Source: Shigella phage ChubbyThor
Length of the DNA stretch: 64,000 bases
Sequence record: OL615013
Reading direction: 5' to 3' (one strand)
Within the stretch, counting starts at the first letter, position 1. Every line of letters starts with the position of its first letter. This document shows positions 1 to 64,000 of the stretch, one piece after another. The translations under genes were made by a program, and so were the position numbers. The notes under the pieces were generated by a model. It did no database searches. It saw only the letters and a list, made by a program, of their open reading frames with translations, and had not been told where the DNA came from.

Positions 1-518
1 AAGATCTCAACCGCGAACGGGATCTTGGCCTCGTTGGAGTTCATATGGTCATACTGCTCTGCCGCCATCTCCCAATAGATGTGGCCGAGGTATGAATCAA
101 ACCGGATCGCCAGGGCTTCCTGCAACAGGGTCGGGATGTTGTTCATCTCGTCCTTGCGCTTCTCATCCCCATAGATGTTGACGGCGGTCTTGATTGCGTT
201 ATGTACAGCCTTTTGCCGCGCCCAGGTCTCTGTTTCCTTCGCCAGCCACTCTTCATTGAAGGTGTTGTCGTTGATGTTCTCCAGGGCAGATACTGCCTGG
301 TCAAACACATATTCGTTCAGCTTTGTCCGTTCAAGAATGATAGACAGTGCTTCGATGGACGGGCGGGCATTGTACTCTGCGGCATAACTGTCAATCAGGC
401 CAAAGATAACCTTTTCGCCTTCGTTGTCAAAATAATCGGCTTTCAGGTACGGCAGGATCTTTCTTTGATAATCTTCATTGTAAATCAACTGTGAAAGCAC
501 GACAGATTCGAGTAACAT
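1..518 (-). CDS. 41: DnaB-like replicative helicase gp41, N-terminal portion (rest of gene lies beyond window start)
   Basis: Minus-strand frame from ATG at ~518 reads MLLESVVLSQLIYNEDYQRKILPYL... and ...DSYLGHIYWEMAAEQ, collinear with T4 gp41 N-terminus; open to position 1; absent from ORF track only because truncated. Confidence 0.7.
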   Translation of the reverse strand, partial: MLLESVVLSQLIYNEDYQRKILPYLKADYFDNEGEKVIFGLIDSYAAEYNARPSIEALSIILERTKLNEYVFDQAVSALENINDNTFNEEWLAKETETWARQKAVHNAIKTAVNIYGDEKRKDEMNNIPTLLQEALAIRFDSYLGHIYWEMAAEQYDHMNSNEAKIPFAVEI

Positions 519-524
519 TGGCAA

Positions 525-905
525 CTACCCCACCAAAAATTTATTGTATTCCTGAGCATTACGCTGCATGAGGGTTACAAGGATATCCCCTGTCACCTCA
601 GTGAACAAGTCATTTTCTTTCAAATTCACAAACATCAGACGTAATGGTTTCTTCAATATATCGGTCACGAAAGACAGGCGGGGTTCGCCGTCCACTTCGT
701 TGATGGCAACCTTGCCGAACCGGAATTGAACGCCACGGAATTTGCCAGAAGTGATCTTGATGATCGCCAGCTGATCAGCACCAGGGTCGATGATTGTGTA
801 GTTATTGGGGGAGTTGCCTCCCCCTCCGTTGTCACTCGGATGTGTTGATAACATGGTCCATTTGCTCCAGCATGTTCGCAGGCATAACAGTACCGTTAGA
901 AACAC
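525..905 (-). CDS. hypothetical protein; start uncertain (internal Met at ~854 or later)
   Basis: ORF track 126 aa; 5' part overlaps uvsX 3' end and contains a GC hairpin; no recognisable motif. Confidence 0.3.
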   Translation of the reverse strand: MFLTVLLCLRTCWSKWTMLSTHPSDNGGGGNSPNNYTIIDPGADQLAIIKITSGKFRGVQFRFGKVAINEVDGEPRLSFVTDILKKPLRLMFVNLKENDLFTEVTGDILVTLMQRNAQEYNKFLVG

Positions 906-1917
906 CGAACATCTTCTTCACGTCATCGGCGAAGTCGACATTCTCCAGCAGCGGATACCAGAAATCATCATCCATCTGACGCTTCTGATATTTCTTTTCC
1001 TTCTCAGGATCGAAGCCGCCCTTGGCTGTACGCACATACCAGCCGGAAGACGGCATATCAACGTAACCCAGAGCACGAGCGATCTCAAGCAGGCCGCTCC
1101 AGCGGTCAATACCACCGTCGTACAGCACCGTCACAGGGAGCTTGGCTTTCTCTTTGACATGGCGACCTTTCATGATGCCGATGTTGAAGTTCCAGCCCAG
1201 CAGATCTTTGTCTTCCTTCACCTGAGAACGGGTGATGAACCAGATCAGGTTAGACGACAGGAAGCCCTGCTTGCCGCCTTTGATGTTAGGCTCGGCATAG
1301 ACGTTGCCGATCTCGTCATAGTAGGAGTTGATCCACACCAGAACGAGTTCTTTGCTGTTGATTTCGGGAGTAATGACACGCCAGAAGCTGTTGAGGGCAC
1401 GGGCACGGGTCATATCCTGTGTATCTTTACCAGCGATAGCGTCTTCAACTTCTTTGGTAGACGGCAACTGGCTGATTGAGTCGATGAACACGATGACCTT
1501 GTCACCCTTCTTGACTTCCTGAAGGATTTGCAACAGGCGGATCTTGGTCTGCTCAACGTTGTCAATCGGCACGTACAGGACGCGATCCATGTCAATACCC
1601 ATAGACGTCCAGTAATCGGCGTTGGCACCTTTCTCAGAGTCCGCGAAGATACACAGGGCATCAGGGAACTTGTCCATATACGCCTTGACATCTACCAGAC
1701 CGAACATCGTTTTGAAGGTACGGGAATCACCCACCATCATCTTGATACCGGAGATCAGGCCGCCGTCAATACGCCCGGACCAGGCGATGTCGATCAGGGG
1801 AATACCAGTAGAACAGATGATAGACGGTTCCAGAGCGTCTGATTGGGACAGCACTGAAGCCTGGTCGTCATGTTTCTTGGCAACCTTCAGCATGCGGTCC
1901 ATTAATGAACTGGCCAT
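832..1917 (-). CDS. uvsX: UvsX RecA-like recombinase
   Basis: 361 aa; RecA-fold ATPase core (GIPLIDIAWSGRIDGG..., VIVFIDSISQL, acidic C-tail) collinear with T4 UvsX. Confidence 0.9.
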   Translation of the reverse strand: MASSLMDRMLKVAKKHDDQASVLSQSDALEPSIICSTGIPLIDIAWSGRIDGGLISGIKMMVGDSRTFKTMFGLVDVKAYMDKFPDALCIFADSEKGANADYWTSMGIDMDRVLYVPIDNVEQTKIRLLQILQEVKKGDKVIVFIDSISQLPSTKEVEDAIAGKDTQDMTRARALNSFWRVITPEINSKELVLVWINSYYDEIGNVYAEPNIKGGKQGFLSSNLIWFITRSQVKEDKDLLGWNFNIGIMKGRHVKEKAKLPVTVLYDGGIDRWSGLLEIARALGYVDMPSSGWYVRTAKGGFDPEKEKKYQKRQMDDDFWYPLLENVDFADDVKKMFGVSNGTVMPANMLEQMDHVINTSE

Positions 1918-2444
1918 TTCACTTCCTCTTTATTGTTGATCGTCGTTAATAATTCTACACCCATAACCTTCTGGGACAAAATGTTAATCGCCTCTTGGAT
2001 GCTCTTCAGAGACATCATCTCAACAGGCGACGGTGCATCATTATGTCGGTCGGTTAGGTACATATTGCGCAGATTGTTGTAGTTCGTGCGGTTGATGCAC
2101 GCAGCGTTCAGCGCAATATTCAGGATATACATCATCTGTTCAATGGTTACATCCTTCGGCATGGCGTGGATGTAATAGATCGAGCCTTCGAAGTAGACGT
2201 CCAGCAGTTCATCTGGTATCTCGACGCCACCACTGGCATACTCTTCGATCATCCTGAACAGAGACTCTGGTTGCTCGCTGGCGATCTTATGCGTGACAGT
2301 CGCCGAAAGACCATCACCCAGTTTAACAGGCCTGGTGTATTCAGTGATGAATACATTATGACCGCCGCCGATGATGTGCTCGGCGAAATTAGCGGATGCG
2401 TTCGCCGCGTTGTCTGCATGATATGAAACGACGACTGTAAACAT
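1902..2444 (-). CDS. hypothetical protein
   Basis: ORF track 180 aa; no recognisable motif; stop overlaps uvsX start. Confidence 0.45.
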   Translation of the reverse strand: MFTVVVSYHADNAANASANFAEHIIGGGHNVFITEYTRPVKLGDGLSATVTHKIASEQPESLFRMIEEYASGGVEIPDELLDVYFEGSIYYIHAMPKDVTIEQMMYILNIALNAACINRTNYNNLRNMYLTDRHNDAPSPVEMMSLKSIQEAINILSQKVMGVELLTTINNKEEVKWPVH

Positions 2445-2998
2445 TAGAACTCCAGGGTCAGAGGGGTTTCTGCGGACTTGTCGTAATCCGCGCCGCCAGC
2501 AGCACGCAGACGATTGCGATCGTTCTTGCGCTTGTGTGCCAGCATGTAAGTCTCAATATCGATCTCCATGTAAGAACACGCAGCCGACAGGAAGAACATG
2601 AGGGTCTCGACACAAGGTTCGTTCATGAACTGCCCAAGGCGATACGTCACACCGCGATGCCCAACAGCACCCAAAGCAGATGGGGTGAATTCGCGACCAC
2701 CGAGGATTTCGAATTCTTCTTCGATCTCGCCTTTGGTGCGGTCCATAAGGATGAAGCACAGCATGAAGTGTACCACGTCCACCAGTTCATAGACTGCGTT
2801 CGCATGGTCAAACCCGATGTCGTTGCCATAGACCTTCCAGTCGCGGCTGGTTTCGTCAAGGAACTCTGCCCATTCACGATAGATGGAGTTGATGACTGCG
2901 TTCTGACTCCATACATTCTTCCACTCTTCCCCAAAGTAGGCCACGTTGGTGGCCTTTTGGAGTTCGAGCAGGCTTTTGATATGCCCTGCTGTGATCAT
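2444..2998 (-). CDS. 56: dNTP pyrophosphatase, all-alpha NTP-PPase family (T4 gp56 dCTPase/dUTPase-like)
   Basis: 184 aa; ELVDVVHFMLCFIL matches the ELVDIFHFVLNMF core of T4 gp56; EEW/REWAEF acidic helices typical of MazG/dimeric-dUTPase fold; 4-nt overlap with next gene. Confidence 0.6.
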   Translation of the reverse strand: MITAGHIKSLLELQKATNVAYFGEEWKNVWSQNAVINSIYREWAEFLDETSRDWKVYGNDIGFDHANAVYELVDVVHFMLCFILMDRTKGEIEEEFEILGGREFTPSALGAVGHRGVTYRLGQFMNEPCVETLMFFLSAACSYMEIDIETYMLAHKRKNDRNRLRAAGGADYDKSAETPLTLEF

Positions 2999-3564
2999 TT
3001 ACGTTCTCCGTAGAATTTAACGAACGGTGCCCAACCATCAAATGGATTGAGGAATTCGTAGTCCACTTTCATCTCGTCAATGAAAGCCTCTATATCGTCC
3101 TCTATGATACCAGCGCGGTCGGCCTTTGAAATGCGGGTGATAGGACATTTCGTACTCAGCGCCCATTCATATTCCTGAGGGGTGCGCAGATCGCTCACGA
3201 TATAATGTACATGAGGGTTCTGCTCCACCAAAGGAAGCTGGAAGCGCTTGAAGAATGCCAGGAACAGATCGGGCTGCACGTAACGCAAGCCCGTATCGCT
3301 GCCGAGATGGAGCCAGATCTGCCTTGGGGTTAAGCCCTTGGGGTTATCAGGGTGGACGTAAGGAACGTCCTTCACGGCATCCTCTACCTCCGCTGGCAGC
3401 CACGGGTAGATGTAATTGGCAACCCGGCGCAGTTCGTCTGAGAACGAAAGGCGCTGGATATCCATATCACCCTGTAGATGGTGATAGCTGATGAGGGACT
3501 CCAAACAGAAGTCCTTACCGGAGCGCTTGCGCCCCGTAAAGAATTCAAGGTTCGGGTACATCAT
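2995..3564 (-). CDS. 1: deoxynucleoside monophosphate kinase (T4 gp1-like)
   Basis: 189 aa; N-terminal FFTGRKRSGKDF is the GxKRSGKD P-loop of T4 dNMP kinase. Confidence 0.7.
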   Translation of the reverse strand: MMYPNLEFFTGRKRSGKDFCLESLISYHHLQGDMDIQRLSFSDELRRVANYIYPWLPAEVEDAVKDVPYVHPDNPKGLTPRQIWLHLGSDTGLRYVQPDLFLAFFKRFQLPLVEQNPHVHYIVSDLRTPQEYEWALSTKCPITRISKADRAGIIEDDIEAFIDEMKVDYEFLNPFDGWAPFVKFYGERK

Positions 3565-4610
3565 ACCACACCTTCCAGGAACTTAGGATCAACGATCTTG
3601 CGGTCAACTGGAGAATGGGTGAGCGCAATGTTCAAACCATGATCCTGAATCCGGTTCATGTTGATGAGCTTATCGTTCAGTTTGCAGTACAGGCAGTATG
3701 CCATTTGCATGATCAAGCCACGATCAGCATCATATTCCTTCAGGTGGGCGACCACAGTTTCCCACGGGCTACCGATATCACAGTGATGAAGCACACCAGT
3801 GAACAGATTGCGGATATGGTTCTGGTTGGTCACGTTCTTGAAGTGAATCATGGAGTTGATGAACCCAGCTTCTACTTTGGTGTCCTTCGTGATCTTGCCC
3901 AGCTGCTTCTGGCTGACTTCATTGTTATAGTAATGAAGATTGTTAGAGAAGAGCTTGTACTGGCCGACATCAACATCCAGCACCTGAGCAATCACTTCCT
4001 GAAGAATAGAGAACTCAATGAAGTTGATTGAACTCATACCCCACAGAACATCCTGTGAGCGGTTGATGACCGTCAGGTTCAGACGACCTTCAACGATGGC
4101 GAACAACAGAGCCAGGTTACACACCATGTCTTTAGTCTTCGCTTCGCCGCTCTCGCTGAACTTCGCCAGACCAGCATCTGAATCTAGAGCCGGATCATAG
4201 ATGGTGAGGTACGCCTGACGGGTGTTTGGGTTCTTGCGCAGACGGTTGATGACGCTATCCAGCTGGCCATGGGCGTACAGACGCGGACCATAAGCGGCTC
4301 GCCATGTGTGGCCGTTGTCGGAAAAGTTGGCGGCGCGGGGCAACACGCGGGACAGGAAGCGAACGTCATCGCGCCCGGACAGAACCCAGAAGGTCTCGCC
4401 GATGGCAGCGATAGCCGATGAGTTACGGCCTTCAACGGAAAGCCAGCGGTCACGGATGTCACTGACGGTGATAGTCACACCATCAAGGAATCGGGTGCCG
4501 TCCGTGTTGATCTCCGCATTACCAGGATCAGATTCAATTCCGTATTCGCGGATAGCCAAGACAGCCTGCTTCAGCATGTCATTGTTGTTAATTGCTTTGA
4601 TTTCCATCAA
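3561..4610 (-). CDS. thymidylate-synthase-family deoxypyrimidylate C5-hydroxymethylase/methylase (dUMP- or dCMP-modifying)
   Basis: 349 aa; TS core blocks recognisable: RQAYLTIYDP (cf. RRIIVSAWNV), DMVCNLALLF (catalytic Cys region), RSQDVLWGMSSINF (cf. RSCDVFLGLPFNIA), NNLHYY (cf. GDTHLY); ~100-aa N-terminal extension. Confidence 0.75.
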   Translation of the reverse strand: MMEIKAINNNDMLKQAVLAIREYGIESDPGNAEINTDGTRFLDGVTITVSDIRDRWLSVEGRNSSAIAAIGETFWVLSGRDDVRFLSRVLPRAANFSDNGHTWRAAYGPRLYAHGQLDSVINRLRKNPNTRQAYLTIYDPALDSDAGLAKFSESGEAKTKDMVCNLALLFAIVEGRLNLTVINRSQDVLWGMSSINFIEFSILQEVIAQVLDVDVGQYKLFSNNLHYYNNEVSQKQLGKITKDTKVEAGFINSMIHFKNVTNQNHIRNLFTGVLHHCDIGSPWETVVAHLKEYDADRGLIMQMAYCLYCKLNDKLINMNRIQDHGLNIALTHSPVDRKIVDPKFLEGVV

Positions 4611-5281
4611 TCAATACTCCCAAAATCACGACAGAGGAATGCCATTACAGCCTGGTCTACTGTTAGACCGTGAGACTTCATCATACCTGCGGCCACCGTA
4701 GGGAACAAGCCTTTATGGCGCTGGCGATGGTCTTGAACACGCTCCCACTTCTCTACCACGAGGCTCTCATTGAAGTCCGCACCGCCGTTACGTGATTTAA
4801 CACGGGCTATGCAGGTTTCAAGAGGGGTGTCCATGAAGAGAACAACCAGTTCGCGCGGTGGGCGCGTCAGGCGGGGGATCCAGGAACTCAGTAGAGTTGA
4901 AGGGATGATGCCTTCGAAGATCACATCGTATACCTGATATTCAGGTAGATCAGCGATGCTCAGGGCGAATAGCATTTGTTCGGTATCCTTCAGGGAATCA
5001 ACCCCCTTGGACTTTGACTTGTCATATTTGCCGATACACACCACGTTGAATGACGGGCAGACCGTCAACATAATCTTGCCATCATGCGTCACAACATACG
5101 CCTGAGGATCCCTCTCCGCCAGCTGAGACGGTACGGTGGATTTGCCGCTACCATTGGATCCTTTGACGTAATAGAGTTGCCCTCGTGCTGGGTAGATCCC
5201 CTTTACGACAGGCGGTTTAATGAATGTGTGGACGGGGCGCTTGAGCAACCCCTTGAGGGAGTAGGACATAGACTGCTCCAA
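4607..5281 (-). CDS. P-loop kinase, polynucleotide-kinase-like; candidate modified-base (5-hmdU) DNA kinase
   Basis: 224 aa; Walker A YYVKGSNGSGKST resembles T4 PseT kinase domain P-loop; basic lid region ARVKSRNGG; overlaps TS-family gene by 4 nt. Confidence 0.5.
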   Translation of the reverse strand: MEQSMSYSLKGLLKRPVHTFIKPPVVKGIYPARGQLYYVKGSNGSGKSTVPSQLAERDPQAYVVTHDGKIMLTVCPSFNVVCIGKYDKSKSKGVDSLKDTEQMLFALSIADLPEYQVYDVIFEGIIPSTLLSSWIPRLTRPPRELVVLFMDTPLETCIARVKSRNGGADFNESLVVEKWERVQDHRQRHKGLFPTVAAGMMKSHGLTVDQAVMAFLCRDFGSID

Positions 5282-5287
5282 TAAACA

Positions 5288-5318
5288 AAAGGAGCTGCTA
5301 TTATAGCAGCCCCTTCAT
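5288..5318 (-). terminator. intrinsic terminator hairpin (GCUGCUAUAAUAGCAGC) followed by U-run on minus-strand RNA
   Basis: Perfect 7-bp palindrome gctgcta-tta-tagcagc between stop of 5344..6210 gene and kinase start; U-tract on minus strand. Confidence 0.55.
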
Positions 5319-5343
5319 CTATTGAACAGCTTCTGAACTTAAA

Positions 5344-6210
5344 TTACGCGGCAGCTTTCGCTTCGGCCAGCGCCTGAGGCAACCAGGCGTTGATTGCTTT
5401 GACCAGAGACTCGGCATCGGCCTCTTTGATCTTCTGGCGTTTGGTGAAGGACTTGCCGTTCACGTACAGACTGAAGCCCCAGCCACCGGAAACGATAGGC
5501 GCGACGTCAACGTATGTGTTGGTGCGGGCATGCAGGTTTTCAGGGTTGGCCAGTTCGGTGACCGGGAACTGGAACCAGCGCATGTCTGGGTTCACGTAGC
5601 TCAGGAACACACCTGGGACAACTCCTGCTTCAATCGCAGCCAAGACCGGACCGTGGTTAGAAGCGCGAGCCGCGTCAACCATTTCTTCACGTTTGGTATG
5701 ACGGCGTTTACGCTCTTCCAGCGCCGCCTGCGGGGTCAGGGTCTTACCCTTCGCCGCTTCTTTCAGCATAGAAGACGCCAGGGAACCCACTTTCGCGTCG
5801 GACGGCTGATTACCTTCTTCCAGCGCTGCGTTGACTGCGTCTTTAACCGCGTCTACCGGGGCGTCGGACACTGGGGCTTCACCTGCGTCGGCGTTACCAG
5901 CACCAGCGGTTGCGTCGGCGGAGATCGGCGCTTCAGCAACAACGGTTTCAGCGTCTTTCAGGGATACTTCAGCGTGGGCTTGCTCTTGGGCTTGCGCCAG
6001 AGCCTGCTGAGTTTCTTCCTTCTCTTCAGCGCTCAGACCTTCAATCAGTTCGAATCCGTTGGCGGACTGAAGAACGCCTTCCACCATACGGCGCAGGGTA
6101 ACGTTGCCGATCATCAGGCCTGCTTCTTTGATTTCAGCCTGGATAGCCGTAACGTCTTTGCCTTCAATTTCAATTTTGGTTCCAGAATCTACATGAAGAA
6201 TATATGACAT
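5344..6210 (-). CDS. Ala/Glu-rich low-complexity protein, function unknown
   Basis: ORF track 5344..6312; likely true start MSYILHVDSG at ~6210 (upstream codons are leader); own promoter and terminator. Confidence 0.5.
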   Translation of the reverse strand: MSYILHVDSGTKIEIEGKDVTAIQAEIKEAGLMIGNVTLRRMVEGVLQSANGFELIEGLSAEEKEETQQALAQAQEQAHAEVSLKDAETVVAEAPISADATAGAGNADAGEAPVSDAPVDAVKDAVNAALEEGNQPSDAKVGSLASSMLKEAAKGKTLTPQAALEERKRRHTKREEMVDAARASNHGPVLAAIEAGVVPGVFLSYVNPDMRWFQFPVTELANPENLHARTNTYVDVAPIVSGGWGFSLYVNGKSFTKRQKIKEADAESLVKAINAWLPQALAEAKAAA

Positions 6211-6280
6211 AATAAAAACCCTTTCGTTATTAAGACCGTCTTCGCGGCATATTGCTGTTCTGACCGTGTAGTGAGAACAT

Positions 6281-6309
6281 AATATACTGCATTTTTCATA
6301 AATGTAAAC
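6281..6309 (-). promoter_or_regulatory. T4-type early (sigma70) promoter: GTTTAC-17 nt-TATATT
   Basis: Minus-strand reading GTTTACatttatgaaaaatgcagTATATT with A/T-rich UP-like tract upstream; ~70 nt 5' of the 6210 start. Confidence 0.55.
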
Positions 6310-6422
6310 CACTTTTTATTGAAAAGAAGTTTACACCTTAGTGTTAAACCGCGCCCAGCCAAGCGGAGCGCGAACTTGCGTGAATATTAACTTTCAACGT
6401 CAGTATTGAAAACAAGTTTCAG

Positions 6423-7166
6423 TCACTTGTTCAGCAAGTAGAAGTTGGGGATGTCTTCTGAATATTCAGCTGGCGTGAACTCCAGTTTCACTTTGGCTTC
6501 GACGTTTTCCCGAACTTTGCGAATAACTTCTTCCCTTTGTTCAGTGGCCATGACTTCTTCAATCGCGCCGTACAGAGTTTCAACAATCACGCTGATGTAA
6601 TTGTGAATCGCCCGACAGGTGTTCTGGTCATATTCCATGTCTGGGTCAATCTTCAGTTCAACCTGATCACGCCCAACCAGCAAATGCCCGTTAGACACAT
6701 TCACGGTGTGCTTGAACACATCACTCGCTTTCATGGACACGCCATCAGCCTGCGCCAGGTAAAACTCAGTCTTGGAGAACTGCTCCAGAACATCGGCAGG
6801 GAAATCGATTTGAATATCACTACGGTGGCGGCCAAGGTAATACAAGCAATGTGAAAGTCTGAGACACGCTTCTTGTGCCATCTTCACATGGGATTTTGCG
6901 TGTTCGTATCCAGCCAAGACATCACGCAAAAAGTCTGCGATTTCCTGGCTCCCATACTTGACCTGATCTTCTAAATCCAAGGCAGTAGGGCTATCCCACT
7001 CAACGCCCAAGACATCCAAGATGTTTTGTTCACGGACAGATTTACCCTGACGATTAAACCCCAGAGTGCACCCCACTTCAAACCCGGTTGGTTCAAAGGT
7101 GGTCAGTTTCACATCAAGACGAGCTGGAGTGAAATCTAGCCCGAACAGACGATAAATTTGTGACAT
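6423..7166 (-). CDS. hypothetical protein
   Basis: ORF track 247 aa; no recognisable motif. Confidence 0.45.
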   Translation of the reverse strand: MSQIYRLFGLDFTPARLDVKLTTFEPTGFEVGCTLGFNRQGKSVREQNILDVLGVEWDSPTALDLEDQVKYGSQEIADFLRDVLAGYEHAKSHVKMAQEACLRLSHCLYYLGRHRSDIQIDFPADVLEQFSKTEFYLAQADGVSMKASDVFKHTVNVSNGHLLVGRDQVELKIDPDMEYDQNTCRAIHNYISVIVETLYGAIEEVMATEQREEVIRKVRENVEAKVKLEFTPAEYSEDIPNFYLLNK

Positions 7167-7228
7167 GTTATAGCCTCATTGTTTAGGATTACCCGTTCAT
7201 GAATTATCCCTCGGAACGGGTTATAGAA

Positions 7229-7933
7229 CTATTTCTTCTTATGCATCCGACGCGCATCTTTCCAAACAGACATCTGACTCTGTTTCTGGAAGCGAGCGGT
7301 GCGCATGAAGAGGACGATCTCCCAGTACTGTGGCTCGATCTCATAGAGCTGAGTGCGGAAGCGGTCGGCGCGGTACAGCTTCACACAGTGATTGTACAGC
7401 GGGTGGTTGGCAAACCGCTTCAGAGCATCCCAAGTGAGCTTCAGACGCGTCTTTGAGCGGTACGCCCGTTCGTTGCGCAACTTGATGAGATCTTCGAACA
7501 CTAACAGCCTGAGCTTCGGTGGGAGGTAATGCATGTTCAGTCCCCAGAGGTATGTCACGCCCTTCTCTCCAAAGGTGATTCCATCACCCTTGGCAAAGTT
7601 GAAGAAGAACACCAGAGGATACATATCCCAGTACGGCAGTTCGTCCTTCGTCAGAGCATCGTATTTGAAATAGAACATGCGCCCGACCATATACCGCACA
7701 CCCTGTACGGGACGCTTGTGATCAGCGAACGCCTGTTTCATATGGTTGGGAGTCAGGTTGGCGTCCTTAGACACACGCTCCATGAACCACACATGCGAAC
7801 GGCGGATGTTGCGCTTCGCCTCTGGACCGAAGTGTTGGCGGTACTTTCGGATGTATCGCTTGACGAGTTCAGGGGCGTCCATCTCGGCCGGAAACAGCAA
7901 CGGATCTTCTTCGCCAGCTGCATTCTTTGCCAT
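7229..7933 (-). CDS. hypothetical basic protein
   Basis: ORF track 234 aa; Lys/Arg-rich C-terminus; no recognisable motif. Confidence 0.45.
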   Translation of the reverse strand: MAKNAAGEEDPLLFPAEMDAPELVKRYIRKYRQHFGPEAKRNIRRSHVWFMERVSKDANLTPNHMKQAFADHKRPVQGVRYMVGRMFYFKYDALTKDELPYWDMYPLVFFFNFAKGDGITFGEKGVTYLWGLNMHYLPPKLRLLVFEDLIKLRNERAYRSKTRLKLTWDALKRFANHPLYNHCVKLYRADRFRTQLYEIEPQYWEIVLFMRTARFQKQSQMSVWKDARRMHKKK

Positions 7934-7944
7934 TTGTCAACTCC

Positions 7945-7952
7945 TATAAATA
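7945..7952 (+). promoter_or_regulatory. T4-type late promoter TATAAATA
   Basis: Exact TATAAATA ~35 nt upstream of the GTG start at 7987; the window encodes gp55. Confidence 0.6.
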
Positions 7953-7986
7953 ACAACAGTTATCTTATTTAAGTGGAGTCCTCACC

Positions 7987-8931
7987 GTGGAAGACTATCG
8001 CAATTTTATCACACAGATGTTACAGCGGGGCTTGTCACGCAAGAACCGCTTCAGAGTGACCATCCCTCTGCCACCAGGGATCTTTGACTCCAATGCCACT
8101 CTGGCTAATGACGGAAAGGCGTACAGCACCAATTCATCTTTCGGTGACTTGTTTAAGCAGTCAGCCCGTATTGTAAACGCTTTCTTTGGAGGGACAAACC
8201 AGACTTCCCGTTCCCTTCAGATGATGTGTATGGTTGCCTCATTGCCGGGGGTTGGTATTGACACCACCCCAATGACGAACAACGGCAACCACATCAAGAT
8301 GCCGAACAACAAGTCCAACGTCGACCTCGACCTGTCATTCTTGTTGGCTAATGACTATTACGAGAAGTCTGTGATGGACAAGTGGAAGAGTCTGATCTTT
8401 GATCCATACACTACCAAGATGGGCTATTACGAAGACTTCGTCACCGACATCTGCATTGAGCAACTTGATACTGAAGATCAGGTGGTCCACCGCGTCTACA
8501 TCGTCGAGGCTCATCCGATCAACTTCAGTTCCATCGAGTTGGACAAAGGTGCTACAGATCAGTTCAACCAATACAACATCTCTTTCTCTTACAACAAAGT
8601 GCTATCGGAGACAGAATATGAAACACGCAGCCTTTCCAGCGATTTTCTTCCTCTCGGTATTGCTGACGCTCTTACCAGTGGTGACTGGGAAACTGCGGCC
8701 TCAAAAGCCGGACAGCTTTATCGGAAAGTCAAAGAAGGAAACTTCACAGGAGAGGCTCTCCTGGCTTACAAACAGCTTGACCAACTTGTAAACAACCTGG
8801 CTGGGATCAGCCTACAGGACTTCGAGCGCATCTCGGTGGGTATCTCTCGTGACATCATGGGCAACGATAACCTGACGGCGGCGGAGAAGACAAGCCTGTT
8901 GGGGATATTGCAAGATGTGATGGGCAAATAA
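7987..8931 (+). CDS. virion structural protein, tail-tube-family baseplate protein (gp48/gp54-like), late gene
   Basis: 314 aa; N-terminal NRFRVTIPLPPG resembles the opening beta-strand motif of T4 tail-tube family; late promoter upstream; plus-strand island. Confidence 0.4.
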   Translation: MEDYRNFITQMLQRGLSRKNRFRVTIPLPPGIFDSNATLANDGKAYSTNSSFGDLFKQSARIVNAFFGGTNQTSRSLQMMCMVASLPGVGIDTTPMTNNGNHIKMPNNKSNVDLDLSFLLANDYYEKSVMDKWKSLIFDPYTTKMGYYEDFVTDICIEQLDTEDQVVHRVYIVEAHPINFSSIELDKGATDQFNQYNISFSYNKVLSETEYETRSLSSDFLPLGIADALTSGDWETAASKAGQLYRKVKEGNFTGEALLAYKQLDQLVNNLAGISLQDFERISVGISRDIMGNDNLTAAEKTSLLGILQDVMGK

Positions 8932-8955
8932 AAAGCCCTCCGAAGAGGGCTTTTT
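8932..8955. terminator. bidirectional intrinsic terminator (aaaAGCCCTCcgaaGAGGGCTttttt)
   Basis: 9-bp GC stem with A-run 5' and T-run 3', between convergent genes ending at 8931 (+) and 8958 (-). Confidence 0.75.
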
Positions 8956-8957
8956 CA

Positions 8958-10004
8958 TTAGTTAGACTTGAGATACTGCTCGAAGTCGTCAATGGAAGCC
9001 GTGTTCTTGGCATCCGGTGTAGACTGAGACTGAATTTGAGTCTGAGTCTGTGACGGCGCGGCCTGCTGTTGTTTCAGGCTGTCTTGAGCAGTTGGCTGCT
9101 GGTTGACGGGCTGCTGGTGAGCAGTCTGGGTGTTAGGGGCATGTGCCATCGTGGCCGCACCACCTTCAACCAGAGGCTGGCCATCAGGGATTGCCAGAAC
9201 TTTACGCAGACGCTTTTCCAGAGAGTCGTAGTCTTTGAAGTTAGCCGGATTGAAGAATTCAAACAGGCTGTGTTCACGAGACCACACGTCTTCCATGTAG
9301 GCTTCGTCGTCGCTCAGTGGAGCCGGAGCAGCCCAACTGACGTTGGAGAAGTTGGCCACCAGACCTTCCCAGTTCCCAAACTTCTTCTGCTCACCAAAGA
9401 GCTTCAGGTTCAGGTTGGCACCTTCCCACAGATCGAACGGATCGAATTTAGGGTCGGTTGGGAATTTCGGGTTCTGCGCCTGATCCAGGATTTTCTTGAT
9501 GGCGTTACCAAACTCCAGCAGGAAGACCTTGCCGTTGTTTTCCGGTACGTTGGCATCGTTGATCACCAGGATGTTGGCGTAGTATTTGGTGTCAGGCAGA
9601 CGTTTCTTCAGGATGTCCTTCAGCTTTTCGTCGTTCGTTTCTTTCTGCTGCGCCCACAGCGGACGGTCATGGTCGCGCACCGGATCGTCGTTGCCGAACG
9701 TCTGAGGTGAGTTCTCAATGTACCAACCACCAGGTCCCTGGAACTGATGCTTCATGATCATGGCGCAAGGGGTCAGGATCTGATCTTTATCGATCGTTCC
9801 TTCTTCCTGTGCCTTGATGTCTACCAGTGGGACTGGCAGGAAGCGGATGGTGTTCTCGGAGATGCCATCTTTGTTCCAAGTCCATTTCCAGATGCGAGGA
9901 TCCTTCTGGAAGCCGGACTTCTGGCCTTGCTGTGCAAGACGCGCCTGCATTGCGTCAGCTTGCTGACCACGGGACGCTTTCAGACGATCGAATAAATTAC
10001 CCAT
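8958..10004 (-). CDS. 32: single-stranded DNA-binding protein gp32
   Basis: 348 aa; IRFLP, YYANILV, PENNGKVF, LWEGANLNLK blocks collinear with T4 gp32 (IRFLP, YWANILV, PENEGKVF, CPWEGANF); acidic Gln/Ser-rich C-tail. Confidence 0.85.
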   Translation of the reverse strand: MGNLFDRLKASRGQQADAMQARLAQQGQKSGFQKDPRIWKWTWNKDGISENTIRFLPVPLVDIKAQEEGTIDKDQILTPCAMIMKHQFQGPGGWYIENSPQTFGNDDPVRDHDRPLWAQQKETNDEKLKDILKKRLPDTKYYANILVINDANVPENNGKVFLLEFGNAIKKILDQAQNPKFPTDPKFDPFDLWEGANLNLKLFGEQKKFGNWEGLVANFSNVSWAAPAPLSDDEAYMEDVWSREHSLFEFFNPANFKDYDSLEKRLRKVLAIPDGQPLVEGGAATMAHAPNTQTAHQQPVNQQPTAQDSLKQQQAAPSQTQTQIQSQSTPDAKNTASIDDFEQYLKSN

Positions 10005-10071
10005 TTCTTAATTCCTCTGTTTCCGCCCCTCAGGGCTATTCTGTTACATGTATTTTCAGTTTGCTACAAAG

Positions 10072-10089
10072 CGGGGTAATTATACCCCG
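10072..10089 (-). repeat. palindromic stem-loop element, family A copy 1 (CGGGGTAAT-TATACCCCG) in gp32 5' leader
   Basis: 7-bp stem cggggta/taccccg; same element recurs at ~45764 and ~46325. Confidence 0.6.
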
Positions 10090-10102
10090 ATACTACATTG
10101 AT

Positions 10103-10342
10103 TTAACCTTTAAGCACTTGATTTGCTGGGTCAATTTCAATAATGTCGAACACGTCCGAAAACGTCTTCTTGCCTTCCTCGTGGGTATGGTACTCAACGA
10201 CATATGAGCGACCATCAGGGGTAACGTAACGAATACGATCCGTCTGGTCGGCATGCTCGTTCAGGCTACCCACTCGCCAGCGCATTGCGCCAGGAAGAAA
10301 CTCGGCAGCTTTCATTGCGCTGTAAATTGATTCTTTGCTCAT
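10103..10342 (-). CDS. hypothetical protein
   Basis: ORF track 79 aa. Confidence 0.4.
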   Translation of the reverse strand: MSKESIYSAMKAAEFLPGAMRWRVGSLNEHADQTDRIRYVTPDGRSYVVEYHTHEEGKKTFSDVFDIIEIDPANQVLKG

Positions 10343-10349
10343 AATAAAC

Positions 10350-10595
10350 CTACACTAATTTCTTGGACTTCAGCGTGTCTTTGATCAGGCGCGCATCGGA
10401 GCACTCAGCTGTCAGTCGCGACAACAATGGTGCTGTAATCATCTTTCTGACTTTGGTTTCGTCTATGTCGTTCTCTTCACAGACAGCAGCCAGAGTCTCA
10501 AGGATACTATCCTTGGTTTGGGCGGCGCGCAGTAGGACAATTTCAGAAAATGATTCTGGTGTCATTACAAGCGCTGGTAGTTTTTCGTCAGACAT
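10350..10595 (-). CDS. hypothetical protein
   Basis: ORF track 81 aa. Confidence 0.4.
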   Translation of the reverse strand: MSDEKLPALVMTPESFSEIVLLRAAQTKDSILETLAAVCEENDIDETKVRKMITAPLLSRLTAECSDARLIKDTLKSKKLV

Positions 10596-10833
10596 CGATC
10601 GTGTTCCCCTTGCCCGAACCCTTCTTTATCGTGCGCAAGACGTCCTTGAAGCCGTCTGGAGCCGATTGTGGTCCCTTCACCCCAGAGACAATCTTGGGAG
10701 CACCCACCACCATTTTAATCTCCCCTCCGCACTCAGTGCAGGGGTTGGATTCAGGCTCATGGCGATCTGCAATAGATTTACGCAGTGTCAACGCGTTACC
10801 ACAGCCCTTGCATTGATAATCATACAGCGGCAT
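10588..10833 (-). CDS. FmdB-type zinc-ribbon protein
   Basis: 81 aa; MPLYDYQCKGCG ... CTECGG two CxxC pairs typical of FmdB zinc ribbon. Confidence 0.5.
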   Translation of the reverse strand: MPLYDYQCKGCGNALTLRKSIADRHEPESNPCTECGGEIKMVVGAPKIVSGVKGPQSAPDGFKDVLRTIKKGSGKGNTIDV

Positions 10834-11131
10834 GGAACACCCCCACAGTTGTCAGCACAAAACGAACCATAATGATAACCAGCAGCAACACTGTAGAAAA
10901 CACAATGCGCTTAATCATTTTGTCACGGATCTGAATGAACTGATATGAGAGGATAGCCTCGGCCTGTTGATCGGCACGAACGTTCGTGTCACGATGTGGT
11001 GACAGTGTGTAGAAGTTGATCTGGTACACATACGCATGAACCAGAGTGAAGAACGACTTCACCCAGACCAAGACAACCACTAACAACAAAGCGAACGTCA
11101 GGAAGTTCGCCAACAACCAGTAATCGACCAT
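10820..11131 (-). CDS. small membrane protein (two predicted TM helices)
   Basis: 103 aa; hydrophobic stretches LLANFLTFALLLVVVLVWV and IVFSTVLLLVIIMV. Confidence 0.45.
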   Translation of the reverse strand: MVDYWLLANFLTFALLLVVVLVWVKSFFTLVHAYVYQINFYTLSPHRDTNVRADQQAEAILSYQFIQIRDKMIKRIVFSTVLLLVIIMVRFVLTTVGVFHAAV

Positions 11132-11721
11132 TATACACCTCTGTTGAAGTCTGGATTATTCTCAATGAAGTAAGAGCCACAAGCCATTATCGCAAACGAA
11201 TCCACGAGGTCATCGATTGGCTTGGGATCCTTAACTTCCAACATGTCCATTATACCGCGCATATTAACATTGAACAGCGACTCGAAGTGAGCGATCATGG
11301 CGTGTTTATCCGCGTTGCCCTTGTCGGTGAACATCTTCTTCACATGGGATGGCGTCACGATCTGGAAGTCGAAATTGTTACGGCGCAGGGCTTGCTTCAA
11401 CAGAGAGGTATTCTCTGCGGTCTGGCAGATGTTGTTGGAGTTCTTAGAGTTGCCCATGGCATACCCTTCAAGAGTGATCGCATCCGGCTTCTCGGTCAAC
11501 AGGACAGCCTCAGCCCATTTACAGATGTTATAGAAGCGCTCTTCTGGGGTCTCCCACTTCGGCTGCTTCATGATGAGGATGTTCTGGCGAATCTGAGTGC
11601 AGTACTTCTCCACAGTATAATATGCGTAGAAGCGCAGATGATCAAAATCAAGAGGGTCCTTGTCATCCCAGAAGCACAGGGATGGGCAACCATAGGAGTA
11701 GTCGATTCCGCAATATTTCAT
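11131..11721 (-). CDS. RuvC-like Holliday junction resolvase (RNase H fold)
   Basis: 196 aa; MKYCGIDYSYG (first catalytic Asp), ITLEGY (Glu), ...DDLVDSFAIMA (C-terminal acidic pair) in RuvC order. Confidence 0.5.
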   Translation of the reverse strand: MKYCGIDYSYGCPSLCFWDDKDPLDFDHLRFYAYYTVEKYCTQIRQNILIMKQPKWETPEERFYNICKWAEAVLLTEKPDAITLEGYAMGNSKNSNNICQTAENTSLLKQALRRNNFDFQIVTPSHVKKMFTDKGNADKHAMIAHFESLFNVNMRGIMDMLEVKDPKPIDDLVDSFAIMACGSYFIENNPDFNRGV

Positions 11722-11772
11722 GTAAATAGCCCATAACGAAGTTTCATTGGTGTATGGGCTATTTACGCCGGG

Positions 11773-12264
11773 TTAACGGGTGATGATTTTACCTTCAGGT
11801 AGAATCAGACCAGGGTGGTCCAGGTTCTTCTGCATCTGTTGGATACTCTGCAGGATCACGGTAGTGTCGATGTGGCGTTTCACTTTGCGAGCCTCATCAC
11901 CATAAGAGATCTGCCCCTGAGGATCGATATAATGAGCCGACACAACCTGCAGGTCATACCCGCATTTCATCAGGTACTTGGCGATGTTGCTGACTTCCAG
12001 CGACAGGGATTCACCGTCAACGCCGATGTTGGCTGAGTAGACGATAGCGCCGTTTTCTGCTGCTGTCGGGTCAAACAACACCATACCAGCGATCGTCTGG
12101 ATCAAAGGAACTCCCTCGGTATCGAAAGCCACCTGATCGAACGCACCGATGAACTCATCCGGCACTTTACCTTCGGCATCAGAAACTGTGTGTTTCATCA
12201 GGTCCAGGACGTGTTGTTGTACTTCCTCAATCGGAGCACGTTCAACGGGTTTTTCGTTTTGCAT
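11773..12264 (-). CDS. hypothetical protein (start chosen to avoid overlap with upstream ORF)
   Basis: ORF track 11773..12375; internal Met at ~12264 follows stop of 12242..12772. Confidence 0.4.
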   Translation of the reverse strand: MQNEKPVERAPIEEVQQHVLDLMKHTVSDAEGKVPDEFIGAFDQVAFDTEGVPLIQTIAGMVLFDPTAAENGAIVYSANIGVDGESLSLEVSNIAKYLMKCGYDLQVVSAHYIDPQGQISYGDEARKVKRHIDTTVILQSIQQMQKNLDHPGLILPEGKIITR

Positions 12265-12772
12265 TACTTTTCTCCAGTTCATAATCGCGCTCCACAACAT
12301 ATTGGTAGACACGCATCTTAATATAGTCGGCACCACCTGCTGAAGACAGCACCCTCCATCCACTACTGAGGGCATTCATCTTATATTGACCAACCCCCTC
12401 TTGAAAATAACTTTTAATCTGTTCCAGCTTTCGCCCACGATGATAATAAGAGATGAGTTCACCGATAACAATACAATCGGGATAATTTTTGTCAAGGGTG
12501 TCAATATTGCGGTGGACATAGACAGGCAACACTTCTTCATCGTCGATAGGGCTGTAGCACGGGTCTACGATGACCACCTGTAGGCCATACGACAATAAAT
12601 CCTTGACGCCCAGACGACAGAACTTATAATCTTCGTGCTTCATTGCCACCTGGAGAATATTCTCTTTCTTGGCATAATCGGACAGGAAGATAAAGAAGTC
12701 TGTGTTGGGATCGGGATATTGTATAGACAATTCTTTGCCTATTTCACTAAAACAAAATCCGCGCATTTTCAT
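12242..12772 (-). CDS. hypothetical protein
   Basis: ORF track 176 aa. Confidence 0.45.
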   Translation of the reverse strand: MKMRGFCFSEIGKELSIQYPDPNTDFFIFLSDYAKKENILQVAMKHEDYKFCRLGVKDLLSYGLQVVIVDPCYSPIDDEEVLPVYVHRNIDTLDKNYPDCIVIGELISYYHRGRKLEQIKSYFQEGVGQYKMNALSSGWRVLSSAGGADYIKMRVYQYVVERDYELEKSNAKRKTR

Positions 12773-12815
12773 TCCTCGTTATAATTACTCTTACAATATA
12801 CCGTGGAGATACATT

Positions 12816-13622
12816 ATGAATTTGCCATCATTGCCCAGAACAGAAAAGACATATAAAAGCGACTTTTGGCCTACTGTGATCAAATATCGCGCCTTTACTG
12901 CGGGGCAACAAACTTTATTACTTCAGGTGTCAGATCCGCAAACGCCGATTGAAGAACGCGCGGCCATGATGGAGAGCCTCTTCAGCGAATGTGTAAATGC
13001 AGGTGCGCCATTCAGCAAACTACCAATCGGTGTTGTCGAAGAAGTGTTCATCCGTATGCGCATGATCGCCATCGGCGAATTGATGAAGATTCGCTACAAG
13101 TGCAATAATCAGGTTGAAGAAACGATCGATCTGGGAGATGGCCAAGAAAAGCGCCAGATGGTTCCCTGTGAGCAGGAACTGACTCTGCCTATCCCGCTGA
13201 ACAATGTAAAATGCATTGCTCAGGACGGCTTCCAGGAGACGTTTGACCTGCCGGGTGGCTATCACCTCAAGATGCGCCAACCTTCCTTCTCGGACGCCAC
13301 GGCGCTGTCTGATGCTGTAAGTGTTGAGATGATGCTGGCCACCTTTATCGACTGCCTGTACGATGATGACGGTCAGGTGTGGAAGGTTGAGAATCCTGAA
13401 GAAATCGGGATCACTCCGGAAGAGGCTACCGAGCGCCGCCGTGTGAAAGAAGCGTTTGTTGAGTGGGTGAAGGATAACATCGAATCAGATGTCATCGACA
13501 GCATTACGAAGAACTTCTTCCACAAAATACCGCGCATCCACTACAAGAGTTCAATCAAGTGTCCGAAGTGTGGTAAGGAACACAAGATCGAATTCAATAG
13601 CATTAATGAAATTTTCATCTAA
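12816..13622 (+). CDS. hypothetical protein with C-terminal zinc ribbon (CPKCG)
   Basis: ORF track 12702..13622; likely ATG at 12816 (MNLPSLPRTEK); plus-strand island upstream of gp5. Confidence 0.45.
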   Translation: MNLPSLPRTEKTYKSDFWPTVIKYRAFTAGQQTLLLQVSDPQTPIEERAAMMESLFSECVNAGAPFSKLPIGVVEEVFIRMRMIAIGELMKIRYKCNNQVEETIDLGDGQEKRQMVPCEQELTLPIPLNNVKCIAQDGFQETFDLPGGYHLKMRQPSFSDATALSDAVSVEMMLATFIDCLYDDDGQVWKVENPEEIGITPEEATERRRVKEAFVEWVKDNIESDVIDSITKNFFHKIPRIHYKSSIKCPKCGKEHKIEFNSINEIFI

Positions 13623-13771
13623 TGTTTGAAACTGATTTACTATCCTACTTCGTGATGTGTGATGAATTGAAGTTACACGGCTATAGCATATTTGAAATCA
13701 ACGAGTCGATGCCGTGGCATCTTGACTTGTTAACCGAAGCCCTCAAGGTCAGGTTGTCTAAGAAACAGTAA
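13622..13771 (+). CDS. small ORF (49 aa), start overlapping upstream stop (TAATG)
   Basis: MFETDLLSYFVMCDELKLHGYSIFEINESMPWHLDLLTEALKVRLSKKQ; below ORF-track size cut-off; followed immediately by terminator. Confidence 0.3.
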   Translation: MFETDLLSYFVMCDELKLHGYSIFEINESMPWHLDLLTEALKVRLSKKQ

Positions 13772-13795
13772 TCCCGCTTCGGCGGGATTTTTATT
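13771..13795 (+). terminator. intrinsic terminator (ATCCCGCttcgGCGGGATTTTT)
   Basis: 7-bp GC stem, UUCG loop, T-run. Confidence 0.7.
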
Positions 13796-14090
13796 GGCTT
13801 AACTGTAAAACAGGTTAACGCGTGCTCTCTTTACCTGAAATTGTTATAATGGGCTTGTTCCTGAGTCATTTGTTGGGGATCGTCTATTTTGAATCAGATT
13901 GTCAGTAAAATACCATTTTTCAAGGAGTGTTCTGAGGTGTACAGTTATTGCCTCGCTCTTATGCCTCCATGGCATTGGAATGGTGCTGCCTGCATAAGGC
14001 GGTGTGATGAGCGAAGCGAATAGGATCGAATAACAAATAAAATGAACGGAAGCAGAGCTTCCTATAGTATATAAGGCAAAATCCGCTGCG

Positions 14091-14098
14091 CATAAATA
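14091..14098 (+). promoter_or_regulatory. late-promoter-like CATAAATA upstream of gp5
   Basis: 7/8 match to TATAAATA ~35 nt upstream of the 14133 start. Confidence 0.4.
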
Positions 14099-14132
14099 CC
14101 TTCAAATCCTTGTTTGACAACCGGAACTCAAT

Positions 14133-15743
14133 ATGTTAGACAATATGAGATGGTTTTATGGCACCGTTGAAGATGTCAACGATCCAGACCAAAACGGGCG
14201 CGTCGCCGTCCGCATCTATGGCGTCCACACTGATGACACCGTCCTCCTGCCTACGGACAAACTCCCATGGGCGAAGGTGCTGATGCCTGCTTCAAACGCC
14301 TCCTCTGCTGGTTTAGGTTGGTCTCCAACGGGTATCATTCCTGGCACTGAGGTCATGGGGTTCGCCCTTGACGAAGCATACCAGAACTTACGCATCACCT
14401 GGACTTGGCCTGGGGCAAATCCCACTGATGGAGCTGACACGAATCCGCTGGCTCTCGGACAGGTCGTTCAATCTGTAGAACGTCAGGCGTACAACGCTGT
14501 CACTGACGTTCCTGTGAAACAAGAAGACGAACCACAACCAGATCCACAACCACCTGTTGGCGGGTATGATCCTGAAAAATGGATGACCATCGCTCGTGGC
14601 GAGCTGGGTGTCAAGGAGTACGCCGGAAAGTTCAACAACAACCCGCGCATTATAGAATATCACAAGACAACCTCCCTTGGCGCTTCTGAAGATGAAGTGT
14701 CGTGGTGTGCGGCGTTCGTGGGCTGGGTTATGTTGCAGGCTGGATACACGTCTACGCGCTCCGCTCTTGCCCGATCTTACCTTACATGGGGTAGTGCACT
14801 GTCAGCACCACAATATGGTGCTATCGTAGTCTTCCGGCGCGGTAACAACCCTACATTTGGACACGTGGCGTTTGTACAGAAGTTCGACGCAAACTATGTC
14901 TGGTGTATCGGTGGCAACCAATCCGATTCAGTGAAGGTCAGCCGCTTCAGCCGTTCGTCAGTCCTGGGCTACCGCTGGCCTGGTCCGGCGAATACAGCTT
15001 CAGCCGCCCCAGCGCAACAGAACGGGAAATGGTCTGAGCCTATCCCTGATCGTACCCCAAAAGAGCAGGCAACTCCGGCTCCTACAGGGCGCGTACAGGA
15101 TATTGATAACACGGGCGAAACTATGGTTCCGGCAGCGGGTGGCTCCAAGTACCCGTACAACAACGTCATGGCATCCCGAGCAGGTCACATAATGGAGGTG
15201 GACGACACTCCTGGTGGTGAGCGTCTTCATTGGATGCACATGTCCGGTTCCTACAAACAGATGCTCCCGAACGGCGACGTCGTCAACAAGTCAGTGAAGG
15301 ATCATTATGACCTGACCATGTTTGACAAGCGCTATTATGTCGGCGGGGACCACAACCTGACGGTCAAAGGAACTGAAGTGCAGCGCAAGACTGGCGAGGT
15401 CTATCACCTTCACTCCAACAACTACTCCAACGTGGTTGCGGGTACAGCGCTGATGAAATTCAGTGACCTGGCTGAGTTGCAAGCACAGAATATTCTGCGC
15501 ATCATCTGCGAGACTCTGGAGGTCGGCGGGACGTTGAAGGTTCCTAAGATTCTGGCAACAGAGATCATCGCCGACAAACTGACGGTTGCTCAGACGATTA
15601 ATGGTAACATCATATATGCCGAAGGTGCTGGTCGCGCTTCTTCTCTGTCAGGTGCAACCCCTGCATCCCCTACGGGACCAGGTGAGATTGATATCAAGGC
15701 AGAATTAAAAGACAATGGTGGTAATTTCGGCACCGAAGAGTAA
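14133..15743 (+). CDS. 5: baseplate hub / tail-associated cell-puncturing protein gp5-like with Cys-His peptidase (CHAP/NlpC-P60-like) domain
   Basis: 536 aa; N-terminal WFYGTVEDVNDPDQNGRVAVRIYGVHTDD matches T4 gp5 OB-fold opening (WFVGVVEDVMDP...RVRVFGLHTDD); central SWCAAFVGWVM ... GHVAFV Cys/His pair instead of T4 lysozyme domain. Confidence 0.75.
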   Translation: MLDNMRWFYGTVEDVNDPDQNGRVAVRIYGVHTDDTVLLPTDKLPWAKVLMPASNASSAGLGWSPTGIIPGTEVMGFALDEAYQNLRITWTWPGANPTDGADTNPLALGQVVQSVERQAYNAVTDVPVKQEDEPQPDPQPPVGGYDPEKWMTIARGELGVKEYAGKFNNNPRIIEYHKTTSLGASEDEVSWCAAFVGWVMLQAGYTSTRSALARSYLTWGSALSAPQYGAIVVFRRGNNPTFGHVAFVQKFDANYVWCIGGNQSDSVKVSRFSRSSVLGYRWPGPANTASAAPAQQNGKWSEPIPDRTPKEQATPAPTGRVQDIDNTGETMVPAAGGSKYPYNNVMASRAGHIMEVDDTPGGERLHWMHMSGSYKQMLPNGDVVNKSVKDHYDLTMFDKRYYVGGDHNLTVKGTEVQRKTGEVYHLHSNNYSNVVAGTALMKFSDLAELQAQNILRIICETLEVGGTLKVPKILATEIIADKLTVAQTINGNIIYAEGAGRASSLSGATPASPTGPGEIDIKAELKDNGGNFGTEE

Positions 15744-15816
15744 GTTGGTATAAGTTTAGTGGCAGAGGGGCAGCATGCCTCTCTGCTCCTTATAGGCATC
15801 CTGAGAGGATCGCGAA

Positions 15817-16197
15817 ATGAAAGAGTACAAAGATGTCGATCTGAAGTTCGGCATGCACCCGGTGACCAAAGATGTCACCATGAAATCAGGCGTATACGCT
15901 GTCTTGCAATCTGTGCGGAATATTGTCATGTCTTCAGCCGGTGACTGGCCCACTTATCCTGGGATCGGCGCGGGGCTTTATGGGCTGCTGGGTGAAAACA
16001 CGACACCGACTATCCAGGTAGATGTGAAGAACAAAGTAGAGGACGCCATCGCCCTGTATGAACCCAGGGCAGAGGTAGAAGAAGTCACGGTGAGTCTGTC
16101 AGAGGATTACCACTCTCTGGGCGTGACCATCACATTCTATGTGGTCAACAATCCAGATCCAATAACAGACACCGTGTGGTTGAAAAGGACGAATTAG
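15817..16197 (+). CDS. 25: baseplate wedge protein gp25-like (GPW/gp25 family)
   Basis: 126 aa; RNIVMSSAGDWPTYPGIGAGLYGLL matches GPW/gp25 signature. Confidence 0.7.
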   Translation: MKEYKDVDLKFGMHPVTKDVTMKSGVYAVLQSVRNIVMSSAGDWPTYPGIGAGLYGLLGENTTPTIQVDVKNKVEDAIALYEPRAEVEEVTVSLSEDYHSLGVTITFYVVNNPDPITDTVWLKRTN

Positions 16198-16544
16198 AAT
16201 TTCGTCCTGAATGCCGGAGCCACGACTAACATGAAGTGGCTCAATAACCTGAACATCTCCTTACCGTTGAAGTGGTAGAGGATAATTATCGGTCTGACAC
16301 CAACTACCGAACCATCCAGCTTCTTGTTCAACACAAATCTGGAATCGACACTGACCTTCCCACTCTCTTCTTCTCCTTGTTTGTCGTAGACCACGCAACT
16401 TGTGACATAACCGATCTGAGATCCATCCTCAGACTGCAATGGTAGCATGTGCCCTTCAGACAACAGATGATGCAGGTTCTGGTATAAACCTTTGTCTGGT
16501 ATGGGGACTGCCAGCTGCATGCTCAGCTCTTTGTAATCTTGCAT
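16194..16544 (-). CDS. hypothetical protein
   Basis: ORF track 116 aa. Confidence 0.4.
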   Translation of the reverse strand: MQDYKELSMQLAVPIPDKGLYQNLHHLLSEGHMLPLQSEDGSQIGYVTSCVVYDKQGEEESGKVSVDSRFVLNKKLDGSVVGVRPIIILYHFNGKEMFRLLSHFMLVVAPAFRTKF

Positions 16545-16549
16545 GAGGA

Positions 16550-17011
16550 CTACTCCGCCAGGGTGATCACAACCATATTTAAGACTGTGTCGATAGCTCG
16601 GCCTGTTTCCTCTTCATGGAGGGTTTCGGCGCGGAGGTGTACGTCGGTGATGAAATTGTCGATGTGCATTGACGTCAGGTACGGGCGGTGCTGGCTGACC
16701 GGACGGTTGATCAGTACATAGTTGCGCAGTGTGTTGAAGTCCTGCTGAGAGCACCCTGTGGTGTCGATACGAAGGAAGCGTTCATTGTGGCTTGTCTTCA
16801 GTTCAGTTACTTTGCCGAGGTAGACCAGAGGTCCATTGCGACCGATACGGAACATAACATCAACAACAGACTTGAAGATTTCGCGTTCAATCAGTGCGGT
16901 GGGTGACCAGCAGATCTCTTCTTTGTCGTCGGCGTACAGGGTGTCGATCACCAGAGGGAGTTGAATGTAACCGAAGTTGTGCAGTGGATTGGTGAGTACT
17001 TTGTTTGTCAT
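16550..17011 (-). CDS. hypothetical protein
   Basis: ORF track 153 aa; preceded by conserved leader TTGAAAGCGGGAACTATATC-ATG. Confidence 0.5.
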   Translation of the reverse strand: MTNKVLTNPLHNFGYIQLPLVIDTLYADDKEEICWSPTALIEREIFKSVVDVMFRIGRNGPLVYLGKVTELKTSHNERFLRIDTTGCSQQDFNTLRNYVLINRPVSQHRPYLTSMHIDNFITDVHLRAETLHEEETGRAIDTVLNMVVITLAE

Positions 17012-17087
17012 GATATAGTTCCCGCTTTCAATTTGTGGCGAATGCCAATGAATTACTGGGAAGTATAAGCGCAGGGATTATAGAAGT

Positions 17088-17110
17088 AAAGCCCCTCATT
17101 GAGGGGCTTT
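17088..17110 (-). terminator. stem-loop (AAAGCCCCTCattGAGGGGCTTT), probable terminator of nrdH transcript
   Basis: 10-bp perfect stem between nrdH stop and next gene. Confidence 0.5.
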
Positions 17111-17116
17111 GACAGA

Positions 17117-17341
17117 TCAGCGTTTGAGGCTGGCGGCGAGTCCACTAACGTCGGTCACGGTCTGGTCAGCGAGGACGATTACAGGCATAGACATGCGTGG
17201 CTTACCCGTCAACTTCTGAAGTTCTTCCAGCTGGTAGTCTTTGTCCAGCTTGAGGATCTTGTGTTCCAGCCCTTTCATCTTGCACAGATTTTCAGCTGTA
17301 ACACACTGAGCGCAACCTTGTTTGGAATAGATCGTAATCAT
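17117..17341 (-). CDS. nrdH: glutaredoxin-like redoxin NrdH/NrdC
   Basis: 74 aa; MITIYSKQGCAQC CxxC active site at N-terminus; adjacent to nrdB. Confidence 0.65.
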   Translation of the reverse strand: MITIYSKQGCAQCVTAENLCKMKGLEHKILKLDKDYQLEELQKLTGKPRMSMPVIVLADQTVTDVSGLAASLKR

Positions 17342-17350
17342 TTCTCACCT

Positions 17351-18454
17351 TTAAGCGAATTTGAGGCCGTCGGATACTGAACCAGTCAGTACACCCATCA
17401 GATAATCAGGAGCTTCAGCTTCCTGCAATGCGTATTGCATTGTTTTATTATCTAGCCAGTCGTTAATCCATGGGACTGGGTTCTCCTTGCGAGGTTCACC
17501 AGGATATGGGTGTCCGATAGCCCCCATTCGATGGGTTGCCAGCCAGTCTACCATCTGATGAAGGATCTTGGCGTTCAGCCCCAGGATGGAACCGTCTTTG
17601 AACAGGTAGTTCGCCCACTCCTTCTCTTGATGAACCACGTCCAGGAACATCTGGGTCATCTCACCACGCAGTTCCTCACGGATGATTGCAAAGTCGGGGT
17701 CCATGCCAGGCAGGCGGTTTAGCAGCGTCTGGGTCAGGATCAGGTGATCTTGCTCATCACGGGCGATCTGGCGGATAATTTTAGCGTTACCCTCCATCTT
17801 CTGCTGGAACTGCATGAACGCCCAAGAACATGCAAAGGACACGTAGAAGCGGATACCTTCCAGTGTGTTGGCAGCAAACAGAGCACGCCAGAATGCACGT
17901 TTGGCATTCATCAGATCTTCTTGGGTGAAGACGCGCCCAGCCATGCGCATGCCGCTGTAACGAACCATGTCGTCGTAGTACACGCTGATCTGGTGGGCAC
18001 AGTCTACGATCTCTGCAACGTCCAGCACGTGGTCAAACACGATACCAGGATCGTTCACAGTATTGCGCAGGATGTGGGTGTAAGACAGAGAGTGGATGGC
18101 TTCCTGGCGCGTCCATTCAAGGACAGCGAACTGCATTTCAGGGGTGGAAGCCCATGGGCCAAACGCCTCGAACGGAGCCGCACCCTGAATAGAATCCAGC
18201 ATGGTCTGGCGCTTCAGGTTGCTGAAGTAGACGTGCTTCTCTGCTTCATTCAGAGTAGCAAAGTCGGCCTTGTCCTTGGTGATGTCTACCTCTTCAGGGC
18301 GCCAGAACTGGCTGAGGCCTTTTTCATACCACTTCTGTACGAATGGCCAGGCCACGACGTCGTAGCGCTGGATGCTCACTGGGTCACCGAAGAACGGCAG
18401 ACCAGTGTTGTTCGAGCTTGGGTCGAATACGGAGAATTGTTTCTGTTCGCTCAT
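17351..18454 (-). CDS. nrdB: ribonucleotide reductase class Ia beta subunit NrdB
   Basis: 367 aa; di-iron ligand helices (EAIHSLSYTHI etc.); directly downstream of nrdA. Confidence 0.85.
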   Translation of the reverse strand: MSEQKQFSVFDPSSNNTGLPFFGDPVSIQRYDVVAWPFVQKWYEKGLSQFWRPEEVDITKDKADFATLNEAEKHVYFSNLKRQTMLDSIQGAAPFEAFGPWASTPEMQFAVLEWTRQEAIHSLSYTHILRNTVNDPGIVFDHVLDVAEIVDCAHQISVYYDDMVRYSGMRMAGRVFTQEDLMNAKRAFWRALFAANTLEGIRFYVSFACSWAFMQFQQKMEGNAKIIRQIARDEQDHLILTQTLLNRLPGMDPDFAIIREELRGEMTQMFLDVVHQEKEWANYLFKDGSILGLNAKILHQMVDWLATHRMGAIGHPYPGEPRKENPVPWINDWLDNKTMQYALQEAEAPDYLMGVLTGSVSDGLKFA

Positions 18455-18472
18455 GTTTCTTTCCTGATTAAT

Positions 18473-18492
18473 AGGGGTGATCTCTCACCCCT
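18473..18492 (-). repeat. intercistronic stem-loop between nrdA and nrdB (AGGGGTGAtctcTCACCCCT)
   Basis: 8-bp stem, no U-tract. Confidence 0.45.
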
Positions 18493-18523
18493 GATGATAT
18501 AACGGCAGCAGATTTAGACCAAT

Positions 18524-20812
18524 TTATACAACACAGCTATCGCACTGAGTTTCCTCAGCCTGCTTCAGCTCTTCGTCTTCCTTGGCGTCCTTGTTTGTGT
18601 TGTAATACAGAGTCTTGCCACCCCACATATAGAACGACAGGATATCCTGCATCATCTTGGCGCGAGGGATCTTGCCATCTGGGTACTTCTCTGGGTCATA
18701 CCACGTGTTGGTACTGATGGACTGGTCAACCCAGCGCTGGATGACAGCAGCGGTCTTCAGGTACTCAATGCAGTCCAGGTCCCACTTGAGGTCATACAGC
18801 GGTCCAAGGGTCTCTACATCCGGAACAACCTGCTTGTATGCTCCGTCCTTGCTTCCTTTGACGCTCACCAAGCCCTTCGGTGGCTCAATGCCGTTCGTTG
18901 CGTTGAGGACTTGTGAGGAGCTTTCGGTAGGGGCTACCGCCAACAGAGTGGCATTGCGGATACCATAGGTCTTCAGGTCATCCTTCAGCTCATCCCAATC
19001 CAGCCCGTATGCCAGCCCTTCCGGCTTCTTACCATTTGGCAGGATGTCGAGTGGAAGCGGCTGAAGATCGGCGGTGACCTGCCCATTATTGTGGATGGTT
19101 CCGCGTTTACAAGCCCCGAACTTCATAGCCAGACGGTTGGATGCTTTGACCAGATAGAAGTGAAGGTGTGCCATCCACGCATCCAGCATCTCGAGGCCAG
19201 CTGGTGAACCGTAGCCCGTGAAGTTCTTGGCCAGGAAGTGAGCCACGTTCACGATACCAACACCCAGAGGACGATAGTCTTCAACAGCTTTACGAGCCTG
19301 AATCGCTGGATAGTCCTGATATTCCAACAGCATGTCCAGCGCAGACACCAACACGAACGCCACGTCTTCCATTTCCGTAGGATCTTCGAACGCCGTCAGG
19401 TTAAAGGAAGCCAGGGTACACAGAGCCACGCGTCCGTTTTCATCGTTGTACTGCTCGAACTCACGGGTCGGCAGGGTGATTTCAAGACACAGGTTGGAGC
19501 TGTAGATGGTGTCGAGGTTGAATGGGCTGTATTCATTCATGTGATCGACAAATGCGATGTAGATGCGGCCTGTGTCTGAACGCTGGTCTAACAGCATCTG
19601 GAACACTTCTTCGGCCTGCAGCTTCTTAGAACGAACCAGGCCTGCATCGGCGGCCTTGATCATGTTCTCATACAGAGTACGGAACTTGTCAACGTCGGCG
19701 AAGTATGCTTCGTACATTTCGCGGTTGTCTTTCGGGTCGAACAGATACAGAGGCTGCTTGGCAACCAGGCGCTCAAACATCACGCGGTTGATCTGAATAC
19801 CGTAGTCGATACGGCGTTCGCGGTTTTCTTCAGTGCCACGGTTATTCTTCAGTACAACGACGTCATCGAACTGGTAATGCCACAGAGGGATGTACGCTGT
19901 CGCCGCACCACCACGAATGCCGCCCTGGGAGCACGACTTGAGCGCCCCAGTGAGATACTTGATGAATGGGATCAGGCCTGTGTGAACCATCTCTCCACCG
20001 CGAATAGGACTGCCAATCCCACGGATAGCCCCGACGTCAAAGCCGATACCCGCACGTTTGGACACATAGTCAACGATGGTCTTGGCCGTTGCGTTGATAG
20101 AGTCCAGGGTGTCACCAGTTTTGATCAGGACACAGGAACTGAACTGACGGGTAGGAGTACGAACACCTGCCATAATCGGGGTGGGAAGACTGAACTTGCC
20201 TGTGCTGGCATATTCATAGAACTTCTTCACCATCTCCAGGCGGCTGTCTTTGTCCCAGTTAGAGAACAACGCCATGGCGATGCCCATGTACATGACCTGT
20301 GGGGTTTCGTAGAAGATCTTGCTGTCTTTCTTGGAACGGTCGCGCAGCAGATACTTCTCTGTCAGCTGGCCCATGGCCGCCCACGTGAAGTTCTTATCGC
20401 GTTTGTGGTTAATGACATCGTTCAGCTCGTTGAACTCTTCGGTCGTGTAGAGATCAAGGAACTCACGATCATACACGCGCTGTTTGATGTTCTTGACGAA
20501 GATATCCAGCAGGTGAGGCGGCTTGTACTGGCCATAGACAGCCTTGCGCAGATCATATGACTTCAGACGAGCAGCCACATACTGGTAATTGGGTTTGTCT
20601 ACAGAGATCAGTGAAGCCGCAGCCTGGATGAGGATATCCTGAATGCGATCTGTTCTCATGTTGTCGGTGAACTGAATCTTCGATGCAGCGATTACCTCTG
20701 ACATTGATACACCAGTCAGGCCGTCACATGCGCGGTCTACGACTGCGTGTAGTTTCTCAATATCAAAGGGGACAGAAGATCCGTCACGTTTAATAACGTT
20801 AATTTCGCTCAT
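18524..20812 (-). CDS. nrdA: ribonucleotide reductase class Ia alpha subunit NrdA
   Basis: 762 aa; ATP-cone N-terminus, SNLCLEITLPT active-site loop, C-terminal CxxC...C tail. Confidence 0.9.
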   Translation of the reverse strand: MSEINVIKRDGSSVPFDIEKLHAVVDRACDGLTGVSMSEVIAASKIQFTDNMRTDRIQDILIQAAASLISVDKPNYQYVAARLKSYDLRKAVYGQYKPPHLLDIFVKNIKQRVYDREFLDLYTTEEFNELNDVINHKRDKNFTWAAMGQLTEKYLLRDRSKKDSKIFYETPQVMYMGIAMALFSNWDKDSRLEMVKKFYEYASTGKFSLPTPIMAGVRTPTRQFSSCVLIKTGDTLDSINATAKTIVDYVSKRAGIGFDVGAIRGIGSPIRGGEMVHTGLIPFIKYLTGALKSCSQGGIRGGAATAYIPLWHYQFDDVVVLKNNRGTEENRERRIDYGIQINRVMFERLVAKQPLYLFDPKDNREMYEAYFADVDKFRTLYENMIKAADAGLVRSKKLQAEEVFQMLLDQRSDTGRIYIAFVDHMNEYSPFNLDTIYSSNLCLEITLPTREFEQYNDENGRVALCTLASFNLTAFEDPTEMEDVAFVLVSALDMLLEYQDYPAIQARKAVEDYRPLGVGIVNVAHFLAKNFTGYGSPAGLEMLDAWMAHLHFYLVKASNRLAMKFGACKRGTIHNNGQVTADLQPLPLDILPNGKKPEGLAYGLDWDELKDDLKTYGIRNATLLAVAPTESSSQVLNATNGIEPPKGLVSVKGSKDGAYKQVVPDVETLGPLYDLKWDLDCIEYLKTAAVIQRWVDQSISTNTWYDPEKYPDGKIPRAKMMQDILSFYMWGGKTLYYNTNKDAKEDEELKQAEETQCDSCVV

Positions 20813-20871
20813 TTATATTTCCTGGATTTATTGGTGAATGAACTCCACCCCAATAATAAACTCTTCGGGGC

Positions 20872-21531
20872 TTATTGACTTACAAACTCTAACCACTCTG
20901 GGTCGGCTTTGGGATTCCACCCAGATTTAAATTTATTAATCATTGTGAAATGCGGAGTCGTCTTGTTTTTGAACCCAAACGCTTTCGCCATGAACGTGCA
21001 ACCTTTTTGGTTGCACAACCACCAATCATAATATTCGTCGGCGCGTTTCCATATATCCAAAGACTCTTTGGTGGCATGGTTACTTTCCCAAGGTTGTTTT
21101 ATCACGCAGATATTGTTTTCCTTCAAACGTTTAGACTGTATTTCCCGCAAATGAGGATACTTTACATGTGTCTGTTTCATTTGATCGGAACGAATTTTCC
21201 TCAAATTAGGGTTGTCTTTGTACATCTGTTTATTGGAATGAGAAAGTTTTCTCCGCAACCAACCGAATAATTTGTTACAAGATCTACCGGAGAATTCATT
21301 GTTTACGCACATAGCATTAGCTGCAAATGCTAATTTGAAATTTTTGGGATATATTTTGACTAACAATTGATGTGCCAAATAATGTTCTTCTGGTGTCAAC
21401 TCCACCAGATTATGTTTGTCATCTTTCCCTCCCATACATCTAGGGATAATATGGTGGGTTTCAGAATAACCAACCAATGAACGGGTCTTGGCTCTTTGTA
21501 TCAGAGAGTCATAGATATTTTGATAATTCAT
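20872..21531 (-). mobile_element. free-standing HNH homing endonuclease gene
   Basis: 219 aa; ETHHIIPRCMGG...HN...EEHYLAH HNH motif; AT-richer than flanks; sits between nrdA and phoH. Confidence 0.7.
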
Positions 21532-21600
21532 GATTAGTCTCGGAACATATTATACGCCGCCCTCGTAGATTGAAGGCGGCGGGGAGTGTTGGTGAGTTAC

Positions 21601-22443
21601 TTAAATGTCGTACAGATCGTTGACTTCCAGCATCAGGCGGGTGAAGTCACCACGCCCGTTGCGGTCGGACTTGTCGAATTCGATGATACTGAACGGCTGG
21701 ACCCATTCAGGGTACTCATCACCGACACCAACACCATCGATCTTCAGAGTTCCGGCCTCCAGCTTGGCGTTGAAGTCGCGGAAGGAACCGACGTACCTTT
21801 CCAGGGCGCTATCACGCAGGCGCTTGTTGGACTGTTTGATGTCACCGTTGACAAAGATGTAGGTTGAATCAGATGCGCGGGTCAGCAGGTTCTTCAGCTG
21901 CTCCATATCGCATTCTTGGGCTTCTTCGATGATCAAGAAGGTGTCGTCAAAGGTCATCCCCTTGATGGTCTCCAGATCCTGGATCTCGATGATCCGCTTC
22001 TCCCACAGGTAGTTGAAGAAACCGTCGCTGCCAGTATCGGTCTTCAGCACCTTCTTCAACGTCTGAATCAGGGGCATCAGGTATGGCATGAGCTTTTCGT
22101 ACGTGTCGCCAGGACGGAAGCCTGCTGTCTGACCTGTTGGCAGCGGAGAGCGCGTGATGACGATCTTGCTGACAACTTTATCGATCAGTAGCTTGGCGGC
22201 GGCTGAGGCACCACAGTACGATTTACCTGTACCAGCAGGACCGATCGCGATGGTGAGGTTTTCTTCAAGAGCAGATTGATATGCGAGGTTCTGATTCTCT
22301 GAGAGGCCATTGAACGGAGCGATTCTAAAGTCACCTTTGGAGAACTTCATCCAGTCATCTTCTTTCTGAACAGTCTCCTTCTTACGTGCTGACTTGGTCT
22401 TGCCCGCTGGCTTCATACTTACAACTTTGGTGGCAGATTGCAT
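21601..22443 (-). CDS. phoH: PhoH-like ATPase
   Basis: Walker A IAIGPAGTGKSY and PhoH-type C-terminal blocks; start taken at internal Met (~22443). Confidence 0.8.
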   Translation of the reverse strand: MQSATKVVSMKPAGKTKSARKKETVQKEDDWMKFSKGDFRIAPFNGLSENQNLAYQSALEENLTIAIGPAGTGKSYCGASAAAKLLIDKVVSKIVITRSPLPTGQTAGFRPGDTYEKLMPYLMPLIQTLKKVLKTDTGSDGFFNYLWEKRIIEIQDLETIKGMTFDDTFLIIEEAQECDMEQLKNLLTRASDSTYIFVNGDIKQSNKRLRDSALERYVGSFRDFNAKLEAGTLKIDGVGVGDEYPEWVQPFSIIEFDKSDRNGRGDFTRLMLEVNDLYDI

Positions 22444-22522
22444 GGGAACCTTCCTATATCTCAGGGGTGTCATCAACCTTAATTAAGGCGACACACCCAG
22501 CATACCCGAGGGGTGGATAAAG

Positions 22523-22544
22523 AAAAAGGCCGTTTCCGGCCTTT
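22523..22544 (-). terminator. intrinsic terminator (GGCCGgaaaCGGCC + U-run on minus RNA)
   Basis: Between endolysin stop and phoH start. Confidence 0.6.
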
Positions 22545-22547
22545 GAG

Positions 22548-23360
22548 TTAACTGAAACTCTTGTATGCAGCAGCGAGCTTCGTGTCGTACTGGTTCTTGG
22601 CATACGCCGGACCATTATAGCGCCGCGCAAACTCAGCCCAGTTCTTGTCCTTCAGAGCCTGCCAGAGCTTGGCGTCGGCCTTGATGAACTTCACGAATGC
22701 CATCAGATGAGCACGTTCGCCCGTCAAGAAGTCATTGAACATCTCCTTGGCGTTGGCGTACCCACAGACCTGGCAGTTGAAGCCCATGATCTGGAAGAGG
22801 CCGTAAGAGGCGCTCTCGTACGCACAATCCTCGTCGATGTTAATGGCTGCATGGAGTCGATCCAACTCCGCGTCGCCGCCCGTGTACCCGCCTGCCACTG
22901 GACTGACAAGGGTTGGATACATTTGACCAGCCGCGTTCGCCCGAGCCTGCCCGAACTTCGCCATCATCTTCTTGTACATGATGTGACGCTCAAACAACGT
23001 CTTGATCTTACCAGACTTGGTGAAGCCAGTGCCACGGGATTCAACCTGATTGACTGCCTTCACAGAGGCGAGGTCAACTCCCAGCTGGTTGGCTGCGTCG
23101 ATAAGGTCAGCCTCAGTCAGGTGATCCTGATGGGCGTCTCCGGCGTTGCGAATAGCATAGGAGGTCTTTGGACCCACAATACCATCAATGACAAGCCCCG
23201 CACCCGCCTGAACAGTCTTGACAGCGTTCTCTGTTGCCTTACCAAAGATGCCGTCAGCGACGAGGGTGAAGCCGATTTTGTTGAGGCTCTGCTGAAGTGA
23301 TTTGACTTCAGTGCCACGGTTGCCAAGTTTTAGAATGGCCATAAGAAAATACCTCCGCAA
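22548..23360 (-). CDS. endolysin: two N-terminal peptidoglycan-binding repeats plus C-terminal N-acetylmuramidase-like domain
   Basis: 270 aa; repeats GFTLVADGIFGKATENAVKTVQ / GLVIDGIVGPKTSYAIRNAG; catalytic region GLFQIMGFN. Confidence 0.75.
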   Translation of the reverse strand: MRRYFLMAILKLGNRGTEVKSLQQSLNKIGFTLVADGIFGKATENAVKTVQAGAGLVIDGIVGPKTSYAIRNAGDAHQDHLTEADLIDAANQLGVDLASVKAVNQVESRGTGFTKSGKIKTLFERHIMYKKMMAKFGQARANAAGQMYPTLVSPVAGGYTGGDAELDRLHAAINIDEDCAYESASYGLFQIMGFNCQVCGYANAKEMFNDFLTGERAHLMAFVKFIKADAKLWQALKDKNWAEFARRYNGPAYAKNQYDTKLAAAYKSFS

Positions 23361-23411
23361 TGAATGCGAAGGTATTTAAAGTGAAAGTGAACTACTTGAG
23401 GAACTGCTGCA

Positions 23412-23711
23412 CTACATCGATTCGAGCATGGAGTTATATTTGGCTATCTTTCGACCAAAGCCTTGCTTCATGCCATTATAAGCACCGACCGCAGTGTCAT
23501 ACCCCTTTGTGGACATGTACTGATTTATGTCGTCGGTGCGCGCTAACCAATGACCTTCCTGCTGCCTGTAAATCAGAGTCAGGATAGAAGACTCGGACGT
23601 TACCATGATTCTGCCCGTAATCCTGATTACGGATGATACCCAGACTTTGCCCGTCACTTCTTTAAGGTGGGCGCAAGAGGCTTCGGCCAATTGCTCAAGA
23701 GTCATTTTCAT
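23412..23711 (-). CDS. hypothetical protein
   Basis: ORF track 99 aa. Confidence 0.4.
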   Translation of the reverse strand: MKMTLEQLAEASCAHLKEVTGKVWVSSVIRITGRIMVTSESSILTLIYRQQEGHWLARTDDINQYMSTKGYDTAVGAYNGMKQGFGRKIAKYNSMLESM

Positions 23712-23893
23712 CTTGCCACCACAGGCATGACTTCGTTGAAGGACGTACGAACTTCAGTGTCGTACCCGTATTTTTCCAGGACTGCTAACATCGCCTGCTC
23801 GAGTTCCTCTTGGAACTGAGGGAAGACTTTGTTCGGAATGCGGTCAGCAACCCAGAGAGCGCCTGAAGAGGCTTGAATGACAGCGCGGGGCAT
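23708..23893 (-). CDS. hypothetical protein
   Basis: ORF track 61 aa. Confidence 0.35.
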   Translation of the reverse strand: MPRAVIQASSGALWVADRIPNKVFPQFQEELEQAMLAVLEKYGYDTEVRTSFNEVMPVVAR

Positions 23894-23922
23894 GGTAATC
23901 TCCTACCAAAAATCTGAATGAG

Positions 23923-23940
23923 AGGGGAGTTGCCTCCCCT
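23923..23940 (-). repeat. stem-loop element family B copy (AGGGGAG-GCAA-CUCCCCU on minus RNA, GNRA tetraloop)
   Basis: Identical 18-mer also at ~49833; near-identical at ~807. Confidence 0.6.
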
Positions 23941-23954
23941 GTTATGCGTCTGGC

Positions 23955-24443
23955 TTAGGCCAGTTTGCTCACCAGAGCTTCAACTGCGTCGGCGCTCAGT
24001 TTACCCATTTTGACGTACTGGGTTTTGGCTTCGCCGCCTGCTGCTTTCACGATGTCTTCGTTTGCGTAGCCTTTCTTAGGGAAGACCATCACAGAGAAGG
24101 AACCGTTGTTCAGCGGGTTCAGCTGGATGCGACCTTTACCAACTACGATGGTGCCGTAAGTTTCGGTGTTCGCTTCGACGACGTGGATGTCGTGACCCAG
24201 GTCTTTCAGCATGCCAACTTTGTCGGCGGTCTTAGCAACCACAGCTTTGTCAACCACAACCTGCTCTACCAGGGTGAAGCCGTTAGTCGCTTTCACTTTG
24301 CCGTTCAGCAGGTTCATGAAGGAAGTTTTACCACCAGTGAAGCCAGCTGCCTGAGCGATGCGGAACATTTCAACTTTAGCAACTTCGGTGTTCAGTTCGA
24401 AAGAGATGGTGCCGTTGGTGATCAGAGTTTTGGTAGTAGCCAT
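23955..24443 (-). CDS. hypothetical protein, probably highly expressed early product
   Basis: ORF track 23955..24479; start at MATTKT (~24443); strong promoter and leader upstream. Confidence 0.5.
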   Translation of the reverse strand: MATTKTLITNGTISFELNTEVAKVEMFRIAQAAGFTGGKTSFMNLLNGKVKATNGFTLVEQVVVDKAVVAKTADKVGMLKDLGHDIHVVEANTETYGTIVVGKGRIQLNPLNNGSFSVMVFPKKGYANEDIVKAAGGEAKTQYVKMGKLSADAVEALVSKLA

Positions 24444-24516
24444 GATGTAATTCCTCATAATGTAGTTGGTTCGTTTCACTTTTCATTCGGCGGTGTGTTG
24501 CCGCCCTATGTGAACT

Positions 24517-24546
24517 ATAATAGTGCATCATTATTGAAGAGTAAAG
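24517..24546 (-). promoter_or_regulatory. sigma70/T4-early-type promoter (TTTACT-17 nt-TATTAT) with AT-rich UP-like tract
   Basis: Minus-strand motif ~80 nt upstream of the 24443 start. Confidence 0.5.
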
Positions 24547-24582
24547 TCTTTTTCAATAAATTTTTAAAATAATTTTGAAGTA

Positions 24583-24610
24583 TTTTAAAAGGCCTCATTC
24601 GACGAGGCCT
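24583..24610 (-). terminator. intrinsic terminator (AGGCCUCgucgaauGAGGCCU + UUUU)
   Basis: Follows stop of 24639..24845 gene. Confidence 0.55.
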
Positions 24611-24638
24611 GGAGGGAGGTGATGTGAAGTAAAAAGTT

Positions 24639-24845
24639 TTAGCTCGGGCGAACTCTTACAAACTCTCTGGCCAATTCGGCCTGCTCAGCGCTGATAGGAA
24701 CCCCATGGAAGTCCACCTGGCCATTCTTCCAGCCGTGGATGAAACTCGGGGACTCTTCCCCAGATAGGACATACCCCTCACGAGATTTCAAGTATCCCCG
24801 CACGATCTCCCCGTCGTCCAGTTTGTTCAGTTCTTCTAACGTCAT
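24639..24845 (-). CDS. hypothetical protein
   Basis: ORF track 68 aa. Confidence 0.4.
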   Translation of the reverse strand: MTLEELNKLDDGEIVRGYLKSREGYVLSGEESPSFIHGWKNGQVDFHGVPISAEQAELAREFVRVRPS

Positions 24846-25900
24846 TTCACTTTCCTCAGTTCAGCGAATTGTAATGAAGCGGCCATACCCTGGTAGACGT
24901 TCTTGGCGATCAGCTTCAGGAGGTCTTGTATCGGCATGTTGCCCTTTGATGGCATGACCATGTCGTTGATATCCTTCCACGGAACGTCCGGTGGGAACAG
25001 CACGACCTTGACACCTTTATCTATCATCTTCTGAATACCATCACAGACCTGCGGGTTCCGGTACTGGTTGTCAGGGATATAGATGTCGCCCTTCACGCTC
25101 AACAAGTCGGCATCTGCTGACGCCATACAATTCGGCAGGAAGAGGCTATCAATCGGACCTTCCACCACCAGCTTGGTCTTGTGAATGTTCACCCGGTCTT
25201 CCCCATAGACTTTGGTGTCCTCGTCCTTGGGCTTGACTGTCGCGTATCGCAGGGTCGCGTTCTTGTCGAATGCACGCCCCTGAACGACCTTCATCCGCCC
25301 GTCTTGCGTCCAGAATGGAATCACCAGCCGTTCGTCATCAGGGATCTTCAGTTGCTTTTCGGGGTCTGTTTCAAACAGCTTCAGGTCTTCACGAAAGCGC
25401 TGTGTGTAGTACAGTAAGGACCAAGTGCTCTCCGGCAGCCCTCGCCACTGTACGTACTGTCGAGCCTTATGGTCAGGCGGTAGTAGATCAAGCCGGAGCA
25501 TATTGCCGAGGAGGCTTTCGTCGCGTTTTGCCGCCACTGAGCCAATACGGGCGGTCTGTGTCAGCTTTGGCAACGGCTTCAGGGAAGGAAGTGGTCTGCC
25601 TGACGTATCACCCAGCAGGCGGAACTTCTCCATGTTGTACTCTGTTGAGAGGCGTTCGTCGAACTTCTTCAGCCAGAACTCAAATGACCAGCCATTCATC
25701 TGGTTGCAGTTGTGGCACTTGAACCGGAAGCAGTCATGATCCCGATCATAGAAGAAGTATCCACGGCGCTTGTTAGCAGACTTCGTGGAGTCACCACACA
25801 GGGGACAACGGAAGTTTGCGACAGTACCAACGCGCTCCCACTTGAACTTGTCAAGGCGGGGCGACACGTTGTTGATAAATTGCTCGTCAAGAAATTTCAT
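24842..25900 (-). CDS. 61: DNA primase gp61
   Basis: Cys4 zinc ribbon CPLCGDS...CHNCN followed by TOPRIM VEGPIDSLFLPN; start at MKFLDEQ (~25900). Confidence 0.75.
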   Translation of the reverse strand: MKFLDEQFINNVSPRLDKFKWERVGTVANFRCPLCGDSTKSANKRRGYFFYDRDHDCFRFKCHNCNQMNGWSFEFWLKKFDERLSTEYNMEKFRLLGDTSGRPLPSLKPLPKLTQTARIGSVAAKRDESLLGNMLRLDLLPPDHKARQYVQWRGLPESTWSLLYYTQRFREDLKLFETDPEKQLKIPDDERLVIPFWTQDGRMKVVQGRAFDKNATLRYATVKPKDEDTKVYGEDRVNIHKTKLVVEGPIDSLFLPNCMASADADLLSVKGDIYIPDNQYRNPQVCDGIQKMIDKGVKVVLFPPDVPWKDINDMVMPSKGNMPIQDLLKLIAKNVYQGMAASLQFAELRKVK

Positions 25901-26511
25901 TAGATCTTCGGCCTCTGGAACACTTCGGTCACAGTATAGTCTACACCACGACTTTGAGCTATACACAGTTGGCGCCAAGCCCCATACAGGATATTCTGCT
26001 CCCCAGCCGTGTTGCGCTCAAAGTGGGCGAAGCCGTCGAGGAGTTCCATGTAGCTGCGCATATGTCGGGTAACGGTTCTTCCTCTCTTGATCTGTTCATC
26101 AAGATACTTCTGATAATGCTCTGGTGATGACAATGAAGAGTACTGCATGTCTGGCACATGAACTGGCATCAGGGACTTGCGGGGTGTGAAGTAGAACAAC
26201 CCCCACTTTGGTGGCAGGTCTTCAACCCTGATCACATCCTGAGGGCAGACATAAAAGCGGTATGCGCCCATCCCTGTTGTGGGGTCCATCCGATGGGGCT
26301 TCTTCTTGTCAGTGAGGAAGTCGGCGCGGGACACCTTCACTTCCATCAGGACAGAGCACCCGCCTGAACGAAACCCGATGGCATCAGGTGATTCTTTGTT
26401 GTCAAACGAATTTGGCTCGATGAAGACAGCGCCGCAGTTCATGCGACCGCGCAGGTAGTTGGCCGCGATCTCACATCCTTCACGATGTGTCGGGGTAAAG
26501 ATTTTGCTCAT
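25900..26511 (-). CDS. putative PD-(D/E)xK-family nuclease
   Basis: PDAIGF...SVLMEVKVSRADF (D...E-x-K arrangement); start at MSKIFTPT (~26511). Confidence 0.35.
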   Translation of the reverse strand: MSKIFTPTHREGCEIAANYLRGRMNCGAVFIEPNSFDNKESPDAIGFRSGGCSVLMEVKVSRADFLTDKKKPHRMDPTTGMGAYRFYVCPQDVIRVEDLPPKWGLFYFTPRKSLMPVHVPDMQYSSLSSPEHYQKYLDEQIKRGRTVTRHMRSYMELLDGFAHFERNTAGEQNILYGAWRQLCIAQSRGVDYTVTEVFQRPKI

Positions 26512-26568
26512 TGTCCTTTCCTTTCGGTGAATAATGAGCAAAATTATATGCCTTTATTTCGTATTGAC

Positions 26569-26922
26569 TTACGACAGCTGCTTCAGTTTGTAGATCGTCT
26601 GATAGCACAGCGTCTTGATTTCATCAAGCGTGTTCTGAAGGTGGGAGTCACACTGCCTGTAGATGCCATCGACGTCTATCACCACGCTGTTGACATAGGA
26701 GATAGGGTCTGGGTTATAGAGCTTGATGTTCTCAAACGACGGAACGTACTGGCCACCCGCACCGATGTATGCTTCGGTAAACGTGTCCAGCAAGTCCTCC
26801 AGTTCCCCGTAGAACTCCCCGAGTGCCTTGTGCTTGGCGTAGGACGTTGTAACGAAGTGCAGGGCATGAGAGTGGGCTATAGCAAGCAGTCCACGGTTGA
26901 TGAAAATACTCGCGTTAACCAT
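26569..26922 (-). CDS. hypothetical protein
   Basis: ORF track 117 aa. Confidence 0.4.
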   Translation of the reverse strand: MVNASIFINRGLLAIAHSHALHFVTTSYAKHKALGEFYGELEDLLDTFTEAYIGAGGQYVPSFENIKLYNPDPISYVNSVVIDVDGIYRQCDSHLQNTLDEIKTLCYQTIYKLKQLS

Positions 26923-26971
26923 GATGTTGTCCTCAGAAAAAGAAATCCCCCTGTATTTAGGGGGATTGTCA

Positions 26972-27211
26972 TCACGGCTTGACCAGAGTCATCTTGACGG
27001 TTTCACCCGTGTCGGTGTCTGTCAGGGTCATGACGTCTTGTGCGTTCACAGACTTCACTTTCCCTTGTCTCTTGTCGCCGTTGCGATTGTAGTAGTCGAT
27101 CAGTTCGCCTTTGGTTGGGCGGCCAACATCGGTGATGTCATACTGTCCACGCTTGCCCAGCGCCCGGTGGTCGACCTTTGCCTCTGTCAGGAAGTCTTTA
27201 AACCCTTTCAT
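26972..27211 (-). CDS. hypothetical protein
   Basis: ORF track 79 aa. Confidence 0.4.
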   Translation of the reverse strand: MKGFKDFLTEAKVDHRALGKRGQYDITDVGRPTKGELIDYYNRNGDKRQGKVKSVNAQDVMTLTDTDTGETVKMTLVKP

Positions 27212-27220
27212 ACAACCTCC

Positions 27221-27790
27221 TTAGACAGGCTTGACGCCGAGGAACTTGGCGATATCAGCAGCCAGGTTTTTACCCTTGCTGATGTCGTGTTCTTTACCGC
27301 CGACAGTAACGATCACATATGGGTCGTCTTCACCGCCGAAGTTCACAGACACAGCCTTACCATGGCCGGGGATGCCAGAGTATTCGAACTCAGTGCGACC
27401 ACTCTTGCGAGACTTGCCAACACCCAGTGCTTTACCGATCATCTTGTCCATGTTCGCCAGTTCCTGAGCATAGGCTTCGGTCACCTGGCCTTTGTCAGCA
27501 GACTTGCCAAAGAAGAATTCGAAGCCGTCATGGACAGCAACGACTTCCTGACCTTGGGAGATACCGTGAGTCTGGTCTGGGGTCAGCTTCACCTTGATGG
27601 TATTGCCGTTGGTTAACTCCAGGTTGTAGACATCCGCCTGATTGTCAGGAGTGATCTGGGTCACGGTAGCACCGGAGCACCACTGAGTGCCGTCAGCTTG
27701 CTTGGTGATGGATACGCTTTTGCCCTGGACACCAGCATGGGTCTGAGGCTGAGCAGCTTGTTCTTTAAAGTATTGAAGGAACGGTTTCAT
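27221..27790 (-). CDS. hypothetical protein, probable late (virion-associated?) product
   Basis: 189 aa; minus-strand TATAAATA ~26 nt upstream of start. Confidence 0.45.
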   Translation of the reverse strand: MKPFLQYFKEQAAQPQTHAGVQGKSVSITKQADGTQWCSGATVTQITPDNQADVYNLELTNGNTIKVKLTPDQTHGISQGQEVVAVHDGFEFFFGKSADKGQVTEAYAQELANMDKMIGKALGVGKSRKSGRTEFEYSGIPGHGKAVSVNFGGEDDPYVIVTVGGKEHDISKGKNLAADIAKFLGVKPV

Positions 27791-27815
27791 CTCGAATCTC
27801 CTCGGGGATTTCAGT

Positions 27816-27823
27816 TATTTATA
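27816..27823 (-). promoter_or_regulatory. T4-type late promoter TATAAATA (minus strand), overlapping a GC hairpin
   Basis: Plus-strand tatttata; hairpin AAGCCCCcgaaGGGGCTT immediately 3' on plus. Confidence 0.5.
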
Positions 27824-27865
27824 AGCCCCCGAAGGGGCTTTATTCTGTTCAAGTCCAGCTAGTTT

Positions 27866-29917
27866 TCACCAAACATTCAGAAATAGTGCATGACCCATAC
27901 CACCGTTTGACTGAAGAGACCATTTTCCTGTTTCTCTTCCCAGGCGTTCTATGTTGTTGAGTTGGTTTATCGACAATTCAGAAGAGTCAAATAATACCAC
28001 ATCACGTTTTTTGGGTTCTCTCAAATAAGGTCCGAGATCAATATCAATCATCCGGTTTATAAATTCTACTACTTCGGCTTGTTTCTTTGGTAATGTGATA
28101 TCCGGATTGTTTGTCACTTTCTCCAAGCGTTTATTTTCTGCGCTTATCATGGATAGCATAATTTGTGTAACTTTGCCGTCAGACAAGTTGTAATCGTTCC
28201 AAATCACTTCACCTTTATCCGTGATGGTTATATCATTCAAGAAAACCTGGTTTGGGTTGTATGTCTGACTTTTCAACTGTTGGAGGTTTCTGGAAAGATA
28301 TTCCATTTTTGATGAGATTTCATTAATCACACTCTGGACCAAATCTTTGTTCAAAGGAAGTTCATATGTCTTCGGATTGTTCAGGGTACGCCCTTTCTGA
28401 GAGACAATTGGGGTGAATGCAACTTTGCCTTTGTCATGATAATAGGTTACGTTGGTTATCATAGAAGTACCGGCATATTTTCCCGTTTCGGGGAAATTGA
28501 TTCCAGACCAAGTGATGGACATGCCGTTCTCTGTTTCCCCGAACACTGATGCGTTTTTCGGGATTCGCAGGTCTTTGGAACTGATAGTTGGGCCAGAAGA
28601 ATACTTCTTATACAGGTCGTGGAACTGGGCGACAATCGCCTGCGCCGCACTTTTGAAGTCGCGGTATTTCAGATCTGCTGCTTTATCTACCAGTTTACCA
28701 TCTTTATAAACCAGGTAATCTGATTTGATGGTGGTGTCAGAAGGTTCCCAAGCAGCGCCAGTAGCACTGATCAAAATCTCACTGAACTTGGAAGACAGGA
28801 CGAAAACATGATCGTCTTTGCGGCGTATATTAGAATCAAGTTTGTTGATCTCAGCCCAAACTTTGTCCGCCTTCGCTTTCGCCACATAGTTGTTACGGGC
28901 TGTGGTAGAAAGACCTGGAGGAGGGATAATGTCATCACCCTGGATACTGGTTGCCCCCACCCCAAATTCGACGTATGCGATGATCTTACCACCAGACTTC
29001 AGTTCCCAACCCATACCCTGACGGTCAGACGCTGCCATCAGTTTGCGGTCCACTTCACCACGACCAACATACTCTTTGTTGAACACAGTTACCTGGGCGA
29101 TGGTTTGGGTGCGGGCAATCTTCGCCATTGCGCCGTCTTTGACCATGATGGCCAGATCATTGGAACTCAGAGTCACGTCGTTGGCACCGACTACCTTCAC
29201 AACAGAACTGAAGATACCGTTGGATTTTGCCATGACGGAGATGTTCCAGTCGGGGTTGTTTGACGAAGTCCCCACATCAGGGGTGTTGTTCTGAACCGGA
29301 ACGTCACCGACCTTGTCCGGGTCATCCCAGGTGATACCCTGCATCTTCGGACCGTCGAATACCTGAGCCGGATCTTTACCCTTACGAACGAGCCACACAT
29401 AACCACGGTCAGGGACAGGCGCGTAGGTCAGGTCCATCACGTTCAGCTTCTGCTTCAGGCCGGACTGGCGGATGATCTTAGGAATCAGGGTCATCCCGCG
29501 TTCCAGCGCTTTCTTAGAGAAGTTGACAGCATAACCATCGATGGTCTTGCCCAGAGGGGTCGCCAGGAACTGCTTGGTCGCTTCGATCATGGAGGCGATG
29601 ACGCGCATTGGGTTCTTGAAGCGAGCGATGGCATCAGGATAAACAGAGCCGCGCTTCTGGCCGATGAAGACCTGACGAACGTTCTTGCCCAGCCCCTGAG
29701 GGGTATAGAACTGAATGCGGTATTCCTTTTCATCTTCGTCGATGAAGGTGAAGAACACATCGCCTGCGTTCTTCTTGCCCATGGTCAGCTCATACGGAGC
29801 AGAGTTGAACGCTTCGTCCAACTGATCCTTTTCCTGCATGAACTGAAGGAAATTTGGCTTTGACATTTTGTATCTCCTGATGGAATTATGGCGGTTTCTT
29901 CTAATTAGCGAAACCAA
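27866..29917 (-). CDS. large hypothetical protein (about 666 aa from internal start MSKPNFLQF)
   Basis: ORF track 683 aa; no recognisable catalytic motif. Confidence 0.5.
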   Translation of the reverse strand: MVSLIRRNRHNSIRRYKMSKPNFLQFMQEKDQLDEAFNSAPYELTMGKKNAGDVFFTFIDEDEKEYRIQFYTPQGLGKNVRQVFIGQKRGSVYPDAIARFKNPMRVIASMIEATKQFLATPLGKTIDGYAVNFSKKALERGMTLIPKIIRQSGLKQKLNVMDLTYAPVPDRGYVWLVRKGKDPAQVFDGPKMQGITWDDPDKVGDVPVQNNTPDVGTSSNNPDWNISVMAKSNGIFSSVVKVVGANDVTLSSNDLAIMVKDGAMAKIARTQTIAQVTVFNKEYVGRGEVDRKLMAASDRQGMGWELKSGGKIIAYVEFGVGATSIQGDDIIPPPGLSTTARNNYVAKAKADKVWAEINKLDSNIRRKDDHVFVLSSKFSEILISATGAAWEPSDTTIKSDYLVYKDGKLVDKAADLKYRDFKSAAQAIVAQFHDLYKKYSSGPTISSKDLRIPKNASVFGETENGMSITWSGINFPETGKYAGTSMITNVTYYHDKGKVAFTPIVSQKGRTLNNPKTYELPLNKDLVQSVINEISSKMEYLSRNLQQLKSQTYNPNQVFLNDITITDKGEVIWNDYNLSDGKVTQIMLSMISAENKRLEKVTNNPDITLPKKQAEVVEFINRMIDIDLGPYLREPKKRDVVLFDSSELSINQLNNIERLGRETGKWSLQSNGGMGHALFLNVW

Positions 29918-29943
29918 AAGAGAGCCGAAGCTCTCTTGTCAGA

Positions 29944-30315
29944 TCATGCCCAGGTGGATTTACTTACGGAAAGGTAGTGATCTTTAGACTCGATCAGTTC
30001 TTTACCGGATTTGACGATGGCGTCCATGGAGTAGAATCCAATCTGGAACCCATCTTTCAGGAAGATCGTGTGGTGCATGTGGTCAACTGGCAAACCATTC
30101 ACTGGGGAATTTTTGAAATTCCAACCTTCAGCCAGGAATTTTGCGTGGACCGCTTTCATCGTAGCGTCGCGATCACCGTTTGTCATGATACCCATTTCAA
30201 CGTTGTCTGCCAAACCACGGTCAACAATCTGACCTTCGAGGGTTACAACGCCGAAGCCAAGGGATTCAAGGATAGACATTTCTGGTTTGGTGAAATCTGT
30301 TTTGATCGCGTTCAT
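29944..30315 (-). CDS. hypothetical protein
   Basis: ORF track 29944..30336; first 7 codons are the conserved leader (TTGAAACGAAGGAACTATATC), true start ATG ~30315. Confidence 0.5.
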   Translation of the reverse strand: MNAIKTDFTKPEMSILESLGFGVVTLEGQIVDRGLADNVEMGIMTNGDRDATMKAVHAKFLAEGWNFKNSPVNGLPVDHMHHTIFLKDGFQIGFYSMDAIVKSGKELIESKDHYLSVSKSTWA

Positions 30316-30389
30316 GATATAGTTCCTTCGTTTCAAGTTGGTGTCGTACTGCTTATGGAATGAAGTATAGGGAAGGATATTGAAGAAGT

Positions 30390-30410
30390 AAAGGGGCGAA
30401 AGCCCCTTTT
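30390..30410 (-). terminator. intercistronic hairpin/terminator (AGGGGCgaaaGCCCCT with flanking A/T runs)
   Basis: Between stop at 30423 and conserved leader of next gene. Confidence 0.5.
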
Positions 30411-30422
30411 ATTGAATTATTT

Positions 30423-31061
30423 TTACGGCGTTGGGTTCACCACAGGAATATGGAATCTGATCCCGGCGATGATATCCTTCAGCTGAGGCTTCCAACCATC
30501 CACCAAACGGGGGAGAGCGATAGCACCAGGCTGAACTAAAATGATGTCGCTGCCTGTGATATTGTGCTGAGGGAACTGGGCAAGGTACTGCTCCATGGTG
30601 ACACCCTCATCAATCAGAACCGCACCGACGTCAGACGATGCGTAGGTTGCACCCAGACCGTCAACGCCCCACGCCAAGATGCCCCAGTCAGGGATGTTGG
30701 CTTCAGATGTGATGGTGAATCCAAACACGGTGTTCAGGGAGGTGAAGGAATAGACATCGTGAGTTATGTCATACACCAGATACCCCTTGGCCAGCATATC
30801 GGCAAAGATCGCGTCCGTATCTCCCGCCGCCGGAGTTGGCACAGAAAACAACAGCTCGCCCTCAGGAGGGGCAGGATACGTGCCGAGGGCATAGAGGCAC
30901 CATGCATCAATGCACTTCTTAATGAATGCCTCGGGTGCGACGTAATCGGCAAGGCGCACAGTCCCCGAGTACTCGGATACGATGATGCCTTCCTTCGCGC
31001 CCTGTAGAGCGATGAAGACCAAGATATGTTCATATCCGGTCTGAGATGGAGTGATGTTCAT
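30423..31061 (-). CDS. hypothetical protein
   Basis: ORF track 30423..31157; start at MNITPSQ (~31061) abutting upstream stop. Confidence 0.45.
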   Translation of the reverse strand: MNITPSQTGYEHILVFIALQGAKEGIIVSEYSGTVRLADYVAPEAFIKKCIDAWCLYALGTYPAPPEGELLFSVPTPAAGDTDAIFADMLAKGYLVYDITHDVYSFTSLNTVFGFTITSEANIPDWGILAWGVDGLGATYASSDVGAVLIDEGVTMEQYLAQFPQHNITGSDIILVQPGAIALPRLVDGWKPQLKDIIAGIRFHIPVVNPTP

Positions 31062-31675
31062 TATCTTGTCCTCTTCAGTTTCTCTATCGTGCGCTTGTTC
31101 ATGGCGATCACCCGAGGATCTACCTCGGAGATGGTCCGGCCTTTGAAGGACACACATTTCTGAAGATATTTAGCTTTCTTCACGACGTCAGCGGCATAAG
31201 CGTTCGATGCGGGATTACGGGCGAAGCCAGCATTGTAAGAGGAGAGGGATTTGCGTACATTCTGCTTGTGATATGTCAGCCAGAACTGCATCTCATCGAG
31301 GGCGGCTTGCGCGGCATATTCTTGGTCGGTCAACAACTTGATGGCGACATTGGCATAGCACTTGCGATTCTTACAACCTTCGCGATCACCAACTGTCTTC
31401 ACCTTGTTCTGAAAGGCTCCCATGTTGGCCGCCTTGAGACCGTAGCGCATTGACACTACATCTTCACCAGCACGGCTCTCTCGCCAAGATATGGCAGCCA
31501 GGGTGTAACCAAGATCTTGTGTCTTGCCTATGTGATAGGCAGTTGCCAGCGTATTAAGTTGTTGCTCGGAGAAATCATAAACACATTGACTTGTATTTTG
31601 GGAAGCGTGCACATTCCCGCTGGCAATGGTAAAGGTCACGGACAAGGCCATGGCCTTCAACGTTGTCATCGTCAT
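31061..31675 (-). CDS. secreted soluble lytic transglycosylase-like protein
   Basis: 204 aa; signal peptide MTMTTLKAMALSVTFTIASGNVHA; SLT motifs ISWRESRAG and SSYNAGFARN. Confidence 0.65.
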   Translation of the reverse strand: MTMTTLKAMALSVTFTIASGNVHASQNTSQCVYDFSEQQLNTLATAYHIGKTQDLGYTLAAISWRESRAGEDVVSMRYGLKAANMGAFQNKVKTVGDREGCKNRKCYANVAIKLLTDQEYAAQAALDEMQFWLTYHKQNVRKSLSSYNAGFARNPASNAYAADVVKKAKYLQKCVSFKGRTISEVDPRVIAMNKRTIEKLKRTR

Positions 31676-31774
31676 GATGGCGTTCCTTATGTGGATTGTC
31701 GACTTGCAGCTCGCTTGAGCCTCCTGACAGGGGTTAAAAGATAAAGGGCACGTGGTATTTAGTGCCCTTTGGCC

Positions 31775-32053
31775 TCATTCATAGATGAGGTGGTAGGATT
31801 CTTCGATGCACTCCAGCCAGCCGTAGACGAACTGTAGAGGGTCATCCCAGTCACACGCCTTGCCGATCGTGAACTGACCGTCTAGACAATCCCCGCGCTC
31901 GTAGAAGTTCACGGTGCCATCAATCGTGATAACGTTTCCAGTCTGCATCACTGTTTTGACACCAACCGCAACCTTGTGGTGTTTATGTTTCGCATTCCAG
32001 GTATCAGCAGCAATCTGGCCTGCCGAAAACAGTTCAACGTTGTCTTCTTTCAT
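31775..32053 (-). CDS. hypothetical protein
   Basis: ORF track 92 aa. Confidence 0.4.
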   Translation of the reverse strand: MKEDNVELFSAGQIAADTWNAKHKHHKVAVGVKTVMQTGNVITIDGTVNFYERGDCLDGQFTIGKACDWDDPLQFVYGWLECIEESYHLIYE

Positions 32054-32429
32054 ACGTTTGTCTCAGGTGTTCAGTAAAGGATTTACCCAGCTTGCGGAAT
32101 AGTTTAATACGACCAATGACTTTGACGTAAACATCTCCGTGGCAGGGGCGTGGCTTACACCAGCACCCCAATACCTTCCCGTCAAGCTCAAGGAGTTCAT
32201 CCTCGGTGATATCCCCTTCAATCAGGCGCACATACAGGTCTTCTTCAAACAGTTCGATGCAGACGCCTCGTCCATGGTCTTTGACCTCGAACGGGTTCCC
32301 CCATTTACCAGGCCGACCAATGTAGACGTCATATGGCTCCTTCTTGAAGTGGACGACTTTCATTTGAAGATCTCTACAGCGAACCCAATCGCGAAGTAGA
32401 GGGCGGCCACGCCGATAAGAGAGCAGCAC
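32034..32429 (-). CDS. conserved small protein with GKWGNPF and CWCxPxPCH motifs, function unknown (likely starts at internal MKVVHF)
   Basis: ORF track 131 aa; motif pattern typical of a widespread uncharacterised phage/bacterial domain. Confidence 0.4.
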   Translation of the reverse strand: MLLSYRRGRPLLRDWVRCRDLQMKVVHFKKEPYDVYIGRPGKWGNPFEVKDHGRGVCIELFEEDLYVRLIEGDITEDELLELDGKVLGCWCKPRPCHGDVYVKVIGRIKLFRKLGKSFTEHLRQTYERRQR

Positions 32430-32529
32430 ACCATCTCCCTGACTTTGGACTCCCTGCTCATCTCGTATACCCCCAGTAACGCGTCAAAGAACATGAAGAC
32501 ACTAATGGCCAACAACAGATGATCCCAGT

Positions 32530-32844
32530 TCATGACATATCCTCATGGTTAGACAGACTGATCAAGAAGGACAGATTCCGGTCATGTATGAGGTCAATGG
32601 CCTTGCGGCTGCCCACGGCATCACATGTCCAACAACTGTAATTCCCCGCGATCTTCAATGCTAATCTGACGACATGGCGTCTCATATTGTACTGAGCCAA
32701 CTGATATCGGGCACGTGTCTTCTTGCGCCAGCACTGATTCTCAGCAATGTATTTGTAGAGAATCATCAACCGGACGGCTTTGTACAGGCGCTTTTCAGCG
32801 CCCTTGGATTTCTTTGAAACACGGATCAGACTACCCATGATCAA
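32530..32844 (-). CDS. hypothetical basic protein
   Basis: ORF track 104 aa. Confidence 0.4.
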   Translation of the reverse strand: MIMGSLIRVSKKSKGAEKRLYKAVRLMILYKYIAENQCWRKKTRARYQLAQYNMRRHVVRLALKIAGNYSCWTCDAVGSRKAIDLIHDRNLSFLISLSNHEDMS

Positions 32845-35177
32845 TCCTTCTTGATAACTTCGGTCAGGCCGTTGCGCAGGCCATAGCGGATGTTGTGAGG
32901 GAAGTACTCTTGGAACTCCTGCTCACGCTGACTGATGACAAACAGGTTGTTCCCGCCGAACTTATGCTTCAGCATCTCAACCGATTCCTGCACCCCGCGC
33001 TCGCTCATGTTCTCAAGGATTTCGTCCAGGACAAACAGGTTACATTGCACCGATGCCTTGAGGTTAGCCACGTCACGCAGAGCTAATGTCACAGCCAGGT
33101 TCAGGCGGCTGCGCTGGCCAGTAGACAGGGAGAAGATGCTCTGTCCCTTGCGGCCTGCTGCGCTCATGGTGATCTCAAAGGTATCGTCAACAACGATGTC
33201 CAGGAACATGTTGAGGGCTTCAAGATACTCGTTGATCTTGCTATTGAGGAATGGCAAGTACAGGGCGATGATACGCGCCTTGGTCTGGTCATCCTTCAGG
33301 AAGAATAACAGGTGCTGTAGATCCTGGAGTTCCTCATCTGCATCTTCACGTAGTTCATACAGAGCCTCCAGTTCACCTTCCAACGCAGCGATAGAGTTCT
33401 CCAGGTCGGCGGTAGGCGTCGGCTGTACAGCCAATTTACGCTCCAGATCGGCAATGGACGCCACGAGAGGAGCACGACGGGCTTTCAGCTCGGCGATCTT
33501 ATCATCGACGGCTTTAATCCCGCTGACGGCATTCTCTCGCGTCTGTTGCAGCGACGCAGTGATATCTTCAAAACGAACGTTCAGCGCCTTGCGGATGTCA
33601 AGAATCTTCTGTTGGCATTCACGGTTCAGCGAATTACACTCAATCGTGGCCGCTTCATGGAAGCCCTGAATGTCACGGTGCAGCTGCTTGATGTTGTCAA
33701 CGATTTCGTCGGCCTGCTTGCGCATTGCATCCAGTTCGGCATCCAACACAGCAATGTCAGCAACCAGCTTGTCGTCCTGAGCCTTGTGACCATCAATCAG
33801 GGTTGTGACATCGGCAGTGACCTTATCCAGCTGATCCAACTTCGCCTGCAGTTCCTGTATCTGAGGGCTGTACTCGCTCTCAATGCGCGCTTTGGTATCG
33901 TCGGACACCAGCTGGGTGCATGTTGGGCAAGTCCCCATATCGTGGAAGCGCTTGATGGCCGCTTGATGACCATCCATTTCTGTTTGGAAACGGATACGGA
34001 AGTTCTCACCCTGTTGGCGGCGCTGGATAGCAGCGTTCAGGGTGTCCAGGTTGGCGTTGCGTTCGGTGAGCAGGGTGTTCTTGCTTTCGGCCACTGTAAA
34101 GGCACGGTCACGCAAGACCTGAAGATCATGCTCCGCAGTAGACACTTCGATGCGCTCATAATCATCGGCCTTTTCCTGAGCGGCATCCTTCACCGCCTGG
34201 ATCTTGGCTTCAAAGTCTTTCTTGACAGCCTCGATCTCCACCATGGATTCGTCATGAAGGCGGCTTTCCACCGTCTTCATTTCCTGAGTGGCTTCGAATT
34301 CCACGGCAGTGAGACGGGTTCGTTCTTCATTCTGGGCAGCGATGTCTGCATCCAGGGAATTCAGGGCTTCCTGTTGCTGTACAAGGATATCGGCCGACTG
34401 CTGTTGGATAAGGGCATTGGATTGCTCTATCTGCTGCAGCTGCGTCTTCTTGTTGGTGTGGTCAACAACCTTCAACGCACATTCATTCGCGATCGTGTCC
34501 AGCTTTTCGTTCGCTTTCTTGATGGATGCCTTGACATCTTCGTTCATCAGGCTGAAGAAGCCCAAGTCCCAGATAGTCTCCACCATGGCGCGGCGGTCGG
34601 CTGTGTACATCTCCGTGAACGGAATGAACTTCTCTTTGCCCAGCACCAGAGAGTTCTCAAACATCTTCTGGTCCACGCCGATGAGGTTCACGATGTACTT
34701 GTTCATGTCGGCTTTGGCTGCTTCGTTATCGATCTGCAACCACTTGCCGTCCACCATCTGGTAGACTTCAACAAAGTCAGGTTTAATGCCACGGCGAACC
34801 TTCCATTCGCTACCACGGCAGGCAAACTCCACCTCACCCACACATTCCTTGCGGCTCTGTGAGTTTACCAGGCCTGCCTTCTTCTCCTTCTTGCTGTACG
34901 TGTCGTTGTACAGTACGAAGAATAGCAACCACACCAGCATCGTGGATTTACCCGCGCCGTTATCGTCAGACGTGACGAGGGTAGCCGGGTTGCGCTGGTA
35001 ATCAATCTCCATGAACTGATTACCGATGGAGCGGAAGTTCTTTGCGCGGCCTTTGCGGAAGGTCAGTTTGTGCGTAATGTTGTCACGCACTTCAAATGGG
35101 ACTTCGACCTCAACCGGAGTGTCGGCTTCCTTCAAAAGATTGCCAAATTTGGCCAGGATATCTGTGCTCTGAGTCAT
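32841..35177 (-). CDS. 46: recombination endonuclease subunit gp46 (Rad50/SbcC-like ATPase)
   Basis: 778 aa; Walker A SDDNGAGKST, long coiled coil, zinc hook CPTC, C-terminal LSTGQRSRLNLAV...LFVLDEIL signature/Walker B. Confidence 0.85.
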   Translation of the reverse strand: MTQSTDILAKFGNLLKEADTPVEVEVPFEVRDNITHKLTFRKGRAKNFRSIGNQFMEIDYQRNPATLVTSDDNGAGKSTMLVWLLFFVLYNDTYSKKEKKAGLVNSQSRKECVGEVEFACRGSEWKVRRGIKPDFVEVYQMVDGKWLQIDNEAAKADMNKYIVNLIGVDQKMFENSLVLGKEKFIPFTEMYTADRRAMVETIWDLGFFSLMNEDVKASIKKANEKLDTIANECALKVVDHTNKKTQLQQIEQSNALIQQQSADILVQQQEALNSLDADIAAQNEERTRLTAVEFEATQEMKTVESRLHDESMVEIEAVKKDFEAKIQAVKDAAQEKADDYERIEVSTAEHDLQVLRDRAFTVAESKNTLLTERNANLDTLNAAIQRRQQGENFRIRFQTEMDGHQAAIKRFHDMGTCPTCTQLVSDDTKARIESEYSPQIQELQAKLDQLDKVTADVTTLIDGHKAQDDKLVADIAVLDAELDAMRKQADEIVDNIKQLHRDIQGFHEAATIECNSLNRECQQKILDIRKALNVRFEDITASLQQTRENAVSGIKAVDDKIAELKARRAPLVASIADLERKLAVQPTPTADLENSIAALEGELEALYELREDADEELQDLQHLLFFLKDDQTKARIIALYLPFLNSKINEYLEALNMFLDIVVDDTFEITMSAAGRKGQSIFSLSTGQRSRLNLAVTLALRDVANLKASVQCNLFVLDEILENMSERGVQESVEMLKHKFGGNNLFVISQREQEFQEYFPHNIRYGLRNGLTEVIKKD

Positions 35178-35178
35178 G

Positions 35179-36294
35179 TTATGCGTCCAGTTTGTTCAGG
35201 CGTTGTTGGGCAGCATTGTAGAAGTGCTCTGCCAGTTTACAGACGTTGTCAGGGCGCTGGATGTTGTTCCCGGCGCGGATATCCTTCTTCAGGACTTCCA
35301 CTGCATCGGTTGCCACCATCTCTTCGGTGACCTCAACCTTCTCAGCCGCCACGGTGATAGTCCGGTCGATGAAGTTGTAGTCAATGCACTTGCAGCGCTT
35401 CATGGCATCACAGAACTTTTCATAATGCTTAGCATTGTCGCGGTTCTGTACGATAACCTTAACGATCTGTCCTTCAATACCCAAGCCTGTGTTCAGCCAT
35501 TCCGGGTCGATCCAGTTACCCTCATCGTCTGAGGACAACTTGGTGTAGTCATACTCCACATAGCGGAACAACGTCTGGTGCTCGCTGTTGGGGATGAATA
35601 CCTCGCCGCCGCGCATATCGTCTACATAGAAACCACGGTTGGTGCCGTCTTTGTAGTCTTCCCAGTTCAGGTGATACGGAGTCCCAATATATTGAATGTT
35701 ACCTTCCATCGAACGGGTATGGAAATGTCCCGTGTCGACCCTGGTAAACTTGGAAAGCAGAGCAACGTCGATCTGACCGTGATCACAAGTAGAAGACTGG
35801 TACATTTTGAACCCTGCCAGCTCCAGATGCGCAAAACAGTACTCGGCGTCTGTATCTTGTATCGCTTTAATAGACGCATCATAGTTCTCCTTGTTGATCC
35901 AAGGCAGCAGCAGAGTCTTGACACCCTCGATCATCACTTCGGTCGGTTCGCTGTAGTAGCAGTACACATCTGGGTCGAGTTCGTTCAGGTAGGATGGCCA
36001 GTTGATGCGGTTGGACTCTTCCAGGGTGATGTCGTGGTTGCCAACAATGCCATTCCACTTGATGTCAGCCGCTTTCAGCGCTGGAGTTAATTCATCCTTC
36101 AGCCAGTCTTTGTCGCGCCCGTACATGAATTTTCGGACGTCAAACGTGTCACCCAATTGCCAGACCTCATGGATGTCCGAGTCGACAAGCTCGGGGATGA
36201 AATAGTTGATGAGGTAGTTCTTGATGAAGTCGCGAACGTAACGGGAACCATTACGGCTCCCGATATGCAGATCGCCTATTTTAGCAATCGCCAT
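35179..36294 (-). CDS. 47: recombination endonuclease subunit gp47 (Mre11/SbcD-like phosphoesterase)
   Basis: 371 aa; IGDLHIG, GDTFDV, GNHD metallophosphatase motifs. Confidence 0.85.
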   Translation of the reverse strand: MAIAKIGDLHIGSRNGSRYVRDFIKNYLINYFIPELVDSDIHEVWQLGDTFDVRKFMYGRDKDWLKDELTPALKAADIKWNGIVGNHDITLEESNRINWPSYLNELDPDVYCYYSEPTEVMIEGVKTLLLPWINKENYDASIKAIQDTDAEYCFAHLELAGFKMYQSSTCDHGQIDVALLSKFTRVDTGHFHTRSMEGNIQYIGTPYHLNWEDYKDGTNRGFYVDDMRGGEVFIPNSEHQTLFRYVEYDYTKLSSDDEGNWIDPEWLNTGLGIEGQIVKVIVQNRDNAKHYEKFCDAMKRCKCIDYNFIDRTITVAAEKVEVTEEMVATDAVEVLKKDIRAGNNIQRPDNVCKLAEHFYNAAQQRLNKLDA

Positions 36295-37022
36295 TATTCT
36301 GTTTCTCCTTCGGTTTCGTCCAAATCGAATTGGGTTTTGCCAAAGTCCTGATCTGAATTGTCTTCGGCCTGCGCTGTTACCGTATTCTTAGCCTGCGCCA
36401 TGTATTGAAGTATGCCTTTCGCAATCTTTTTATTCGATTCTGCGAGACGAGCCGCCTCCACCTTCTCTCGCTCCTTCTGCCTTTGAGCGTCCTTTTTGTT
36501 CTCAAAGTTACCGATACGTTCACGGAAGTCCATGCCAATCCCTGTCGCGTCAACAAAGATCTCTTGTTGGAAGTCGGGATCGTCTGCCAGGCCTGCGAAC
36601 CCACCCGCCTCTTCAAATGAGCGCAATTTGATGTACGTGTGTTCTTCTTCGATGTTCAGTTTACGAGCAAATGAGCGATCCGCACACATGGTCACCCAAG
36701 AGAAGAAGTTGATCTTCCCTTTCTTTCCAATGTGGTCGACGTCAAAGGTGTGGAGGTAACGCAGGATGTTGACGATTGCTTCAGAGACCATGTCTTCACG
36801 GAAGGGATAGTCGCGATAGTTGTAGCGGGTGCTCATCTTGGTGATGATGCGCTGGACCTGTAGAGCAACATAGTTGGGGATCTTTGGAAGCCTGGTGCCT
36901 TCAGCCAGAGCCTTCTTACGAGCAGGGATCCAATCACGAAGGATACTGATGACACGCTCGTTATCTTCGTCCGTGAAATATTTGACGACATTCTCGCCAC
37001 GATCAACATAATTCATACCCAT
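36294..37022 (-). CDS. 55: late transcription sigma factor gp55
   Basis: 242 aa; blocks VISILRDW, PNYVALQVQRIITKMSTRYNYRDY, NFFSWVTMCADRSFARK collinear with T4 gp55; acidic C-terminal extension. Confidence 0.7.
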   Translation of the reverse strand: MGMNYVDRGENVVKYFTDEDNERVISILRDWIPARKKALAEGTRLPKIPNYVALQVQRIITKMSTRYNYRDYPFREDMVSEAIVNILRYLHTFDVDHIGKKGKINFFSWVTMCADRSFARKLNIEEEHTYIKLRSFEEAGGFAGLADDPDFQQEIFVDATGIGMDFRERIGNFENKKDAQRQKEREKVEAARLAESNKKIAKGILQYMAQAKNTVTAQAEDNSDQDFGKTQFDLDETEGETE

Positions 37023-37033
37023 TGTGGGAACCC

Positions 37034-37561
37034 TCAGATACCGATAAATTCATCAAAAGATCCAACAACCTTCTTCACTGAGATCTTGTCATTCTCAATC
37101 AGGAAGTTGCTGTCGTTTTTGGCTGCTGTGGCCCAGTCATCGGCAAGTTCGTTACCTTCGTGCCCCGCATGACCCTTAACCCATTTTAGTTCAACTTCAC
37201 AAATTGAACAAACGAGATCATAGATTCTGAACAGATCTTTGATGAGTTCAACGTTCTTGTCTGGGAAGCCCTGATACTCCCACTTCGCTCGCCATTCGGT
37301 GACGCTCTTGATGGTGTATTGACTGTCAGACCAAATTGTTGCCTTTGGTATTCTGCGCTCACCCTTTCCTGAGAATGCCCACAGCAGCTTCAATGCGTTG
37401 GTCACACCCAACAACTCGGCGATGTTGTTGGTGGACGGGGGAGGTAGGTGACCGAAGAACACCTTCCATTGCATACCCGATATTGGCCTGATGACAAATG
37501 CCCATCCTGCGGCCTGGTTGGTCTTCGGGTTAGAACCCCCGTCAGAATAAATTTCTATCAT
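37034..37561 (-). CDS. rnh: RNase HI-type ribonuclease H
   Basis: ORF track 37034..37657; start MIEIYSDGG; catalytic blocks YSDGGS, NNIAEL, WSDSQY, KWVKGHAGHEGNELADDWA. Confidence 0.8.
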   Translation of the reverse strand: MIEIYSDGGSNPKTNQAAGWAFVIRPISGMQWKVFFGHLPPPSTNNIAELLGVTNALKLLWAFSGKGERRIPKATIWSDSQYTIKSVTEWRAKWEYQGFPDKNVELIKDLFRIYDLVCSICEVELKWVKGHAGHEGNELADDWATAAKNDSNFLIENDKISVKKVVGSFDEFIGI

Positions 37562-37563
37562 GA

Positions 37564-37571
37564 TATAAATA
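37564..37571 (+). promoter_or_regulatory. T4-type late promoter TATAAATA
   Basis: Exact octamer ~36 nt upstream of ATG 37607; lies in the divergent region next to the rnh start. Confidence 0.45.
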
Positions 37572-37606
37572 TCCCAAACTGGTTTTATAGAAAGAGGAAT
37601 GAAACT

Positions 37607-38374
37607 ATGGCACCCCGCGCATATCGTTTCAGTCTCACCGCCCCGCAGATTGAGCAATTGCTCCTTTCTATCAATGATGCTATCAAGTCAGAAGATATCA
37701 TCTATGATTATGCTGCAGGTGGGACTGTTGGGCAAGTCGCAGCAGCGTCTGCCGTCAAGAACATGTGGTTGAAGCTCAACGAGATGGTAACAGGCCAAGG
37801 CCTCAAAGATGCCATCAACGCTGCAGAAGACAGCAACGTGTTCACCGACTATTATAAGTCTTTACTGGATCGCGAAGGCTGGAAATTTATTGGGTCTCCG
37901 GCAGATGAACTTGAGCGAGGCGACATCGACACCGCGAACTTCACGGGTGGTGAGGTCATTCTACTTCAGAAGAACGCTTCAGGCAACCCCGAATTCCAAT
38001 ACTGGAAGCGTACCCCGGTTGCTGGGGGTGATCCGACCTTCGCCTGGGCTTCGGTCTATGAAGGGAACTCCAACGACTCCAGCATCGAAATCCCGGTGAT
38101 TGGCACCAGCGTCCTCAAAGACATTCCCAAGGCTCTCTTCCATATGGTGGAGTTCCGGGTTCATGTCTATGATGAAACGCTGGGGCACTGGCAAGATACA
38201 GATGGCAAGGTGGGGTATCGTGGCGAGGATCTGTTCTACAGCACGTATAACCATGTGCAGACCAAACCGCTCGCCACCATTGACTTCAGTCAAGACACAG
38301 ATAGCATGACAGTCTCTGTGACTTCCCTGGAGCCGAATGTCAAATGCCATCTGTCGTTTATCGCTGGTTACTAA
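37607..38374 (+). CDS. hypothetical protein, probable late/structural product
   Basis: ORF track 37448..38374; ATG at 37607 with RBS aaagaggaa; plus-strand island. Confidence 0.5.
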   Translation: MAPRAYRFSLTAPQIEQLLLSINDAIKSEDIIYDYAAGGTVGQVAAASAVKNMWLKLNEMVTGQGLKDAINAAEDSNVFTDYYKSLLDREGWKFIGSPADELERGDIDTANFTGGEVILLQKNASGNPEFQYWKRTPVAGGDPTFAWASVYEGNSNDSSIEIPVIGTSVLKDIPKALFHMVEFRVHVYDETLGHWQDTDGKVGYRGEDLFYSTYNHVQTKPLATIDFSQDTDSMTVSVTSLEPNVKCHLSFIAGY

Positions 38375-40089
38375 ACCTCAAACACGGCATCAGTAAACCA
38401 AGCGGGGAAGAACTCTGGGTTGCGCATCATCAGTGATTCAAAAGAAGAATCAAGGATGTATGTCGCAGCCCAGTCATTCACGCCCCTGACCGAACGCCCG
38501 CACATCTGAACGATACGCAGTACCGCCATCCTGAAGTACGCCGATGGGTCTACACTGTTGACGTGAGCCACCAGAGGATCACCAAGGTAATCGTATGGAA
38601 CCTTGATCAAGATCTGAAATCGGCTGTAATCGCCTTTGAAGTCATACCCCTCTTCCATAGCCGGACTGGCGATGACACAAGGCGTCTTCGTCCGGAACGC
38701 GTGTTCCATGATGTCCATCAGAGCCTTACGAGTACGAGGAACGTGAATCATATTCCGGTACTTGCTAAACTTCTGTAGAGCCAGGGCGCGGTCATAGCTG
38801 ACGGTGTGGATGATACCAGACTGACCGGGGTGGAATGCGATGATCTCGTCCACGTATTCAGCCAGCTTCTTCATCTCATAGTCACCCATGTTGGACGACA
38901 TCTTCATGACGGGCATGTAGTTGACTTTGCGGTTCTCAATCGGGATAGGGTTGCCGATCTGAATCTTGTGGTACTCACCATCACGGATACCCAGTGACCG
39001 AGCGTACGAGTCAATCCCACAAATGGTCGCCGACATGTGAACATGATAGTCACCCTTGCGGAACAGGCCGAACTGAGACACATCAGAGGCAATGACAGGC
39101 TTGAACTGGATCATGCCCTTGTCCTTCTCCTGCACGATGAAGGTGCTGGCGTTGGTCTGCCCCATGATACCACAGTAGTCACTGAGGTTGTGAAGGGTGT
39201 CAATGATGTCAGACAACTTCATCACCTGGGCTTCAGTCAGGCGCTCGTCCTCTACCAGTTCCTCAAGGGTTTCTAAGAGGGCTTCAACCTTGTCATGCAG
39301 GTCGTCAAAGATCGCATGCATCTCACCTGTCAGTGAGTACAGCTTACCCAACTCGTAATTCTCTGTGCGTCTGACGATATCCGTGATGATCTCCACGATA
39401 GGCACCCCCTCGGGGATTGTCAGCAACCCCCTTACAGCATTTATGCTGTATTCCATGATCGTGTGCTCTAGGAGCGTAGAGGGCATTTTATGGCACTCGT
39501 CAAGGATCAGCATATCGGCGCGGTTTTCCGGCTTCATACAGATCGTCGTGCACATCTCCACCATCATGGCGGCGTTGGTGCAGCGCAGAGAAGAGATGTC
39601 CGTCCAAAGACGACGAGCCTGAACATATGGGCAACGATTTTTATTACAGTGGCCATCTCGGCATGCCATACGGCACTGGATAGCGTTGTAATACAGGTCA
39701 GGACTGATATGACAACGATAGTTCTTCTTGCCCTTCAGGATGTCTATCGCCACGGCTTTCTCCGCCGCATACTGATCTTGTAACCCTTTGGTCGGCGTCG
39801 TGATAGACGTGCGGAACTGACCATACGGATTGCGCTCAAGAACCAGATGGCGAAGCACGTTATGGATGGTAGTGCCAATGAGGGATTTGCCCACACCAGT
39901 CGGAGCCTCGATGATCACGTGTTTGAATTTCTTATTCACAAGGGCATCAACGGCTTCAACGATGCACTCCATCTGGCCGGGGTTGGCGGTGTCGTATGGG
40001 AAGGACTCAGTGGCAAGAGACTTGATGCGGTCTATGCTAACTGGTCCGACGCCATCAAGCGCCTTGGTATATTGGTTGAATGCTGTCAC
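38371..40089 (-). CDS. DinG/Rad3(XPD)-like Fe-S ATP-dependent DNA helicase
   Basis: 572 aa; Walker A EAPTGVGKS, DECH box, Cys cluster CRMACRDGHCNKNRCP (Fe-S domain), C-terminal helicase motifs (QMCGRSVRG). Confidence 0.6.
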   Translation of the reverse strand: MTAFNQYTKALDGVGPVSIDRIKSLATESFPYDTANPGQMECIVEAVDALVNKKFKHVIIEAPTGVGKSLIGTTIHNVLRHLVLERNPYGQFRTSITTPTKGLQDQYAAEKAVAIDILKGKKNYRCHISPDLYYNAIQCRMACRDGHCNKNRCPYVQARRLWTDISSLRCTNAAMMVEMCTTICMKPENRADMLILDECHKMPSTLLEHTIMEYSINAVRGLLTIPEGVPIVEIITDIVRRTENYELGKLYSLTGEMHAIFDDLHDKVEALLETLEELVEDERLTEAQVMKLSDIIDTLHNLSDYCGIMGQTNASTFIVQEKDKGMIQFKPVIASDVSQFGLFRKGDYHVHMSATICGIDSYARSLGIRDGEYHKIQIGNPIPIENRKVNYMPVMKMSSNMGDYEMKKLAEYVDEIIAFHPGQSGIIHTVSYDRALALQKFSKYRNMIHVPRTRKALMDIMEHAFRTKTPCVIASPAMEEGYDFKGDYSRFQILIKVPYDYLGDPLVAHVNSVDPSAYFRMAVLRIVQMCGRSVRGVNDWAATYILDSSFESLMMRNPEFFPAWFTDAVFEV

Positions 40090-40138
40090 TTTCTTCCTCC
40101 TATGGGATTCGCCTTTAGTTTAACCGATTCCCAGGAAC

Positions 40139-40175
40139 GAAAAAGCCGGAGTACAATGCTCCGGCTTTCTCTTTT
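40139..40175 (-). terminator. intrinsic terminator (AGCCGGAGcauuguaCUCCGGCU + U-run), symmetric
   Basis: Between HU stop and helicase start; A-run and T-run on both sides. Confidence 0.7.
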
Positions 40176-40218
40176 GTCACGCCCCCGCGTTGCAGAGGCC
40201 GGACCGAACCAGGTTGAA

Positions 40219-40497
40219 TTACTTGCCGTTGGCAGCGTTCTTCAGACCTTCGCCCACTTTAAATTTCACAACGTTTTTCGCTTCGATCTGAATGGTCTGA
40301 CCGTTCAGAGGGTTACGACCTTCACGAGCTTCCTGGTGCTTCACTTCGAACGCGCCGAAGCCGACCAGCTGTACAGATGCGCCTGCAGCAACTGCAGTTT
40401 TAACGCCGTCGATAAAGGATGCCACTACTTTCTCCGCTTCGCCTTTGGTGATGTTCTGGGTCGAAGCAATGTGGGCAACAAATTCAGTACGATTCAT
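40219..40497 (-). CDS. HU/IHF-family histone-like DNA-binding protein
   Basis: 92 aa; NRTEFVAHIA...GFGAFEVKHQEAREGRNPLNGQTIQI HU signature. Confidence 0.8.
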   Translation of the reverse strand: MNRTEFVAHIASTQNITKGEAEKVVASFIDGVKTAVAAGASVQLVGFGAFEVKHQEAREGRNPLNGQTIQIEAKNVVKFKVGEGLKNAANGK

Positions 40498-40587
40498 CTG
40501 GATTTCTCCGTTGGGTTAATGTTTACTTTCATGTTCACTACAAGAGGACTACAGTTTAACTAACAAATTTTATTGAATAAAGCGGAA

Positions 40588-40872
40588 TTATTGGGTGTTT
40601 CCTTTGGAGATGAATGATTCCATGTCTTCCCGAGAAATAATCGTTTCCACACGATCTTCATCGATCAACATTTCGTTCAGAAGGTCATAGCCCAGGACTT
40701 TCACACCACGCACGCCCCAAGACTTTTCCCTCAGCTCTGACTCAATACTGAGAACTCTCTGAACCGTCAGGCCACCAGAAGAGAATGGGACCGGAAAGAA
40801 AGCAGAACACACTTGGGCGCACCCATTTACACTGTAACGAACCAGCAAGACATCACACCATACGCCAGCCAT
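40588..40872 (-). CDS. hypothetical protein
   Basis: ORF track 94 aa. Confidence 0.35.
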   Translation of the reverse strand: MAGVWCDVLLVRYSVNGCAQVCSAFFPVPFSSGGLTVQRVLSIESELREKSWGVRGVKVLGYDLLNEMLIDEDRVETIISREDMESFISKGNTQ

Positions 40873-40873
40873 G

Positions 40874-41557
40874 TTACACCTCCACCGCGTGAGACTTCAG
40901 GAGTTCATCAATCGCTTTCTGACCCATGTAGGAGAATGGGGTGCGCTGGTAGAATGCCCACAGAACCAACTGAACTACAGCGCGGGAACGGGTTTCGGCT
41001 CGCATCACCAGGTCGCTGAAATGAGGAGACTCAGCCGTCCATTGGATCTCTTCGCCCAGGTCTTGATTACAGGTCACAGAGATGCGGAACTTGTTGCACA
41101 GATTGTCGACTTCTTTGTACGCATCGGTAGACACCCGAAGTTGGTCTGCATGCGCCCATGGTGTCGTGACGATTCTTTCTCCCATCACTTTATCAGAGAT
41201 AAACCAATCAATGGATTCAACAAACTTGCCGAAATGGTCGATGCGATAAATGCAGTCTCCCCCTTCCATAGAACGCATGGCATGATAGCGAGCGTCGATT
41301 TCGTTGTTGTGCATCGCGTTGAAGTCGATGAACACGCGACGCGCCAACACAACATCTTCCGGCTCCAGAGGGATGTATTCCCCTTCGTTGCTAGACCTCC
41401 GGATGTTCGGATAATGTAGAATGCCGCTTAAATGCCCAGTGCAATATACATAACGAGGTCCAACACCCCCGACACGAGCATGAGCGACATAGGATGGTTC
41501 TGTGAATCGCAAGTGGCCTTGATCGGCACCGACGATAATAGAATAAAGGTTTTCCAT
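40874..41557 (-). CDS. hypothetical protein
   Basis: ORF track 227 aa; preceded by conserved leader ...TTTGAGAGAACTATATC-ATG. Confidence 0.5.
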   Translation of the reverse strand: MENLYSIIVGADQGHLRFTEPSYVAHARVGGVGPRYVYCTGHLSGILHYPNIRRSSNEGEYIPLEPEDVVLARRVFIDFNAMHNNEIDARYHAMRSMEGGDCIYRIDHFGKFVESIDWFISDKVMGERIVTTPWAHADQLRVSTDAYKEVDNLCNKFRISVTCNQDLGEEIQWTAESPHFSDLVMRAETRSRAVVQLVLWAFYQRTPFSYMGQKAIDELLKSHAVEV

Positions 41558-41614
41558 GATATAGTTCTCTCAAATGAAAGGGCGACCTTATGATAAGCCG
41601 CCCTGGATTATTGA

Positions 41615-42523
41615 TTATTGGAAATCGCCGACATACATGTTCAGCTTGTCATCCCAGTTCAGAACGATGCGGATCGTTCCGGAATCTTCAGGGAATGACA
41701 GCTTAGAGCACATGGCGCGATTGACATAAGTCCCGCTCTGGTTGACGTTGTAGTCCTTGCCTTGCATAATACCGAAGCGCTTGAAGTCGCGAGTGACCAT
41801 CATGTTCAACGTGGTCCACGGAATGATGTCACGCAAGGCTTTACACAGGATGATCTTGCCATCCGACCTGAACGACACAAACAGCTCGTTGGCGATACGA
41901 CGGCGAGCAGGCGGCTCGAGTTCGCGCAGGGAGATAAATTCAGAGGGATCGTCCAATGCACCCAGGGTGATCATGTCTTCGCGAACTTTATTGACAATTT
42001 CAGTTACTGCTGACACGACTTCAACTGCCGGATTCGTCTTAAATGGCTCAACAGTCGTGGACATCTTGGATACAGACATCCCGTTGCCGTTGCGCTTCTC
42101 TGCATATTGCTCGACGGACTTGTCGCTCACCGGAGGCAGTTTGGTGGCAGGAGTTATGACCGGGCTTGCATCTGGTTTCGCCTTTGGGGTACTCCGAGCC
42201 GCACGCAGCTTTTCCTGGGCTTCCAGAATGCGCTCTTGACGAGAAAGTGGAGCCTTTGGGGTGATCTTCGTACTGAAATCTGAAACGCCGACCCAATCAC
42301 CCTGGTCATTACGCTTGGCGACCAGAGTCAGTTTGTGGATGATGCCCTGAAGTTTGCTCTCACGCAAGTTGTCGGCATACCAGAACTTCGCGCCCATCTC
42401 GAACTTCTCGGCGAAGATCACGCGAGCGTCTTCGTGTACCAACATAACTTTGGCTGTGTTGGGGGCAAAAGCCTTATTCTTTTCGATAATCGCCGCAGCG
42501 ATTGATTTGGTCAGGAGCATCAC
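41615..42523 (-). CDS. hypothetical two-domain protein with Ala/Pro/Lys-rich linker
   Basis: ORF track 302 aa. Confidence 0.45.
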   Translation of the reverse strand: MMLLTKSIAAAIIEKNKAFAPNTAKVMLVHEDARVIFAEKFEMGAKFWYADNLRESKLQGIIHKLTLVAKRNDQGDWVGVSDFSTKITPKAPLSRQERILEAQEKLRAARSTPKAKPDASPVITPATKLPPVSDKSVEQYAEKRNGNGMSVSKMSTTVEPFKTNPAVEVVSAVTEIVNKVREDMITLGALDDPSEFISLRELEPPARRRIANELFVSFRSDGKIILCKALRDIIPWTTLNMMVTRDFKRFGIMQGKDYNVNQSGTYVNRAMCSKLSFPEDSGTIRIVLNWDDKLNMYVGDFQ

Positions 42524-42571
42524 AGTGTATTCCTTCAGTTCACAATGTAGGGCTAAATTTTAACCCGAAAC

Positions 42572-42889
42572 TTATTTTTGAAATCCGACAAAGTCCTGGG
42601 CAATCCCCCGACAATACATCAAGTCTTTCTTCGTTTGTGGGCTGTTTTCGGCCGCAGACATCATCATTGGTAGGTCCAGCGCATTCTCTATCTGATCAAC
42701 ACTGAACAGATCAAGGCGCTTCAGCTCTCCCTCGAAGTCAGACAGGAGGATAGATGTATCTTTGTCGTCCGGATGGAATTGCTGGTACGTCTCCATCCAG
42801 GCGGCGCAGGTATTCAGTTTAGACGGTGGTGTGGCGTTTACACACCCGGCCATCAGTAACAGCAGGAGTAGGATTTTACCTTTCATCAC
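42572..42889 (-). CDS. lipoprotein, candidate o-spanin
   Basis: 105 aa; signal peptide with lipobox LLMAGC, Pro-rich mature N-terminus; start overlaps stop of upstream secreted-protein gene. Confidence 0.4.
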   Translation of the reverse strand: MMKGKILLLLLLMAGCVNATPPSKLNTCAAWMETYQQFHPDDKDTSILLSDFEGELKRLDLFSVDQIENALDLPMMMSAAENSPQTKKDLMYCRGIAQDFVGFQK

Positions 42890-43572
42890 TCGTTCTCCTT
42901 CATCATATTGTCGCAGTCAACACGAGTCTGCTGGAGTTCGCGCGACATGCGAGGATCATCAAGGTTCACGCTCAGATTCGTGGCCAAGTCTTTCAGACCG
43001 TTCTGAACACGATCCTCAAAATAATGGTCGTTCTCAACCAGCCAGGCTCTGAGGCCAAGAGCGCGAGTACGCCATTCCTTCTTCAGGACGCGATCAGAGG
43101 TCTGCGTAGCGCTGTATTCGAATACTTTGATGCACTGATTGCCATCGTTGATGAGGTTCAGGTGACGGCGGCCTATCTGCACACCCTTCTGTAATGCCGG
43201 AGAAGGGAGAGAACGGCACTGTCTGACTGTCATGCGGCCTTGGGTGCCCATTCGACCAGTCATGATAAGATCGCCAGCCTCCATGCCGCCTCGGTTAAAT
43301 TCGTCGTCATTGAGGTAGCCCTTGAGGTTATAGGCTCCCTGTTTGTATCGGTTGAACTCAATCCCGGCGTTAACAACAGCAGTGGAGACGTTGCCTGTGT
43401 TCCAGAGTTCAGCAAAGTTCTCTATGGAACCAGACTTGTCGATGGCGACTGCCTGGGAGAACCCAGCACAGTAGGAAAGATCAGACCACAGTTTGTCACC
43501 TGTGGAGTTCAGCTTGGCGGCGGCGGGTAATGCCAGACCAGCCAGCACGACCCCGAGGATTAAACGTTTCAT
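42886..43572 (-). CDS. secreted/periplasmic protein, candidate i-spanin partner
   Basis: ORF track 42886..43698; start at MKRLILGVVLAGLALPAAA signal/anchor; overlaps the lipoprotein gene in spanin-like arrangement. Confidence 0.3.
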   Translation of the reverse strand: MKRLILGVVLAGLALPAAAKLNSTGDKLWSDLSYCAGFSQAVAIDKSGSIENFAELWNTGNVSTAVVNAGIEFNRYKQGAYNLKGYLNDDEFNRGGMEAGDLIMTGRMGTQGRMTVRQCRSLPSPALQKGVQIGRRHLNLINDGNQCIKVFEYSATQTSDRVLKKEWRTRALGLRAWLVENDHYFEDRVQNGLKDLATNLSVNLDDPRMSRELQQTRVDCDNMMKENE

Positions 43573-43657
43573 GGTGATTCTCCTTATTTCATTGGATGAA
43601 ATGATAGGCGGCTCACCATGTTGAGTAAAGGGTTTCAATAAACTATCGTATTCAGAA

Positions 43658-44488
43658 TCATTGGAATTCAACTCCATACCTTTCAAGCCATTTATCACAA
43701 GTTAAAGGATCCCAACCATTATCTAACCTTCGAATAATCGGATTCACTTTAGCCCAGATCCCAGAAGAATTGGAACCGAATACTTCTTTAATGGCTTCTC
43801 CCTTGGTCTTACCTTTCAATATATGGTAATGTATGTGGGCTGCCCAACACCACCAATTATCCCTATCCGGAGTCCATCTTGGCTTCTCCCAAGGCATTTG
43901 CTCTCTGGAGGTTCTGGTAAAAGCCTCAACACGTTTCCTTTCTTGGTCCGATGTCAATTTATTGGTTAGGCTCTTTCCATAACAGTGATGGTGCTCTCCT
44001 CTCTTGACACCTGCATTTCTCTTCGCAAAGAATTGTTTCAGTTCAGGGTCTTCCTTGCGCTTGTCTTCATAGAATTTCAGCAGTGAATCTGAAGTTGCAT
44101 CTTTGGCTGCCTGAGACTTCTTTTTACCATACATCGGGTTGTTAGCCCCTCTGTTCTCTTCGGACAATCTCGCGGCGTATTTCTTACGCATTTTGGCGAA
44201 GAGATGTGAATTAACTCTGTGGCCATTCCTTCTCAGGATCATCAGCGCCTTTACCATACACGTATCCGGCAGCGCCAGAGCGAGACACACGTGAGCAATA
44301 TAGTGGACGCGGTGTGGTAATTTGATTAAATTGTTCTTATCTTTCTTGAATTGAGGAAATAGGGCGGCTGGAAGGATGTGGTGAAATTCTCCTTCCCCGT
44401 TGTAATCTGAATAGGCTGAAAGCAATTTCACATATTTGCCTACAAAGTGCGGTTTGCCACCTATTGTTAAAAGATATTCTCTTTTCAT
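43658..44488 (-). mobile_element. free-standing HNH homing endonuclease gene
   Basis: 276 aa; EFHHILPAALFP...HRVHYIAH HNH motif plus basic repeat region. Confidence 0.65.
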
Positions 44489-44946
44489 TTGTAGTGACTA
44501 TCACTGACCGTCCGGTACTTCACACCCTTGAACTGCTTGGCGACCTTGACGAACTCCATCGCTGGCATGCCCACTTTGTAGACCTTGATGCGCTGGCGGT
44601 CATCCATGTTCAGGGCGGCGACATAGCGGTGTGAGCCGTCGACCACATAGTTATCAGAAGACACCCAAACCCGACCCATGGGCTTCTTGTTTCTGATGTT
44701 CTTCATGATCTTCCAGACCTTCATCTTGTTGATTTCGTTCTGGGTGAGACGGAGCGATTTGATAGGAACCTGACCAGCGTCGATGGTGATGCCAAGTTCC
44801 TCCAAGTAGTCATGGAACGCCTGCTGCTTGTCATCGTCGATCTGTGGCATAGAAGAACGAGAAAGCCCGAGGTTTCCAACAGGAATCCTCAGGCCGTTGA
44901 TAATGTTCAACCAGTCTATGAAGGAAGACATGAACATGAGATTCAC
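44485..44946 (-). CDS. ParB/sulfiredoxin-fold nuclease-domain protein
   Basis: 153 aa; LRLTQNEINK and VVDGSHRYVAA (DGxHR-type motif). Confidence 0.4.
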   Translation of the reverse strand: MNLMFMSSFIDWLNIINGLRIPVGNLGLSRSSMPQIDDDKQQAFHDYLEELGITIDAGQVPIKSLRLTQNEINKMKVWKIMKNIRNKKPMGRVWVSSDNYVVDGSHRYVAALNMDDRQRIKVYKVGMPAMEFVKVAKQFKGVKYRTVSDSHYK

Positions 44947-44970
44947 CTCGGGATATGGATTATCCCTTAG

Positions 44971-45081
44971 TTAGGCGTGAAAAGTCTTACACAGGACGGC
45001 TCCGAGATATTCACACAACAAAACGATCACGACGCCCAATGAACACCCAATAAGCCAACCCCAAAATTCAATACTCACCAT
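44971..45081 (-). CDS. small hydrophobic peptide (~36 aa), translationally coupled (TGATG) to upstream gene
   Basis: MVSIEFWGWLIGCSLGVVIVLLCEYLGAVLCKTFHA; below ORF-track cut-off. Confidence 0.3.
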   Translation of the reverse strand: MVSIEFWGWLIGCSLGVVIVLLCEYLGAVLCKTFHA

Positions 45082-45368
45082 CACACCTCGTCTTCTTCAG
45101 GTCCACCATCAATCAGGATACGAGCGGTGTCGAAACCTTCCCCGCCTGTGTTCAACAGCTTGGTCAGATCATCAAGGGTATCGACAGGACCAAGATCAGC
45201 CTTGCGCAGAATGAACTCGAGAAGGCCGTAGAGCGCTGTTTTGTACCGTTCACCGTCGATATCGTTTTTGACTTTCATTAAGTCAATAATCGCGTCTGTC
45301 TCCCTGAAACCTGTTTCAACTTCACTGCGCACCATAGAGAATAGAGCGAGTTCTTCGTCCCTTTTCAT
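45081..45368 (-). CDS. hypothetical acidic protein
   Basis: ORF track 95 aa. Confidence 0.4.
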   Translation of the reverse strand: MKRDEELALFSMVRSEVETGFRETDAIIDLMKVKNDIDGERYKTALYGLLEFILRKADLGPVDTLDDLTKLLNTGGEGFDTARILIDGGPEEDEV

Positions 45369-45739
45369 AACGTACCCCCAACAGAGATCATGAACTCTTC
45401 TTCAATGGTCGTGACAGGGCGGCGGTTGCGGGTTTCGATCATGAAGCCCCAGCCGCCGTCGGCGACGTTGCCAAAGGTCTTGACGCCAAAGGTCTTCTTC
45501 CCGTTGGAGCAGGCATAGAAGTCCAAGATGAACGGACTGCCCTGATTGTCGATCCCACGGTTTACACCATCCGCTACACAGCGCTCAATCATCTTCCCGT
45601 TCTTATACAGAACGAGGTCTTGACCATATGCCTTGAAAGCATAAACGCCGTTGGTAGACACTCCGGTGATGACAGGAGGAGCGGAAACAGCAGAGAAGGA
45701 AGCGCCCAGCAGGGCAACGGCGAGGATTAACTTTTTCAT
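45365..45739 (-). CDS. secreted protein (signal peptide), function unknown
   Basis: ORF track 45365..45931; start at MKKLILAVALLGASFSAVSA (~45739); conserved leader upstream. Confidence 0.5.
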   Translation of the reverse strand: MKKLILAVALLGASFSAVSAPPVITGVSTNGVYAFKAYGQDLVLYKNGKMIERCVADGVNRGIDNQGSPFILDFYACSNGKKTFGVKTFGNVADGGWGFMIETRNRRPVTTIEEEFMISVGGTL

Positions 45740-45763
45740 GATATAGTCTCTTGGTTTCAAATG
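45740..45763 (-). promoter_or_regulatory. conserved translation-initiation leader (TTTGAAACCAAGAGACTATATC-ATG)
   Basis: Member of a recurrent leader family seen also at ~17012, 30316, 41558, 46299, 46598. Confidence 0.55.
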
Positions 45764-45785
45764 GGCGGGGTAATCATACCCCGCC
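45764..45785 (-). repeat. palindromic stem-loop element family A copy 2 (GGCGGGGTAAT-CA-TACCCCGCC)
   Basis: 9-bp stem; near-identical to copies at ~10072 and ~46325. Confidence 0.65.
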
Positions 45786-45791
45786 GTGGGT

Positions 45792-46298
45792 TTATAGGGT
45801 AACAAGTGATACGGTAAAAACCATCGTCCCGTCTGTTGCCATTTTTCTTGAAACTGGTATGACGCGAGGCTGGCAGAATATCCATTCTTTCTCCATGGAC
45901 GCCAAGTCCAGCATATCCATTTCTGATTCATCGCCTTTGTTCACAAATTTTTCTAGAGAACCATAGACATTAAGCCCCTCCGGGAGTCCGTTTCGATGTT
46001 TGTAACAAATGCGGGCAACAGCTTTGGTTCCGTACGATTTAGAAAATTGTTTGGCCACATGCTTCAGTTCACTGAAGCTAAGACAAGAATCCCATGTCTG
46101 GAACATGTCGCCTCGTTCAAACAACATCTCTAAACGCGCAACGTCCTCCTTAGGCAGCCCGCGATAAAGTGTGGTCGTCTGTGGCTCGCGTAATTCTTGC
46201 ACCAGATCACGGACGGCAGGGGAAACAGTACCGGGGCGCATGATGTGGGACTTATCATGGGCGAGGTAAAATAAATCTTGAATTTGTTGATCGGTCAT
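45792..46298 (-). CDS. candidate mono-ADP-ribosyltransferase (R-S-E type), low confidence
   Basis: 169 aa (start MTDQQIQ); ordered motifs TTLYRG (aromatic-Arg), WDSCLSFS (STS-like), GDESEMD/MEKEWIF (ExE candidates). Confidence 0.3.
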   Translation of the reverse strand: MTDQQIQDLFYLAHDKSHIMRPGTVSPAVRDLVQELREPQTTTLYRGLPKEDVARLEMLFERGDMFQTWDSCLSFSELKHVAKQFSKSYGTKAVARICYKHRNGLPEGLNVYGSLEKFVNKGDESEMDMLDLASMEKEWIFCQPRVIPVSRKMATDGTMVFTVSLVTL

Positions 46299-46322
46299 GA
46301 TATAGTTCCTGCATTTCAAATA
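46299..46322 (-). promoter_or_regulatory. conserved translation-initiation leader (TTTGAAATGCAGGAACTATATC-ATG)
   Basis: Same leader family. Confidence 0.55.
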
Positions 46323-46324
46323 GA

Positions 46325-46342
46325 CGGGGTAATCATACCCCG
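46325..46342 (-). repeat. palindromic stem-loop element family A copy 3 (CGGGGTAAT-CA-TACCCCG)
   Basis: Identical core to copy 2. Confidence 0.65.
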
Positions 46343-46357
46343 CCCAAAGTTATAGAA

Positions 46358-46597
46358 TTAACTGATGTGCTTCAGAAGAGCGAAGAGGATCGCGGCCTTG
46401 GCTTTCACCTTGCCGACGACGCCTGTCTCAACATCGACTTCTTCAGCAACCCACTCTTTGCCCTTCTTGCTGATGATAACGTCACGGCGCTGGGCATATA
46501 CCTCTTTGGTCGCATACACACGACGGAACCCTTTAGCGCGGAGCAAGCCCCAATTGCGATCAATCTCTACTGAAGTTTCGACCATTTTGTTCTTCAT
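46358..46597 (-). CDS. hypothetical basic protein
   Basis: ORF track 79 aa; leader variant GTTGAAAGGTAAGATTATATC-ATG. Confidence 0.45.
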   Translation of the reverse strand: MKNKMVETSVEIDRNWGLLRAKGFRRVYATKEVYAQRRDVIISKKGKEWVAEEVDVETGVVGKVKAKAAILFALLKHIS

Positions 46598-46720
46598 GAT
46601 ATAATCTTACCTTTCAACCTGGTGAACCCCATCGTTCGCCAGTTATTGAATAATAGGATATTCCTTAGAGGAAGTAAACCCCTAAAAGTAAAAATCCCCA
46701 ACAAACGTTGGGGACTTCTG

Positions 46721-47047
46721 TTATTTGCGCAGGGCAACCACGAGTTCAGCGAGTTCGCCCATGGTAGGGTCATCGCCTTTACTACCCAGCCAGCCGTCGT
46801 CGATTTCGACCTGAAACTCTTCTTCGAGGTCCATTACAATTTCGATAGCGTCCAGTTCGTCGCCGCCGAGATCCTTCTTGGTGCGGAGACCAGCCAGCTT
46901 GTCCAGGGCATCGTTGATTACCACTTCGGCATCGACGATCCCTTTGATGCTACTCTTGTCCTCATCACTGACTTCCAGATTCAGATTGTCAGTGGCGTAC
47001 TGAGCCAGATGACGCATGACTTCAACATATGTTGGTTTACTGCTCAT
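46721..47047 (-). CDS. acyl-carrier-protein homolog lacking the phosphopantetheine-attachment Ser (GGDELD instead of GADSLD)
   Basis: 108 aa; ACP helix II signature KDLGGDELDAIEIVMDLEEEFQVEI; acidic. Confidence 0.6.
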   Translation of the reverse strand: MSSKPTYVEVMRHLAQYATDNLNLEVSDEDKSSIKGIVDAEVVINDALDKLAGLRTKKDLGGDELDAIEIVMDLEEEFQVEIDDGWLGSKGDDPTMGELAELVVALRK

Positions 47048-47089
47048 GCTACTTCTCCCAAAGAAAGGCGGGTTGCCCCGCCCGTTGGA

Positions 47090-49294
47090 TTAGATTTTGA
47101 TCTCTTTCTCTGCCAGTTCGGCAGTGACCTTGTACTTCACGCCATCCACTTCAACTTCCATGGTTGACTCTTCCAGGTCGAGGTCGGTGAACCAGCCGTG
47201 GCCAGCAACGATACCATACACCACTTTAGACAGCGTCTTGTTCAAGGCGCGGACTTCAGTGATGGCCGCCTTGGCAGCAGCGTCGATCCAGTTTTCGATC
47301 AGCTGTTTCTGTACGGCTTCAGGCACGGCAGTGATCGCAGGAGACTTCACGAATGCTTCGTATTCCTTCAGAGCATTGGCGATGAACAAGTCACCCGCAT
47401 TGAGTTTCTTGTTCTCGGCAATCTTCTTCTGTACTGCCGCGATGCTAGGCAGAGAAGACGCTCCAGCGATCTTAACGTTCAGCTCACGGCTCATGTAGAC
47501 ATCCGTGGAGTCCTTCAGTTCGGTCTTCGGTGAGAAGCCGTAATCGCGGATGCCGTAGGAGGACAGGAACTCTGCCGCCTCAGCGCCGTACTGTACTGCC
47601 AGGCCTTTGGCGTTACCTTTGCCAACCAGTTCATCACGGAAGAACTTCAGCACCTTCTGCTTGCCTTTCAGGGCTTCCAGACGGACATTATCCGCAAAGA
47701 ACTGAGCAGCACTGATGTTCTTGACCATGGCGCGGTTGACCAGCGGTACGCTTTCCAGGTTCAGGACAAACACTTCCGGACCACCGAACACATGGACGCC
47801 CATCTGGCACAGATTGGTTACAACTTCAACATCAGCCCTGAACGGCAGAGTCTTCACGTTGATGATGCCGTCTTTGACGATGGTGTAGTTGCGCCACTGG
47901 AAAGTATCCAGTTCTTCAGGCAGACCGAACTTCTTCTGCACGAACTCCGGAATCGCCACAGTGCCGTGCTGGACAGTGCGTACACTGATATTAGGGCGTT
48001 CGGAGTTATAGACCAAATCGCTGATTGGCACAACACCCAGATCGTTGTTAGGTTCGAACGTCGGGTTCCACTCTTCGTGCTCGGCCAGCTTGAGAGCCAG
48101 GGCTTTGCGCTCTTCTTTGGACTCGGCGTTCGCGATCTGTTCTGCCAGCTTGTCTTCGGTATCGTCCAGTTTCTGAGCCGTACCGCGACCGATGCTCTTG
48201 TAGGAGAACATAGGATGTTTGGTAGCAACACACACGCCAGCTTCAGCCAGATACGTCAGCACGTCAACGACGGTCGTCGCATCTTCAGCTGGAACCAGGT
48301 CATAATCAATACCGTCAACGCCGCGCAGCTGGTCATCAACGATGGCCTGGGTCAGATCAACTTTGATGTTGGAGTAGTCCTGCTTGGTGAAGCAGTTGCT
48401 GTACTGTTTGATGAAGCGAACGTCACCCGTTTTCTTCAGGGCAGCCCACACCAGGTCTGCGTCCATGATGTGTACGCCGTAGAACGCCAGCACGTATGCC
48501 GCCTGGATGTCCGCCAGCGCATCAAGCTGGTCGATCATGTTAGGATTGACGACCCACAGCTTCGTGACGCTCTCAGGGATGCTCACGTGGCCGATAGGAT
48601 GGTCTTCATCCGGCTGTACCGCCAGCACAGTTGCTACGCCGTTTTCAACGTAGATGGCATGATCATACAGCAACGGAACATCAACAACCACTTTCGGCAC
48701 CGAGGACTTCAGTACGTTTTCCAGCTCGGTCTGATATTCGGTCTGGCCTTCGGCGAACACGTGAGTCGCGCCGGAACGTTCAGACATCAGAGCCAGCAGT
48801 TCGCGGTTACAGTACCAGCCGTATTCGATGAATGTGACGTTGTCGAAAGCGGAAGGAAGTTTTTCGGCGGTCTCCAGGATCTCATTGGAGCGCCAGCAGT
48901 TGTCATAACCATCGGTCATGAACGCCAGGTTGTTGACGTAGCCGGGTTTCTTCAGGTCACGCGCAGTATCCATCGCCAGTTTCAATGGTTCAACAAAACC
49001 AGTACAGCCGGATGGTTGTAGGAAGCGGTCGATCAGTTTGTTCAGCTCGCTCAGGTCAGATGCTGCACTAACCTGACGGCCAGCGAACACAGTACCAAAG
49101 TCGCCACGGGATGAGAAATACAGAACACTCACAGTATCTTCCGGTTTCACCAGAGAAGGCAGGTTCTCCTTCAGATGCTTACGGACTTCAGGGAGCGCAC
49201 GGTACATCGAATAAGAGATGTCCACAACGATTACATGGTTGGACGGGGCAGCAGTCGCAACCGCATTCTTAAATTCTAATGATTCAATCATCGT
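47090..49294 (-). CDS. von Willebrand factor A (vWA) domain protein, large
   Basis: ORF track 47090..49375; start MIESLEF; MIDAS motif VVDISYSM (DxSxS) near N-terminus; rest unassigned. Confidence 0.55.
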   Translation of the reverse strand, partial: TMIESLEFKNAVATAAPSNHVIVVDISYSMYRALPEVRKHLKENLPSLVKPEDTVSVLYFSSRGDFGTVFAGRQVSAASDLSELNKLIDRFLQPSGCTGFVEPLKLAMDTARDLKKPGYVNNLAFMTDGYDNCWRSNEILETAEKLPSAFDNVTFIEYGWYCNRELLALMSERSGATHVFAEGQTEYQTELENVLKSSVPKVVVDVPLLYDHAIYVENGVATVLAVQPDEDHPIGHVSIPESVTKLWVVNPNMIDQLDALADIQAAYVLAFYGVHIMDADLVWAALKKTGDVRFIKQYSNCFTKQDYSNIKVDLTQAIVDDQLRGVDGIDYDLVPAEDATTVVDVLTYLAEAGVCVATKHPMFSYKSIGRGTAQKLDDTEDKLAEQIANAESKEERKALALKLAEHEEWNPTFEPNNDLGVVPISDLVYNSERPNISVRTVQHGTVAIPEFVQKKFGLPEELDTFQWRNYTIVKDGIINVKTLPFRADVEVVTNLCQMGVHVFGGPEVFVLNLESVPLVNRAMVKNISAAQFFADNVRLEALKGKQKVLKFFRDELVGKGNAKGLAVQYGAEAAEFLSSYGIRDYGFSPKTELKDSTDVYMSRELNVKIAGASSLPSIAAVQKKIAENKKLNAGDLFIANALKEYEAFVKSPAITAVPEAVQKQLIENWIDAAAKAAITEVRALNKTLSKVVYGIVAGHGWFTDLDLEESTMEVEVDGVKYKVTAELAEKEIKI

Positions 49295-49511
49295 TATTGC
49301 CTTCTTCAGGGTTGTCTTCGGCCTCACCTTCCGGCTTGACCAGCATATGTTCAAGGAAATCGCGATTGAGTTCAATCTGACTCATCAGCGTTTCCGATGG
49401 GCTAAAGCGGCGGTCGAGGTTGTCGACGCCCGCACGTTCAAATGGTTTGGCCATATCAGCCGCCCTTGACTTCAGTAACGCCAGGGATCGACCGCAGGGC
49501 TTGGCGAACAT
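49284..49511 (-). CDS. small acidic protein (start uncertain)
   Basis: ORF track 75 aa; overlaps vWA gene start. Confidence 0.3.
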   Translation of the reverse strand: MFAKPCGRSLALLKSRAADMAKPFERAGVDNLDRRFSPSETLMSQIELNRDFLEHMLVKPEGEAEDNPEEGNNDD

Positions 49512-49815
49512 CGGCGACCTTGTCCTTCTCCACAGTCACCACAATGAACGAGAAGTTCCTTTGTTTACGCCATTTCTTGAAGTGTGAGACAAGCTGTACT
49601 TCGTTTTCTTCTGCGCCGCTTCCCCCTTCTACAGGGACGTAAACGACACCAGATTCAATAACTACATCGGCGTCATCGGGGATATCTGCGTCTACATCTT
49701 CGCGATATTCACCATTGACTTTGATGCAATGATCGTCGTGCCAAGCGCCGTTCACCCAATATTCATCATCGTGGTAGTACGCATTGAACTCGACACCTTT
49801 CATCTTCACAGACAT
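49456..49815 (-). CDS. hypothetical acidic protein
   Basis: ORF track 119 aa. Confidence 0.45.
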   Translation of the reverse strand: MSVKMKGVEFNAYYHDDEYWVNGAWHDDHCIKVNGEYREDVDADIPDDADVVIESGVVYVPVEGGSGAEENEVQLVSHFKKWRKQRNFSFIVVTVEKDKVADVRQALRSIPGVTEVKGG

Positions 49816-49832
49816 CAGGATTCCCTCGAAAC

Positions 49833-49850
49833 AGGGGAGTTGCCTCCCCT
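49833..49850 (-). repeat. stem-loop element family B copy (AGGGGAG-GCAA-CUCCCCU)
   Basis: Identical 18-mer to ~23923. Confidence 0.6.
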
Positions 49851-49857
49851 TCGGTTA

Positions 49858-51522
49858 TCAGATTTGTGATGCCAGTTCTACTACGAGAGGAGCGGCACGG
49901 ACACGCGCATCTTCCAGAGTTTGAGTGTTGAAGAACTTGCCGTCACGATACACCAGCTGGTGCTGGTTGTCGGCGTCTTGCACCTGATCAAAGGTGATAC
50001 CGTCAACCAACACTAGTTTACCCTGAGAGTCTTTAATGACTTTAAGGAAACCACGCGCAGACTTTTTAGTCCCGCCTTTGTCGGTCTTCGGCTCTTTGAA
50101 GATCTCACGGAATTCGCCGTTCACCTTACCAGCCGTTGCTTTCACCGCCGTGCCAGTACTGTCACGGGTGTTCATCTGGTAGGTGTAGGAACCGATACCG
50201 AACACCACGTTGATGGAAGCGAAGTTCCGGCCAGCCAGACGACTAAAGATCTGGTCTTCACGTGCCAGGGTGATGGAGTCACCGTAGATCAGACCGATGT
50301 GTTCGTCCAACAGGAAGTGGCCAGTTTCAGTTTGAGTACCGCCAAAGATCTCCCACAGGCGCTGGATAGAGCCGACTGCTTCAGAACGGCTGATGATATT
50401 ACGGTCGTCTGCCATCAGAGAGTTGATCGTGCCTTCGCCTGTGATCAGGTGATAGGTGTTCGTCTCTTCGATGTGAATGACTTCAGTGCTGCTAGACACG
50501 CCGCTGATGTTCAGCGTGGCGCGGTCTTTGAACCCCTCAATGCGGTAGCCGCCGACGATATGAACTGGGTCGCCCGAGTCAGGGCGGATCACGACTTTAC
50601 CGTTACGCGCCATGATAATGTCTTTCAGGCGAGGGAGATAGTCGTCGATGACCTGCCAGTAATCCCACGCATCAGACACGATGCTGACGATGCCATCAGG
50701 ATACACGTCCTGCACCAGGCGGCGGAAGGTTTCGAATTCGCCATCCTTCGTACCCATACACATCACGGCGTGTTCGGTAGCCGCAACAGAACCAGCAACG
50801 ACATAGTCTTCGTCGATGTCTGCGCCATAATACTCTTCTACGAAGTCCAGGGCAGGGTTGGTATCGGTGCCTTTGAAGAACACCAGATGACCGGAACCGG
50901 AAGACGCCGCGTCATGCCATCCACTCATGCCACGGAAGGAGAAGTCGTGGCCTTGGTAGTCGATGAACCAATGGTCCGGCGACACGCCTGTAGCGAGGGC
51001 AGCTTTCACCATCAGTGCCTTGTAATGCAGGGCGATGGTGGCGTTCGTCATCGGCTTCCAGATCTCAGAGCTGAACACAGTCTCCAGATAGTTGGTCAGC
51101 CAGTAGAACTCCGGCAGGGTGTTGAACATCACATACACCGGAACGCCATATGGGCACATGGTGCCTTCAGGCAGAGCACGGACTTCGATAGGCAGGTAGC
51201 CGAGGTCATGCAGGGCTTCAATATGCTCTGTGCCGACGCGGCCTGGACCCAGGACTTTGTTCATGCGACGGGCATACTTCTTCAACACCTTGGCCTTTGG
51301 GCGCTGGAAGAATGCTTCGTCAAACAGTTCGTGGAACCAGGTCATGAAGCCCTGGATGCCCCAGACCACCACGCCGTTCTTCGGCAGGTGAGAGTTGAAC
51401 AGTTTGTTGGAGCGCGGAGTTCCGTTGGAGAACACCAGCTCGCTGCCTTCAGGGAACTGATAGATGTGCCCTGATTTGTAGAAGTCGATTGCATGGATTG
51501 GGTCTAAGTGGCGCATGCTCAT
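49858..51522 (-). CDS. nicotinamide phosphoribosyltransferase-family enzyme (NadV/Nampt-like; candidate nicotinamide ADP-ribose transferase of an NAD+ reconstitution pathway)
   Basis: 554 aa; Nampt blocks HDFSFRGMSG, GTDTNPALD, VVIRPDSGDP; 4-nt overlap with upstream Prs-like gene. Confidence 0.8.
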   Translation of the reverse strand: MSMRHLDPIHAIDFYKSGHIYQFPEGSELVFSNGTPRSNKLFNSHLPKNGVVVWGIQGFMTWFHELFDEAFFQRPKAKVLKKYARRMNKVLGPGRVGTEHIEALHDLGYLPIEVRALPEGTMCPYGVPVYVMFNTLPEFYWLTNYLETVFSSEIWKPMTNATIALHYKALMVKAALATGVSPDHWFIDYQGHDFSFRGMSGWHDAASSGSGHLVFFKGTDTNPALDFVEEYYGADIDEDYVVAGSVAATEHAVMCMGTKDGEFETFRRLVQDVYPDGIVSIVSDAWDYWQVIDDYLPRLKDIIMARNGKVVIRPDSGDPVHIVGGYRIEGFKDRATLNISGVSSSTEVIHIEETNTYHLITGEGTINSLMADDRNIISRSEAVGSIQRLWEIFGGTQTETGHFLLDEHIGLIYGDSITLAREDQIFSRLAGRNFASINVVFGIGSYTYQMNTRDSTGTAVKATAGKVNGEFREIFKEPKTDKGGTKKSARGFLKVIKDSQGKLVLVDGITFDQVQDADNQHQLVYRDGKFFNTQTLEDARVRAAPLVVELASQI

Positions 51523-52373
51523 TTTACACGTCCTGTATTTTCAGTTTTGAAAGGAAGACCGTCGGCGGTGATATTCTCCCACCAGACAGTGTCGGCATAC
51601 ACAGCATCGTAAATCCCGTCGAAAACAGAGAGACCTTTGCTGAAGATGCCATGGGTAACGAAGAGCGTCATGTGTTTGGGCTTGTGCTTCTGAAGCTCTT
51701 TGCCTAACTCAACGAACGTGCGCCCACCGTCGCAGATATCATCAACCACAACCAGATAGCGGTCTTTGATCAGTTCAGGGTTTGTAATGCTCACCCCAAT
51801 GATCTCACCAGTCTTGGTGTCACGGTTCTTGTGTCCGTAGACAACAGGAACACCATCCAGAGACAGGCTGAGGGCTTCGGTCTTCTTCGCCGCGCCACCG
51901 TCAGGGGCTACCAACACAGCATTGTTCCCACGGATGAACCAGCCCAGATACTGACGCACGATGTAATCTTGCGGGACAACATGGACGTTGTTGATCAGAG
52001 AAGTCACAACATGGCTGTGAGGGTCTTTGATCGCCACGCGGTCAAAGTTCATGCTATTGATGAACTCAGCCGCCCACTTCACAGACAGAGGCTCGCCGAA
52101 GTCGCAATGGCGGTCCTGGCGAGCATACGGGAAGTAAGGGATATACGCATGGAATGTCGTCAGACGATCCACGTTGCCCAGGCCACGCACGGCGTTTACC
52201 AGAAGCGCCAGCTCAATGAAGTCGGCTGATGATTTGATGTGAGCATCAATCACCACGTTCTGGACGTGACCGACAGGGATGCCAGCCTTTTGGATCTTGA
52301 TATGTTCCTCACCACCTGGGAAGGTGAAGTGCTTGTAGAACACATCTTGGTCGTTCAATTTCAAACGAAACAT
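51519..52373 (-). CDS. ribose-phosphate pyrophosphokinase-family enzyme (Prs-like; candidate ADP-ribose pyrophosphokinase)
   Basis: 284 aa; IPYFPYARQDRH (cf. IPYFGYARQDRR) and PRPP-binding loop VVVDDICDGGRT. Confidence 0.8.
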   Translation of the reverse strand: MFRLKLNDQDVFYKHFTFPGGEEHIKIQKAGIPVGHVQNVVIDAHIKSSADFIELALLVNAVRGLGNVDRLTTFHAYIPYFPYARQDRHCDFGEPLSVKWAAEFINSMNFDRVAIKDPHSHVVTSLINNVHVVPQDYIVRQYLGWFIRGNNAVLVAPDGGAAKKTEALSLSLDGVPVVYGHKNRDTKTGEIIGVSITNPELIKDRYLVVVDDICDGGRTFVELGKELQKHKPKHMTLFVTHGIFSKGLSVFDGIYDAVYADTVWWENITADGLPFKTENTGRVK

Positions 52374-52483
52374 AATGTAGCCTCATGGTGTATTGTACAG
52401 CCGTATTATACTGTGATGCACAAATTGAAACACCCAGCAAATATACTGGGCGTCATTGATATTGAAGGAGTTTGATAATTCAG

Positions 52484-53278
52484 TTATTTGTAGGAATCGA
52501 CGATGGCCTTGAACAGCGCGTCCTTCTGGTCGGTTGGGATATAATCCGCCGGAGCCAGCAAGAGCCGCCTGATGTCTTCACAGCAGCCTTTCTGCTCTTC
52601 GGCGCTCATCTTATCCCAAGTGGTGGCATTAAAGTAGATCCCACCCTTGTAAGCCGCCGTGCAAGTCTTGGCCAGGCGAACAACGAGTTCTGAATACAGT
52701 TCATCAGGCCGCATGTGTGAACGCAAATATGTTTCCACTCTGGCCTGGACTTTGCTGTTGTGTTGGTCATTGTGAAGTTCGTTGTCGGTATGAATAAATT
52801 CAGCACCGAATCCGCGACTTGGGTCTCGTGGATGATGGAACACGAAAGACTGGCTATGACCTTTCAAGAATTCCATCCCAGCCATATGATTTATCTTCCC
52901 CCTTTCGGAGATGTACTGCAAGATATCTATCTTCGCATCGGCGGTGGCCGCCTCCAACATCTGCTTCTCCACGACGGCGCGGTAGGCTTCCAGTTCCCAC
53001 AACTGGGAGAAAGTCTTGTCATAGGCCAGCTTCTTACCCAACTCTTCATCAAAGTTGGCAGGGTCGATGGAAGTAGAGCTATTCTTGCCCCAGACGACAA
53101 AGCCGTTGTCCATCTTGAAATGGCAGGTGATGACACGATGACCGCCGACTTCACGGTCTTCATAGATGACTTCAGCAATGTGGGACTTCAGGAGGTCTGG
53201 AGACAGCTTCAGACCTTCGCGAACAGATTTACCCTTCAGCTCAACACCTTTGGGTTCATTACGATTGATGGTTGCCAT
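52484..53278 (-). CDS. hypothetical protein
   Basis: ORF track 52484..53311; start MATINRNEPK. Confidence 0.45.
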   Translation of the reverse strand: MATINRNEPKGVELKGKSVREGLKLSPDLLKSHIAEVIYEDREVGGHRVITCHFKMDNGFVVWGKNSSTSIDPANFDEELGKKLAYDKTFSQLWELEAYRAVVEKQMLEAATADAKIDILQYISERGKINHMAGMEFLKGHSQSFVFHHPRDPSRGFGAEFIHTDNELHNDQHNSKVQARVETYLRSHMRPDELYSELVVRLAKTCTAAYKGGIYFNATTWDKMSAEEQKGCCEDIRRLLLAPADYIPTDQKDALFKAIVDSYK

Positions 53279-53660
53279 TCTGTGTTTCCCGTAATTGGTT
53301 GCATACAACAACTACTTTACGGCACATGTCGATATCGAACAAGCCGATATGGCAATCACGCTTCTTGATCCCCAGCTTATGCGCCAGCCAACTGTAAGCG
53401 TCGCTCCTGCTCCTCTCTCCGCTTTTCCACAATGGGTCAAACGATCTATGGGCTTTTCGCTTCTCGGCACGGAGAGCGGCATTCGCCATCCTTCCCAGAG
53501 GTTGTCTGCCGTCGCCATGGGCATGGCAACCGACACGAGCGTCACATGGAGTGCATACCCAGAACTTCAGATTGCGGAGGTCAGGGCGATGAGGGTGGAG
53601 GACGTCACCACCGACGAATTCGGCTGGGTGGCCGCAGTAATCACAGATGACAGGTTTCAT
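53259..53660 (-). CDS. zinc-ribbon protein
   Basis: ORF track 53259..53687; MKPVICDYCGHP ... WVCTPCDARVGCHAH Cys/His cluster. Confidence 0.4.
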   Translation of the reverse strand: MKPVICDYCGHPAEFVGGDVLHPHRPDLRNLKFWVCTPCDARVGCHAHGDGRQPLGRMANAALRAEKRKAHRSFDPLWKSGERSRSDAYSWLAHKLGIKKRDCHIGLFDIDMCRKVVVVCNQLRETQNGNHQS

Positions 53661-53720
53661 ATTCTTTGTCCAAAAGAAACCCCGCACATGGCGGGGTTGC
53701 TCAGGCCGAGGCCAACAGGG

Positions 53721-54092
53721 TTATTTCAGCAGCGCTTCCAGTTCTTCAACAGATTTGCCTTCCAGCTCCTGCTGTTTCTTACGCTGGATCAGCTCCAGGA
53801 TAACCTGGTTGTTCGCCTTACGCTCTGCCGCGTCTTTGCTGTCGTCACGCTCTTTCAGCTTAACGCCGATGATGTGCTTGACAACGTCGAAGCGCAGCTG
53901 CAGTTCGGAGTCAACGTTGCTTTTGGTGCCGATGAAATCTTCTTCATCGGTTTCCGCTGCCTTCACCTGACGGCTCAGACCTTTGGCCATTTCGTTCAGG
54001 GCGGTCAGGCTAAGGTCCCAGACCTGCTCAACAGACAGCAGACCTTTGTTGGATTCGAAGCGCAGTTTCAGACGGGTTGCTTTATCAAACAT
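53721..54092 (-). CDS. hypothetical coiled-coil protein
   Basis: ORF track 123 aa. Confidence 0.45.
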   Translation of the reverse strand: MFDKATRLKLRFESNKGLLSVEQVWDLSLTALNEMAKGLSRQVKAAETDEEDFIGTKSNVDSELQLRFDVVKHIIGVKLKERDDSKDAAERKANNQVILELIQRKKQQELEGKSVEELEALLK

Positions 54093-54136
54093 TTTACTAT
54101 CCTCAATGATGAATGGGTTACAATTTCAAATCAGGT

Positions 54137-56155
54137 TTAGAACACAACTTTCACAGTGCGGTTGAACGAGCCGCTCACCTTCACGAACACGTGGTTGCGT
54201 TGGGTGGTAGAGAAGCCCAGACCGGACAGCTGCTCAGTGCTTGGCTGTACTTTAATCTTACCACCTAACATTTCAAAAACCTTGCGGTGTTTATCAAGTT
54301 CCGGCTTCAGATATTCGTTGTAGAAGCCACGGGTGCCGACAGGGTTAGCACAACCTTCCAGGATGAAGAACACGTGCTTGTTGCCCGTCTGCTCGCCGTC
54401 CCAATGGTTTGGTGAGTTCAGAACCAGCTGTACCTTCTGGAAGACGGAGGTCTTGATGCCCCAGATTTCCTGAGAGCGAGCGTCGTCTTTCAGGGTAGAA
54501 CTGATGTCGACCACCTGACCAGCGCGTACCTGAACCACAACAGCCAACGTGCGGTCTTTGTTTCCCAGACCAGGATGCGAGAAGCGCTTGGTCTGGCCTT
54601 TGTATTCAACTTCGATTTCGAAGCCCACATCGCAGGTTTCGCGCTTGCTGTAGTTGGTGACATAGAACTCATAGTTCCCGTCACGCAGCTTGCATTCATC
54701 GCTGAAGAAGATGTTCTCCACCGGACGGCGGTTCGGGTCAATACCGTCCATACCGTTCATGTCGATGTCCAGGGTTGCACCAGTTGCCGAACGACGGTTG
54801 TTGAAATACACGTGGTTGTGAAGAGGATCGTTCAGGCTCAGATCCAGGTCGTCGTTGTTATGCCAAGCCAGCGACACACGGAGGAAGCTGTCGACGTTGC
54901 CGCCTGCGGTCTTCACGCGCTCTTTGATGGAGTCGGCCACTTCACCGTTGTATGACCAGCTGAAGCCGTTGTTCCACTTGAACAGGTTAGGAGCACCTGC
55001 CGTAGCCGGAGCGATCAGGGACATCAGGTTGCCAGTGTGAGAGTTTTCAACCAGCACTTCCAGGGAATGCGCCTTTGGCAACACGTTGGTCAGGAAGTCG
55101 TCGATGGTGATCTCTTCAACCTTGTCCAGGGACTTGGTCGGAGTCTTCACTTCAGACGCCAGCTGAGCAAACGGGTCCATCTTCTTCTGCGCTGCCAGGT
55201 CGGCGAACAGAACGTTGTTGATGGTCAGATCGTCATACACGGCATAACGGCGACCCAGTGAATCGGTCAGACCCAGCGCTTCGACTTCTTTCTGCGCGTT
55301 TTCAATCATGGACTTCGTGACCAGCGCGGTTGGGCGCTTGTAGTTCGTCGGAGCGACTTTGGCTTCAAAGGACTTCACGGCGGTTTCCAGATCCCGACCT
55401 TCATTGAGGTCTACCAACAGAGAGCCAATCACGGTATTGCGGATGCCGTGAGGGGTGTGTCCGTTTGCACGGTAGCCAGTACGCCAAGCCCACAGAGCGC
55501 GTTTCTCTTCTGCAGTTTGTTCGTACAGGGTCTTGCTCGTCACGAACGCCTGTACTGCTGCTTTGTGCTCTTCACCACGATACAGAGAATTCTGATCAAT
55601 CAGTTCCAGAACGATTTCGGCCGATTCCAGAGACAGTTCACGCAGGCCGCGCTCAAACACTTCAATCGCCTGGCGGATTTCACCCTTCTTAGAAGCGATG
55701 ACATCAGCCCGCAGAACATAGCTGGGCAGCAGGTCGGTGTGGAAGTGGTTGTAGGTGCGGACATTACCGTCTTTCATTTCGTGATTCGACTCAACACCGA
55801 CTTTCTTGGTATCGTTGAAGTACACGTCGACGATTGCGTGTTGCTTGACATACGCAGACAGCGCCGCGGCGACAACGTCGTATTCGTTACCCAGCTGAAT
55901 GTTATCCCAGATAGAGATCACGTTCAGGTCGGCGTCGATGGTCACCACACCGCCGATGTTACGGATGAATTGTTTACAGCAGGTGCAGTCGTGCTCGGTG
56001 CGCTCACGGTAGAGCGGGTTGGTGCCAGCAGGGAAAGAAGACAGATACAGATCCCACAGAGCATCTTTATCGATGTTGGTCATGAACAGACCAGTTGCTG
56101 ACATGGCCAGCACATTATTGTTTACAGCTACTGCGAAGGGCTTAAATTCTGACAT
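54137..56155 (-). CDS. large hypothetical protein (672 aa)
   Basis: ORF track; no motif recognised by eye. Confidence 0.55.
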   Translation of the reverse strand: MSEFKPFAVAVNNNVLAMSATGLFMTNIDKDALWDLYLSSFPAGTNPLYRERTEHDCTCCKQFIRNIGGVVTIDADLNVISIWDNIQLGNEYDVVAAALSAYVKQHAIVDVYFNDTKKVGVESNHEMKDGNVRTYNHFHTDLLPSYVLRADVIASKKGEIRQAIEVFERGLRELSLESAEIVLELIDQNSLYRGEEHKAAVQAFVTSKTLYEQTAEEKRALWAWRTGYRANGHTPHGIRNTVIGSLLVDLNEGRDLETAVKSFEAKVAPTNYKRPTALVTKSMIENAQKEVEALGLTDSLGRRYAVYDDLTINNVLFADLAAQKKMDPFAQLASEVKTPTKSLDKVEEITIDDFLTNVLPKAHSLEVLVENSHTGNLMSLIAPATAGAPNLFKWNNGFSWSYNGEVADSIKERVKTAGGNVDSFLRVSLAWHNNDDLDLSLNDPLHNHVYFNNRRSATGATLDIDMNGMDGIDPNRRPVENIFFSDECKLRDGNYEFYVTNYSKRETCDVGFEIEVEYKGQTKRFSHPGLGNKDRTLAVVVQVRAGQVVDISSTLKDDARSQEIWGIKTSVFQKVQLVLNSPNHWDGEQTGNKHVFFILEGCANPVGTRGFYNEYLKPELDKHRKVFEMLGGKIKVQPSTEQLSGLGFSTTQRNHVFVKVSGSFNRTVKVVF

Positions 56156-56270
56156 GATGTAGTCTTCCTGTTTCAGTTCAAATGTGCGCCCCGTTTGCCA
56201 GGGCGCTTCGTTTAAGTGAGGTCAATAATACGTTGAAAAAAGTTATTGAAGAATGAAGTAAAGGGAATCT

Positions 56271-57494
56271 TTATTCAGGTTTCTTCAAACGGTCCAGCAA
56301 ATTGACGGAACCACGTTTGAGCACGACTTCATCACAGCGCTTTTTGTATTCCCCACCGCCGTCATAGCTGACCTTGCCCCGAGGTTTTTCACCGCGCCCA
56401 ACCGCCTCAACACAGCGAGTGTACTTGCTCAGTTCACAGAACATGTTCTCCAGCTGCATGACGTTCATGCATTGGTCTACAGGCTCTTCGGCCGACCAGA
56501 ATTGCTCGCGAACATACCCATATTGGGAGTATACCGCGTCCTGATTATCCCGTAGCCAGAATATGCATTCTTCGTGAGTCATGCCGTCCTTGTTCAGGAA
56601 CAGCAGATCAATACCTGCGCGACAGCCCGGTCCGGCGATCGTGAAGTGATTCTCGCTGAACGGATAACCAGGCATGTACGTGAAATCAACCCAGATCTGA
56701 TAGGCCAGGAATGGACCAAGCCCTTCAATGTCGTCGTACATGCGCTGGTATACTTCCAGAGGAGTATCAAGACGCAGCAGGTCATGGAAGTAATTTGGGT
56801 GCTTGTTGACGAATGCCTTCAGGGAACGGATAACACGCATCGGCATGTATGGTTCCCATCCCTCGATGGTATATTCACCAGGATTCTCTTCGACCAGCTT
56901 CTTGGCGACCTTGTAGTCCATCTCGTCCACAATACCCTGGCCAACGCGATACACTTTCACCATCATCCCACCGAAGCGCTGCTCCTTGTGGTTGACAACC
57001 AGCTCAGGGAAAGCCAGGCATTGCTTCAGGCCGCCTGTGTTGAAGGCATTGGTGAACACCTTGCCGCCGTCGGCCTCGAACTTCTGAAGTCGTTCGCGGG
57101 TTGCGTCAAGGTTGATCTTGGCGAAGTCTTTGATCGTCATCGCGCCGCCGATAGCCTGGATCGGATCCCAGAGGTTGAACATGCGGAACAGAACGCAGTT
57201 GAACATCTTGTCTGCCATGCCCAGAGCATCGTTCTTGACGATGTTATTGATCAGGTTGAGAGACTGCCTGTCGTGCTCTCTCCGGACGTTACAGAACTTG
57301 ACCTGCCGTAGTATAGGATTATTGGTCCAAGGGGCAGGAAGACGCTGGACGTCCTTCTTGACGTGGATCTTATAGCGCTCGCTCATCCATTCGTAAGACA
57401 GGCGGGTATGGGTCGGACTGAGAACCGGTTTGGCCGACTTTATCTTTTCTTCACGGACACCGCAGTACGGGACGTCCAGGGCTTTATCTTTCAT
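56271..57494 (-). CDS. hypothetical protein (407 aa)
   Basis: ORF track; no motif recognised by eye. Confidence 0.55.
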   Translation of the reverse strand: MKDKALDVPYCGVREEKIKSAKPVLSPTHTRLSYEWMSERYKIHVKKDVQRLPAPWTNNPILRQVKFCNVRREHDRQSLNLINNIVKNDALGMADKMFNCVLFRMFNLWDPIQAIGGAMTIKDFAKINLDATRERLQKFEADGGKVFTNAFNTGGLKQCLAFPELVVNHKEQRFGGMMVKVYRVGQGIVDEMDYKVAKKLVEENPGEYTIEGWEPYMPMRVIRSLKAFVNKHPNYFHDLLRLDTPLEVYQRMYDDIEGLGPFLAYQIWVDFTYMPGYPFSENHFTIAGPGCRAGIDLLFLNKDGMTHEECIFWLRDNQDAVYSQYGYVREQFWSAEEPVDQCMNVMQLENMFCELSKYTRCVEAVGRGEKPRGKVSYDGGGEYKKRCDEVVLKRGSVNLLDRLKKPE

Positions 57495-57510
57495 GGTATC
57501 CTCTTAGAAT

Positions 57511-57540
57511 ACGAAAAACAGAGGCCATTATAGCCTCTGT
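57511..57540 (-). terminator. intrinsic terminator (ACAGAGGCuauaaugGCCUCUGU + UUUUU)
   Basis: Between stop at 57564 and start at 57494. Confidence 0.65.
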
Positions 57541-57563
57541 TGTTTAGTGAATAACTGTATATC

Positions 57564-58445
57564 TTAATCGATACGGGTCAGCTGGGTGATAGATGATTGC
57601 ACTGGGCTGGCCACATAGATACGGACGTTGGCTTTCCATTCACCCCAGATCAACGGCAGAGTTGGGAAGTTGTCTTCATTGAAAACAAACACGGGAATAT
57701 AACTCTCGACTGTTTCACCAGAGAACGCCTGGAAGCCCATCTTGGCGTACCCCATAATCTCGTCAACAAAGTCGAACGGAGCGAAGGCAACACCAGCGTG
57801 TTCGTTGCATCCGAGTCGACCTGGGGTAGCCGTGCCCGTCAGAATGATTTCGGTTATCTGGCGCTTAGGCTCGGTGGTCAACATATCAGAGAAGTCCGGC
57901 TCTTTGAATGCTGCCATGTTCTTCAGGAACTTGCCAGCCGGGTACTCTTTGCCGTCGACGGTGATGGTGTCTACCACTTTGATGCACGCCTGGGGGAATT
58001 CCCCTTCGATGCGTAGACTTTCGCGTGGGAAGCCTTTGTTGTAGTAGTAATCCAGTGCAGGCACAACTTCACCTTCATTACGAATGAACTTGCTCATGTT
58101 GGAAGCATAAACGCGCTGTAGGCACTCATCGCCGTCGAAACCAGCAATGTGAGCCACGCCGTCATTGACGGTGGTGATATCACCCTGGGCGTCCATGATC
58201 TTTTTCATGGCATTGATACGAGCTTCCGGATCAGCATAAACCGGGTTATCGCTCGGCTTGGGGGTGACAGACAGAGTCAATGCCACGTCATGGTCAAAGA
58301 ATGCCGCTTCCATCAGTTCGCGGGTTTCTTCCAGCACCAGTTTCGCCTGATTGCGGATCTTACCAAAGTCGGGCGATGTGACGTCGCCCTTTGCATTACC
58401 GAAAGCCAGATTCAGATTCACGTTCTTAGAAAATGTAGTTGTCAT
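57564..58445 (-). CDS. hypothetical protein (293 aa)
   Basis: ORF track. Confidence 0.5.
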   Translation of the reverse strand: MTTTFSKNVNLNLAFGNAKGDVTSPDFGKIRNQAKLVLEETRELMEAAFFDHDVALTLSVTPKPSDNPVYADPEARINAMKKIMDAQGDITTVNDGVAHIAGFDGDECLQRVYASNMSKFIRNEGEVVPALDYYYNKGFPRESLRIEGEFPQACIKVVDTITVDGKEYPAGKFLKNMAAFKEPDFSDMLTTEPKRQITEIILTGTATPGRLGCNEHAGVAFAPFDFVDEIMGYAKMGFQAFSGETVESYIPVFVFNEDNFPTLPLIWGEWKANVRIYVASPVQSSITQLTRID

Positions 58446-58461
58446 GATTTAGCGACTCCAG

Positions 58462-58857
58462 TTATTCGCTTTTGGCCTTTGTAGGCCGGATAATGTATTT
58501 TGGAACCAGCTTCCATTCAGGAACCTGATCGTGTTTAACCACTTTAATGCGTGACATATCGGCGGCTTCGGTGACCTGCTCGGGATGAATGACCTTCACC
58601 ATGTTCCACTGCTCAAGCAGCTTGATGATGCGGTTCATCCTCAGGACATCTTCGCGGTTAAACCCGTTGTAATGCCCGTCCAGCATAAACAGATGCTTGA
58701 AGTGGACGATATAATACTTGCCATACTTATGAAGAATATGACAAGTCTGATACAGAGTATTCGGCTCTTGGCGCGTGTTTACCCCAATTCGGCTCAGTGT
58801 TTCCTTGATCCCCAGGAATATTCCTGGCCGATCTTGGTTCAATTGAACTTCAACCAT
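58462..58857 (-). CDS. regA: RegA translational repressor
   Basis: LYQTCHILHKYGKYYIVHFKHLFMLDG and PEWKLVPKYIIRP match T4 RegA (LYQSCHILQKKGLYYIVHFKEMLRMDG, HEWKLVPKYTIG); start at internal Met (track 58462..58926). Confidence 0.8.
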   Translation of the reverse strand: MVEVQLNQDRPGIFLGIKETLSRIGVNTRQEPNTLYQTCHILHKYGKYYIVHFKHLFMLDGHYNGFNREDVLRMNRIIKLLEQWNMVKVIHPEQVTEAADMSRIKVVKHDQVPEWKLVPKYIIRPTKAKSE

Positions 58858-58955
58858 ACAATCAACGATGCTGGCCTCATCGTTGACGGCTGAAATGTTC
58901 AATATGTCTAGCGTATTGCGCGCCATGACTCATTCCCCTTTTACAATAGTTTGAA

Positions 58956-59378
58956 CTACTTAGCCTTGCGCGGTTTCGCTTTGGCGTTCAGCTCAGTACG
59001 TCCCATCTTCTCGCGTATCTCGGCCAGGACTTCCTTCGGCAAGAAACGGACGTACTCGGATGCCTTCTCCATGCTGATGTAGAAGTACTCGGAGAGTAAC
59101 TTCACGTCAGGATCAATCGGACCTTTCTTAGACCATTTGTCGTAGCGTTTCCGCGCCGGAATGGTGTGAAAGGCATATGACCATTGCATCCATGGAGTGA
59201 CAGCATGCAGCTTGTTCATCTGCTGTGCAGTCACCAGAGTGTCTTTGCTCTGAGCTAAACCACGCCGCGTCATAAACGGGTCGAATCCTTTCAACACTTC
59301 TGGGTCATCAGACTGCAGAAGGTTTTCTTTGCTGCTGTTCAGAGCAGCCAGGTAATCGAACAATCCAGGGGCGGCCAT
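58956..59378 (-). CDS. 62: clamp-loader small subunit gp62-like
   Basis: 140 aa; RKRYDKWSKKG (cf. T4 RGKRYGKWAKL); position between gp44 and regA as in T4. Confidence 0.5.
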   Translation of the reverse strand: MAAPGLFDYLAALNSSKENLLQSDDPEVLKGFDPFMTRRGLAQSKDTLVTAQQMNKLHAVTPWMQWSYAFHTIPARKRYDKWSKKGPIDPDVKLLSEYFYISMEKASEYVRFLPKEVLAEIREKMGRTELNAKAKPRKAK

Positions 59379-59382
59379 AGTA

Positions 59383-60372
59383 TCACTTCCACTTGATGTT
59401 GAGCATGACGTTTGTCAGGAAAAACACAGCATGCAGCCAGACATCGCCGACCTGACGGTGTTCAATCTGAGACTGACCACATACGCATACCAGATCAGGG
59501 ATAGACTCATTCTGAACCAGCATCGGCTTCTCTTTATCCTGTGGTACACAGAACTGGAAGAAGCGGGAATAGAAGTCTTCGGTGATGTAGTTCTGGTTGT
59601 CAGTCACCCACTGCTTCATGCCAGCCCAGTCATTGGCTTTCAACATAGCAACCAGCGTACCGAGGTCAGCCGCTTTCAATACAGCCAGAGCGCGTTCGTC
59701 GATCTTGCCATAGGTGGTGACGTTGTCCTGTAGGGCACCCATGATGCGGCGGTTGTCAGGGAAGTTGCGCTTGACGATGGCGGCCAACACCTGAGGAACG
59801 AACTCAACACCTTCGGCGCGAAGGATTTCAACGCAACGGAGGCAGAACTTGTTCTGAACTTCCAGTGCTTCCTGCTCGTTCCAGATAAAGTCGATCTCAC
59901 GGCAACGGGAGCGCAGAGGTTCGTTGACACGCTGCTTGGCGTTGGTGGTCAGAATGAACGAGCAGTTCTTGGAGACCTTCTCTACGATACCCTTCAGAGA
60001 CTCCTGCGCCGCCATAGACAGGCGCTCCACTTCGTCGAGGATAACGACTTTGCGACCACCGAAGACACTCACGCCAGTAGAGTACTGAATCACGCGATCA
60101 CGGATAACATCAATGCTGTTGTCCAGGGATGCGTTGATCAACAGAGGTTGCTTACAGCCGATTTCGTTACACACGGCCAGAGCAGAGGTGGTCTTGCCAG
60201 TACCAGGTCCAGGGGAGTAGAACAGCATCGAAGGGATGTTGCCGTTGCCACTTGTGATATAACCGTGGATTTTAGCGCGGACGTCCTGGGGGATGATGAT
60301 CTCATCCAGGTTGTCTGGACGATATTTGTTTTCCCATGCGTACTGGTCGGAAACGATAGTGATATTAGACAT
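59383..60372 (-). CDS. 44: clamp-loader ATPase gp44 (AAA+)
   Basis: Walker A SPGPGTGKTT, DEVERL Walker B, SRC motif (LRSRCREI); start MSNITIV (track 59383..60426). Confidence 0.85.
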   Translation of the reverse strand: MSNITIVSDQYAWENKYRPDNLDEIIIPQDVRAKIHGYITSGNGNIPSMLFYSPGPGTGKTTSALAVCNEIGCKQPLLINASLDNSIDVIRDRVIQYSTGVSVFGGRKVVILDEVERLSMAAQESLKGIVEKVSKNCSFILTTNAKQRVNEPLRSRCREIDFIWNEQEALEVQNKFCLRCVEILRAEGVEFVPQVLAAIVKRNFPDNRRIMGALQDNVTTYGKIDERALAVLKAADLGTLVAMLKANDWAGMKQWVTDNQNYITEDFYSRFFQFCVPQDKEKPMLVQNESIPDLVCVCGQSQIEHRQVGDVWLHAVFFLTNVMLNIKWK

Positions 60373-60451
60373 TTCAGCCTCTTGTAGAAGAATCATTTCA
60401 AACGGGCGGGAAAGCCCCGCCCACACATTATAGCATCAGGCTGGAGATTGA

Positions 60452-61120
60452 TTACTCAATCTGTGCGCCGACGAAGTAATTGATCGTCGCATCGGAGGAC
60501 TGGAAGTTCACCATCTGCAGTTCGGCACAGGCGCGCAGAGTGTAGTTGCCTTCGATCATCTTCAGGTTGGCAACGTCCAGCGGCATTACGAAGTCCGGCA
60601 ACGCGGTTTCACCCAGCTCAACAGTGTAGTTGTTGGAGTTATCCAGGGTAGTGGTGGTCGCAACCAGACGAGTTTTGCCGCCCTGAGCAACCAGACGCAC
60701 TGTCTTGTGACCGAGGGTAGAACAGGCGCGGGTCAGTTCTTTCATCTTCTCTGGAGTGATGATCGCTTCAAAGTCGACAGACGGCAGTTCAATGGTGTCA
60801 GCCGGAACGACAGTGAGTTCTTTAGCAGAACGCCAGAATTGCAGCTGAGAGCTTTCGCCTTTCAACAGGATGTAGTCCTGATGGAATTCGGCTTTACCGC
60901 CTTTGAAGGAAGGCAGGCGCTGGATGGCCAGAAGTTTGGTCAGGTCCAGGATAGGGAACTCAAACGGGAAGTCTTCTTCGATCTGTGCCACGGCGATAAC
61001 AGTAGACGAATCGTTGATGCTGCGCAGCATCTTACCCGGTGTCAGAACGATAGATGGGTTGATGGTCTCAAAGTTGGCCAGCAACTGGAGTGTACGTTCG
61101 GAGAGAGTGATCTCTTGCAT
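60452..61120 (-). CDS. 45: sliding clamp gp45
   Basis: 222 aa; N-terminus TLQLLANFETINPSIVL (cf. T4 TALLKNFATINSGIML); upstream of gp44 as in T4. Confidence 0.7.
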   Translation of the reverse strand: MQEITLSERTLQLLANFETINPSIVLTPGKMLRSINDSSTVIAVAQIEEDFPFEFPILDLTKLLAIQRLPSFKGGKAEFHQDYILLKGESSQLQFWRSAKELTVVPADTIELPSVDFEAIITPEKMKELTRACSTLGHKTVRLVAQGGKTRLVATTTTLDNSNNYTVELGETALPDFVMPLDVANLKMIEGNYTLRACAELQMVNFQSSDATINYFVGAQIE

Positions 61121-61226
61121 TTATGTATCCTCAAAATATAGTGGGGTTCAAGTCATGTTTGACGCAATCTAGTATCGCTGTGTTGTGCTTATAGAACAAG
61201 TGGCAAATTGCGCTACGCGTTATTAA

Positions 61227-61246
61227 TAAATGCCTTCGGCATTTAT
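61227..61246. repeat. UUCG-tetraloop hairpin (TAAATGCCttcgGGCATTTA) within AT-rich control region
   Basis: 8-bp stem in the 320-bp noncoding gap between gp45 and the 61461 gene. Confidence 0.45.
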
Positions 61247-61310
61247 GGACTTTATTAAAGATAATAACCTTTATTAATCCTATTCGCTTCGCTCATAAAA
61301 CAAATACTCG

Positions 61311-61426
61311 TTGTTCGTTAACACTCACAACTCGTATAATACCACGCCATTTGTTCAACAGGAAAGCAATTTTTATTCAACAGCAAAATTAATTTATTTG
61401 GTCTAAACATGCACGCGAAATAATAT
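61311..61426 (+). promoter_or_regulatory. two tandem sigma70-like promoters (TTGTTC-18-TATAAT; TTGGTC-17-TAATAT)
   Basis: Read directly; upstream of the plus-strand gene starting at 61461. Confidence 0.45.
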
Positions 61427-61460
61427 GTATGTCATGTTAACCAACACACGAGAGTAATAT

Positions 61461-61838
61461 ATGAAACAGTTCGTAGGATTATATGCGGTCGGATGCAGTA
61501 AGCCAGACGCCATCCTCACCGCAGGGCAATTTGTCACAGGCACCCCAGTTTATCTGGCGCAGCTGGCGTCAGACAAGAACTTACCATCGGAGCCGCGATT
61601 TGTCCCTCTGGGTTTGATGACAGGCCTGAAAGTTGGTCTGTATGTCGGTGTGGTGACGTTTGAAAACGGCGTCGAAGCGAAAGTTCTGCCATTCAAATTG
61701 GGCAGCGAACAAATGCTGAAGGATACGATCAGTGAACACCTGAACACACAATGTCTGGCTTCTCTGGACAAATTGTTCGGCGCAGTATCTGATGAAGGCG
61801 AGGCCACCCCCGCCTATGTGAATCAAGATCAGTCGTGA
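61461..61838 (+). CDS. hypothetical protein
   Basis: ORF track 125 aa; RBS gagag upstream. Confidence 0.5.
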   Translation: MKQFVGLYAVGCSKPDAILTAGQFVTGTPVYLAQLASDKNLPSEPRFVPLGLMTGLKVGLYVGVVTFENGVEAKVLPFKLGSEQMLKDTISEHLNTQCLASLDKLFGAVSDEGEATPAYVNQDQS

Positions 61839-63334
61839 TTACCCAGCGCCACCTTCATGAACTCCACAGGGTGGCGCTCTGTCAGGTAGAACTTGTAACG
61901 CTCATGAGAGTGCCTGATAGCGTGGTTCGTGCTGGCGTTGTACGACACATCATCCACTAAGTCCCATATCCACGCGACGTCCTTGGAGGAGTGCTGACGC
62001 ATCAGACGACCCAATGTCTGTATGACGCGGATATATGACTTGCTCGGGTGCGCCAGTACAAGGTGGTGTAGCTTCTTGATTGACACACCCTGTTGCATTG
62101 TCCCGTATGAAGCCAACAACGTGATATCCTCTCCATCCTCCATCGCTTTCTGTATGCGGCGGCGGTCTTCGATCTTCACTTCCCCGTTGATGACAAACAC
62201 GTTGGGCTTGACTGCGCTCAGCATATCGTACACAACCATCATGTGGGCGTCAATACGCTCGAACATGATGGCCACGTTCCCTTTCAGATTCAGTGCCATC
62301 TTGGCGATCAGTTCGTTGCGGGACTGGTGTGTAATAAGGTATTCTATTTCCTTGGTATAATCCCCGTCCAGACCAACAGCATCCGCCGGAGTGTGCTTCA
62401 ACTGAATCATCTTCACTTTGATGTCAGTGGCGTACCCGAGATTGATAAGGTCGCGAGCCGTGATGATCTTATGGTACGCCCCGAAGTGAGCCACCACCTG
62501 AAGCCCGGCAACTTTGGTGTTCGACAGCGTACCTGTAACCCCCAGGCGCTGGTCGGCGTAGATGCAGTTGTTGAGGATGTAGGACAGTTTCTCAGACTTG
62601 GAGGTATGCACTTCATCCACCACGATGTCGCCGAACTGGTGGAACCATTCTTTCGGCTGGTCTTGAATGCCCTGCCATGTACTGATGACGATTGGTTTGC
62701 TGATTTCCTTTGTCGCGCCCTCAAAGATCAACTGAGTGTTGGCAACGGGCTTCCAATCGCTGCCGTGTGCGTACTCTTCAAAGTTGTCGTACAGCTGAGT
62801 GACCAGGTGAATCGACGGCACCACGATAAGCGTCTTCAGAGGACTTTCGAGAGCTTCTCTGCGCTGCCTGTAGTACCGCGCCATGACATACAGAATAAAG
62901 GACTTACCAGCACTCGTAGCCAGTTCACAGACGCATCTGGTTTGACGCATAGCCTTGGCGATGGTGTCGTACTGATAGTCGCGGGTCTCAGCATCGATGT
63001 ATTCGTGATTTTCGGTGCGGATCTTTGGATGGAGACTGTCGATGAAGTCATGGATTTCTTGATCTGGGATGTCCTGAATGTACTTCAGAGCCGGATCCAG
63101 TTCAATGGTGTATTTGTTGTTCTTGCAGAACTTGAACACCTCAAACAGTAGGCCGATATCAATCAGACCGGATGACTTGGTGAACAAGCGAACAACCCCG
63201 TCCCATTTAGAGAAGGGGTTGGGAACGAAGTTCGGGTCTTCGAATTTGAAGTAGTCATTCAGCTCTTCCCTGATAGAAAGATCTGCGATGCAACGCATGC
63301 GGACTTCGTTAACCTTAACAATCTGAATGTCTGC
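61829..63334 (-). CDS. uvsW: UvsW-like SF2 DNA helicase
   Basis: Walker A ELATSAGKS, DEVH box, C-terminal helicase motifs (QTLGRLMR); start MADIQIV (track 61829..63430). Confidence 0.75.
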   Translation of the reverse strand, partial: ADIQIVKVNEVRMRCIADLSIREELNDYFKFEDPNFVPNPFSKWDGVVRLFTKSSGLIDIGLLFEVFKFCKNNKYTIELDPALKYIQDIPDQEIHDFIDSLHPKIRTENHEYIDAETRDYQYDTIAKAMRQTRCVCELATSAGKSFILYVMARYYRQRREALESPLKTLIVVPSIHLVTQLYDNFEEYAHGSDWKPVANTQLIFEGATKEISKPIVISTWQGIQDQPKEWFHQFGDIVVDEVHTSKSEKLSYILNNCIYADQRLGVTGTLSNTKVAGLQVVAHFGAYHKIITARDLINLGYATDIKVKMIQLKHTPADAVGLDGDYTKEIEYLITHQSRNELIAKMALNLKGNVAIMFERIDAHMMVVYDMLSAVKPNVFVINGEVKIEDRRRIQKAMEDGEDITLLASYGTMQQGVSIKKLHHLVLAHPSKSYIRVIQTLGRLMRQHSSKDVAWIWDLVDDVSYNASTNHAIRHSHERYKFYLTERHPVEFMKVALGNHD

Positions 63335-63365
63335 CATACAAAATCTCCCAAGGAATATGGGGTAT

Positions 63366-63989
63366 TTAGCGATCCGGCCAGACTCCGTTCTGTTCTTTAT
63401 CCATGCGATGGTACAGACGAACACGCTCAAACATCTTTGTCAGGATGTCATCGCGGTTGAACTCTATGATGGTTGGCGTCAACGATGACTCGTTGGCAAT
63501 CACATTGATGAGGCGGGTGATCTTGACACCGAACATCTGCTGGAACATAACAGAGTACAAGCACAGCTGGATACTGTAGTCCTCGATCATTCCCCGCGTC
63601 TTCATGGTGTTCGATGTCTTGAAGTCGATGATAGCAGGCTTACCCTCATAAACCCCGATAAGGTCCACTCGACCTGCGAGACCAAGCACCTCGCTATATA
63701 ACGGGATCTCCTGAGCATAGATCTTTGTCATCTTGTTCAGATAGGGGAACAGCTGCTTGAACATGAACATGTATTCGCCAGCCGCTTCCAACACTTCTTT
63801 CATTGGGCGGTTCTTCAAATACAGTTCACATGCAAGGTGCAGCTTCTCCCCTCGGTCAGCGCAACGCATGGTCTCAAGGTCGGCGGCCTCTGCACCCAGC
63901 TTCTCCCTCCAAGCCTCAAGCCATTCATGATCACCAGTACGCCCCAGCATCGTCGTGACAGACGTCAGCTTGACACCAGTTGGTGACAC
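63366..63989 (-). CDS. putative PD-(D/E)xK nuclease (RecB/Cas4-like exonuclease fold); may extend beyond window end
   Basis: 207 aa; GRVDLIGVYEGKPAIIDFKTS (D...D/E-x-K); ORF start within 11 nt of window end. Confidence 0.35.
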   Translation of the reverse strand: MSPTGVKLTSVTTMLGRTGDHEWLEAWREKLGAEAADLETMRCADRGEKLHLACELYLKNRPMKEVLEAAGEYMFMFKQLFPYLNKMTKIYAQEIPLYSEVLGLAGRVDLIGVYEGKPAIIDFKTSNTMKTRGMIEDYSIQLCLYSVMFQQMFGVKITRLINVIANESSLTPTIIEFNRDDILTKMFERVRLYHRMDKEQNGVWPDR

Positions 63990-64000
63990 ATAATGACGAC

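Follow-up and report, generated by a model that had tools for sequence, protein, structure and literature searches.

The window analyzed here is a 64,000-nucleotide stretch of Shigella phage ChubbyThor (OL615013). Four successive open reading frames occupy its minus strand at 2444-2998, 2995-3564, 3561-4610, and 4607-5281, as the first-pass annotation had described. In the order of transcription, they encode a 5-hmdU DNA kinase, a putative thymidylate synthase (TS)-fold hydroxymethylase, a dNMP kinase, and a dimeric all-alpha dUTPase-family pyrophosphatase, and the motifs previously read in these proteins (GSNGSGKST, GRKRSGKD, and ELVDVVHFML) were all present. ATGA overlaps of 4 nt, claimed earlier for the whole cluster, were found at 2995-2998 and 3561-3564. 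However, the junction between the kinase and TS-like genes is a 1-nt TGATG overlap with ATG 4607, the start used in ViI, and reaches 4 nt only with TTG 4610 as the start. The four genes are translationally coupled. The chain did not end with them, contrary to the earlier description of a four-gene operon: the stop of the pyrophosphatase gene overlaps (TAATG) the start of a fifth minus-strand gene at 1902-2444, which is followed by a co-directional gene for a UvsX-type recombinase (832-1917, minus strand), whose equivalent in SKML-39 and ViI is annotated as DNA repair protein or uvsX. The fifth gene encodes a phage-type ACT-like domain protein of 180 aa (PF24021, 3.5e-80; 56% identity to ViI 057c). 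Its N-terminal ~95 aa were modeled as a beta-alpha-beta-beta-alpha-beta fold, with weak ACT-domain matches, and the named homologues found were all from Ackermannviridae phages. No terminator-like site was found on the minus strand in 1-5287, from the window edge to the operon 5' end, and the cluster is probably the first part of a longer transcription unit reaching the ACT-like gene and uvsX.

The first gene of the cluster (4607-5269, minus strand) encodes a 220-aa orthologue of ViI gp67, a 5-hmdU DNA kinase (5-HMUDK). The protein matched PF18748 (HMUDK_HMUD1), the curated 5-hmdU DNA kinase family, over its full length (E = 3.2e-107; 356.9 bits against a cut-off of 27) and was 87.7% identical to ViI gp67 over 220 of 220 aa, with the same gene order. 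In vitro, ViI gp67 acts as a kinase on the 5-hmdU residues of DNA (PMC8989533). The proposal that this polynucleotide kinase-like P-loop kinase is a hallmark of 5-hmdU-derived thymidine hypermodification was thus borne out by the family match and by the syntenic orthologue. The most likely start is ATG 5269, which has GGAG 6 nt upstream and gives the 220 aa of ViI gp67; TTG 5281 is an unlikely start.

The second gene (3561-4607, minus strand) encodes a TS-fold enzyme of 348 aa, which matched PF00303 (Thymidylat_synt; 4.5e-16) and phrog_3676 (1.6e-185) and was 77% identical to ViI thyA. An ordinary thymidylate synthase had been considered as a counter-reading at the outset; the protein scored 19 to 57 bits against NCBIfam TS equivalogs with cut-offs of 108 to 427, falling under every one. 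In a profile search of the PDB, MilA was matched at 1e-55 and TS at best at 2e-31. An AlphaFold2 model (pLDDT 93.6) gave MilA as the best Foldseek match, with a TM score of 0.75 to 0.81 over ~345 columns. In the profile alignment, C163, R183, S184, D186, N195, H225, and Y227 corresponded to C146, R166, S167, D169, N177, H207, and Y209 of TS. The Asn in SINF, read by eye in the first-pass annotation as favoring uracil, is N195; its counterparts in the alignments are N177 of E. coli TS and the Asp by which MilA reads cytosine. The TS fold was also correctly recognized, but the supposed N-terminal extension of ~100 aa is not there: alignments to TS and MilA start at residues ~7 to 16, and the extra ~110 residues form a C-terminal helical region (residues ~238 to 348). 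The enzyme is not a canonical TS and, by sequence and modeled fold, is closest to the hydroxymethylase MilA. It is predicted to be a dUMP hydroxymethylase, an assignment in which sequence alone cannot separate hydroxymethylation from methylation.

The third gene (2995-3564, minus strand) encodes a dNMP kinase of 189 aa, for which 5-hmdUMP is the predicted substrate. The protein matched phrog_139 (4.2e-47) and was 91% identical to ViI dnk; no match above threshold was obtained in Pfam, NCBIfam, or the PDB. Its P-loop, GRKRSGKD, shares a motif with GVKRSGKD of T4 gp1, which agrees with the earlier call of a GxKRSGKD kinase. The fourth gene (2444-2998, minus strand) encodes a dimeric all-alpha NTP pyrophosphatase of the dUTPase family (184 aa), a predicted dUTPase/dTTPase that matched PF08761 (dUTPase_2; 33.4 bits against a cut-off of 22.9) and phrog_173 (3.3e-40) and was 62% identical to ViI 058c. 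The acidic residues E42, E45, E71, and D74 were conserved in an alignment with the Campylobacter dimeric dUTPase 1w2y. The family assigned previously was confirmed by PF08761 and ELVDVVHFML, but the proposed gp56 core is a likeness to T4 gp56 at the motif level only (ELVDxxHF).

Upstream of the kinase gene, a hairpin with a T-run (5288-5316, minus strand; 13-bp stem with 6 GC pairs; tail TGTTTATT) was identified as the intrinsic terminator of the upstream gene at 5344-6312. A terminator had been placed at ~5290-5318 as a boundary of the operon; the strong hairpin is present, but it sits at the operon 5' end and ends the upstream gene. Its extended fold (-35.1 kcal/mol, z = -5.6) has a stem that extends to the GGAG Shine-Dalgarno sequence of the kinase gene (5276-5279). 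The stem shows covariation in phiMAM1, and the corresponding site of phage Magnus carries annotations for a terminator and an RBS. The intergenic region was 90.5% identical to that of ViI, compared with 63 to 87% in the flanking genes, and the core of this promoter/terminator hairpin was identical in ViI. A promoter-like motif, TTCAAT-N15-TATAAT (5300-5326, minus strand), lies 5' of the kinase gene with its -10-like TATAAT within the hairpin loop. The window contains 4 copies of this pattern where 0.05 would be expected, and ViI contains 11 where 0.5 would be; each copy lies 20 to 50 nt 5' of a gene start and is co-directional with that gene. The CTATAAT core was invariant in five genera. A promoter motif class TTCAAT[N14]TATAAT is known for the viunalikevirus group (PMC7283392). 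The sequence pattern suggests that this promoter, nested in the hairpin that terminates the upstream gene, probably drives transcription of the cluster.

A second hypermodification gene in the window (56271-57494, minus strand) encodes an orthologue of ViI gp160 (aGPT-Pplase1, now Pfam HMUDK_hel), with a PF18723 match of 4e-82 and 88% identity. The gp160 lysate is one of five from ViI sufficient for 5-NeOmdU synthesis (PMC5889632). Directly 5' of this gene is another hairpin (57517-57541, minus strand), AACAGAGGC-TATAATG-GCCTCTGTT followed by the T-rich tail TTTCGTATT, with TATAAT again in the loop. An identical copy is present in ViI at 88702-88678, and this intergenic region was 92.8% identical to ViI, compared with 83.3% for the gp160-orthologue gene. 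The adjoining gene (57564-58445, minus strand) encodes a MazG-like pyrophosphatase (phrog_2144, 5.8e-129; 59% identity to ViI 131c; no Pfam match), which is another candidate for the enzyme that edits the dNTP pool. In addition to the cluster pyrophosphatase, relatives encode two MazG-like pyrophosphatases that could be the dTTPase. The region 54137-58445 had been singled out as a possible site of pyrophosphorylase and PLP-enzyme components; the gp160 orthologue answers to the former, but no PLP enzyme was found in the window. The amino-acid:DNA transferase and the second kinase were likewise not found in the 64 kb. We infer that transferase, decarboxylase, and second kinase are encoded elsewhere in ChubbyThor because orthologues of gp226, gp243 (PF18747), and gp247 (PF18724) are present in its closest relative, SKML-39, with 92%, 85%, and 87% identity to ViI, respectively.

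Next, we compared the cluster with related phages. In Salmonella phage ViI (Vi01), the genes 058c-061c (dUTPase, dnk, 'thyA', and gp67 5-HMUDK) have the same order and orientation, with protein identities of 62, 91, 77, and 88%, respectively, and the neighbors are also shared (057c ACT-like and uvsX downstream, 062c upstream). The ViI system has been described by Lee et al. (2018, PNAS; 2021, NAR). ViI belongs to Kuttervirus (Cvivirinae), whereas the window phage belongs to Agtrevirus (Aglimvirinae), and GC content is about 50% in the window compared with 44.5% reported for kuttervirus CBA120 (PMC3184105). The Agtrevirus members Salmonella phage SKML-39 (NC_019910) and Shigella phages Ag3 and MK-13 showed identical gene content and 96.9 to 98.7% nucleotide identity over 2300-5400, with 98.7% over the cluster for SKML-39. 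The best match of a 25-kb segment of the window among deposited genomes had 97% identity and 86% coverage. In the public annotations of these three phages, the cluster genes are mostly named 'hypothetical protein', 'thymidylate synthase', or 'terminase small subunit'.

Altogether, with a probability of about 90%, the region 2444-5269 is a module, conserved in Ackermannviridae, for the synthesis of 5-hydroxymethyl-dUTP and the start of post-replicative thymidine hypermodification. The first-pass idea of T4-like base replacement with an extra DNA-level kinase is supported by the PF18748 match, gp67 orthology, non-TS scores, MilA likeness, and uracil-type Asn; its genes, families, and Asn held, but its N-terminal extension, terminator role, and operon extent did not. 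In the proposed pathway, the all-alpha pyrophosphatase would hydrolyze dUTP and probably also dTTP to monophosphates, thereby keeping canonical dTTP and dUTP from phage DNA and supplying dUMP. The TS-fold enzyme, using Cys163 and methylene-tetrahydrofolate, would make 5-hmdUMP, and not dTMP, from dUMP, a step proposed because of its family position, the uracil reader Asn195, and the chemistry of related phages. The dNMP kinase would form 5-hmdUDP and host NDP kinase 5-hmdUTP, and the phage polymerase would incorporate 5-hmdU in place of T. The 5-hmdU DNA kinase would then phosphorylate the hydroxymethyl group of some residues in DNA to give 5-PmdU, the step shown for ViI gp67. A gp247-type ADDT (serine:DNA transferase) and a gp226-type PLP decarboxylase, acting with a gp243-type second kinase and the gp160-type helical protein at 56271-57494, would lead from 5-PmdU through O-serinyl-thymidine to 5-(2-aminoethoxy)methyl-dU (5-NeOmdU). 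Serine transfer by gp247 and decarboxylation by gp226 of ViI were shown in vitro (PMC8989533), and 5-NeOmdU was reconstituted by five ViI lysates (PMC5889632). By LC-MS, ~40% of T was replaced in ViI, CBA120, CBA6, and 1.255.O (PMC5889632), and ~60% ordinary thymidine remains in ViI virion DNA. The hypermodification reading is already known, because SKML-39 and AG3 are on the list of 5-HMUDK phages of Lee et al. 2018 with 5-NeOmdU predicted (PMC5889632), and Kutter et al. 2011 had assigned the genes for the TS-like protein, dNMP kinase, and dUTPase in CBA120, ViI, and AG3 to an hmdU pathway (PMC3184105). In that study, the TS-like proteins of the three phages grouped with the dUMP hydroxymethylases of SPO1, phiW-14, and YuA, and CBA120 incorporated no 3H-thymidine. 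The cluster is therefore real but ordinary for ViI-like (Ackermannviridae) phages.

Three other explanations were weighed. It is unlikely that the pathway runs unchanged to 5-PmdU and then ends in a base other than 5-NeOmdU, e.g., because another amino acid or a polyamine serves as the donor. The transferase family uses glycine, serine, or putrescine depending on the phage (PMC8989533), 13% of the residues of the SKML-39 transferase are not shared with ViI gp247, and the literature searched holds no chemical analysis of Agtrevirus DNA, only a review inferring modification from gene conservation. However, identity to the ViI counterparts is 87% for the SKML-39 transferase and 92% for its PLP decarboxylase, the far more distant Vibrio phage 1.255.O shares the 301-Da nucleoside of ViI (PMC5889632), and the prediction for SKML-39 and AG3 was explicitly 5-NeOmdU. 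Plain 5-hydroxymethyluracil DNA, the first proposal for CBA120, with another role for the kinase, is very improbable; Kutter et al. 2011 judged further modification unlikely from restriction patterns (PMC3184105), but LC-MS later found 5-NeOmdU, not hmdU, in CBA120, CBA6, and ViI virions (PMC5889632). In addition, the five downstream genes are all 84 to 92% conserved in the nearest relative, and the kinase is strongly conserved across subfamilies (88% identity).

Under the RefSeq labels in SKML-39, ViI, and many relatives, the locus would instead encode an ordinary thymidylate synthase and, beside it, a small terminase subunit, and no base would be replaced; phrog_800 ('terminase small subunit') does match the kinase at 2e-70. 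Because the 511 positions of phrog_800 are matched by the kinase over 3-220 and by the gp160 orthologue over 368-472, this profile seems to represent fusions of a kinase with a helical protein, SP10 gp186 being one example, under a wrong label. In ViI and SKML-39, a genuine small terminase is encoded at another locus, beside the large terminase, and the kinase match to PF18748 (3e-107), the TS-like scores far from the equivalog cut-offs, and the experimental demonstration of ViI gp67 as a DNA base kinase (PMC8989533) make these labels almost certainly wrong.

The hypermodification module shares its logic with the T4 hmC pathway (gp56 dCTPase/dUTPase, gp42 dCMP hydroxymethylase, gp1 dNMP kinase, and alpha/beta-glucosyltransferases): pool editing, TS-fold dNMP hydroxymethylation, a dedicated dNMP kinase, and DNA-level decoration. 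In both phages, the hydroxymethylase gene is near uvsX and gene 41 and beside a DNA-level modifying enzyme, and T4 gp42 matched the TS-like family with an hhalign probability of 98%; the likeness of gp56 and gp1 to the window proteins is confined to motifs. The target base is uracil/thymine in the window (Asn195) and cytosine in T4 (gp42 Asp179), the DNA-level step is glucosylation in T4 and phosphorylation followed by amino-acid transfer in the window phage's pathway, and the three nucleotide genes are dispersed in T4 but contiguous and overlapping in the window. MilA (CMP 5-hydroxymethylase of mildiomycin biosynthesis; PDB 5jnh, 5b6d), the closest solved structure to the TS-like enzyme and likewise a TS-fold hydroxymethylase, resembles it from end to end, with the C-terminal helical extension included. 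However, MilA acts on CMP with a base-reading Asp, where the TS-like family has a nearly invariant Asn, and identity is only ~20%. The pre-replicative scheme of the window phage's family is also that of hmU phages and other thymidine hypermodifiers, namely SPO1, phiW-14, SP10, Pseudomonas M6/YuA, and PaMx11 (dUMP hydroxymethylase, dNMP kinase, dTTPase/dUTPase, and dCMP deaminase), and among the hypermodifiers the 5-HMUDK gene is likewise near the hydroxymethylase gene. The final bases of these phages are different (hmU, putrescinyl-T, glutamyl-T, 5-NedU, and 5-AcNmdU), and M6 has its post-replicative genes in a single cluster, whereas Ackermannviridae have them spread over at least four loci.

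The minus-strand gene at 4607-5269 encodes a protein that matched the Pfam family PF18748 (HMUDK_HMUD1) with 356.9 bits against a cut-off of 27 (E = 3.2e-107). Residues 18 to 212 covered profile positions 1 to 195 of 196, which is a full-length match. The protein showed 87.7% identity over 220 of 220 amino acids with gp67 of Salmonella phage ViI, and the flanking genes were alike in the two phages. ViI gp67 phosphorylates 5-hmdU within DNA in vitro (PMC8989533). These comparisons support the prediction of the product as a 5-hmdU DNA kinase and an orthologue of ViI gp67. The first-pass annotation had called it a polynucleotide kinase (PNK)-like P-loop kinase. The P-loop (Walker A, GSNGSGKST) was confirmed, and a weak AAA_33 match extended across this region (24.5 bits, under the cut-off of 27), but PNK family membership was not, because among the PNK family models only phrog_505 matched, at 3.5e-4; what it shares with PNK is the general P-loop kinase fold. 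The search against PDB sequences returned nothing useful, with one chance-level match to the CFTR P-loop. In RefSeq, the kinase is labeled "terminase small subunit" in ViI, SKML-39, CBA120, and many other phages, probably because of phrog_800, a model of 511 positions with that name. The kinase matched positions 3 to 220 of this profile and the orthologue of ViI gp160 (56271-57494) matched positions 368 to 472; from its alignments, phrog_800 appears to be a model of kinase-helical-domain fusions such as SP10 gp186.

The identity of the thymidylate synthase (TS)-like protein encoded at 3561-4607 was examined at the levels of family, structure, and active-site residues. The protein matched PF00303 at 4.5e-16 and phrog_3676 at 1.6e-185. 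The seven NCBIfam TS equivalog models gave 19 to 57 bits against cut-offs of 108 to 427, and none was reached; the best score, 57.5 bits, was for a model with a cut-off of 327. By these models the protein is not a canonical ThyA, being far below all seven cut-offs. The closest relative in the PDB by sequence was MilA, the CMP 5-hydroxymethylase of mildiomycin biosynthesis (4e-17 with the single sequence and 1e-55 with the family profile), while TS reached 2e-31 at best with the family profile. An AlphaFold2 model (pLDDT 93.6) had the TS/MilA fold and aligned with MilA over approximately 345 columns (TM 0.75 to 0.81), compared with only about 240 to 260 columns for TS structures. The extra region of approximately 110 residues was helical, C-terminal, and common to MilA. 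Because the alignments with TS and MilA begin at residues 7 to 16, the N-terminal extension of about 100 amino acids that had been proposed for this protein does not exist, and the surplus lies at the other end.

The active-site residues of E. coli TS were recovered as E71 (E58), Y106 (Y94), C163 (C146), R183/S184 (R166/S167), D186 (D169), N195 (N177), H225 (H207), and Y227 (Y209). C163, R183, D186, H225, and Y227 were invariant in the family alignment, and S184 was not; N195 was kept in at least 90% of the 36-member alignment. N195 aligned with TS N177 and with the cytosine-reading Asp of MilA, which bears out the uracil-type Asn previously noticed by eye. Pairwise alignments with T4 gp42 were off by one position because the family loop has one extra residue. 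The TS-like proteins of CBA120, ViI, and AG3 group with the biochemically proven dUMP hydroxymethylases SPO1 gp29 and that of phiW-14, not with TS, and have been described as probable dUMP hydroxymethylases adjoining a dNMP kinase (Kutter et al. 2011, PMC3184105). In addition, CBA120 excludes 3H-thymidine (PMC3184105), and the downstream enzymes of the pathway require 5-hmdU DNA (PMC5889632, PMC8989533). Altogether, the sequence comparisons and the analogy with these phages lend indirect support to a predicted dUMP hydroxymethylase, which would make 5-hmdUMP by hydration of the exocyclic methylene and not dTMP by hydride transfer. Many distant relatives share 35 to 45% identity over the core and are 490 to 600 amino acids long, a length that implies fusion to an additional domain; one hit carries PF05014 (nucleoside 2-deoxyribosyltransferase). 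In Ralstonia phage RP13, which has a distant homologue, no kinase was adjacent in the genomic context.

The product of the gene at 2995-3564 matched phrog_139 (deoxynucleoside monophosphate kinase) at 4.2e-47 over residues 1 to 184 and has the P-loop GxKRSGKD in common with T4 gp1. Similarity to T4 gp1 outside the P-loop was not significant by pairwise BLAST, and the PDB sequence collection gave no match. The profile match and the shared P-loop support a predicted phage dNMP kinase of the T4 gp1 type. The putative pyrophosphatase encoded at 2444-2998 matched PF08761 (dUTPase_2) with 33.4 bits against a cut-off of 22.9, with residues 7 to 166 aligned to profile positions 2 to 158 of 162, and also matched phrog_173. 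Its residues E42, E45, E71, and D74 aligned with acidic residues of the Campylobacter dimeric dUTPase 1w2y. Pairwise BLAST with T4 gp56 aligned no more than a 17-amino-acid segment (ELVDxxHFxL), which lies at different places in the two proteins (E = 0.005); because this similarity is motif-level, the description "gp56-like" holds at the superfamily level only. By analogy with T4 gp56, the dUTPase of these phages was suggested to be also a dTTPase (Kutter et al. 2011, PMC3184105); this role could instead belong to either of two further MazG-like enzymes, the product of 57564-58445 and the orthologue of ViI 011.

The ORF listing placed the four minus-strand ORFs at 2444-2998, 2995-3564, 3561-4610, and 4607-5281, an arrangement previously read as an overlapping four-gene operon. 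The ORFs and the ATGA overlaps at 2995-2998 and 3561-3564 agreed with this reading, but the junction between the kinase and TS-like genes reads GAT TGA TGG, where the ATG start at 4607 gives a 1-base overlap (TGATG). A 4-base overlap results solely with the TTG start at 4610, and ViI uses the ATG equivalent to 4607. The longest kinase ORF begins with TTG at 5281, and the ATG at 5269 has GGAG 6 nucleotides upstream and yields a 220-amino-acid protein, as in ViI; the kinase probably starts at ATG 5269. The chain also does not end at four genes: the ORF at 1902-2444 starts on the pyrophosphatase stop codon (TAATG), uvsX (832-1917) comes next, and a scan of the minus strand from 5288 to the window edge found no terminator-like hairpin. 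The 180-amino-acid product of the minus-strand ORF at 1902-2444 is a conserved, ACT-like protein (PF24021), translationally coupled to the pyrophosphatase gene, and all of its homologues with source names were from Ackermannviridae phages. The N-terminal 95 residues or so were modeled with confidence as an ACT/ferredoxin-like fold, and the invariant C-terminal tail (…EEVKWPVH) was poorly modeled. A fold search with the model gave no match at E <= 0.001, and a search against PDB sequences gave none.

The gene order in ViI, 061c (gp67), 060c (thyA), 059c (dnk), 058c (dUTPase), 057c, and uvsX, is the same, with protein identities of 87.7%, 77%, 91%, 62%, and 56% for the first five, respectively. 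Five ViI lysates (gp67, gp160, gp226, gp243, and gp247) reconstitute 5-(2-aminoethoxy)methyl-dU (5-NeOmdU) (PMC5889632); gp247 attaches serine to the base once it is phosphorylated, and decarboxylation by gp226 then yields 5-NeOmdU (PMC8989533). By LC-MS, 5-NeOmdU replaces approximately 40% of T in ViI, CBA120, CBA6, and 1.255.O, and SKML-39 and AG3 are listed in Table 1 of the same study as 5-HMUDK phages with 5-NeOmdU predicted (PMC5889632). A 2024 review describes the modification genes as conserved family-wide. Other parts of the pathway had been expected at 54137 to 58445. The HMM search identified there the gp160 orthologue (56271-57494, minus strand; 88% identity to ViI gp160; PF18723 HMUDK_hel, 4e-82), but the PLP-enzyme orthologue is not in the 64,000-nt window, where orthologues of gp226, gp243, and gp247 were not found. 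SKML-39 encodes all three, with 92% (gp226, PALP), 85% (gp243, PF18747 HMUD2), and 87% identity (gp247, PF18724 ADDT, 4e-59).

The PF18748 kinase, the synteny with ViI, and the hydroxymethylase-like TS-fold enzyme with N195 support the interpretation of the cluster as a thymidine hypermodification operon; the initial observation holds once several anatomical details are corrected. The cluster is already described for these phages, and its recognition here adds nothing to the biology reported in Kutter et al. 2011, Lee et al. 2018, and Lee et al. 2021. When the literature was searched for chemical analyses of DNA from an Agtrevirus, only a review came up. The value for the window is mainly annotation: the labels "terminase small subunit," "thymidylate synthase," and "hypothetical protein" can be replaced by predicted 5-hmdU DNA kinase, dUMP hydroxymethylase, and dNMP kinase. 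Thymidine hypermodification guards phage DNA from many restriction enzymes, and protection from CRISPR-Cas and other nucleases has been speculated. Approximately 60% of the commercial endonucleases are ineffective on DNA that contains 5-NeOmdU (2024 review). With the cluster recognized, ChubbyThor DNA is therefore predicted to pose difficulties in cutting, cloning, and engineering.

Next, we examined the hairpin at 5316-5288 (extended form, -35.1 kcal/mol, z = -5.6). It had been noted as a terminator bounding the operon. The hairpin itself was confirmed, but it ends the upstream gene (5344-6312) and sits on the 5' side of the kinase operon. Because only about 19 nucleotides separate it from the kinase start, there is no room for a separate promoter. 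The loop is TATAAT(A), with TTCAAT 15 nucleotides upstream, which corresponds to the published viunalikevirus motif TTCAAT[N14]TATAAT (PMC7283392). The pattern TTCA[AT]T-N12-17-TATAAT occurred 4 times in the window against 0.05 expected and 11 times in ViI against 0.5 expected, and every copy was co-directional with a gene start 20 to 50 nucleotides downstream. The generic sigma-70 consensus scan missed the motif, since the -35 element agrees with TTGACA at only 3 of 6 positions. The loop CTATAAT was invariant in five genera, the stem covaried in phiMAM1, and the intergenic region was 90.5% identical to that of ViI, compared with 63 to 87% for the surrounding genes. No Rfam family matched within 1-10000 at gathering thresholds, and the hairpin thus does not belong to any curated RNA family. 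These features lead us to infer that a terminator and a promoter overlap here. An RNA begun beyond the loop would not contain the 5' arm, leaving the Shine-Dalgarno sequence free.

A sequence search of the window for repeats of the hairpin returned only the hairpin itself. The structural scan for TATAAT-loop hairpins showed a second copy with a T-rich tail at 57541-57517 (minus strand), before the gp160 orthologue, and three in ViI (88678-88702, 148138-148157, and 32672-32697), where such hairpins also stand before the gp243-gp247 cluster and before gene 053c. All four have TTCAAT or TTCATT 13 to 16 nucleotides upstream, an arrangement that again resembles a terminator overlaid on a promoter. 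Further TTCAAT-N-TATAAT copies lie before gene starts on the minus strand at 11249-11274, 21549-21574, and 52405-52429, the last directly after a terminator-like hairpin (52454-52429). These hairpins were considered as a strict mark of hypermodification genes, and this was rejected: in ViI, copies of the motif are likewise found before nrdA, a MazG-like gene, and further early genes, and a strong hairpin stands before the unrelated gene 053c. The promoter class is thus not modification-specific, because other early genes are also served. A less likely reading is that the hairpin-embedded TTCAAT...TATAAT elements, before the kinase operon and the gp160 orthologue here and before the gp243-gp247 cluster in ViI, are a shared regulatory switch of the hypermodification genes. 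Read-through RNA from upstream would then be terminated or have its Shine-Dalgarno sequence sequestered, and RNA begun within the hairpin would be translatable, as at T4 lysozyme gene e. It is equally unlikely that the ACT-like protein is a small-molecule-sensing regulatory partner of the hmdU nucleotide enzymes; neither idea is discussed in the literature read.

The segment 2300-5400 matched 270 phage records, with 98.7% nucleotide identity to SKML-39 and 96.9 to 98.1% to Shigella phages MK-13 and Ag3 (Ackermannviridae, Aglimvirinae, Agtrevirus). The best record for an internal 25-kb segment showed 97% identity over 86% of the length, indicating a new isolate of a known genus. In the region of about 1-5300, a primase-helicase gene, a small ORF, and uvsX are followed by a hydroxymethylase gene beside that of a DNA-level modifying enzyme, which parallels the order 41-40-uvsX-segA-beta-gt-42 in T4 (20612-26219); judging from gene order, the two lineages seem to carry the base-modification module at equivalent genomic positions. 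Salmonella phage CRW-SP2 (OR464140, 101682-101872; unclassified Aglimvirinae) keeps the promoter/terminator hairpin and the hydroxymethylase gene, and a 24-codon remnant ORF stands between them in place of the gp67-type kinase gene; this natural variant may depend on the second, gp243-type kinase. Adjoining the gp160 orthologue, 54137-56155 (minus strand) is one 672-amino-acid ORF (phrog_1735), single in SKML-39 too. The equivalent ViI region carries two annotated CDSs (Vi01_128c and 129c, each with the note orf00158), and the gene may thus be split or frameshifted in that phage.

What the first reader, a model, noticed from the sequence alone, without database searches (positions are those of the whole stretch)
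7945..8931. Late genes behind TATAAATA promoters occur as islands inside early-gene arrays
Exact TATAAATA octamers sit ~26-36 nt upstream of the 7987 (+), 37607 (+) and 27790 (-) starts, with a 7/8 match before gp5. Three of these are plus-strand islands within long minus-strand early arrays, and 7987 and 37607 are divergently oriented from their neighbours. With gp55 encoded in the window, these are probably late structural genes (7987 shows tail-tube-family features) and are the best local candidates for uncharacterised virion proteins.
Basis: partly seen in the sequence, partly recalled or inferred. Interest (0 to 1): 0.4.

Follow-up and report, generated by a model that had tools for sequence, protein, structure and literature searches.

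The report
Known phage late promoters before virion genes
The TATAAATA boxes are real, but they are a minority spelling of this phage family's already described late-gene promoter (core TAAATA), and the genes behind them encode baseplate and virion proteins that are already annotated or already detected in related phage particles.

Summary
The window is an Agtrevirus genome (Ackermannviridae; 97-98% identical to SW16-7, Ag3 and SKML-39; probably Shigella phage ChubbyThor). The genes behind them are virion genes. ORF 7987-8931 is the gp54 baseplate tail-tube initiator. ORF 37607-38374 models as a gp9-like baseplate protein. Orthologues of all three were detected by mass spectrometry in purified Kuttervirus Sajous1 virions.

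The interpretation needs correcting:
- The functional signal is the hexamer TAAATA, usually CTAAATA. This is the published Viunalikevirus motif CTAAATAcCcc and matches the Aeh1-type late promoter.
- 10 of 13 TAAATA copies in the window lie 20-55 nt upstream of a same-strand start (P = 4e-15). The figure is 29 of 44 in the Ag3 genome.
- More than half of these sites are on the minus strand inside the 'early' arrays (gp2, resolvase, endolysin, DUF5856, ORF 27221-27790, UvsW). Late genes are therefore not only plus-strand islands.
- The 2011 Ag3 genome paper already lists this very box and the gp5 box.

No RNA data exist, so late timing is inferred. Verdict: observation confirmed, interpretation partly supported, already known, low interest.

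The parts
7945..7952 (+). Late-promoter box TATAAATA for gp54; predicted transcription start near 7958, giving a 29-nt leader
   Evidence: Exact match. Ends 34 nt before the GTG at 7987. Identical to the box in Ag3 Table S2 'Porf072'. Conserved as (T)TATAAATA or TATAAGTA in relatives down to 56% gp54 identity while the flanks diverge. No sigma-70-like site on this strand. The start site is inferred from T4 geometry and the A-rich positions in the 30-site profile.
7966..7973 (-). Late-promoter box CTTAAATA for gp2, interleaved with the gp54 box; predicted start near 7960
   Evidence: TAAATA ends 32 nt before the gp2 ATG at 7933. Kept as TTTAAATA in Sajous1 and as TATTTA(A) on the plus strand in Kevin and phiEa2809, with a constant 13-14 nt spacer.
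7975..7978 (+). Shine-Dalgarno GGAG of gp54, 8 nt before the GTG
   Evidence: Read directly from the sequence.
7987..8931 (+). gp54-like baseplate tail-tube initiator (314 aa)
   Evidence: phrog_3629 E = 3e-177 and phrog_45. T4 gp54 chain 5iv5_W E = 0.007. 98.7% identical to Ag3 orf00073, annotated 'Gp54 baseplate tail tube initiator'. Sajous1 orthologue gp25 is 90% identical and gave 24 spectra in virions.
8930..8955 (.). Bidirectional terminator hairpin between the convergent genes gp54 and gp32
   Evidence: Folds at -15.6 kcal/mol (+) and -17.1 kcal/mol (-), z = -5.4 and -4.9, with U-runs on both strands. Annotated as Torf073/Torf074 in Ag3.
7229..7933 (-). gp2 DNA end protector, a late virion-type gene rather than an early one
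   Evidence: phrog_429 E = 8e-68. 99.6% identical to Ag3 orf00072.
12780..12787 (+). Variant box TATAATTA for gp26
   Evidence: Ends 28 nt before the in-frame ATG at 12816, which has GGAGA upstream. The orthologous Sajous1 site reads TATAAATA.
12816..13622 (+). gp26 baseplate hub subunit with a revised start (268 aa)
   Evidence: PF12322 E = 1.5e-36. The match begins at profile position 45 when the Ag3 start at 12966 is used. Sajous1 gp16 is 267 aa.
14091..14098 (+). Box CATAAATA for gp5 (and probably gp25)
   Evidence: Ends 34 nt before the ATG at 14133. Listed as Porf084 in Ag3 Table S2. Reads CATAAATA in Sajous1.
14133..15743 (+). gp5 baseplate hub and tail lysozyme-type protein
   Evidence: PF06714 Gp5_OB and CHAP domain. 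100% identical to Ag3 orf00084.
27816..27823 (-). Box TATAAATA for ORF 27221-27790, directly after a terminator hairpin
   Evidence: Exact match. Ends 25 nt before the ATG at 27790. The preceding hairpin folds at -13.1 kcal/mol. The orthologous sites read TATAAATA, CTAAATA or CTAATTA in different relatives.
27221..27790 (-). 189-aa virion-associated protein of unknown fold
   Evidence: phrog_4048, function unknown. 85% identical to Sajous1 gp215, which gave 32 spectra. The AF2 model gave no significant fold match.
37564..37571 (+). Box TATAAATA for ORF 37607-38374; predicted start near 37577
   Evidence: Exact match. Ends 35 nt before the ATG. Conserved as TATAA[A/G]TA down to 61% protein identity. 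Lies 2 nt from the true RNase H start codon at 37561 (-).
37607..38374 (+). gp9-like baseplate protein (255 aa), annotated only as hypothetical
11760..11767 (-). Box CGTAAATA for the RuvC-like resolvase; it forms the 5' arm of a hairpin that covers the ribosome-binding site
   Evidence: Ends 38 nt before the ATG at 11721. Hairpin -20.9 kcal/mol, z = -6.7, with 12 of 12 ribosome-binding-site positions paired. An RNA starting after the box folds at only -3.3 kcal/mol. The hairpin is kept in relatives through compensatory changes.
23373..23380 (-). Box TTTAAATA for the endolysin; it forms the 5' arm of a hairpin that covers the Shine-Dalgarno GGAGG
   Evidence: Ends 30 nt before the ATG at 23342. 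Hairpin -18 kcal/mol, z = -7.0, against -3.5 kcal/mol for the late RNA. Conserved in relatives.
26954..26961 (-). Box CCTAAATA for the DUF5856 (Dps-like) gene, placed in the loop of a terminator hairpin
   Evidence: Ends 31 nt before the ATG at 26922. Hairpin -15.3 kcal/mol. Identical in Sajous1.
29902..29909 (-). Variant box GCTAATTA for the large virion protein at 27866-29866
   Evidence: Ends 35 nt before the ATG at 29866. The same box occurs in Sajous1 before gp214, which gave 196 spectra.
63363..63370 (-). Box GCTAAATA followed by cccc (the full family motif) for the UvsW helicase
   Evidence: Ends 25 nt before the ATG at 63337. UvsW domains found.
36294..37022 (-). gp55 late sigma factor
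   Evidence: phrog_234 E = 3.6e-52. 98.7% identical to Ag3 orf00122.
10350..10595 (-). gp33 late-transcription co-activator
   Evidence: PF16805 E = 1.2e-18.
60452..61120 (-). gp45 sliding clamp
   Evidence: 100% identical to Ag3 orf00165 'Gp45 sliding clamp'. PF09116 match is weak, E = 0.0017, below the Pfam cut-off.

Best explanation
The octamers are -10-type boxes of gp55-dependent late promoters, as in T4.

Proposed mechanism: host RNA polymerase core carrying the phage gp55 recognises the box. gp33 and the gp45 sliding clamp, loaded on replicating DNA, help recruit it. There is no -35 element. Transcription starts about 6 nt downstream of the box, at roughly 7958 for gp54. This gives a short 20-33 nt leader carrying the Shine-Dalgarno sequence.

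For gp54 the unit is monocistronic: box 7945-7952, coding sequence 7987-8931, bidirectional terminator 8930-8955.

In this phage family the recognised core is TAAATA, with TAATTA and TAAGTA tolerated. The upstream two bases are variable, most often xC.

The boxes sit before virion and late-function genes wherever those lie, on either strand. This lets baseplate genes scattered through the replication module be switched on with the main structural module.

Shown here: motif presence, placement statistics, cross-genus conservation, identity of the downstream genes, and presence of gp55, gp33 and gp45. Taken from the literature: detection of the orthologues in virions. Inferred: recognition by gp55, the start sites, and late timing.
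For: Placement and controls:
- TAAATA is the most promoter-positioned hexamer of all 4096: 10 of 13 copies in the window (P = 4e-15) and 29 of 44 in the Ag3 genome (P = 4e-38).
- The other 63 A/T-only hexamers reach 5.3% (window) and 7.5% (Ag3). The antisense orientation scores 0 of 13.
- One-base-different hexamers (TAAATT, TAAATG, TAAATC, TAAAAA) score 0-1 of 15-27 copies.

Genes served:
- In Ag3 the boxes precede gp48, gp4, gp22, gp18, gp14, gp6, the tailspikes and orf206.
- In the window they precede gp54, gp2, gp26, gp5, endolysin, resolvase, UvsW and proteomics-confirmed virion proteins.

Conservation:
- Every orthologous position in Kuttervirus Sajous1 keeps a TAA[A/T/G]TA box.
- The gp54 and gp2 boxes persist to 56% protein identity while the flanks diverge.
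- TATAAATA, CTAAATA and CTAATTA interchange at one orthologous site.

Promoter features:
- Nothing is conserved upstream of the box, and A-rich positions occur about 6 nt downstream.
- No sigma-70-like promoter lies on the relevant strand.
- gp55, gp33 and gp45 are present.

Literature:
- T4 late promoters and the Aeh1 a/gC variant.
- The family motif CTAAATAcCcc.
- The Ag3 list of putative late promoters.
- Virion mass spectrometry of the orthologues.
Against: - No transcript 5' ends or time-course RNA data for any Ackermannviridae phage were found in the searchable library, so promoter activity and timing are untested.
- The stretch just after the box is C-rich in the family profile rather than A/T-rich as in T4.
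- About a third of the Ag3 boxes are also arms of RNA hairpins, so part of the conservation could reflect RNA structure.
- The total TAAATA count in the window equals chance (13 observed, 12.1 expected). Only its placement is unusual.
- One counted site (31756-31763) depends on a doubtful small ORF start.
Confidence: 0.85

Rival explanations
1. The octamers are -10 elements of host sigma-70 promoters (TATAAA resembles TATAAT), so these genes would be expressed early or constitutively rather than late.
For: TATAAATA contains a 5-of-6 match to TATAAT. The family also has a separate TATAAT-containing motif, TTCAAT-N14-TATAAT, which is enriched in the window (16 hits against 3.6 expected).
Against: - The consensus scan finds no -35 partner on the relevant strand at 7945 or 37564.
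- Positions upstream of the box show no conservation.
- At orthologous sites the box changes to CTAAATA or CTAATTA, which are poor sigma-70 -10 hexamers.
- The TTCAAT-N14-TATAAT motif marks different sites, 14 of 16 on the minus strand, and none coincide with the boxes.
Confidence: 0.05
2. TAAATA is conserved mainly as an RNA-level element, that is, an arm or loop of terminator or translational-control hairpins or a processing site, and not as a promoter.
For: - 9 of 30 Ag3 sites lie in significant hairpins that pair the box region with the ribosome-binding site.
- In the window this applies to the resolvase and endolysin sites. The DUF5856 box sits in a terminator loop.
Against: - The three exact TATAAATA sites and the gp5, gp2 and gp26 sites have no significant structure (z between -0.6 and +0.4).
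- The hexamer is invariant while its pairing partners vary.
- Its fixed orientation and 20-46 nt distance from starts, and its likeness to the gp55 box, fit a promoter.
- In T4 the same hairpins work precisely because a late promoter lies inside them, so the two roles are compatible.
Confidence: 0.07
3. The boxes are chance matches in A/T-rich intergenic DNA.
For: Three octamers against 0.46 expected is only modestly unusual (1 of 100 shuffles). The total TAAATA count equals expectation.
Against: - Composition-matched hexamers are promoter-positioned in only 5-7% of copies, against 66-77% for TAAATA.
- The antisense orientation scores 0 of 13.
- The boxes are conserved in position across genera.
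Confidence: 0.02

Closest known systems
Phage T4 late promoters (TATAAATA, recognised by gp55 with gp33 and gp45)
   Same: - An 8-bp box with no -35 element, followed by a short leader.
- gp55, gp33 and gp45 are all encoded here.
- The boxes sit before homologues of gp54, gp2, gp5 and gp26, the lysozyme-type gene and UvsW.
- Late transcripts run on either strand.
- Three sites match the T4 consensus exactly.
   Different: - Only a minority of sites use TA at -13/-12. The family majority is xC.
- TAATTA and TAAGTA variants are used before major genes (gp19, gp20 and gp23 in Ag3).
- The segment just downstream is C-rich, not A/T-rich.
- The main structural module shares a strand with the replication genes.
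Aeromonas phage Aeh1 late promoters (CTAAATA; Nolan et al. 2006, PMC1524935)
   Same: C at -12 with the TAAATA core, found by looking upstream of late-gene orthologues. This matches the majority form in Ag3 and in the window.
   Different: The gp54, ORF 37607 and ORF 27790 sites carry the T4-type TA instead of a/gC. This family mixes both forms.
Viunalikevirus / Ackermannviridae conserved motif CTAAATAcCcc
   Same: It is the same element. It is quoted as a family-specific regulatory motif in the EspM4VN Agtrevirus paper. UvsW in the window carries it in full.
   Different: The published 11-mer captures only the subset with a C-rich tail. The TATAAATA sites in this finding do not match it. I could not read the original 2012 description, so what function it assigned is unverified.
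Putative late promoters Porf072 and Porf084 of Shigella phage Ag3 (Anany et al. 2011, PMC3121705, Table S2)
   Same: Porf072 (tctttgccatttgtcaactcctataaata) is base-for-base window 7924-7952. Porf084 is the CATAAATA box before gp5.
   Different: The paper assigns the first box to orf072 (gp2). On the strand given, however, it faces orf073 (gp54), and gp2 has its own box on the other strand. The paper counted 17 one-mismatch matches but listed only three.
T4 gp54 baseplate tail-tube initiator
   Same: Sequence-level homology, and the orthologue is a virion component.
   Different: Only about 100 residues align to T4 gp54 at E = 0.007. The gene lies between gp2 and gp32 rather than next to gp48.

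Membership tests
T4-type gp55-dependent late promoter | 8-bp TATAAATA box or a close variant | tested here: met
   Exact at 7945, 27816 (-) and 37564. One mismatch at the gp5, gp26 and endolysin sites.
T4-type gp55-dependent late promoter | No conserved -35 element | tested here: met
   Positions -12 to -3 of 30 aligned Ag3 sites show no conservation. No sigma-70-like site on the relevant strand.
T4-type gp55-dependent late promoter | Genome encodes gp55, gp33 and a gp45 clamp | tested here: met
   phrog_234 E = 3.6e-52. PF16805 E = 1.2e-18. gp45 is 100% identical to Ag3 gp45, though its own Pfam match (PF09116) is below the cut-off.
T4-type gp55-dependent late promoter | Lies directly upstream of late (virion, lysis, packaging) genes | tested here: met
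   Window: gp54, gp2, gp26, gp5, endolysin, resolvase, UvsW and proteomics-confirmed virion proteins. Ag3: gp48, gp4, gp22, gp18, gp14, gp6 and the tailspikes.
T4-type gp55-dependent late promoter | A/T-rich segment immediately downstream of the box | tested here: inconclusive
   The family profile is C-rich at +1 to +4 after the box and then A-rich. The gp54 site itself reads ACAACAGTTATC (8 of 12 A/T).
T4-type gp55-dependent late promoter | Transcription starts about one helical turn downstream of the box, late in infection, dependent on gp55 and replication | not testable with these tools
   No RNA 5'-end or time-course data for Ackermannviridae were found.
Ackermannviridae / Aeh1-type CTAAATA(cCcc) motif | C at -12 before TAAATA, with a C-rich tail | tested here: not met
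   The three exact octamers have A at -12 and tails AACA, TCCC and AACT. The feature is met at the UvsW, DUF5856 and 31756 sites. The shared feature is the TAAATA core.
T4 gp54 (baseplate tail-tube initiator) family | Sequence homology to gp54 or the tail-tube family | tested here: met
   phrog_3629 E = 3e-177 and phrog_45 E = 7e-26. 5iv5_W E = 0.007. There is no Pfam hit.
T4 gp54 (baseplate tail-tube initiator) family | Present in the virion | not testable with these tools
   Literature only: the 90%-identical Sajous1 gp25 gave 24 spectra in CsCl-purified particles.
T4 gp9 baseplate protein family (for ORF 37607-38374) | gp9-like fold | tested here: met
   [not shown]
T4 gp9 baseplate protein family (for ORF 37607-38374) | Detectable sequence homology to gp9 | tested here: not met
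   Neither the single sequence nor the 27-sequence profile hits any PDB sequence. The PHROG families hit have no assigned function.

The most novel reading that the evidence does not exclude
[quoted passage not shown] This would explain the C-rich 'cCcc' tail of the family motif CTAAATAcCcc as an anti-Shine-Dalgarno sequence.

Read-through RNA from upstream would then be translationally silent or terminated, and only RNA started at the late box would be translated. T4 is known to use this device at genes e, 49, soc and I-TevI. Here it would extend to the endolysin and the resolvase in the window, and to gp14, gp6, two tailspikes and others in Ag3.

The three TATAAATA genes of this finding lack the hairpin, so they would be a simpler tier.
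Probability: 0.4. Interest if true: 0.4.

Novelty: already known. Interest (0 to 1): 0.18.

Why it matters
For annotation, a TAAATA-placement rule gives a cheap and specific way to mark late transcription units in Ackermannviridae, which are widely used as biocontrol and therapy phages. It also corrects several errors:
- The Ag3 'Porf072' box faces gp54, not gp2.
- The ChubbyThor ORF 37448-38374 should start at 37607.
- The Ag3 gp26 and RNase H starts are truncated.
- The hypothetical protein at 37607-38374 is a gp9-like baseplate protein, a candidate socket for the branched tailspike complex.

None of this changes what is understood about T4-like late transcription.

Tried and rejected
- Pfam gave nothing for gp54, ORF 37607 or ORF 27790, apart from a sub-threshold TOBE hit for ORF 27790.
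- PDB sequence searches gave nothing useful for ORF 37607 (single sequence or profile) or ORF 27790.
- The gp55 homologue has no PDB or Pfam sequence hit. It is identified only by PHROG and by identity to Ag3.
- The ORF 27790 model (pLDDT 66) had no significant fold match.
- Rfam found no RNA family in the window.
- The sigma-70 and terminator consensus scans added nothing at the focal sites and missed the clear 8930-8955 terminator.
- Literature searches for Ackermannviridae or Kuttervirus transcriptomics found nothing relevant.
- ChubbyThor (OL615013) is not in the phage collection, so the window's identity rests on one 100%-identical protein.
- A formal pair count on the resolvase hairpin was not run. 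MAFFT misplaced the compensating one-base deletions, so I relied on per-sequence folds.
- I tested whether T4-type (A at -12) and C-type boxes differ in hairpin use. They do not clearly differ: 6 of 15 C-type against 3 of 15 non-C. I dropped the two-class idea.
- Strand as a predictor of late genes was rejected. Most boxes are on the minus strand, and the plus-strand ORF 61461 has none.
Full report
**Identity of the window.** The 7-12 kb stretch is 97-98% identical to the Agtrevirus phages SW16-7, Gloob, P46FS4, SKML-39 and Ag3 (Ackermannviridae). Seventy-six Ag3 proteins map collinearly onto the window, most at 95-100% identity. One protein is 100% identical to Shigella phage ChubbyThor. That record is not in the searchable phage collection. 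G+C content is 50.5%.

TATAAATA occurs exactly three times: 7945-7952 (+), 27816-27823 (-) and 37564-37571 (+). Shuffles expect 0.46, and 1 of 100 reaches 3. The octamers end 34, 25 and 35 nt before the starts at 7987, 27790 (-) and 37607. CATAAATA at 14091-14098 ends 34 nt before the gp5 ATG. The stated strand arrangement is correct. gp55 (36294-37022, minus), gp33 (10350-10595, minus) and gp45 (60452-61120, minus) are all in the window.

**What lies at 7945-8931.**
- ORF 7987-8931 is the homologue of the T4 gp54 baseplate tail-tube initiator. It hits phrog_3629 (E = 3e-177), phrog_45, and weakly T4 gp54 chain 5iv5_W (E = 0.007). It is annotated as gp54 in Ag3.
- Its left neighbour (7229-7933, minus) is gp2, the DNA end protector. 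Its right neighbour (8958-10004, minus) is gp32.
- A strong bidirectional terminator hairpin at 8930-8955 separates the convergent genes gp54 and gp32. gp54 is therefore a self-contained unit: box, roughly 29-nt leader with GGAG at 7975-7978, coding sequence, terminator.
- The gp2/gp54/gp32 arrangement is kept across the family as far as Vibrio phages with 31-34% gp54 identity.

**The real signal is TAAATA, not TATAAATA.** Upstream of Ag3's structural genes the recurring element is aCTAAATA(c/a), 23-43 nt before the ATG. This applies to gp48, gp22, gp18, gp14, gp6, the tailspikes and orf206. CTAATTA precedes gp19 and gp20, and CTAAGTA precedes gp23.

An unbiased test of all 4096 hexamers asked which ones lie 20-55 nt upstream of same-strand start codons. 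TAAATA ranks first in both data sets: 10 of 13 copies in the window (P = 4e-15) and 29 of 44 in the Ag3 genome (P = 4e-38).

The overall TAAATA count is at chance (13 observed, 12.1 expected). The signal is placement, not abundance. Three controls support this:
- The other 63 A/T-only hexamers are so placed in 5.3% (window) and 7.5% (Ag3) of copies.
- The antisense orientation scores 0 of 13.
- One-base variants such as TAAATT, TAAATG and TAAATC score 0-1.

The base before TAAATA in the 30 positioned Ag3 sites is C in 15, A in 6, T in 6 and G in 3. There is no conservation further upstream. A C-rich tetrad and then A-rich positions follow the box, which fits a start about 6 nt downstream.

**Catalogue of boxes in the window**.

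| Gene served | Box | Coordinates | Strand |
|---|---|---|---|
| gp54 | TATAAATA | 7945 | + |
| gp2 | CTTAAATA | 7973-7966 | - |
| RuvC-like resolvase | CGTAAATA | 11767-11760 | - |
| gp26 | TATAATTA | 12780 | + |
| gp5 | CATAAATA | 14091 | + |
| PhoH | CTTAATTA | 22487-22480 | - |
| endolysin | TTTAAATA | 23380-23373 | - |
| DUF5856 / Dps-like | CCTAAATA | 26961-26954 | - |
| ORF 27221-27790 | TATAAATA | 27823-27816 | - |
| large virion protein 27866-29866 | GCTAATTA | 29909-29902 | - |
| doubtful site (see below) | ACTAAATA | 31763-31756 | - |
| ORF 37607-38374 | TATAAATA | 37564 | + |
| UvsW | GCTAAATAcccc | 63370-63363 | - |

- The gp26 box precedes the better start at 12816.
- The 31763-31756 site depends on a small ORF whose start is doubtful. 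The likely gene there starts about 80 nt downstream of the box.
- Nine of the thirteen boxes are on the minus strand.
- The plus-strand ORF 61461-61838 has no box.
- A separate published family motif, TTCAAT-N14-TATAAT, gives 16 hits with up to 2 mismatches against 3.6 expected. Fourteen of them are on the minus strand, which fits those arrays being early or middle units.

**Conservation.**
- In Kuttervirus Sajous1, every orthologous position carries a TAA[A/T/G]TA box. Spellings change between the two phages: gp26 TATAATTA becomes TATAAATA, ORF 27790 TATAAATA becomes GCTAAATA, and ORF 37607 TATAAATA becomes TATAAGTA.
- In IMG/VR relatives the ORF 27790 site reads TATAAATA, CTAAATA or CTAATTA. 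The ORF 37607 site stays TATAA[A/G]TA down to 61% protein identity.
- The gp2/gp54 spacer keeps both boxes, with a 13-14 nt gap between them, in Serratia phage Kevin (69% gp54 identity) and Erwinia phage phiEa2809 (56%), while the surrounding bases diverge.

**Are the products virion proteins?** Published LC-MS/MS of CsCl-purified Sajous1 virions (PMC10892097) lists the following:
- gp25 'baseplate tail tube': 24 spectra
- gp203 'putative structural protein': 39 spectra
- gp215: 32 spectra
- gp214: 196 spectra

I mapped these onto the window from the annotated Sajous1 record and by BLASTP:
- gp25 corresponds to gp54 (90% identity).
- gp203 corresponds to ORF 37607 (83%).
- gp215 corresponds to ORF 27790 (85%).
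- gp214 corresponds to 27866-29866 (86% over the N-terminal 192 residues).

**Comparison with published work.**
- T4 late promoters are an 8-bp TATAAATA box with no -35 element. They are read by gp55 with gp33 and gp45, and late transcripts run on either strand (PMC2988020).
- Aeh1 uses CTAAATA (PMC1524935).
- CTAAATAcCcc is quoted as a family motif for these phages (PMC7283392).
- The Ag3 genome paper searched for TATAAATA with one mismatch and found 17 sites. Its Table S2 lists the sequence of window 7924-7952 ('Porf072') and the gp5 box ('Porf084') (PMC3121705). It attributes the first to gp2, although the box on that strand faces gp54.
- The CBA120 paper of the same year states that the late recognition sequence of ViI-like phages had not been identified.
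- I found no transcriptome or 5'-end study of the family.

**Mechanism and status.**
- The best explanation is gp55-type late promoters with a relaxed -13/-12 position.
- They are placed in front of late-function genes wherever those lie.
- Recognition, start sites and timing are inferred, not shown.
- Rivals considered were sigma-70 promoters, a purely RNA-level element, and chance. argue against them.

**Side observation.** At the endolysin and resolvase sites the box forms the 5' arm of a strong hairpin (-18 and -20.9 kcal/mol; z = -7.0 and -6.7). The 3' arm covers the ribosome-binding site. RNAs beginning just after the box lose the structure. Relatives keep both hairpins. For the resolvase hairpin this involves a compensating loss of one G:C pair and an A-U to U-A swap. 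Nine of 30 Ag3 boxes show the same design, including gp14, gp6 and two tailspikes. T4 uses this device at genes e, 49, soc and I-TevI (PMC3014915). The three exact TATAAATA sites do not have it.

**Verdict.**
- Both the element and the gene are already described for this phage group.

Noticed in passing
window 23336-23400 (-) and 11712-11775 (-): [quoted passage not shown] RNA started after the box is unstructured. This is the same logic as T4 genes e and 49. Nine of 30 Ag3 boxes show it. The Ag3 paper annotated the endolysin hairpin only as a terminator.
   Followed up: partly
window 7934-7986; Ag3 19013-19062 (locus L003): The gp2/gp54 and gp4/gp48 spacers share one design: two divergent late boxes interleaved as TAAATA-N13/14-TATTTAAG, so each box lies in the other gene's leader and the predicted starts overlap by about 3 nt. 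Box spacing is conserved to 56% gp54 identity.
   Followed up: partly
[not shown]
   Followed up: partly
window 37448-37657: Two start-codon errors in relatives. ChubbyThor annotates this ORF as 308 aa from the GTG at 37448, running over the promoter. Homology starts at residue 54, so the start should be 37607. Ag3 starts RNase H at 37474, but the ATG at 37561 (-) gives MIEIYSDGGS, the RNase HI N-terminal motif, only 2 nt from the box.
   Followed up: partly
window 38371-38374: The helicase (-) and the gp9-like gene (+) overlap by 4 nt at their 3' ends with no terminator between them. Minus-strand read-through towards RNase H and gp55 would run antisense across the late gene, and late transcripts would run antisense into the helicase gene.
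   Followed up: no
window 12780-12966: gp26 probably starts at the ATG at 12816 (GGAGA upstream; 268 aa, like Sajous1 gp16) and not at 12966 as in Ag3. The Pfam T4_baseplate match begins at profile position 45 when the shorter form is used.
   Followed up: partly
window 26569-29866 (-): A four-gene cluster: a large protein with a C-terminal 'internal head protein' PHROG hit, a 189-aa protein, a 79-aa protein, and a DUF5856/Dps-like protein. All four orthologues (Sajous1 gp214-217) are in purified virions (196, 32, 20 and 10 spectra). The published 'ferrojan horse' reading of this cluster is untested. Three of the four genes have their own late box.
   Followed up: partly
window 26940-26975 (-): The DUF5856 late box CCTAAATA sits in the loop of a terminator hairpin (AUCCCCC-UAAAUAC-AGGGGGAU, -15.3 kcal/mol). 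The hairpin could stop upstream transcripts while the box restarts transcription.
   Followed up: no
window 13772-14090 (+): A gap of about 320 nt between the orf083 terminator (13771-13795) and the gp5 box holds an extended -10-like TGTTATAAT at 13841-13849. No gene is annotated here in Ag3, and Sajous1 has two tiny ORFs. Rfam finds nothing.
   Followed up: no
window 61121-61460: A 340-nt A/T-rich spacer between gp45 (-) and ORF 61461 (+) contains a 9-bp A/T-rich hairpin (61226-61246), a palindromic TATTAATA and a TATAAT at 61334-61339. It has no late box. It may be an early promoter or other control region.
   Followed up: no
window 20872-21531 (-) and 30423-31675 (-): An HNH homing-endonuclease gene lies between NrdA and PhoH and is only 48% identical to Ag3's, which sits elsewhere. 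The 204-aa ORF 31061-31675 matches one Sajous1 gene (gp211, putative RNA endonuclease) but is split in Ag3 into orf114 and orf114.1, the latter with a CTG start.
   Followed up: no

Follow-up and report, generated by a model that had tools for sequence, protein, structure and literature searches.

Judged from its letters and from those of its relatives, the long gap upstream of gp5 in Shigella phage ChubbyThor contains a previously undescribed, strongly conserved folded RNA that has two related copies elsewhere in the genome. A functional structured RNA, or a single strand of the same sense, is very probably present in this gap. The complete account, a plus-strand structured non-coding RNA, carried in one of three cassettes and working by the mechanism set out below, is put forward tentatively. 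The Ackermannviridae, the ViI-like phages of Salmonella, E. coli O157, Shigella, Klebsiella and Dickeya, are in wide use for biocontrol and therapy, yet most of what is assumed about how they regulate their genes and where they start replication is carried over from T4. Better conserved than its flanking genes and present ahead of a clamp gene and of two baseplate genes, the cassette is a strong candidate for the role of central control element, and what it controls may be the timing of transcription, the firing of origins, or both. A search of the literature on transcriptomes and non-coding RNAs of Ackermannviridae, Kuttervirus and CBA120 found nothing on the element and no Ackermannviridae transcriptome.

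The window, the whole 64,000-nucleotide stretch that was analysed, belongs to an Agtrevirus genome with about 99% identity to Shigella phage Ag3. Here the gap separates ORF2 (49 aa, 13622-13771) from the baseplate-hub gene gp5, which starts at 14133. The initial annotation had described an unusually long gap, preceded by a 49-aa ORF with its terminator and holding a late-promoter-like sequence close to gp5, and all three observations stand. The gap measures 361 nt from the ORF2 stop and 337 nt counted from the terminator, whose stem occupies 13770-13789 ahead of a T-run, and the late-promoter-like CATAAATA lies 34 nt before the gp5 ATG. In a crude map of the window, with 84 ORFs, the median intergenic gap is 26 nt. 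The ORF2-gp5 gap is the longest of all and a 340-nt gap at 61121-61460 comes next, a ranking that discounts a 53-codon TTG ORF placed by the caller inside the ORF2-gp5 gap. From left to right, the features are as follows.

13770..13794, plus strand: predicted intrinsic terminator of the gp26-ORF2 transcript, an 8-pair stem (5 G-C) and then a T-run; left boundary of the element
13830..13850, plus strand: candidate promoter PA, TTTACC, 9 nt and an extended -10 TGtTATAAT
13857..13906, plus strand: variable spacer or 5' part of a PA transcript, 32-46% identical to Kuttervirus and Taipeivirus
13907..13945, plus strand: candidate promoter PB, an A-tract, TTTTCA (13917-13922), 17 nt and TG-TACAGT (-10-like, 13940-13945)
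13961-13983, plus strand: predicted H-type pseudoknot, S1 ATGCC (13961-13965) with GGCAT (13971-13975), S2 CCAT (13967-13970) with ATGG (13980-13983)
13985..14003, plus strand: hairpin P3, GCTGCCT, a 5-nt loop and AGGCGGT
14007..14021, plus strand: tandem-G·A hairpin B, A-Y-GA-GC-[loop]-GC-GA-R-T
14022..14047, plus strand: A-rich linker, poorly conserved (48-61% identity)
14048-14062, plus strand: GC hairpin GGAAGC-AGA-GCTTCC, with TATAGT next (14063-14068)
14091-14098, plus strand: putative late promoter of gp5, CATAAATA; right boundary, outside the RNA element

The terminator stem retains its complementarity though its letters change by genus (AATCCCGC/GCGGGATT, AACCCCAC/GTGGGGTT and AACCCCGC/GCGGGGTT). 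All of 26 distinct sequences, drawn from six genera, have CATAAATA unchanged, and the LIMEstone1 record labels it a putative late promoter.

The gap matches 271 Ackermannviridae records and is kept at full length in four genera and partly in two more. The block formed by the pseudoknot and P3 is 84-86% identical in Kuttervirus and Taipeivirus, where the gp26/gp5 coding sequence reaches 63-77%, and in Limestonevirus the gap is 94% identical compared to 87% for the surrounding 2 kb. The variable spacer at 13857-13906 has no helix common to different genera in alignments read by eye. Miltonvirus and Nezavisimistyvirus lack the pseudoknot block, with the gap and the G·A hairpin still there, and the additional isolates returned by an ORF2 scan of IMG/VR belong only to these two genera. 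At IMG/VR gp5 loci outside the four genera the element was not detected by blastn, and a metagenome scan with the ORF2 alignment returned a single contig, which ends before any downstream sequence. The proposal that the gap is a non-coding functional element holds because the region is conserved, its core more so than the neighbouring genes, and its helices are maintained by compensatory changes. A packaging role had been suggested as well, and no evidence for a packaging signal was found. The candidate promoters PA and PB, the pseudoknot and the two paralogous copies were all absent from the initial annotation.

The predicted pseudoknot is the most constrained part of the element. Positions 13961-13983 form two stems, both with covariation support, as expected of the H-type fold, and are closed by loops of one nucleotide (T13966) and four (TGGA, 13976-13979). 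The block that spells them, CTTATGCCTCC(A/C)TGGCATTGGAA(T/G)GG, has just two variable positions in 22 sequences. In Taipeivirus one S2 pair changes from A-U to C-G at both the gp5 and gp6 loci, and two S1 pairs are compensatory between paralogs, AUGCC/GGCAU in one and CAGCC/GGCUG in the other. S1 and S2 are paired in 100% of cells, versus 22-55% in controls with slid partners. Hairpin P3 has seven pairs, two of which are changed on both sides (C-G to U-A and U-A to C-G). Within the gp5 locus one U·G pair never changes, and a G·U/A-U pair is present throughout. A covariance model built from S1 and P3 and run over about 168 kb matches only the gp5-locus site (72.7 bits) and the gp6 cassette (67 bits).

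Hairpin B is found in six genera, and its flanking Y-R pair covaries as U-A or C-G. Its loops read GAA, TTCA, AAC, GTA or ATA, and its inner stem has 2 bp at the gp5 locus and 7 bp in the Kuttervirus gp6 cassette; overall the G·A motif tolerates inner stems of 2 to 8 bp and differing outer stems. An AT-rich stretch lies 3' of hairpin B in all cassettes examined. The GC hairpin that comes next has a stem of 6 bp, four of them G-C, and as such resembles the GC-rich stem-loop of intrinsic terminators. Its compensatory variants (GGAAGC/GCTTCC, GGATGC/GCATCC and GGCGGC/GCCGCC) extend over five genera, and the TATAGT behind it is replaced by TATAAT in Kuttervirus, Taipeivirus and Nezavisimistyvirus. 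The stem at 14048-14062 has no plus-strand U-tract (its tail reads TATAGTATAT), and a terminator scan lists it on the minus strand only.

Taken over 22 sequences, the 31 proposed pairs are 98% paired, compared to 34-46% with slid partners; five pairs are changed on both sides, and helices 2-6 show no disruptive change. In the comparison that includes the paralog, pairing is 100% at 16 pairs, five of which are compensatory, with both pseudoknot stems represented. Independent covariation events are few, since the compensatory changes come mostly from a few lineage splits, namely Taipeivirus versus the rest and paralog versus paralog. Read on the minus strand, the invariant G·U pairs turn into A·C mismatches, and the plus strand is therefore favoured. 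Single-sequence folding z-scores are unremarkable and do not separate the strands (-1.1 to -2.2 on plus, -2.6 to -1.7 on minus). With its compact pseudoknot, tandem-G·A hairpin and natural compensatory variants, this RNA is a candidate entry for RNA databases and a potential bait for a cognate phage protein.

Several other folds were discarded. A long-range helix proposed by RNAalifold (columns 73-77 with 193-197) is an artefact of a misaligned Taipeivirus 3' hairpin, and a ACCAUUUU/GGAAUGGU helix from a single-sequence fold is not maintained in other genera. The covariance-model and tRNA checks recommended at the outset matched no known family: the window has no match in Rfam 15 at gathering thresholds, the best scores at E <= 10 reach 13.7-22.6 bits, where thresholds of 34-100 apply, and fall mostly on the ORF2 terminator, the gp45 locus gave nothing relevant in Rfam, and ARAGORN reports neither a tRNA nor a tmRNA. 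By eye, CRISPR repeats, the CsrA-binding consensus, 5S rRNA loop E and the sarcin-ricin loop resemble the element at word level only.

Two putative promoters precede the folded block. PA has the extended TG -10 of sigma-70 promoters, with TG at 13842-13843 and TATAAT at 13845-13850, and its core AAATTG(T/C)TATAA(T/C) is kept in four genera. There is no -35 hexamer at a spacing of 16-18 nt, the conserved TTTACC being just 9 nt away. Across the entire Ag3-like genome TTWAY-N9-11-TATWAT is matched just three times, and each paralogous cassette has one of the matches. PB is common to all three cassettes, with TTTTCTAC...CTGTATCGT as its counterpart at gp6 and TTTCCT...TGGTATTAT at gp45, and its pattern has 5 matches genome-wide versus 1.45 expected, three of which are the cassettes. 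Its stretch TTCTG.G.TGTA..GT is nearly invariant and shows no structural covariation; a GAGG/CCUC helix drawn there (13934-13937 with 13951-13954) is broken in Taipeivirus, and the stretch is better read as PB. A sigma-70 scan output contains neither site, and the activity of PA and PB as promoters is proposed from their sequence and recurrence.

The gp5-locus element has two paralogs: the first precedes gp45 in the second-longest gap of the window (61121-61460), and the second precedes gp6, beyond the window. The gp45 cassette is conserved in 274 phage records and is laid out as follows.

61226..61440, minus strand: gp45 cassette
61440-61420, minus strand: PA-like site
61365-61336, minus strand: PB-like site
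61337-61304, minus strand: double tandem-G·A hairpin A
61301-61277, minus strand: hairpin B, with an AT-rich stretch next
61246-61226, minus strand: 3' hairpin

An exact 20-nt copy of the gp5-locus G·A hairpin lies within it, at 61296-61277 on the minus strand, and the gp6 cassette contains both the pseudoknot and P3. Each cassette has PA-like and PB-like motifs at equivalent spacing and immediately precedes a major gene (gp5, gp45 or gp6). A late promoter lies downstream of the gp5 and gp6 copies, and the gp45 and gp6 copies are found between divergently oriented genes. The neighbours of the gp45 cassette are gp45 on one side and, on the other, a small plus-strand ORF and then a helicase gene, named UvsW in the 3M record; UvsY is about 3 kb away in the Ag3 record. 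As a generic regular expression for the G·A hairpin is unspecific (50 matches versus 39 expected, one of them, at 46740, inside a coding region), further copies were sought by blastn and the covariance model.

The copies tend to vary together. Hairpin-B variants agree between the gp5 and gp45 loci in Agtrevirus, Kuttervirus, Taipeivirus and Miltonvirus and differ between genera, and the pseudoknot S2 pair agrees between the gp5 and gp6 loci. This concerted variation is incomplete, as the gp6 loci of Limestonevirus and Ag3 have another hairpin-B variant than their own gp5 loci, and gene conversion could account for the likeness between cassettes without a shared ligand. The 3' GC hairpin has no counterpart in the gp6 cassette, and its Taipeivirus gp45 equivalent is an AT-only hairpin. 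Lacking both a U-tract and a consistent paralogous counterpart, it does not give the element a uniform 3' end.

The preferred reading of these features is a promoter-proximal, protein-binding RNA module that would act in cis. Transcription would start at PA (about 13857), at PB (about 13952), or at both, and the RNA would fold into the pseudoknot, P3 and the tandem sheared G·A hairpin, followed by the A-rich linker and the GC hairpin ahead of the gp5 late promoter. Hairpin B, and probably the pseudoknot too, would be recognition sites for a phage-specified or host factor, and the resulting complex may set the fate of early/middle transcripts at the boundary formed by the GC hairpin and the late gene: a stop, a stable 3' end, or read-through into gp5. 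This specific mechanism, a protein-binding leader working in cis, is possible rather than probable. A role in read-through is less obvious because the genes behind two of the three cassettes are late structural ones, served by a late promoter of their own downstream of the RNA.

Another way to read the three cassettes is as RNA-primed replication origins. Transcripts from their promoters would form an R-loop in the AT-rich stretch and prime the leading strand, while hairpins in the RNA, or in the displaced DNA of the same sense, would keep the R-loop stable or bring in SSB or helicase-loading proteins. Mini-hairpins of the GCGAAGC type and tandem G·A pairs in a Y-GA-R context are very stable in DNA too, and the primary origin of T7 consists of two tandem promoters and then an AT-rich region. 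Every cassette has promoter-like sites and then 20-60 nt of AT-rich sequence 3' of hairpin B, and often CGCGCGAG as well; the AT-rich stretch extends for about 25 nt at the gp5 locus and up to about 60 nt at the gp45 locus. Three copies spread along the genome (near 47, 94 and 135 kb of 158 kb) fit a multi-origin phage, the gp45 and gp6 copies are flanked by divergently oriented genes, and the gp45 copy lies near the UvsW helicase and UvsY genes described above. The gp5-locus copy abuts gp5, and in T4 the annotated oriE, with its RNA primer, falls inside gene 5. Several T4 origins are located at switches of the transcribed strand, and oriE depends on an early promoter (PMC3016281). R-loop formation at T4 origins is, however, independent of specific sequences (PMC3016281), so a near-invariant pseudoknot block with compensatory changes exceeds the needs of a T4-type origin. 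Invariant G·U pairs also fit RNA better than single-stranded DNA, the A-rich linker at the gp5 locus has only about 25 nt, GC skew is flat and uninformative, and neither iterons nor an initiator gene were seen. Origins of this kind are unlikely. In a more doubtful variant, the pseudoknot and tandem-G·A hairpins of the primer would recruit replication proteins, and the primer-template junction could load the sliding clamp, locally since each origin adjoins gp5, gp6 or gp45; replication initiation would thereby be coupled to the start of late transcription. To our knowledge, structured-primer origins are not known in T4-like phages. A free small RNA of about 115-210 nt, ending at the GC hairpin, would instead act in trans, for instance by tying up a host nuclease or RNA-binding protein or by pairing with mRNAs. 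In four genera 209-216 nt separate the predicted PA start from the hairpin, compensatory changes maintain this 3' hairpin in five, and the spacer between hairpin and late promoter is variable (31.6% identity), as expected between two separate units; the A-rich linker resembles Hfq-type ARN tracts. The hairpin is nonetheless no U-tract terminator on the plus strand and is missing in consistent form from the paralogous cassettes, and the best-conserved bases are locked in the pseudoknot and so unavailable as a seed. Comparison of the gap with the window by blastn gave no convincing complementary target beyond the paralogous repeat, and action in trans does not require that all three copies be placed upstream of major genes. 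A small RNA of this type is about as unlikely as the replication origins.

Readings that dispense with the RNA fare worse. The gap could be only a cluster of gp5 promoters of different timing (PA, PB, TATAGT and late) whose conservation reflects sites in double-stranded DNA. It has four promoter-like sites in 260 nt, and the conserved TTCTG.G.TGTA..GT stretch, over which a helix was drawn only to be broken in Taipeivirus, carries no structural covariation. Such a cluster leaves unexplained the double-sided compensatory changes in five helices and the G·A hairpin, whose loop and inner-stem length vary while its complementarity is kept, and conservation is strongest downstream of the promoter-like sites, all of which makes it improbable. 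A small protein gene is hardly credible. The claim that no ORF exceeds 20 codons proved wrong, as the gap holds five of 28-53 codons with ATG, GTG or TTG starts, among them a plus-strand frame M/V-YSYCLALMPPWHWNG... (13937-14023) and a 43-codon minus-strand frame with an ATG start, MPWRHK... (13975 to 13844). The frame across ATGCCTCC is open for 20-21 codons in three genera, and the two variable positions of the near-invariant block both fall on third codon positions; by our own estimate, a 21-codon frame stays open by chance in about 36% of cases. Nevertheless, none of the five has a conserved Shine-Dalgarno sequence, and indels of 1 and 2 nt between genera shift the frames and leave unrelated C-terminal halves. 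Substitutions in close relatives, read off the alignment, are mostly non-synonymous (about 4 for each synonymous one) yet compensatory in the RNA helix P3, and the block is missing from Miltonvirus and Nezavisimistyvirus despite the presence of the gap and the G·A hairpin. As far as their sequences tell, none of the five ORFs behaves as a gene.

The cis-acting RNA module recalls several known systems and coincides with none. Lambdoid nut sites (boxB) and HK022 put sites are promoter-proximal hairpins present in more than one copy per genome, near-identical within a phage and divergent between phages, and they head transcription units ahead of terminator-like hairpins. The cassettes likewise carry promoter-proximal hairpins that are repeated within a genome and diverge between related phages, with the exceptions at the gp6 locus. 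In contrast to boxB, hairpin B carries its tandem G·A pairs in the stem, and its loop is neither conserved nor GNRA-like; in contrast to nut and put, two of the three copies precede late genes, and read-through is hypothetical here. The cassettes share with T4 oriF, oriG and oriE and with the T7 primary origin the general succession of promoter-like sites and AT-rich DNA, the proximity to divergent transcription and the presence of several copies per genome, whereas T4 origins have no common motif or specific RNA structure and the cassettes have a covarying pseudoknot and hairpins. The T4 gene 32 mRNA leader contains, close to the 5' end, a compact H-type pseudoknot whose first loop is a single nucleotide, with unstructured A/U-rich RNA behind it. 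The element is predicted to have the same compact fold and first loop, likewise near a transcript's 5' end; it differs in showing no sequence similarity, in its position, which is not before gene 32, and in the two further hairpins that precede its A-rich stretch.

Hairpin B also resembles the tandem sheared G·A motifs of hammerhead domain 2 and of the non-canonical stem of k-turns, in which 5'-Y-GA-R-3' faces 5'-Y-GA-R-3' on a short helix, and its 5' arm in Agtrevirus reads GUGAUGA. It is not a k-turn, since the 3-nt bulge is missing: in 18/18 cassette sequences the G·A pairs form a symmetric 2x2 internal loop. Nor is it a hammerhead ribozyme, as C3 and A14 are not conserved and the CUGANGA...GAAA core with three stems is lacking; only Agtrevirus and Limestonevirus read GUGAUGA/UUGAUGA...GAAU, and the other genera read UUACGA...GAGU. 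No Rfam ribozyme or k-turn family matches at E <= 10. Finally, the PeSLs of T4-type phages are repeated intergenic cassettes of a promoter and a stem-loop that are prone to recombination between copies, a description that suits the cassettes as well. PeSLs are short, numerous and located in hyperplastic early regions, whereas the present cassettes number only three, measure about 300 bp, bear a pseudoknot and G·A hairpins, and stand beside core genes.

Shigella phage Ag3 (Agtrevirus, Ackermannviridae) is 99.0% identical to the 2 kb around the gap between ORF2 and gp5, and other Agtrevirus and Limestonevirus phages are 87–94% identical to the same 2 kb. The Ag3 record annotates the flanks as gp26 (baseplate hub), a 49-aa hypothetical ORF (ORF2) and gp5 (baseplate hub/tail lysozyme), with no annotated feature between the last two. 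Since ORF2 ends at 13771 and gp5 starts at 14133, the gap measures 361 nt, or 337 nt counted from the terminator, bearing out the initial annotation of a terminator followed by about 335 nt before gp5. Its description as unusually long in a tightly packed genome also holds: in a crude ORF map of the 64-kb window, the median intergenic distance is 26 nt and, with a spurious TTG ORF discounted, this gap and 61121–61460 are the two longest. The late-promoter-like site noted ahead of gp5 is CATAAATA, which does not vary among 26 distinct sequences representing six genera and is labelled a late promoter by the LIMEstone1 annotators. The features of the gap are listed below, where PA and PB are candidate promoters and S1 and S2 the stems of a putative pseudoknot.

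Features of the ORF2–gp5 gap
13771: ORF2 stop
13770–13789: stem of the ORF2 terminator, then a T-run
13830–13850, +: PA; TTTACC, 9 nt, then TGtTATAAT
13857–13906, +: variable stretch
13907–13945, +: PB; A-tract, TTTTCA, 17 nt, then TG-TACAGT
Next, +: near-invariant block CTTATGCCTCC(A/C)TGGCATTGGAA(T/G)GG, in which just two positions vary
13961–13965 with 13971–13975, +: S1
13967–13970 with 13980–13983, +: S2
13985–14003, +: hairpin P3, GCTGCCT/AGGCGGT
14007–14021, +: hairpin B, A-Y-GA-GC-loop-GC-GA-R-T
Between hairpin B and the GC hairpin, +: A-rich linker
14048–14062, +: GC hairpin, then TATAGT
3' of these, +: variable spacer, then the late promoter (14091–14098)
14133: gp5 start

The initial annotation was mistaken in finding no ORF over 20 codons, as the gap holds five of 28–53 codons, including a − strand ORF with an ATG start. 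None of the five resembles a gene. Indels of 1 nt and 2 nt among Agtrevirus, Kuttervirus and Taipeivirus displace the reading frame that runs through the most conserved block, leaving C-terminal halves that are unrelated between genera; the − strand ORF is not retained in Taipeivirus, and no Shine-Dalgarno sequence is conserved for the gap ORFs among the genera aligned. Substitutions between close relatives, read from the alignment, are mostly non-synonymous in these ORFs and pairwise compensatory in an RNA helix. A micro-protein, despite the open frames, is highly improbable.

Conservation in relatives, which had been left to be checked, is broad: 271 phage records match the gap, essentially all of them Ackermannviridae. 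The best-conserved stretch, 13954–14004, retains 84–86% identity in Kuttervirus and Taipeivirus, compared with 63–77% for gp26 and gp5. Identity to Limestonevirus is 94% across the gap, higher than the 87% over the surrounding 2 kb. The spacing between the first predicted start and the 3' hairpin stays at 209–216 nt in four genera; Miltonvirus has 205 nt and Nezavisimistyvirus 124 nt.

At the level of sequence, the conserved block qualifies as a putative H-type pseudoknot, with a first loop of 1 nucleotide and a third of four. Across four genera (22 sequences, 19 of them distinct), pairing at the 31 proposed pairs stands at 98%, as opposed to 34–46% in controls with the partners slid, and five of the 31 change on both sides. 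Disruptive changes are confined to one of the helices tested. That helix is not maintained in Taipeivirus and overlaps PB, and was dropped on both counts. With the paralog upstream of gp6 added, 16 pairs are 100% paired and five are compensatory, both pseudoknot stems included. Most double changes trace to a few lineage splits, so independent covariation events are few. On the − strand, the G·U pairs of P3, invariant or nearly so, would become A·C mismatches; this indicates that the + strand is folded, either as RNA or as same-sense single-stranded DNA. Directly upstream of the pseudoknot, the conserved CCUCGC (13951–13956) is complementary to one arm of hairpin B (GAGCGA or GCGAG; 14009–14019). 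The single-sequence minimum-energy fold replaces hairpin B with this pairing, so a structural switch is possible.

The element recurs as a modular cassette at three loci, upstream of gp5 (locus 1), the sliding clamp gene gp45 (locus 2) and the baseplate wedge gene gp6 (locus 3). The gap at locus 2 (61121–61460, − strand), second-longest in the window and conserved in 274 records, carries promoters annotated on both strands in the LIMEstone1 record.

Features of the gp45 cassette
61337–61304, −: hairpin A, longer, with two tandem G·A motifs
61296–61277, −: 20-nt exact copy of hairpin B
After the hairpin B copy, −: AT-rich stretch
61246–61226, −: further hairpin

Searching the remainder of the Ag3 genome revealed the third cassette at 134,709–135,057 on the − strand, outside the window and likewise kept in 274 records. 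It contains hairpin A, a copy of the pseudoknot plus P3, and hairpin B with an enlarged 13-nt loop. A covariance model of S1 and P3 scores 72.7 bits at gp5, 67 bits at gp6 and at most 11 bits elsewhere in the roughly 168 kb scanned. The gp6 paralog has CAGCC/GGCUG in S1 where the gp5 locus has AUGCC/GGCAU; S2 is identical and the loops nearly so. Many of the cassettes examined have a GC-rich CGCGCGAG-like motif 3' of the AT-rich stretch; the motif is absent from locus 1 in Agtrevirus, Kuttervirus and Taipeivirus.

Each of the three copies of this conserved, folded, same-sense element has promoter-like sites upstream and a major gene immediately downstream. PB, read from its sequence as a second promoter, can be aligned in all three cassettes from A-tract and TTTYCW through TG-TAYNNT, and each has a PA-type site (TTWAY-N9–11-TATWAT) about 85–95 nt upstream of it. 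PA-type matches number three genome-wide, one per cassette; PB-type matches number five against 1.45 expected, three in cassettes and one of the others in a gap that immediately precedes another annotated gene. A standard sigma-70 scan lists neither, and both are putative promoters. That the gap is a purely DNA-level cluster of promoters is improbable. The GC hairpin at 14048–14062 passes a terminator scan on the − strand alone, where GTTCATTTTATTT follows; downstream on that strand there is no − strand gene and no convincing promoter.

The tandem-G·A motif is robust. The length of its inner stem varies between 2 and 8 bp, with 7 bp at the Kuttervirus gp6 locus, its loops vary freely, and its outer stems differ yet remain complementary (AUAC/GUAU, CUUU/AAAG, CUUC/GAAG). 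The gp5-side RNA of Nezavisimistyvirus has a double-G·A hairpin of entirely different sequence. In each of four genera, hairpin B has the same bases at its variable positions in locus 1 as in locus 2.

Hairpin B variants at loci 1 and 2
Agtrevirus: U/A/A
Kuttervirus: C/G/A
Taipeivirus: C/G/U
Miltonvirus: 40-nt near-identical module

S2 of Taipeivirus has switched from A-U to C-G at loci 1 and 3 alike. This concerted variation is incomplete, since locus 3 of Ag3 and Limestonevirus has another hairpin B variant.

The hallmark of nut boxB sites is that their hairpins are alike within one genome yet differ from one related phage to the next; symmetric tandem G·A loops, like compact pseudoknots, are typical of sites that proteins recognize. 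The element shows the repeated hairpins of nut-like sites, and for these reasons we tentatively favor a cis-acting module that would bind protein as RNA. Against this stand the lack of a U-tract at the GC hairpin, the lack of a uniform 3' hairpin in the other cassettes, and the position of two cassettes before late genes with their own late promoter downstream.

The main rival, an RNA-primed replication origin, is doubtful. T4 origins combine a promoter with an AT-rich unwinding element, several of them are found where transcription diverges, and oriE uses an early promoter (PMC3016281); the gp45 and gp6 cassettes are situated between divergently oriented genes. The T4 reference record places oriE inside gene 5 (T4 79,355), with a primer RNA antisense to gene 5 and the repEA and repEB genes on the opposite strand. 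In position this resembles the cassette next to gp5. Because T4 R-loops require no specific sequence (PMC3016281), a near-invariant pseudoknot would be unexpected for a T4-like origin. A free small RNA, suggested initially, is unlikely and, like the promoter cluster and the micro-protein, less well supported. The proposed scan for known small RNAs returned no Rfam family, tRNA or tmRNA, and by the tests applied the element does not fit among k-turns, hammerheads, canonical + strand terminators or protein genes. No description of it was found in the literature searched. In our view it represents a family of RNA elements not previously described. Its general kind, phage promoter-proximal structured RNA, is familiar, and its modular architecture in three copies is unusual.

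Other observations concern ORF2 and neighboring loci. In the ORF2 region (13600–13771), an ATG start is confined to Agtrevirus, Limestonevirus and a Vibrio phage; the codon is ATT in Kuttervirus, Taipeivirus, Miltonvirus and Nezavisimistyvirus. ORF2 lies in the −1 frame relative to gp26 and is open further upstream (…DFHLIFEIDLL). A gp26–ORF2 fusion could arise in one of two ways, by re-initiation on AUU at the TAAT(G/T) overlap or by −1 frameshifting near ATTTTCATC. Kuttervirus-type ORF2 and intergenic sequence in OR844944.1 ('Enterococcus phage Efm 3-10') and MN871475.1 ('Pseudomonas phage Pa-sanjiao') suggests mislabelling or contamination. In Ag3, about 1.85 kb without an annotated gene (135,835–137,687) lies just upstream of a four-tRNA cluster, and a G·A-type hairpin pattern, GTGAAC-GAAA-GTGAAT, directly follows tRNA-Asn at 138,283.
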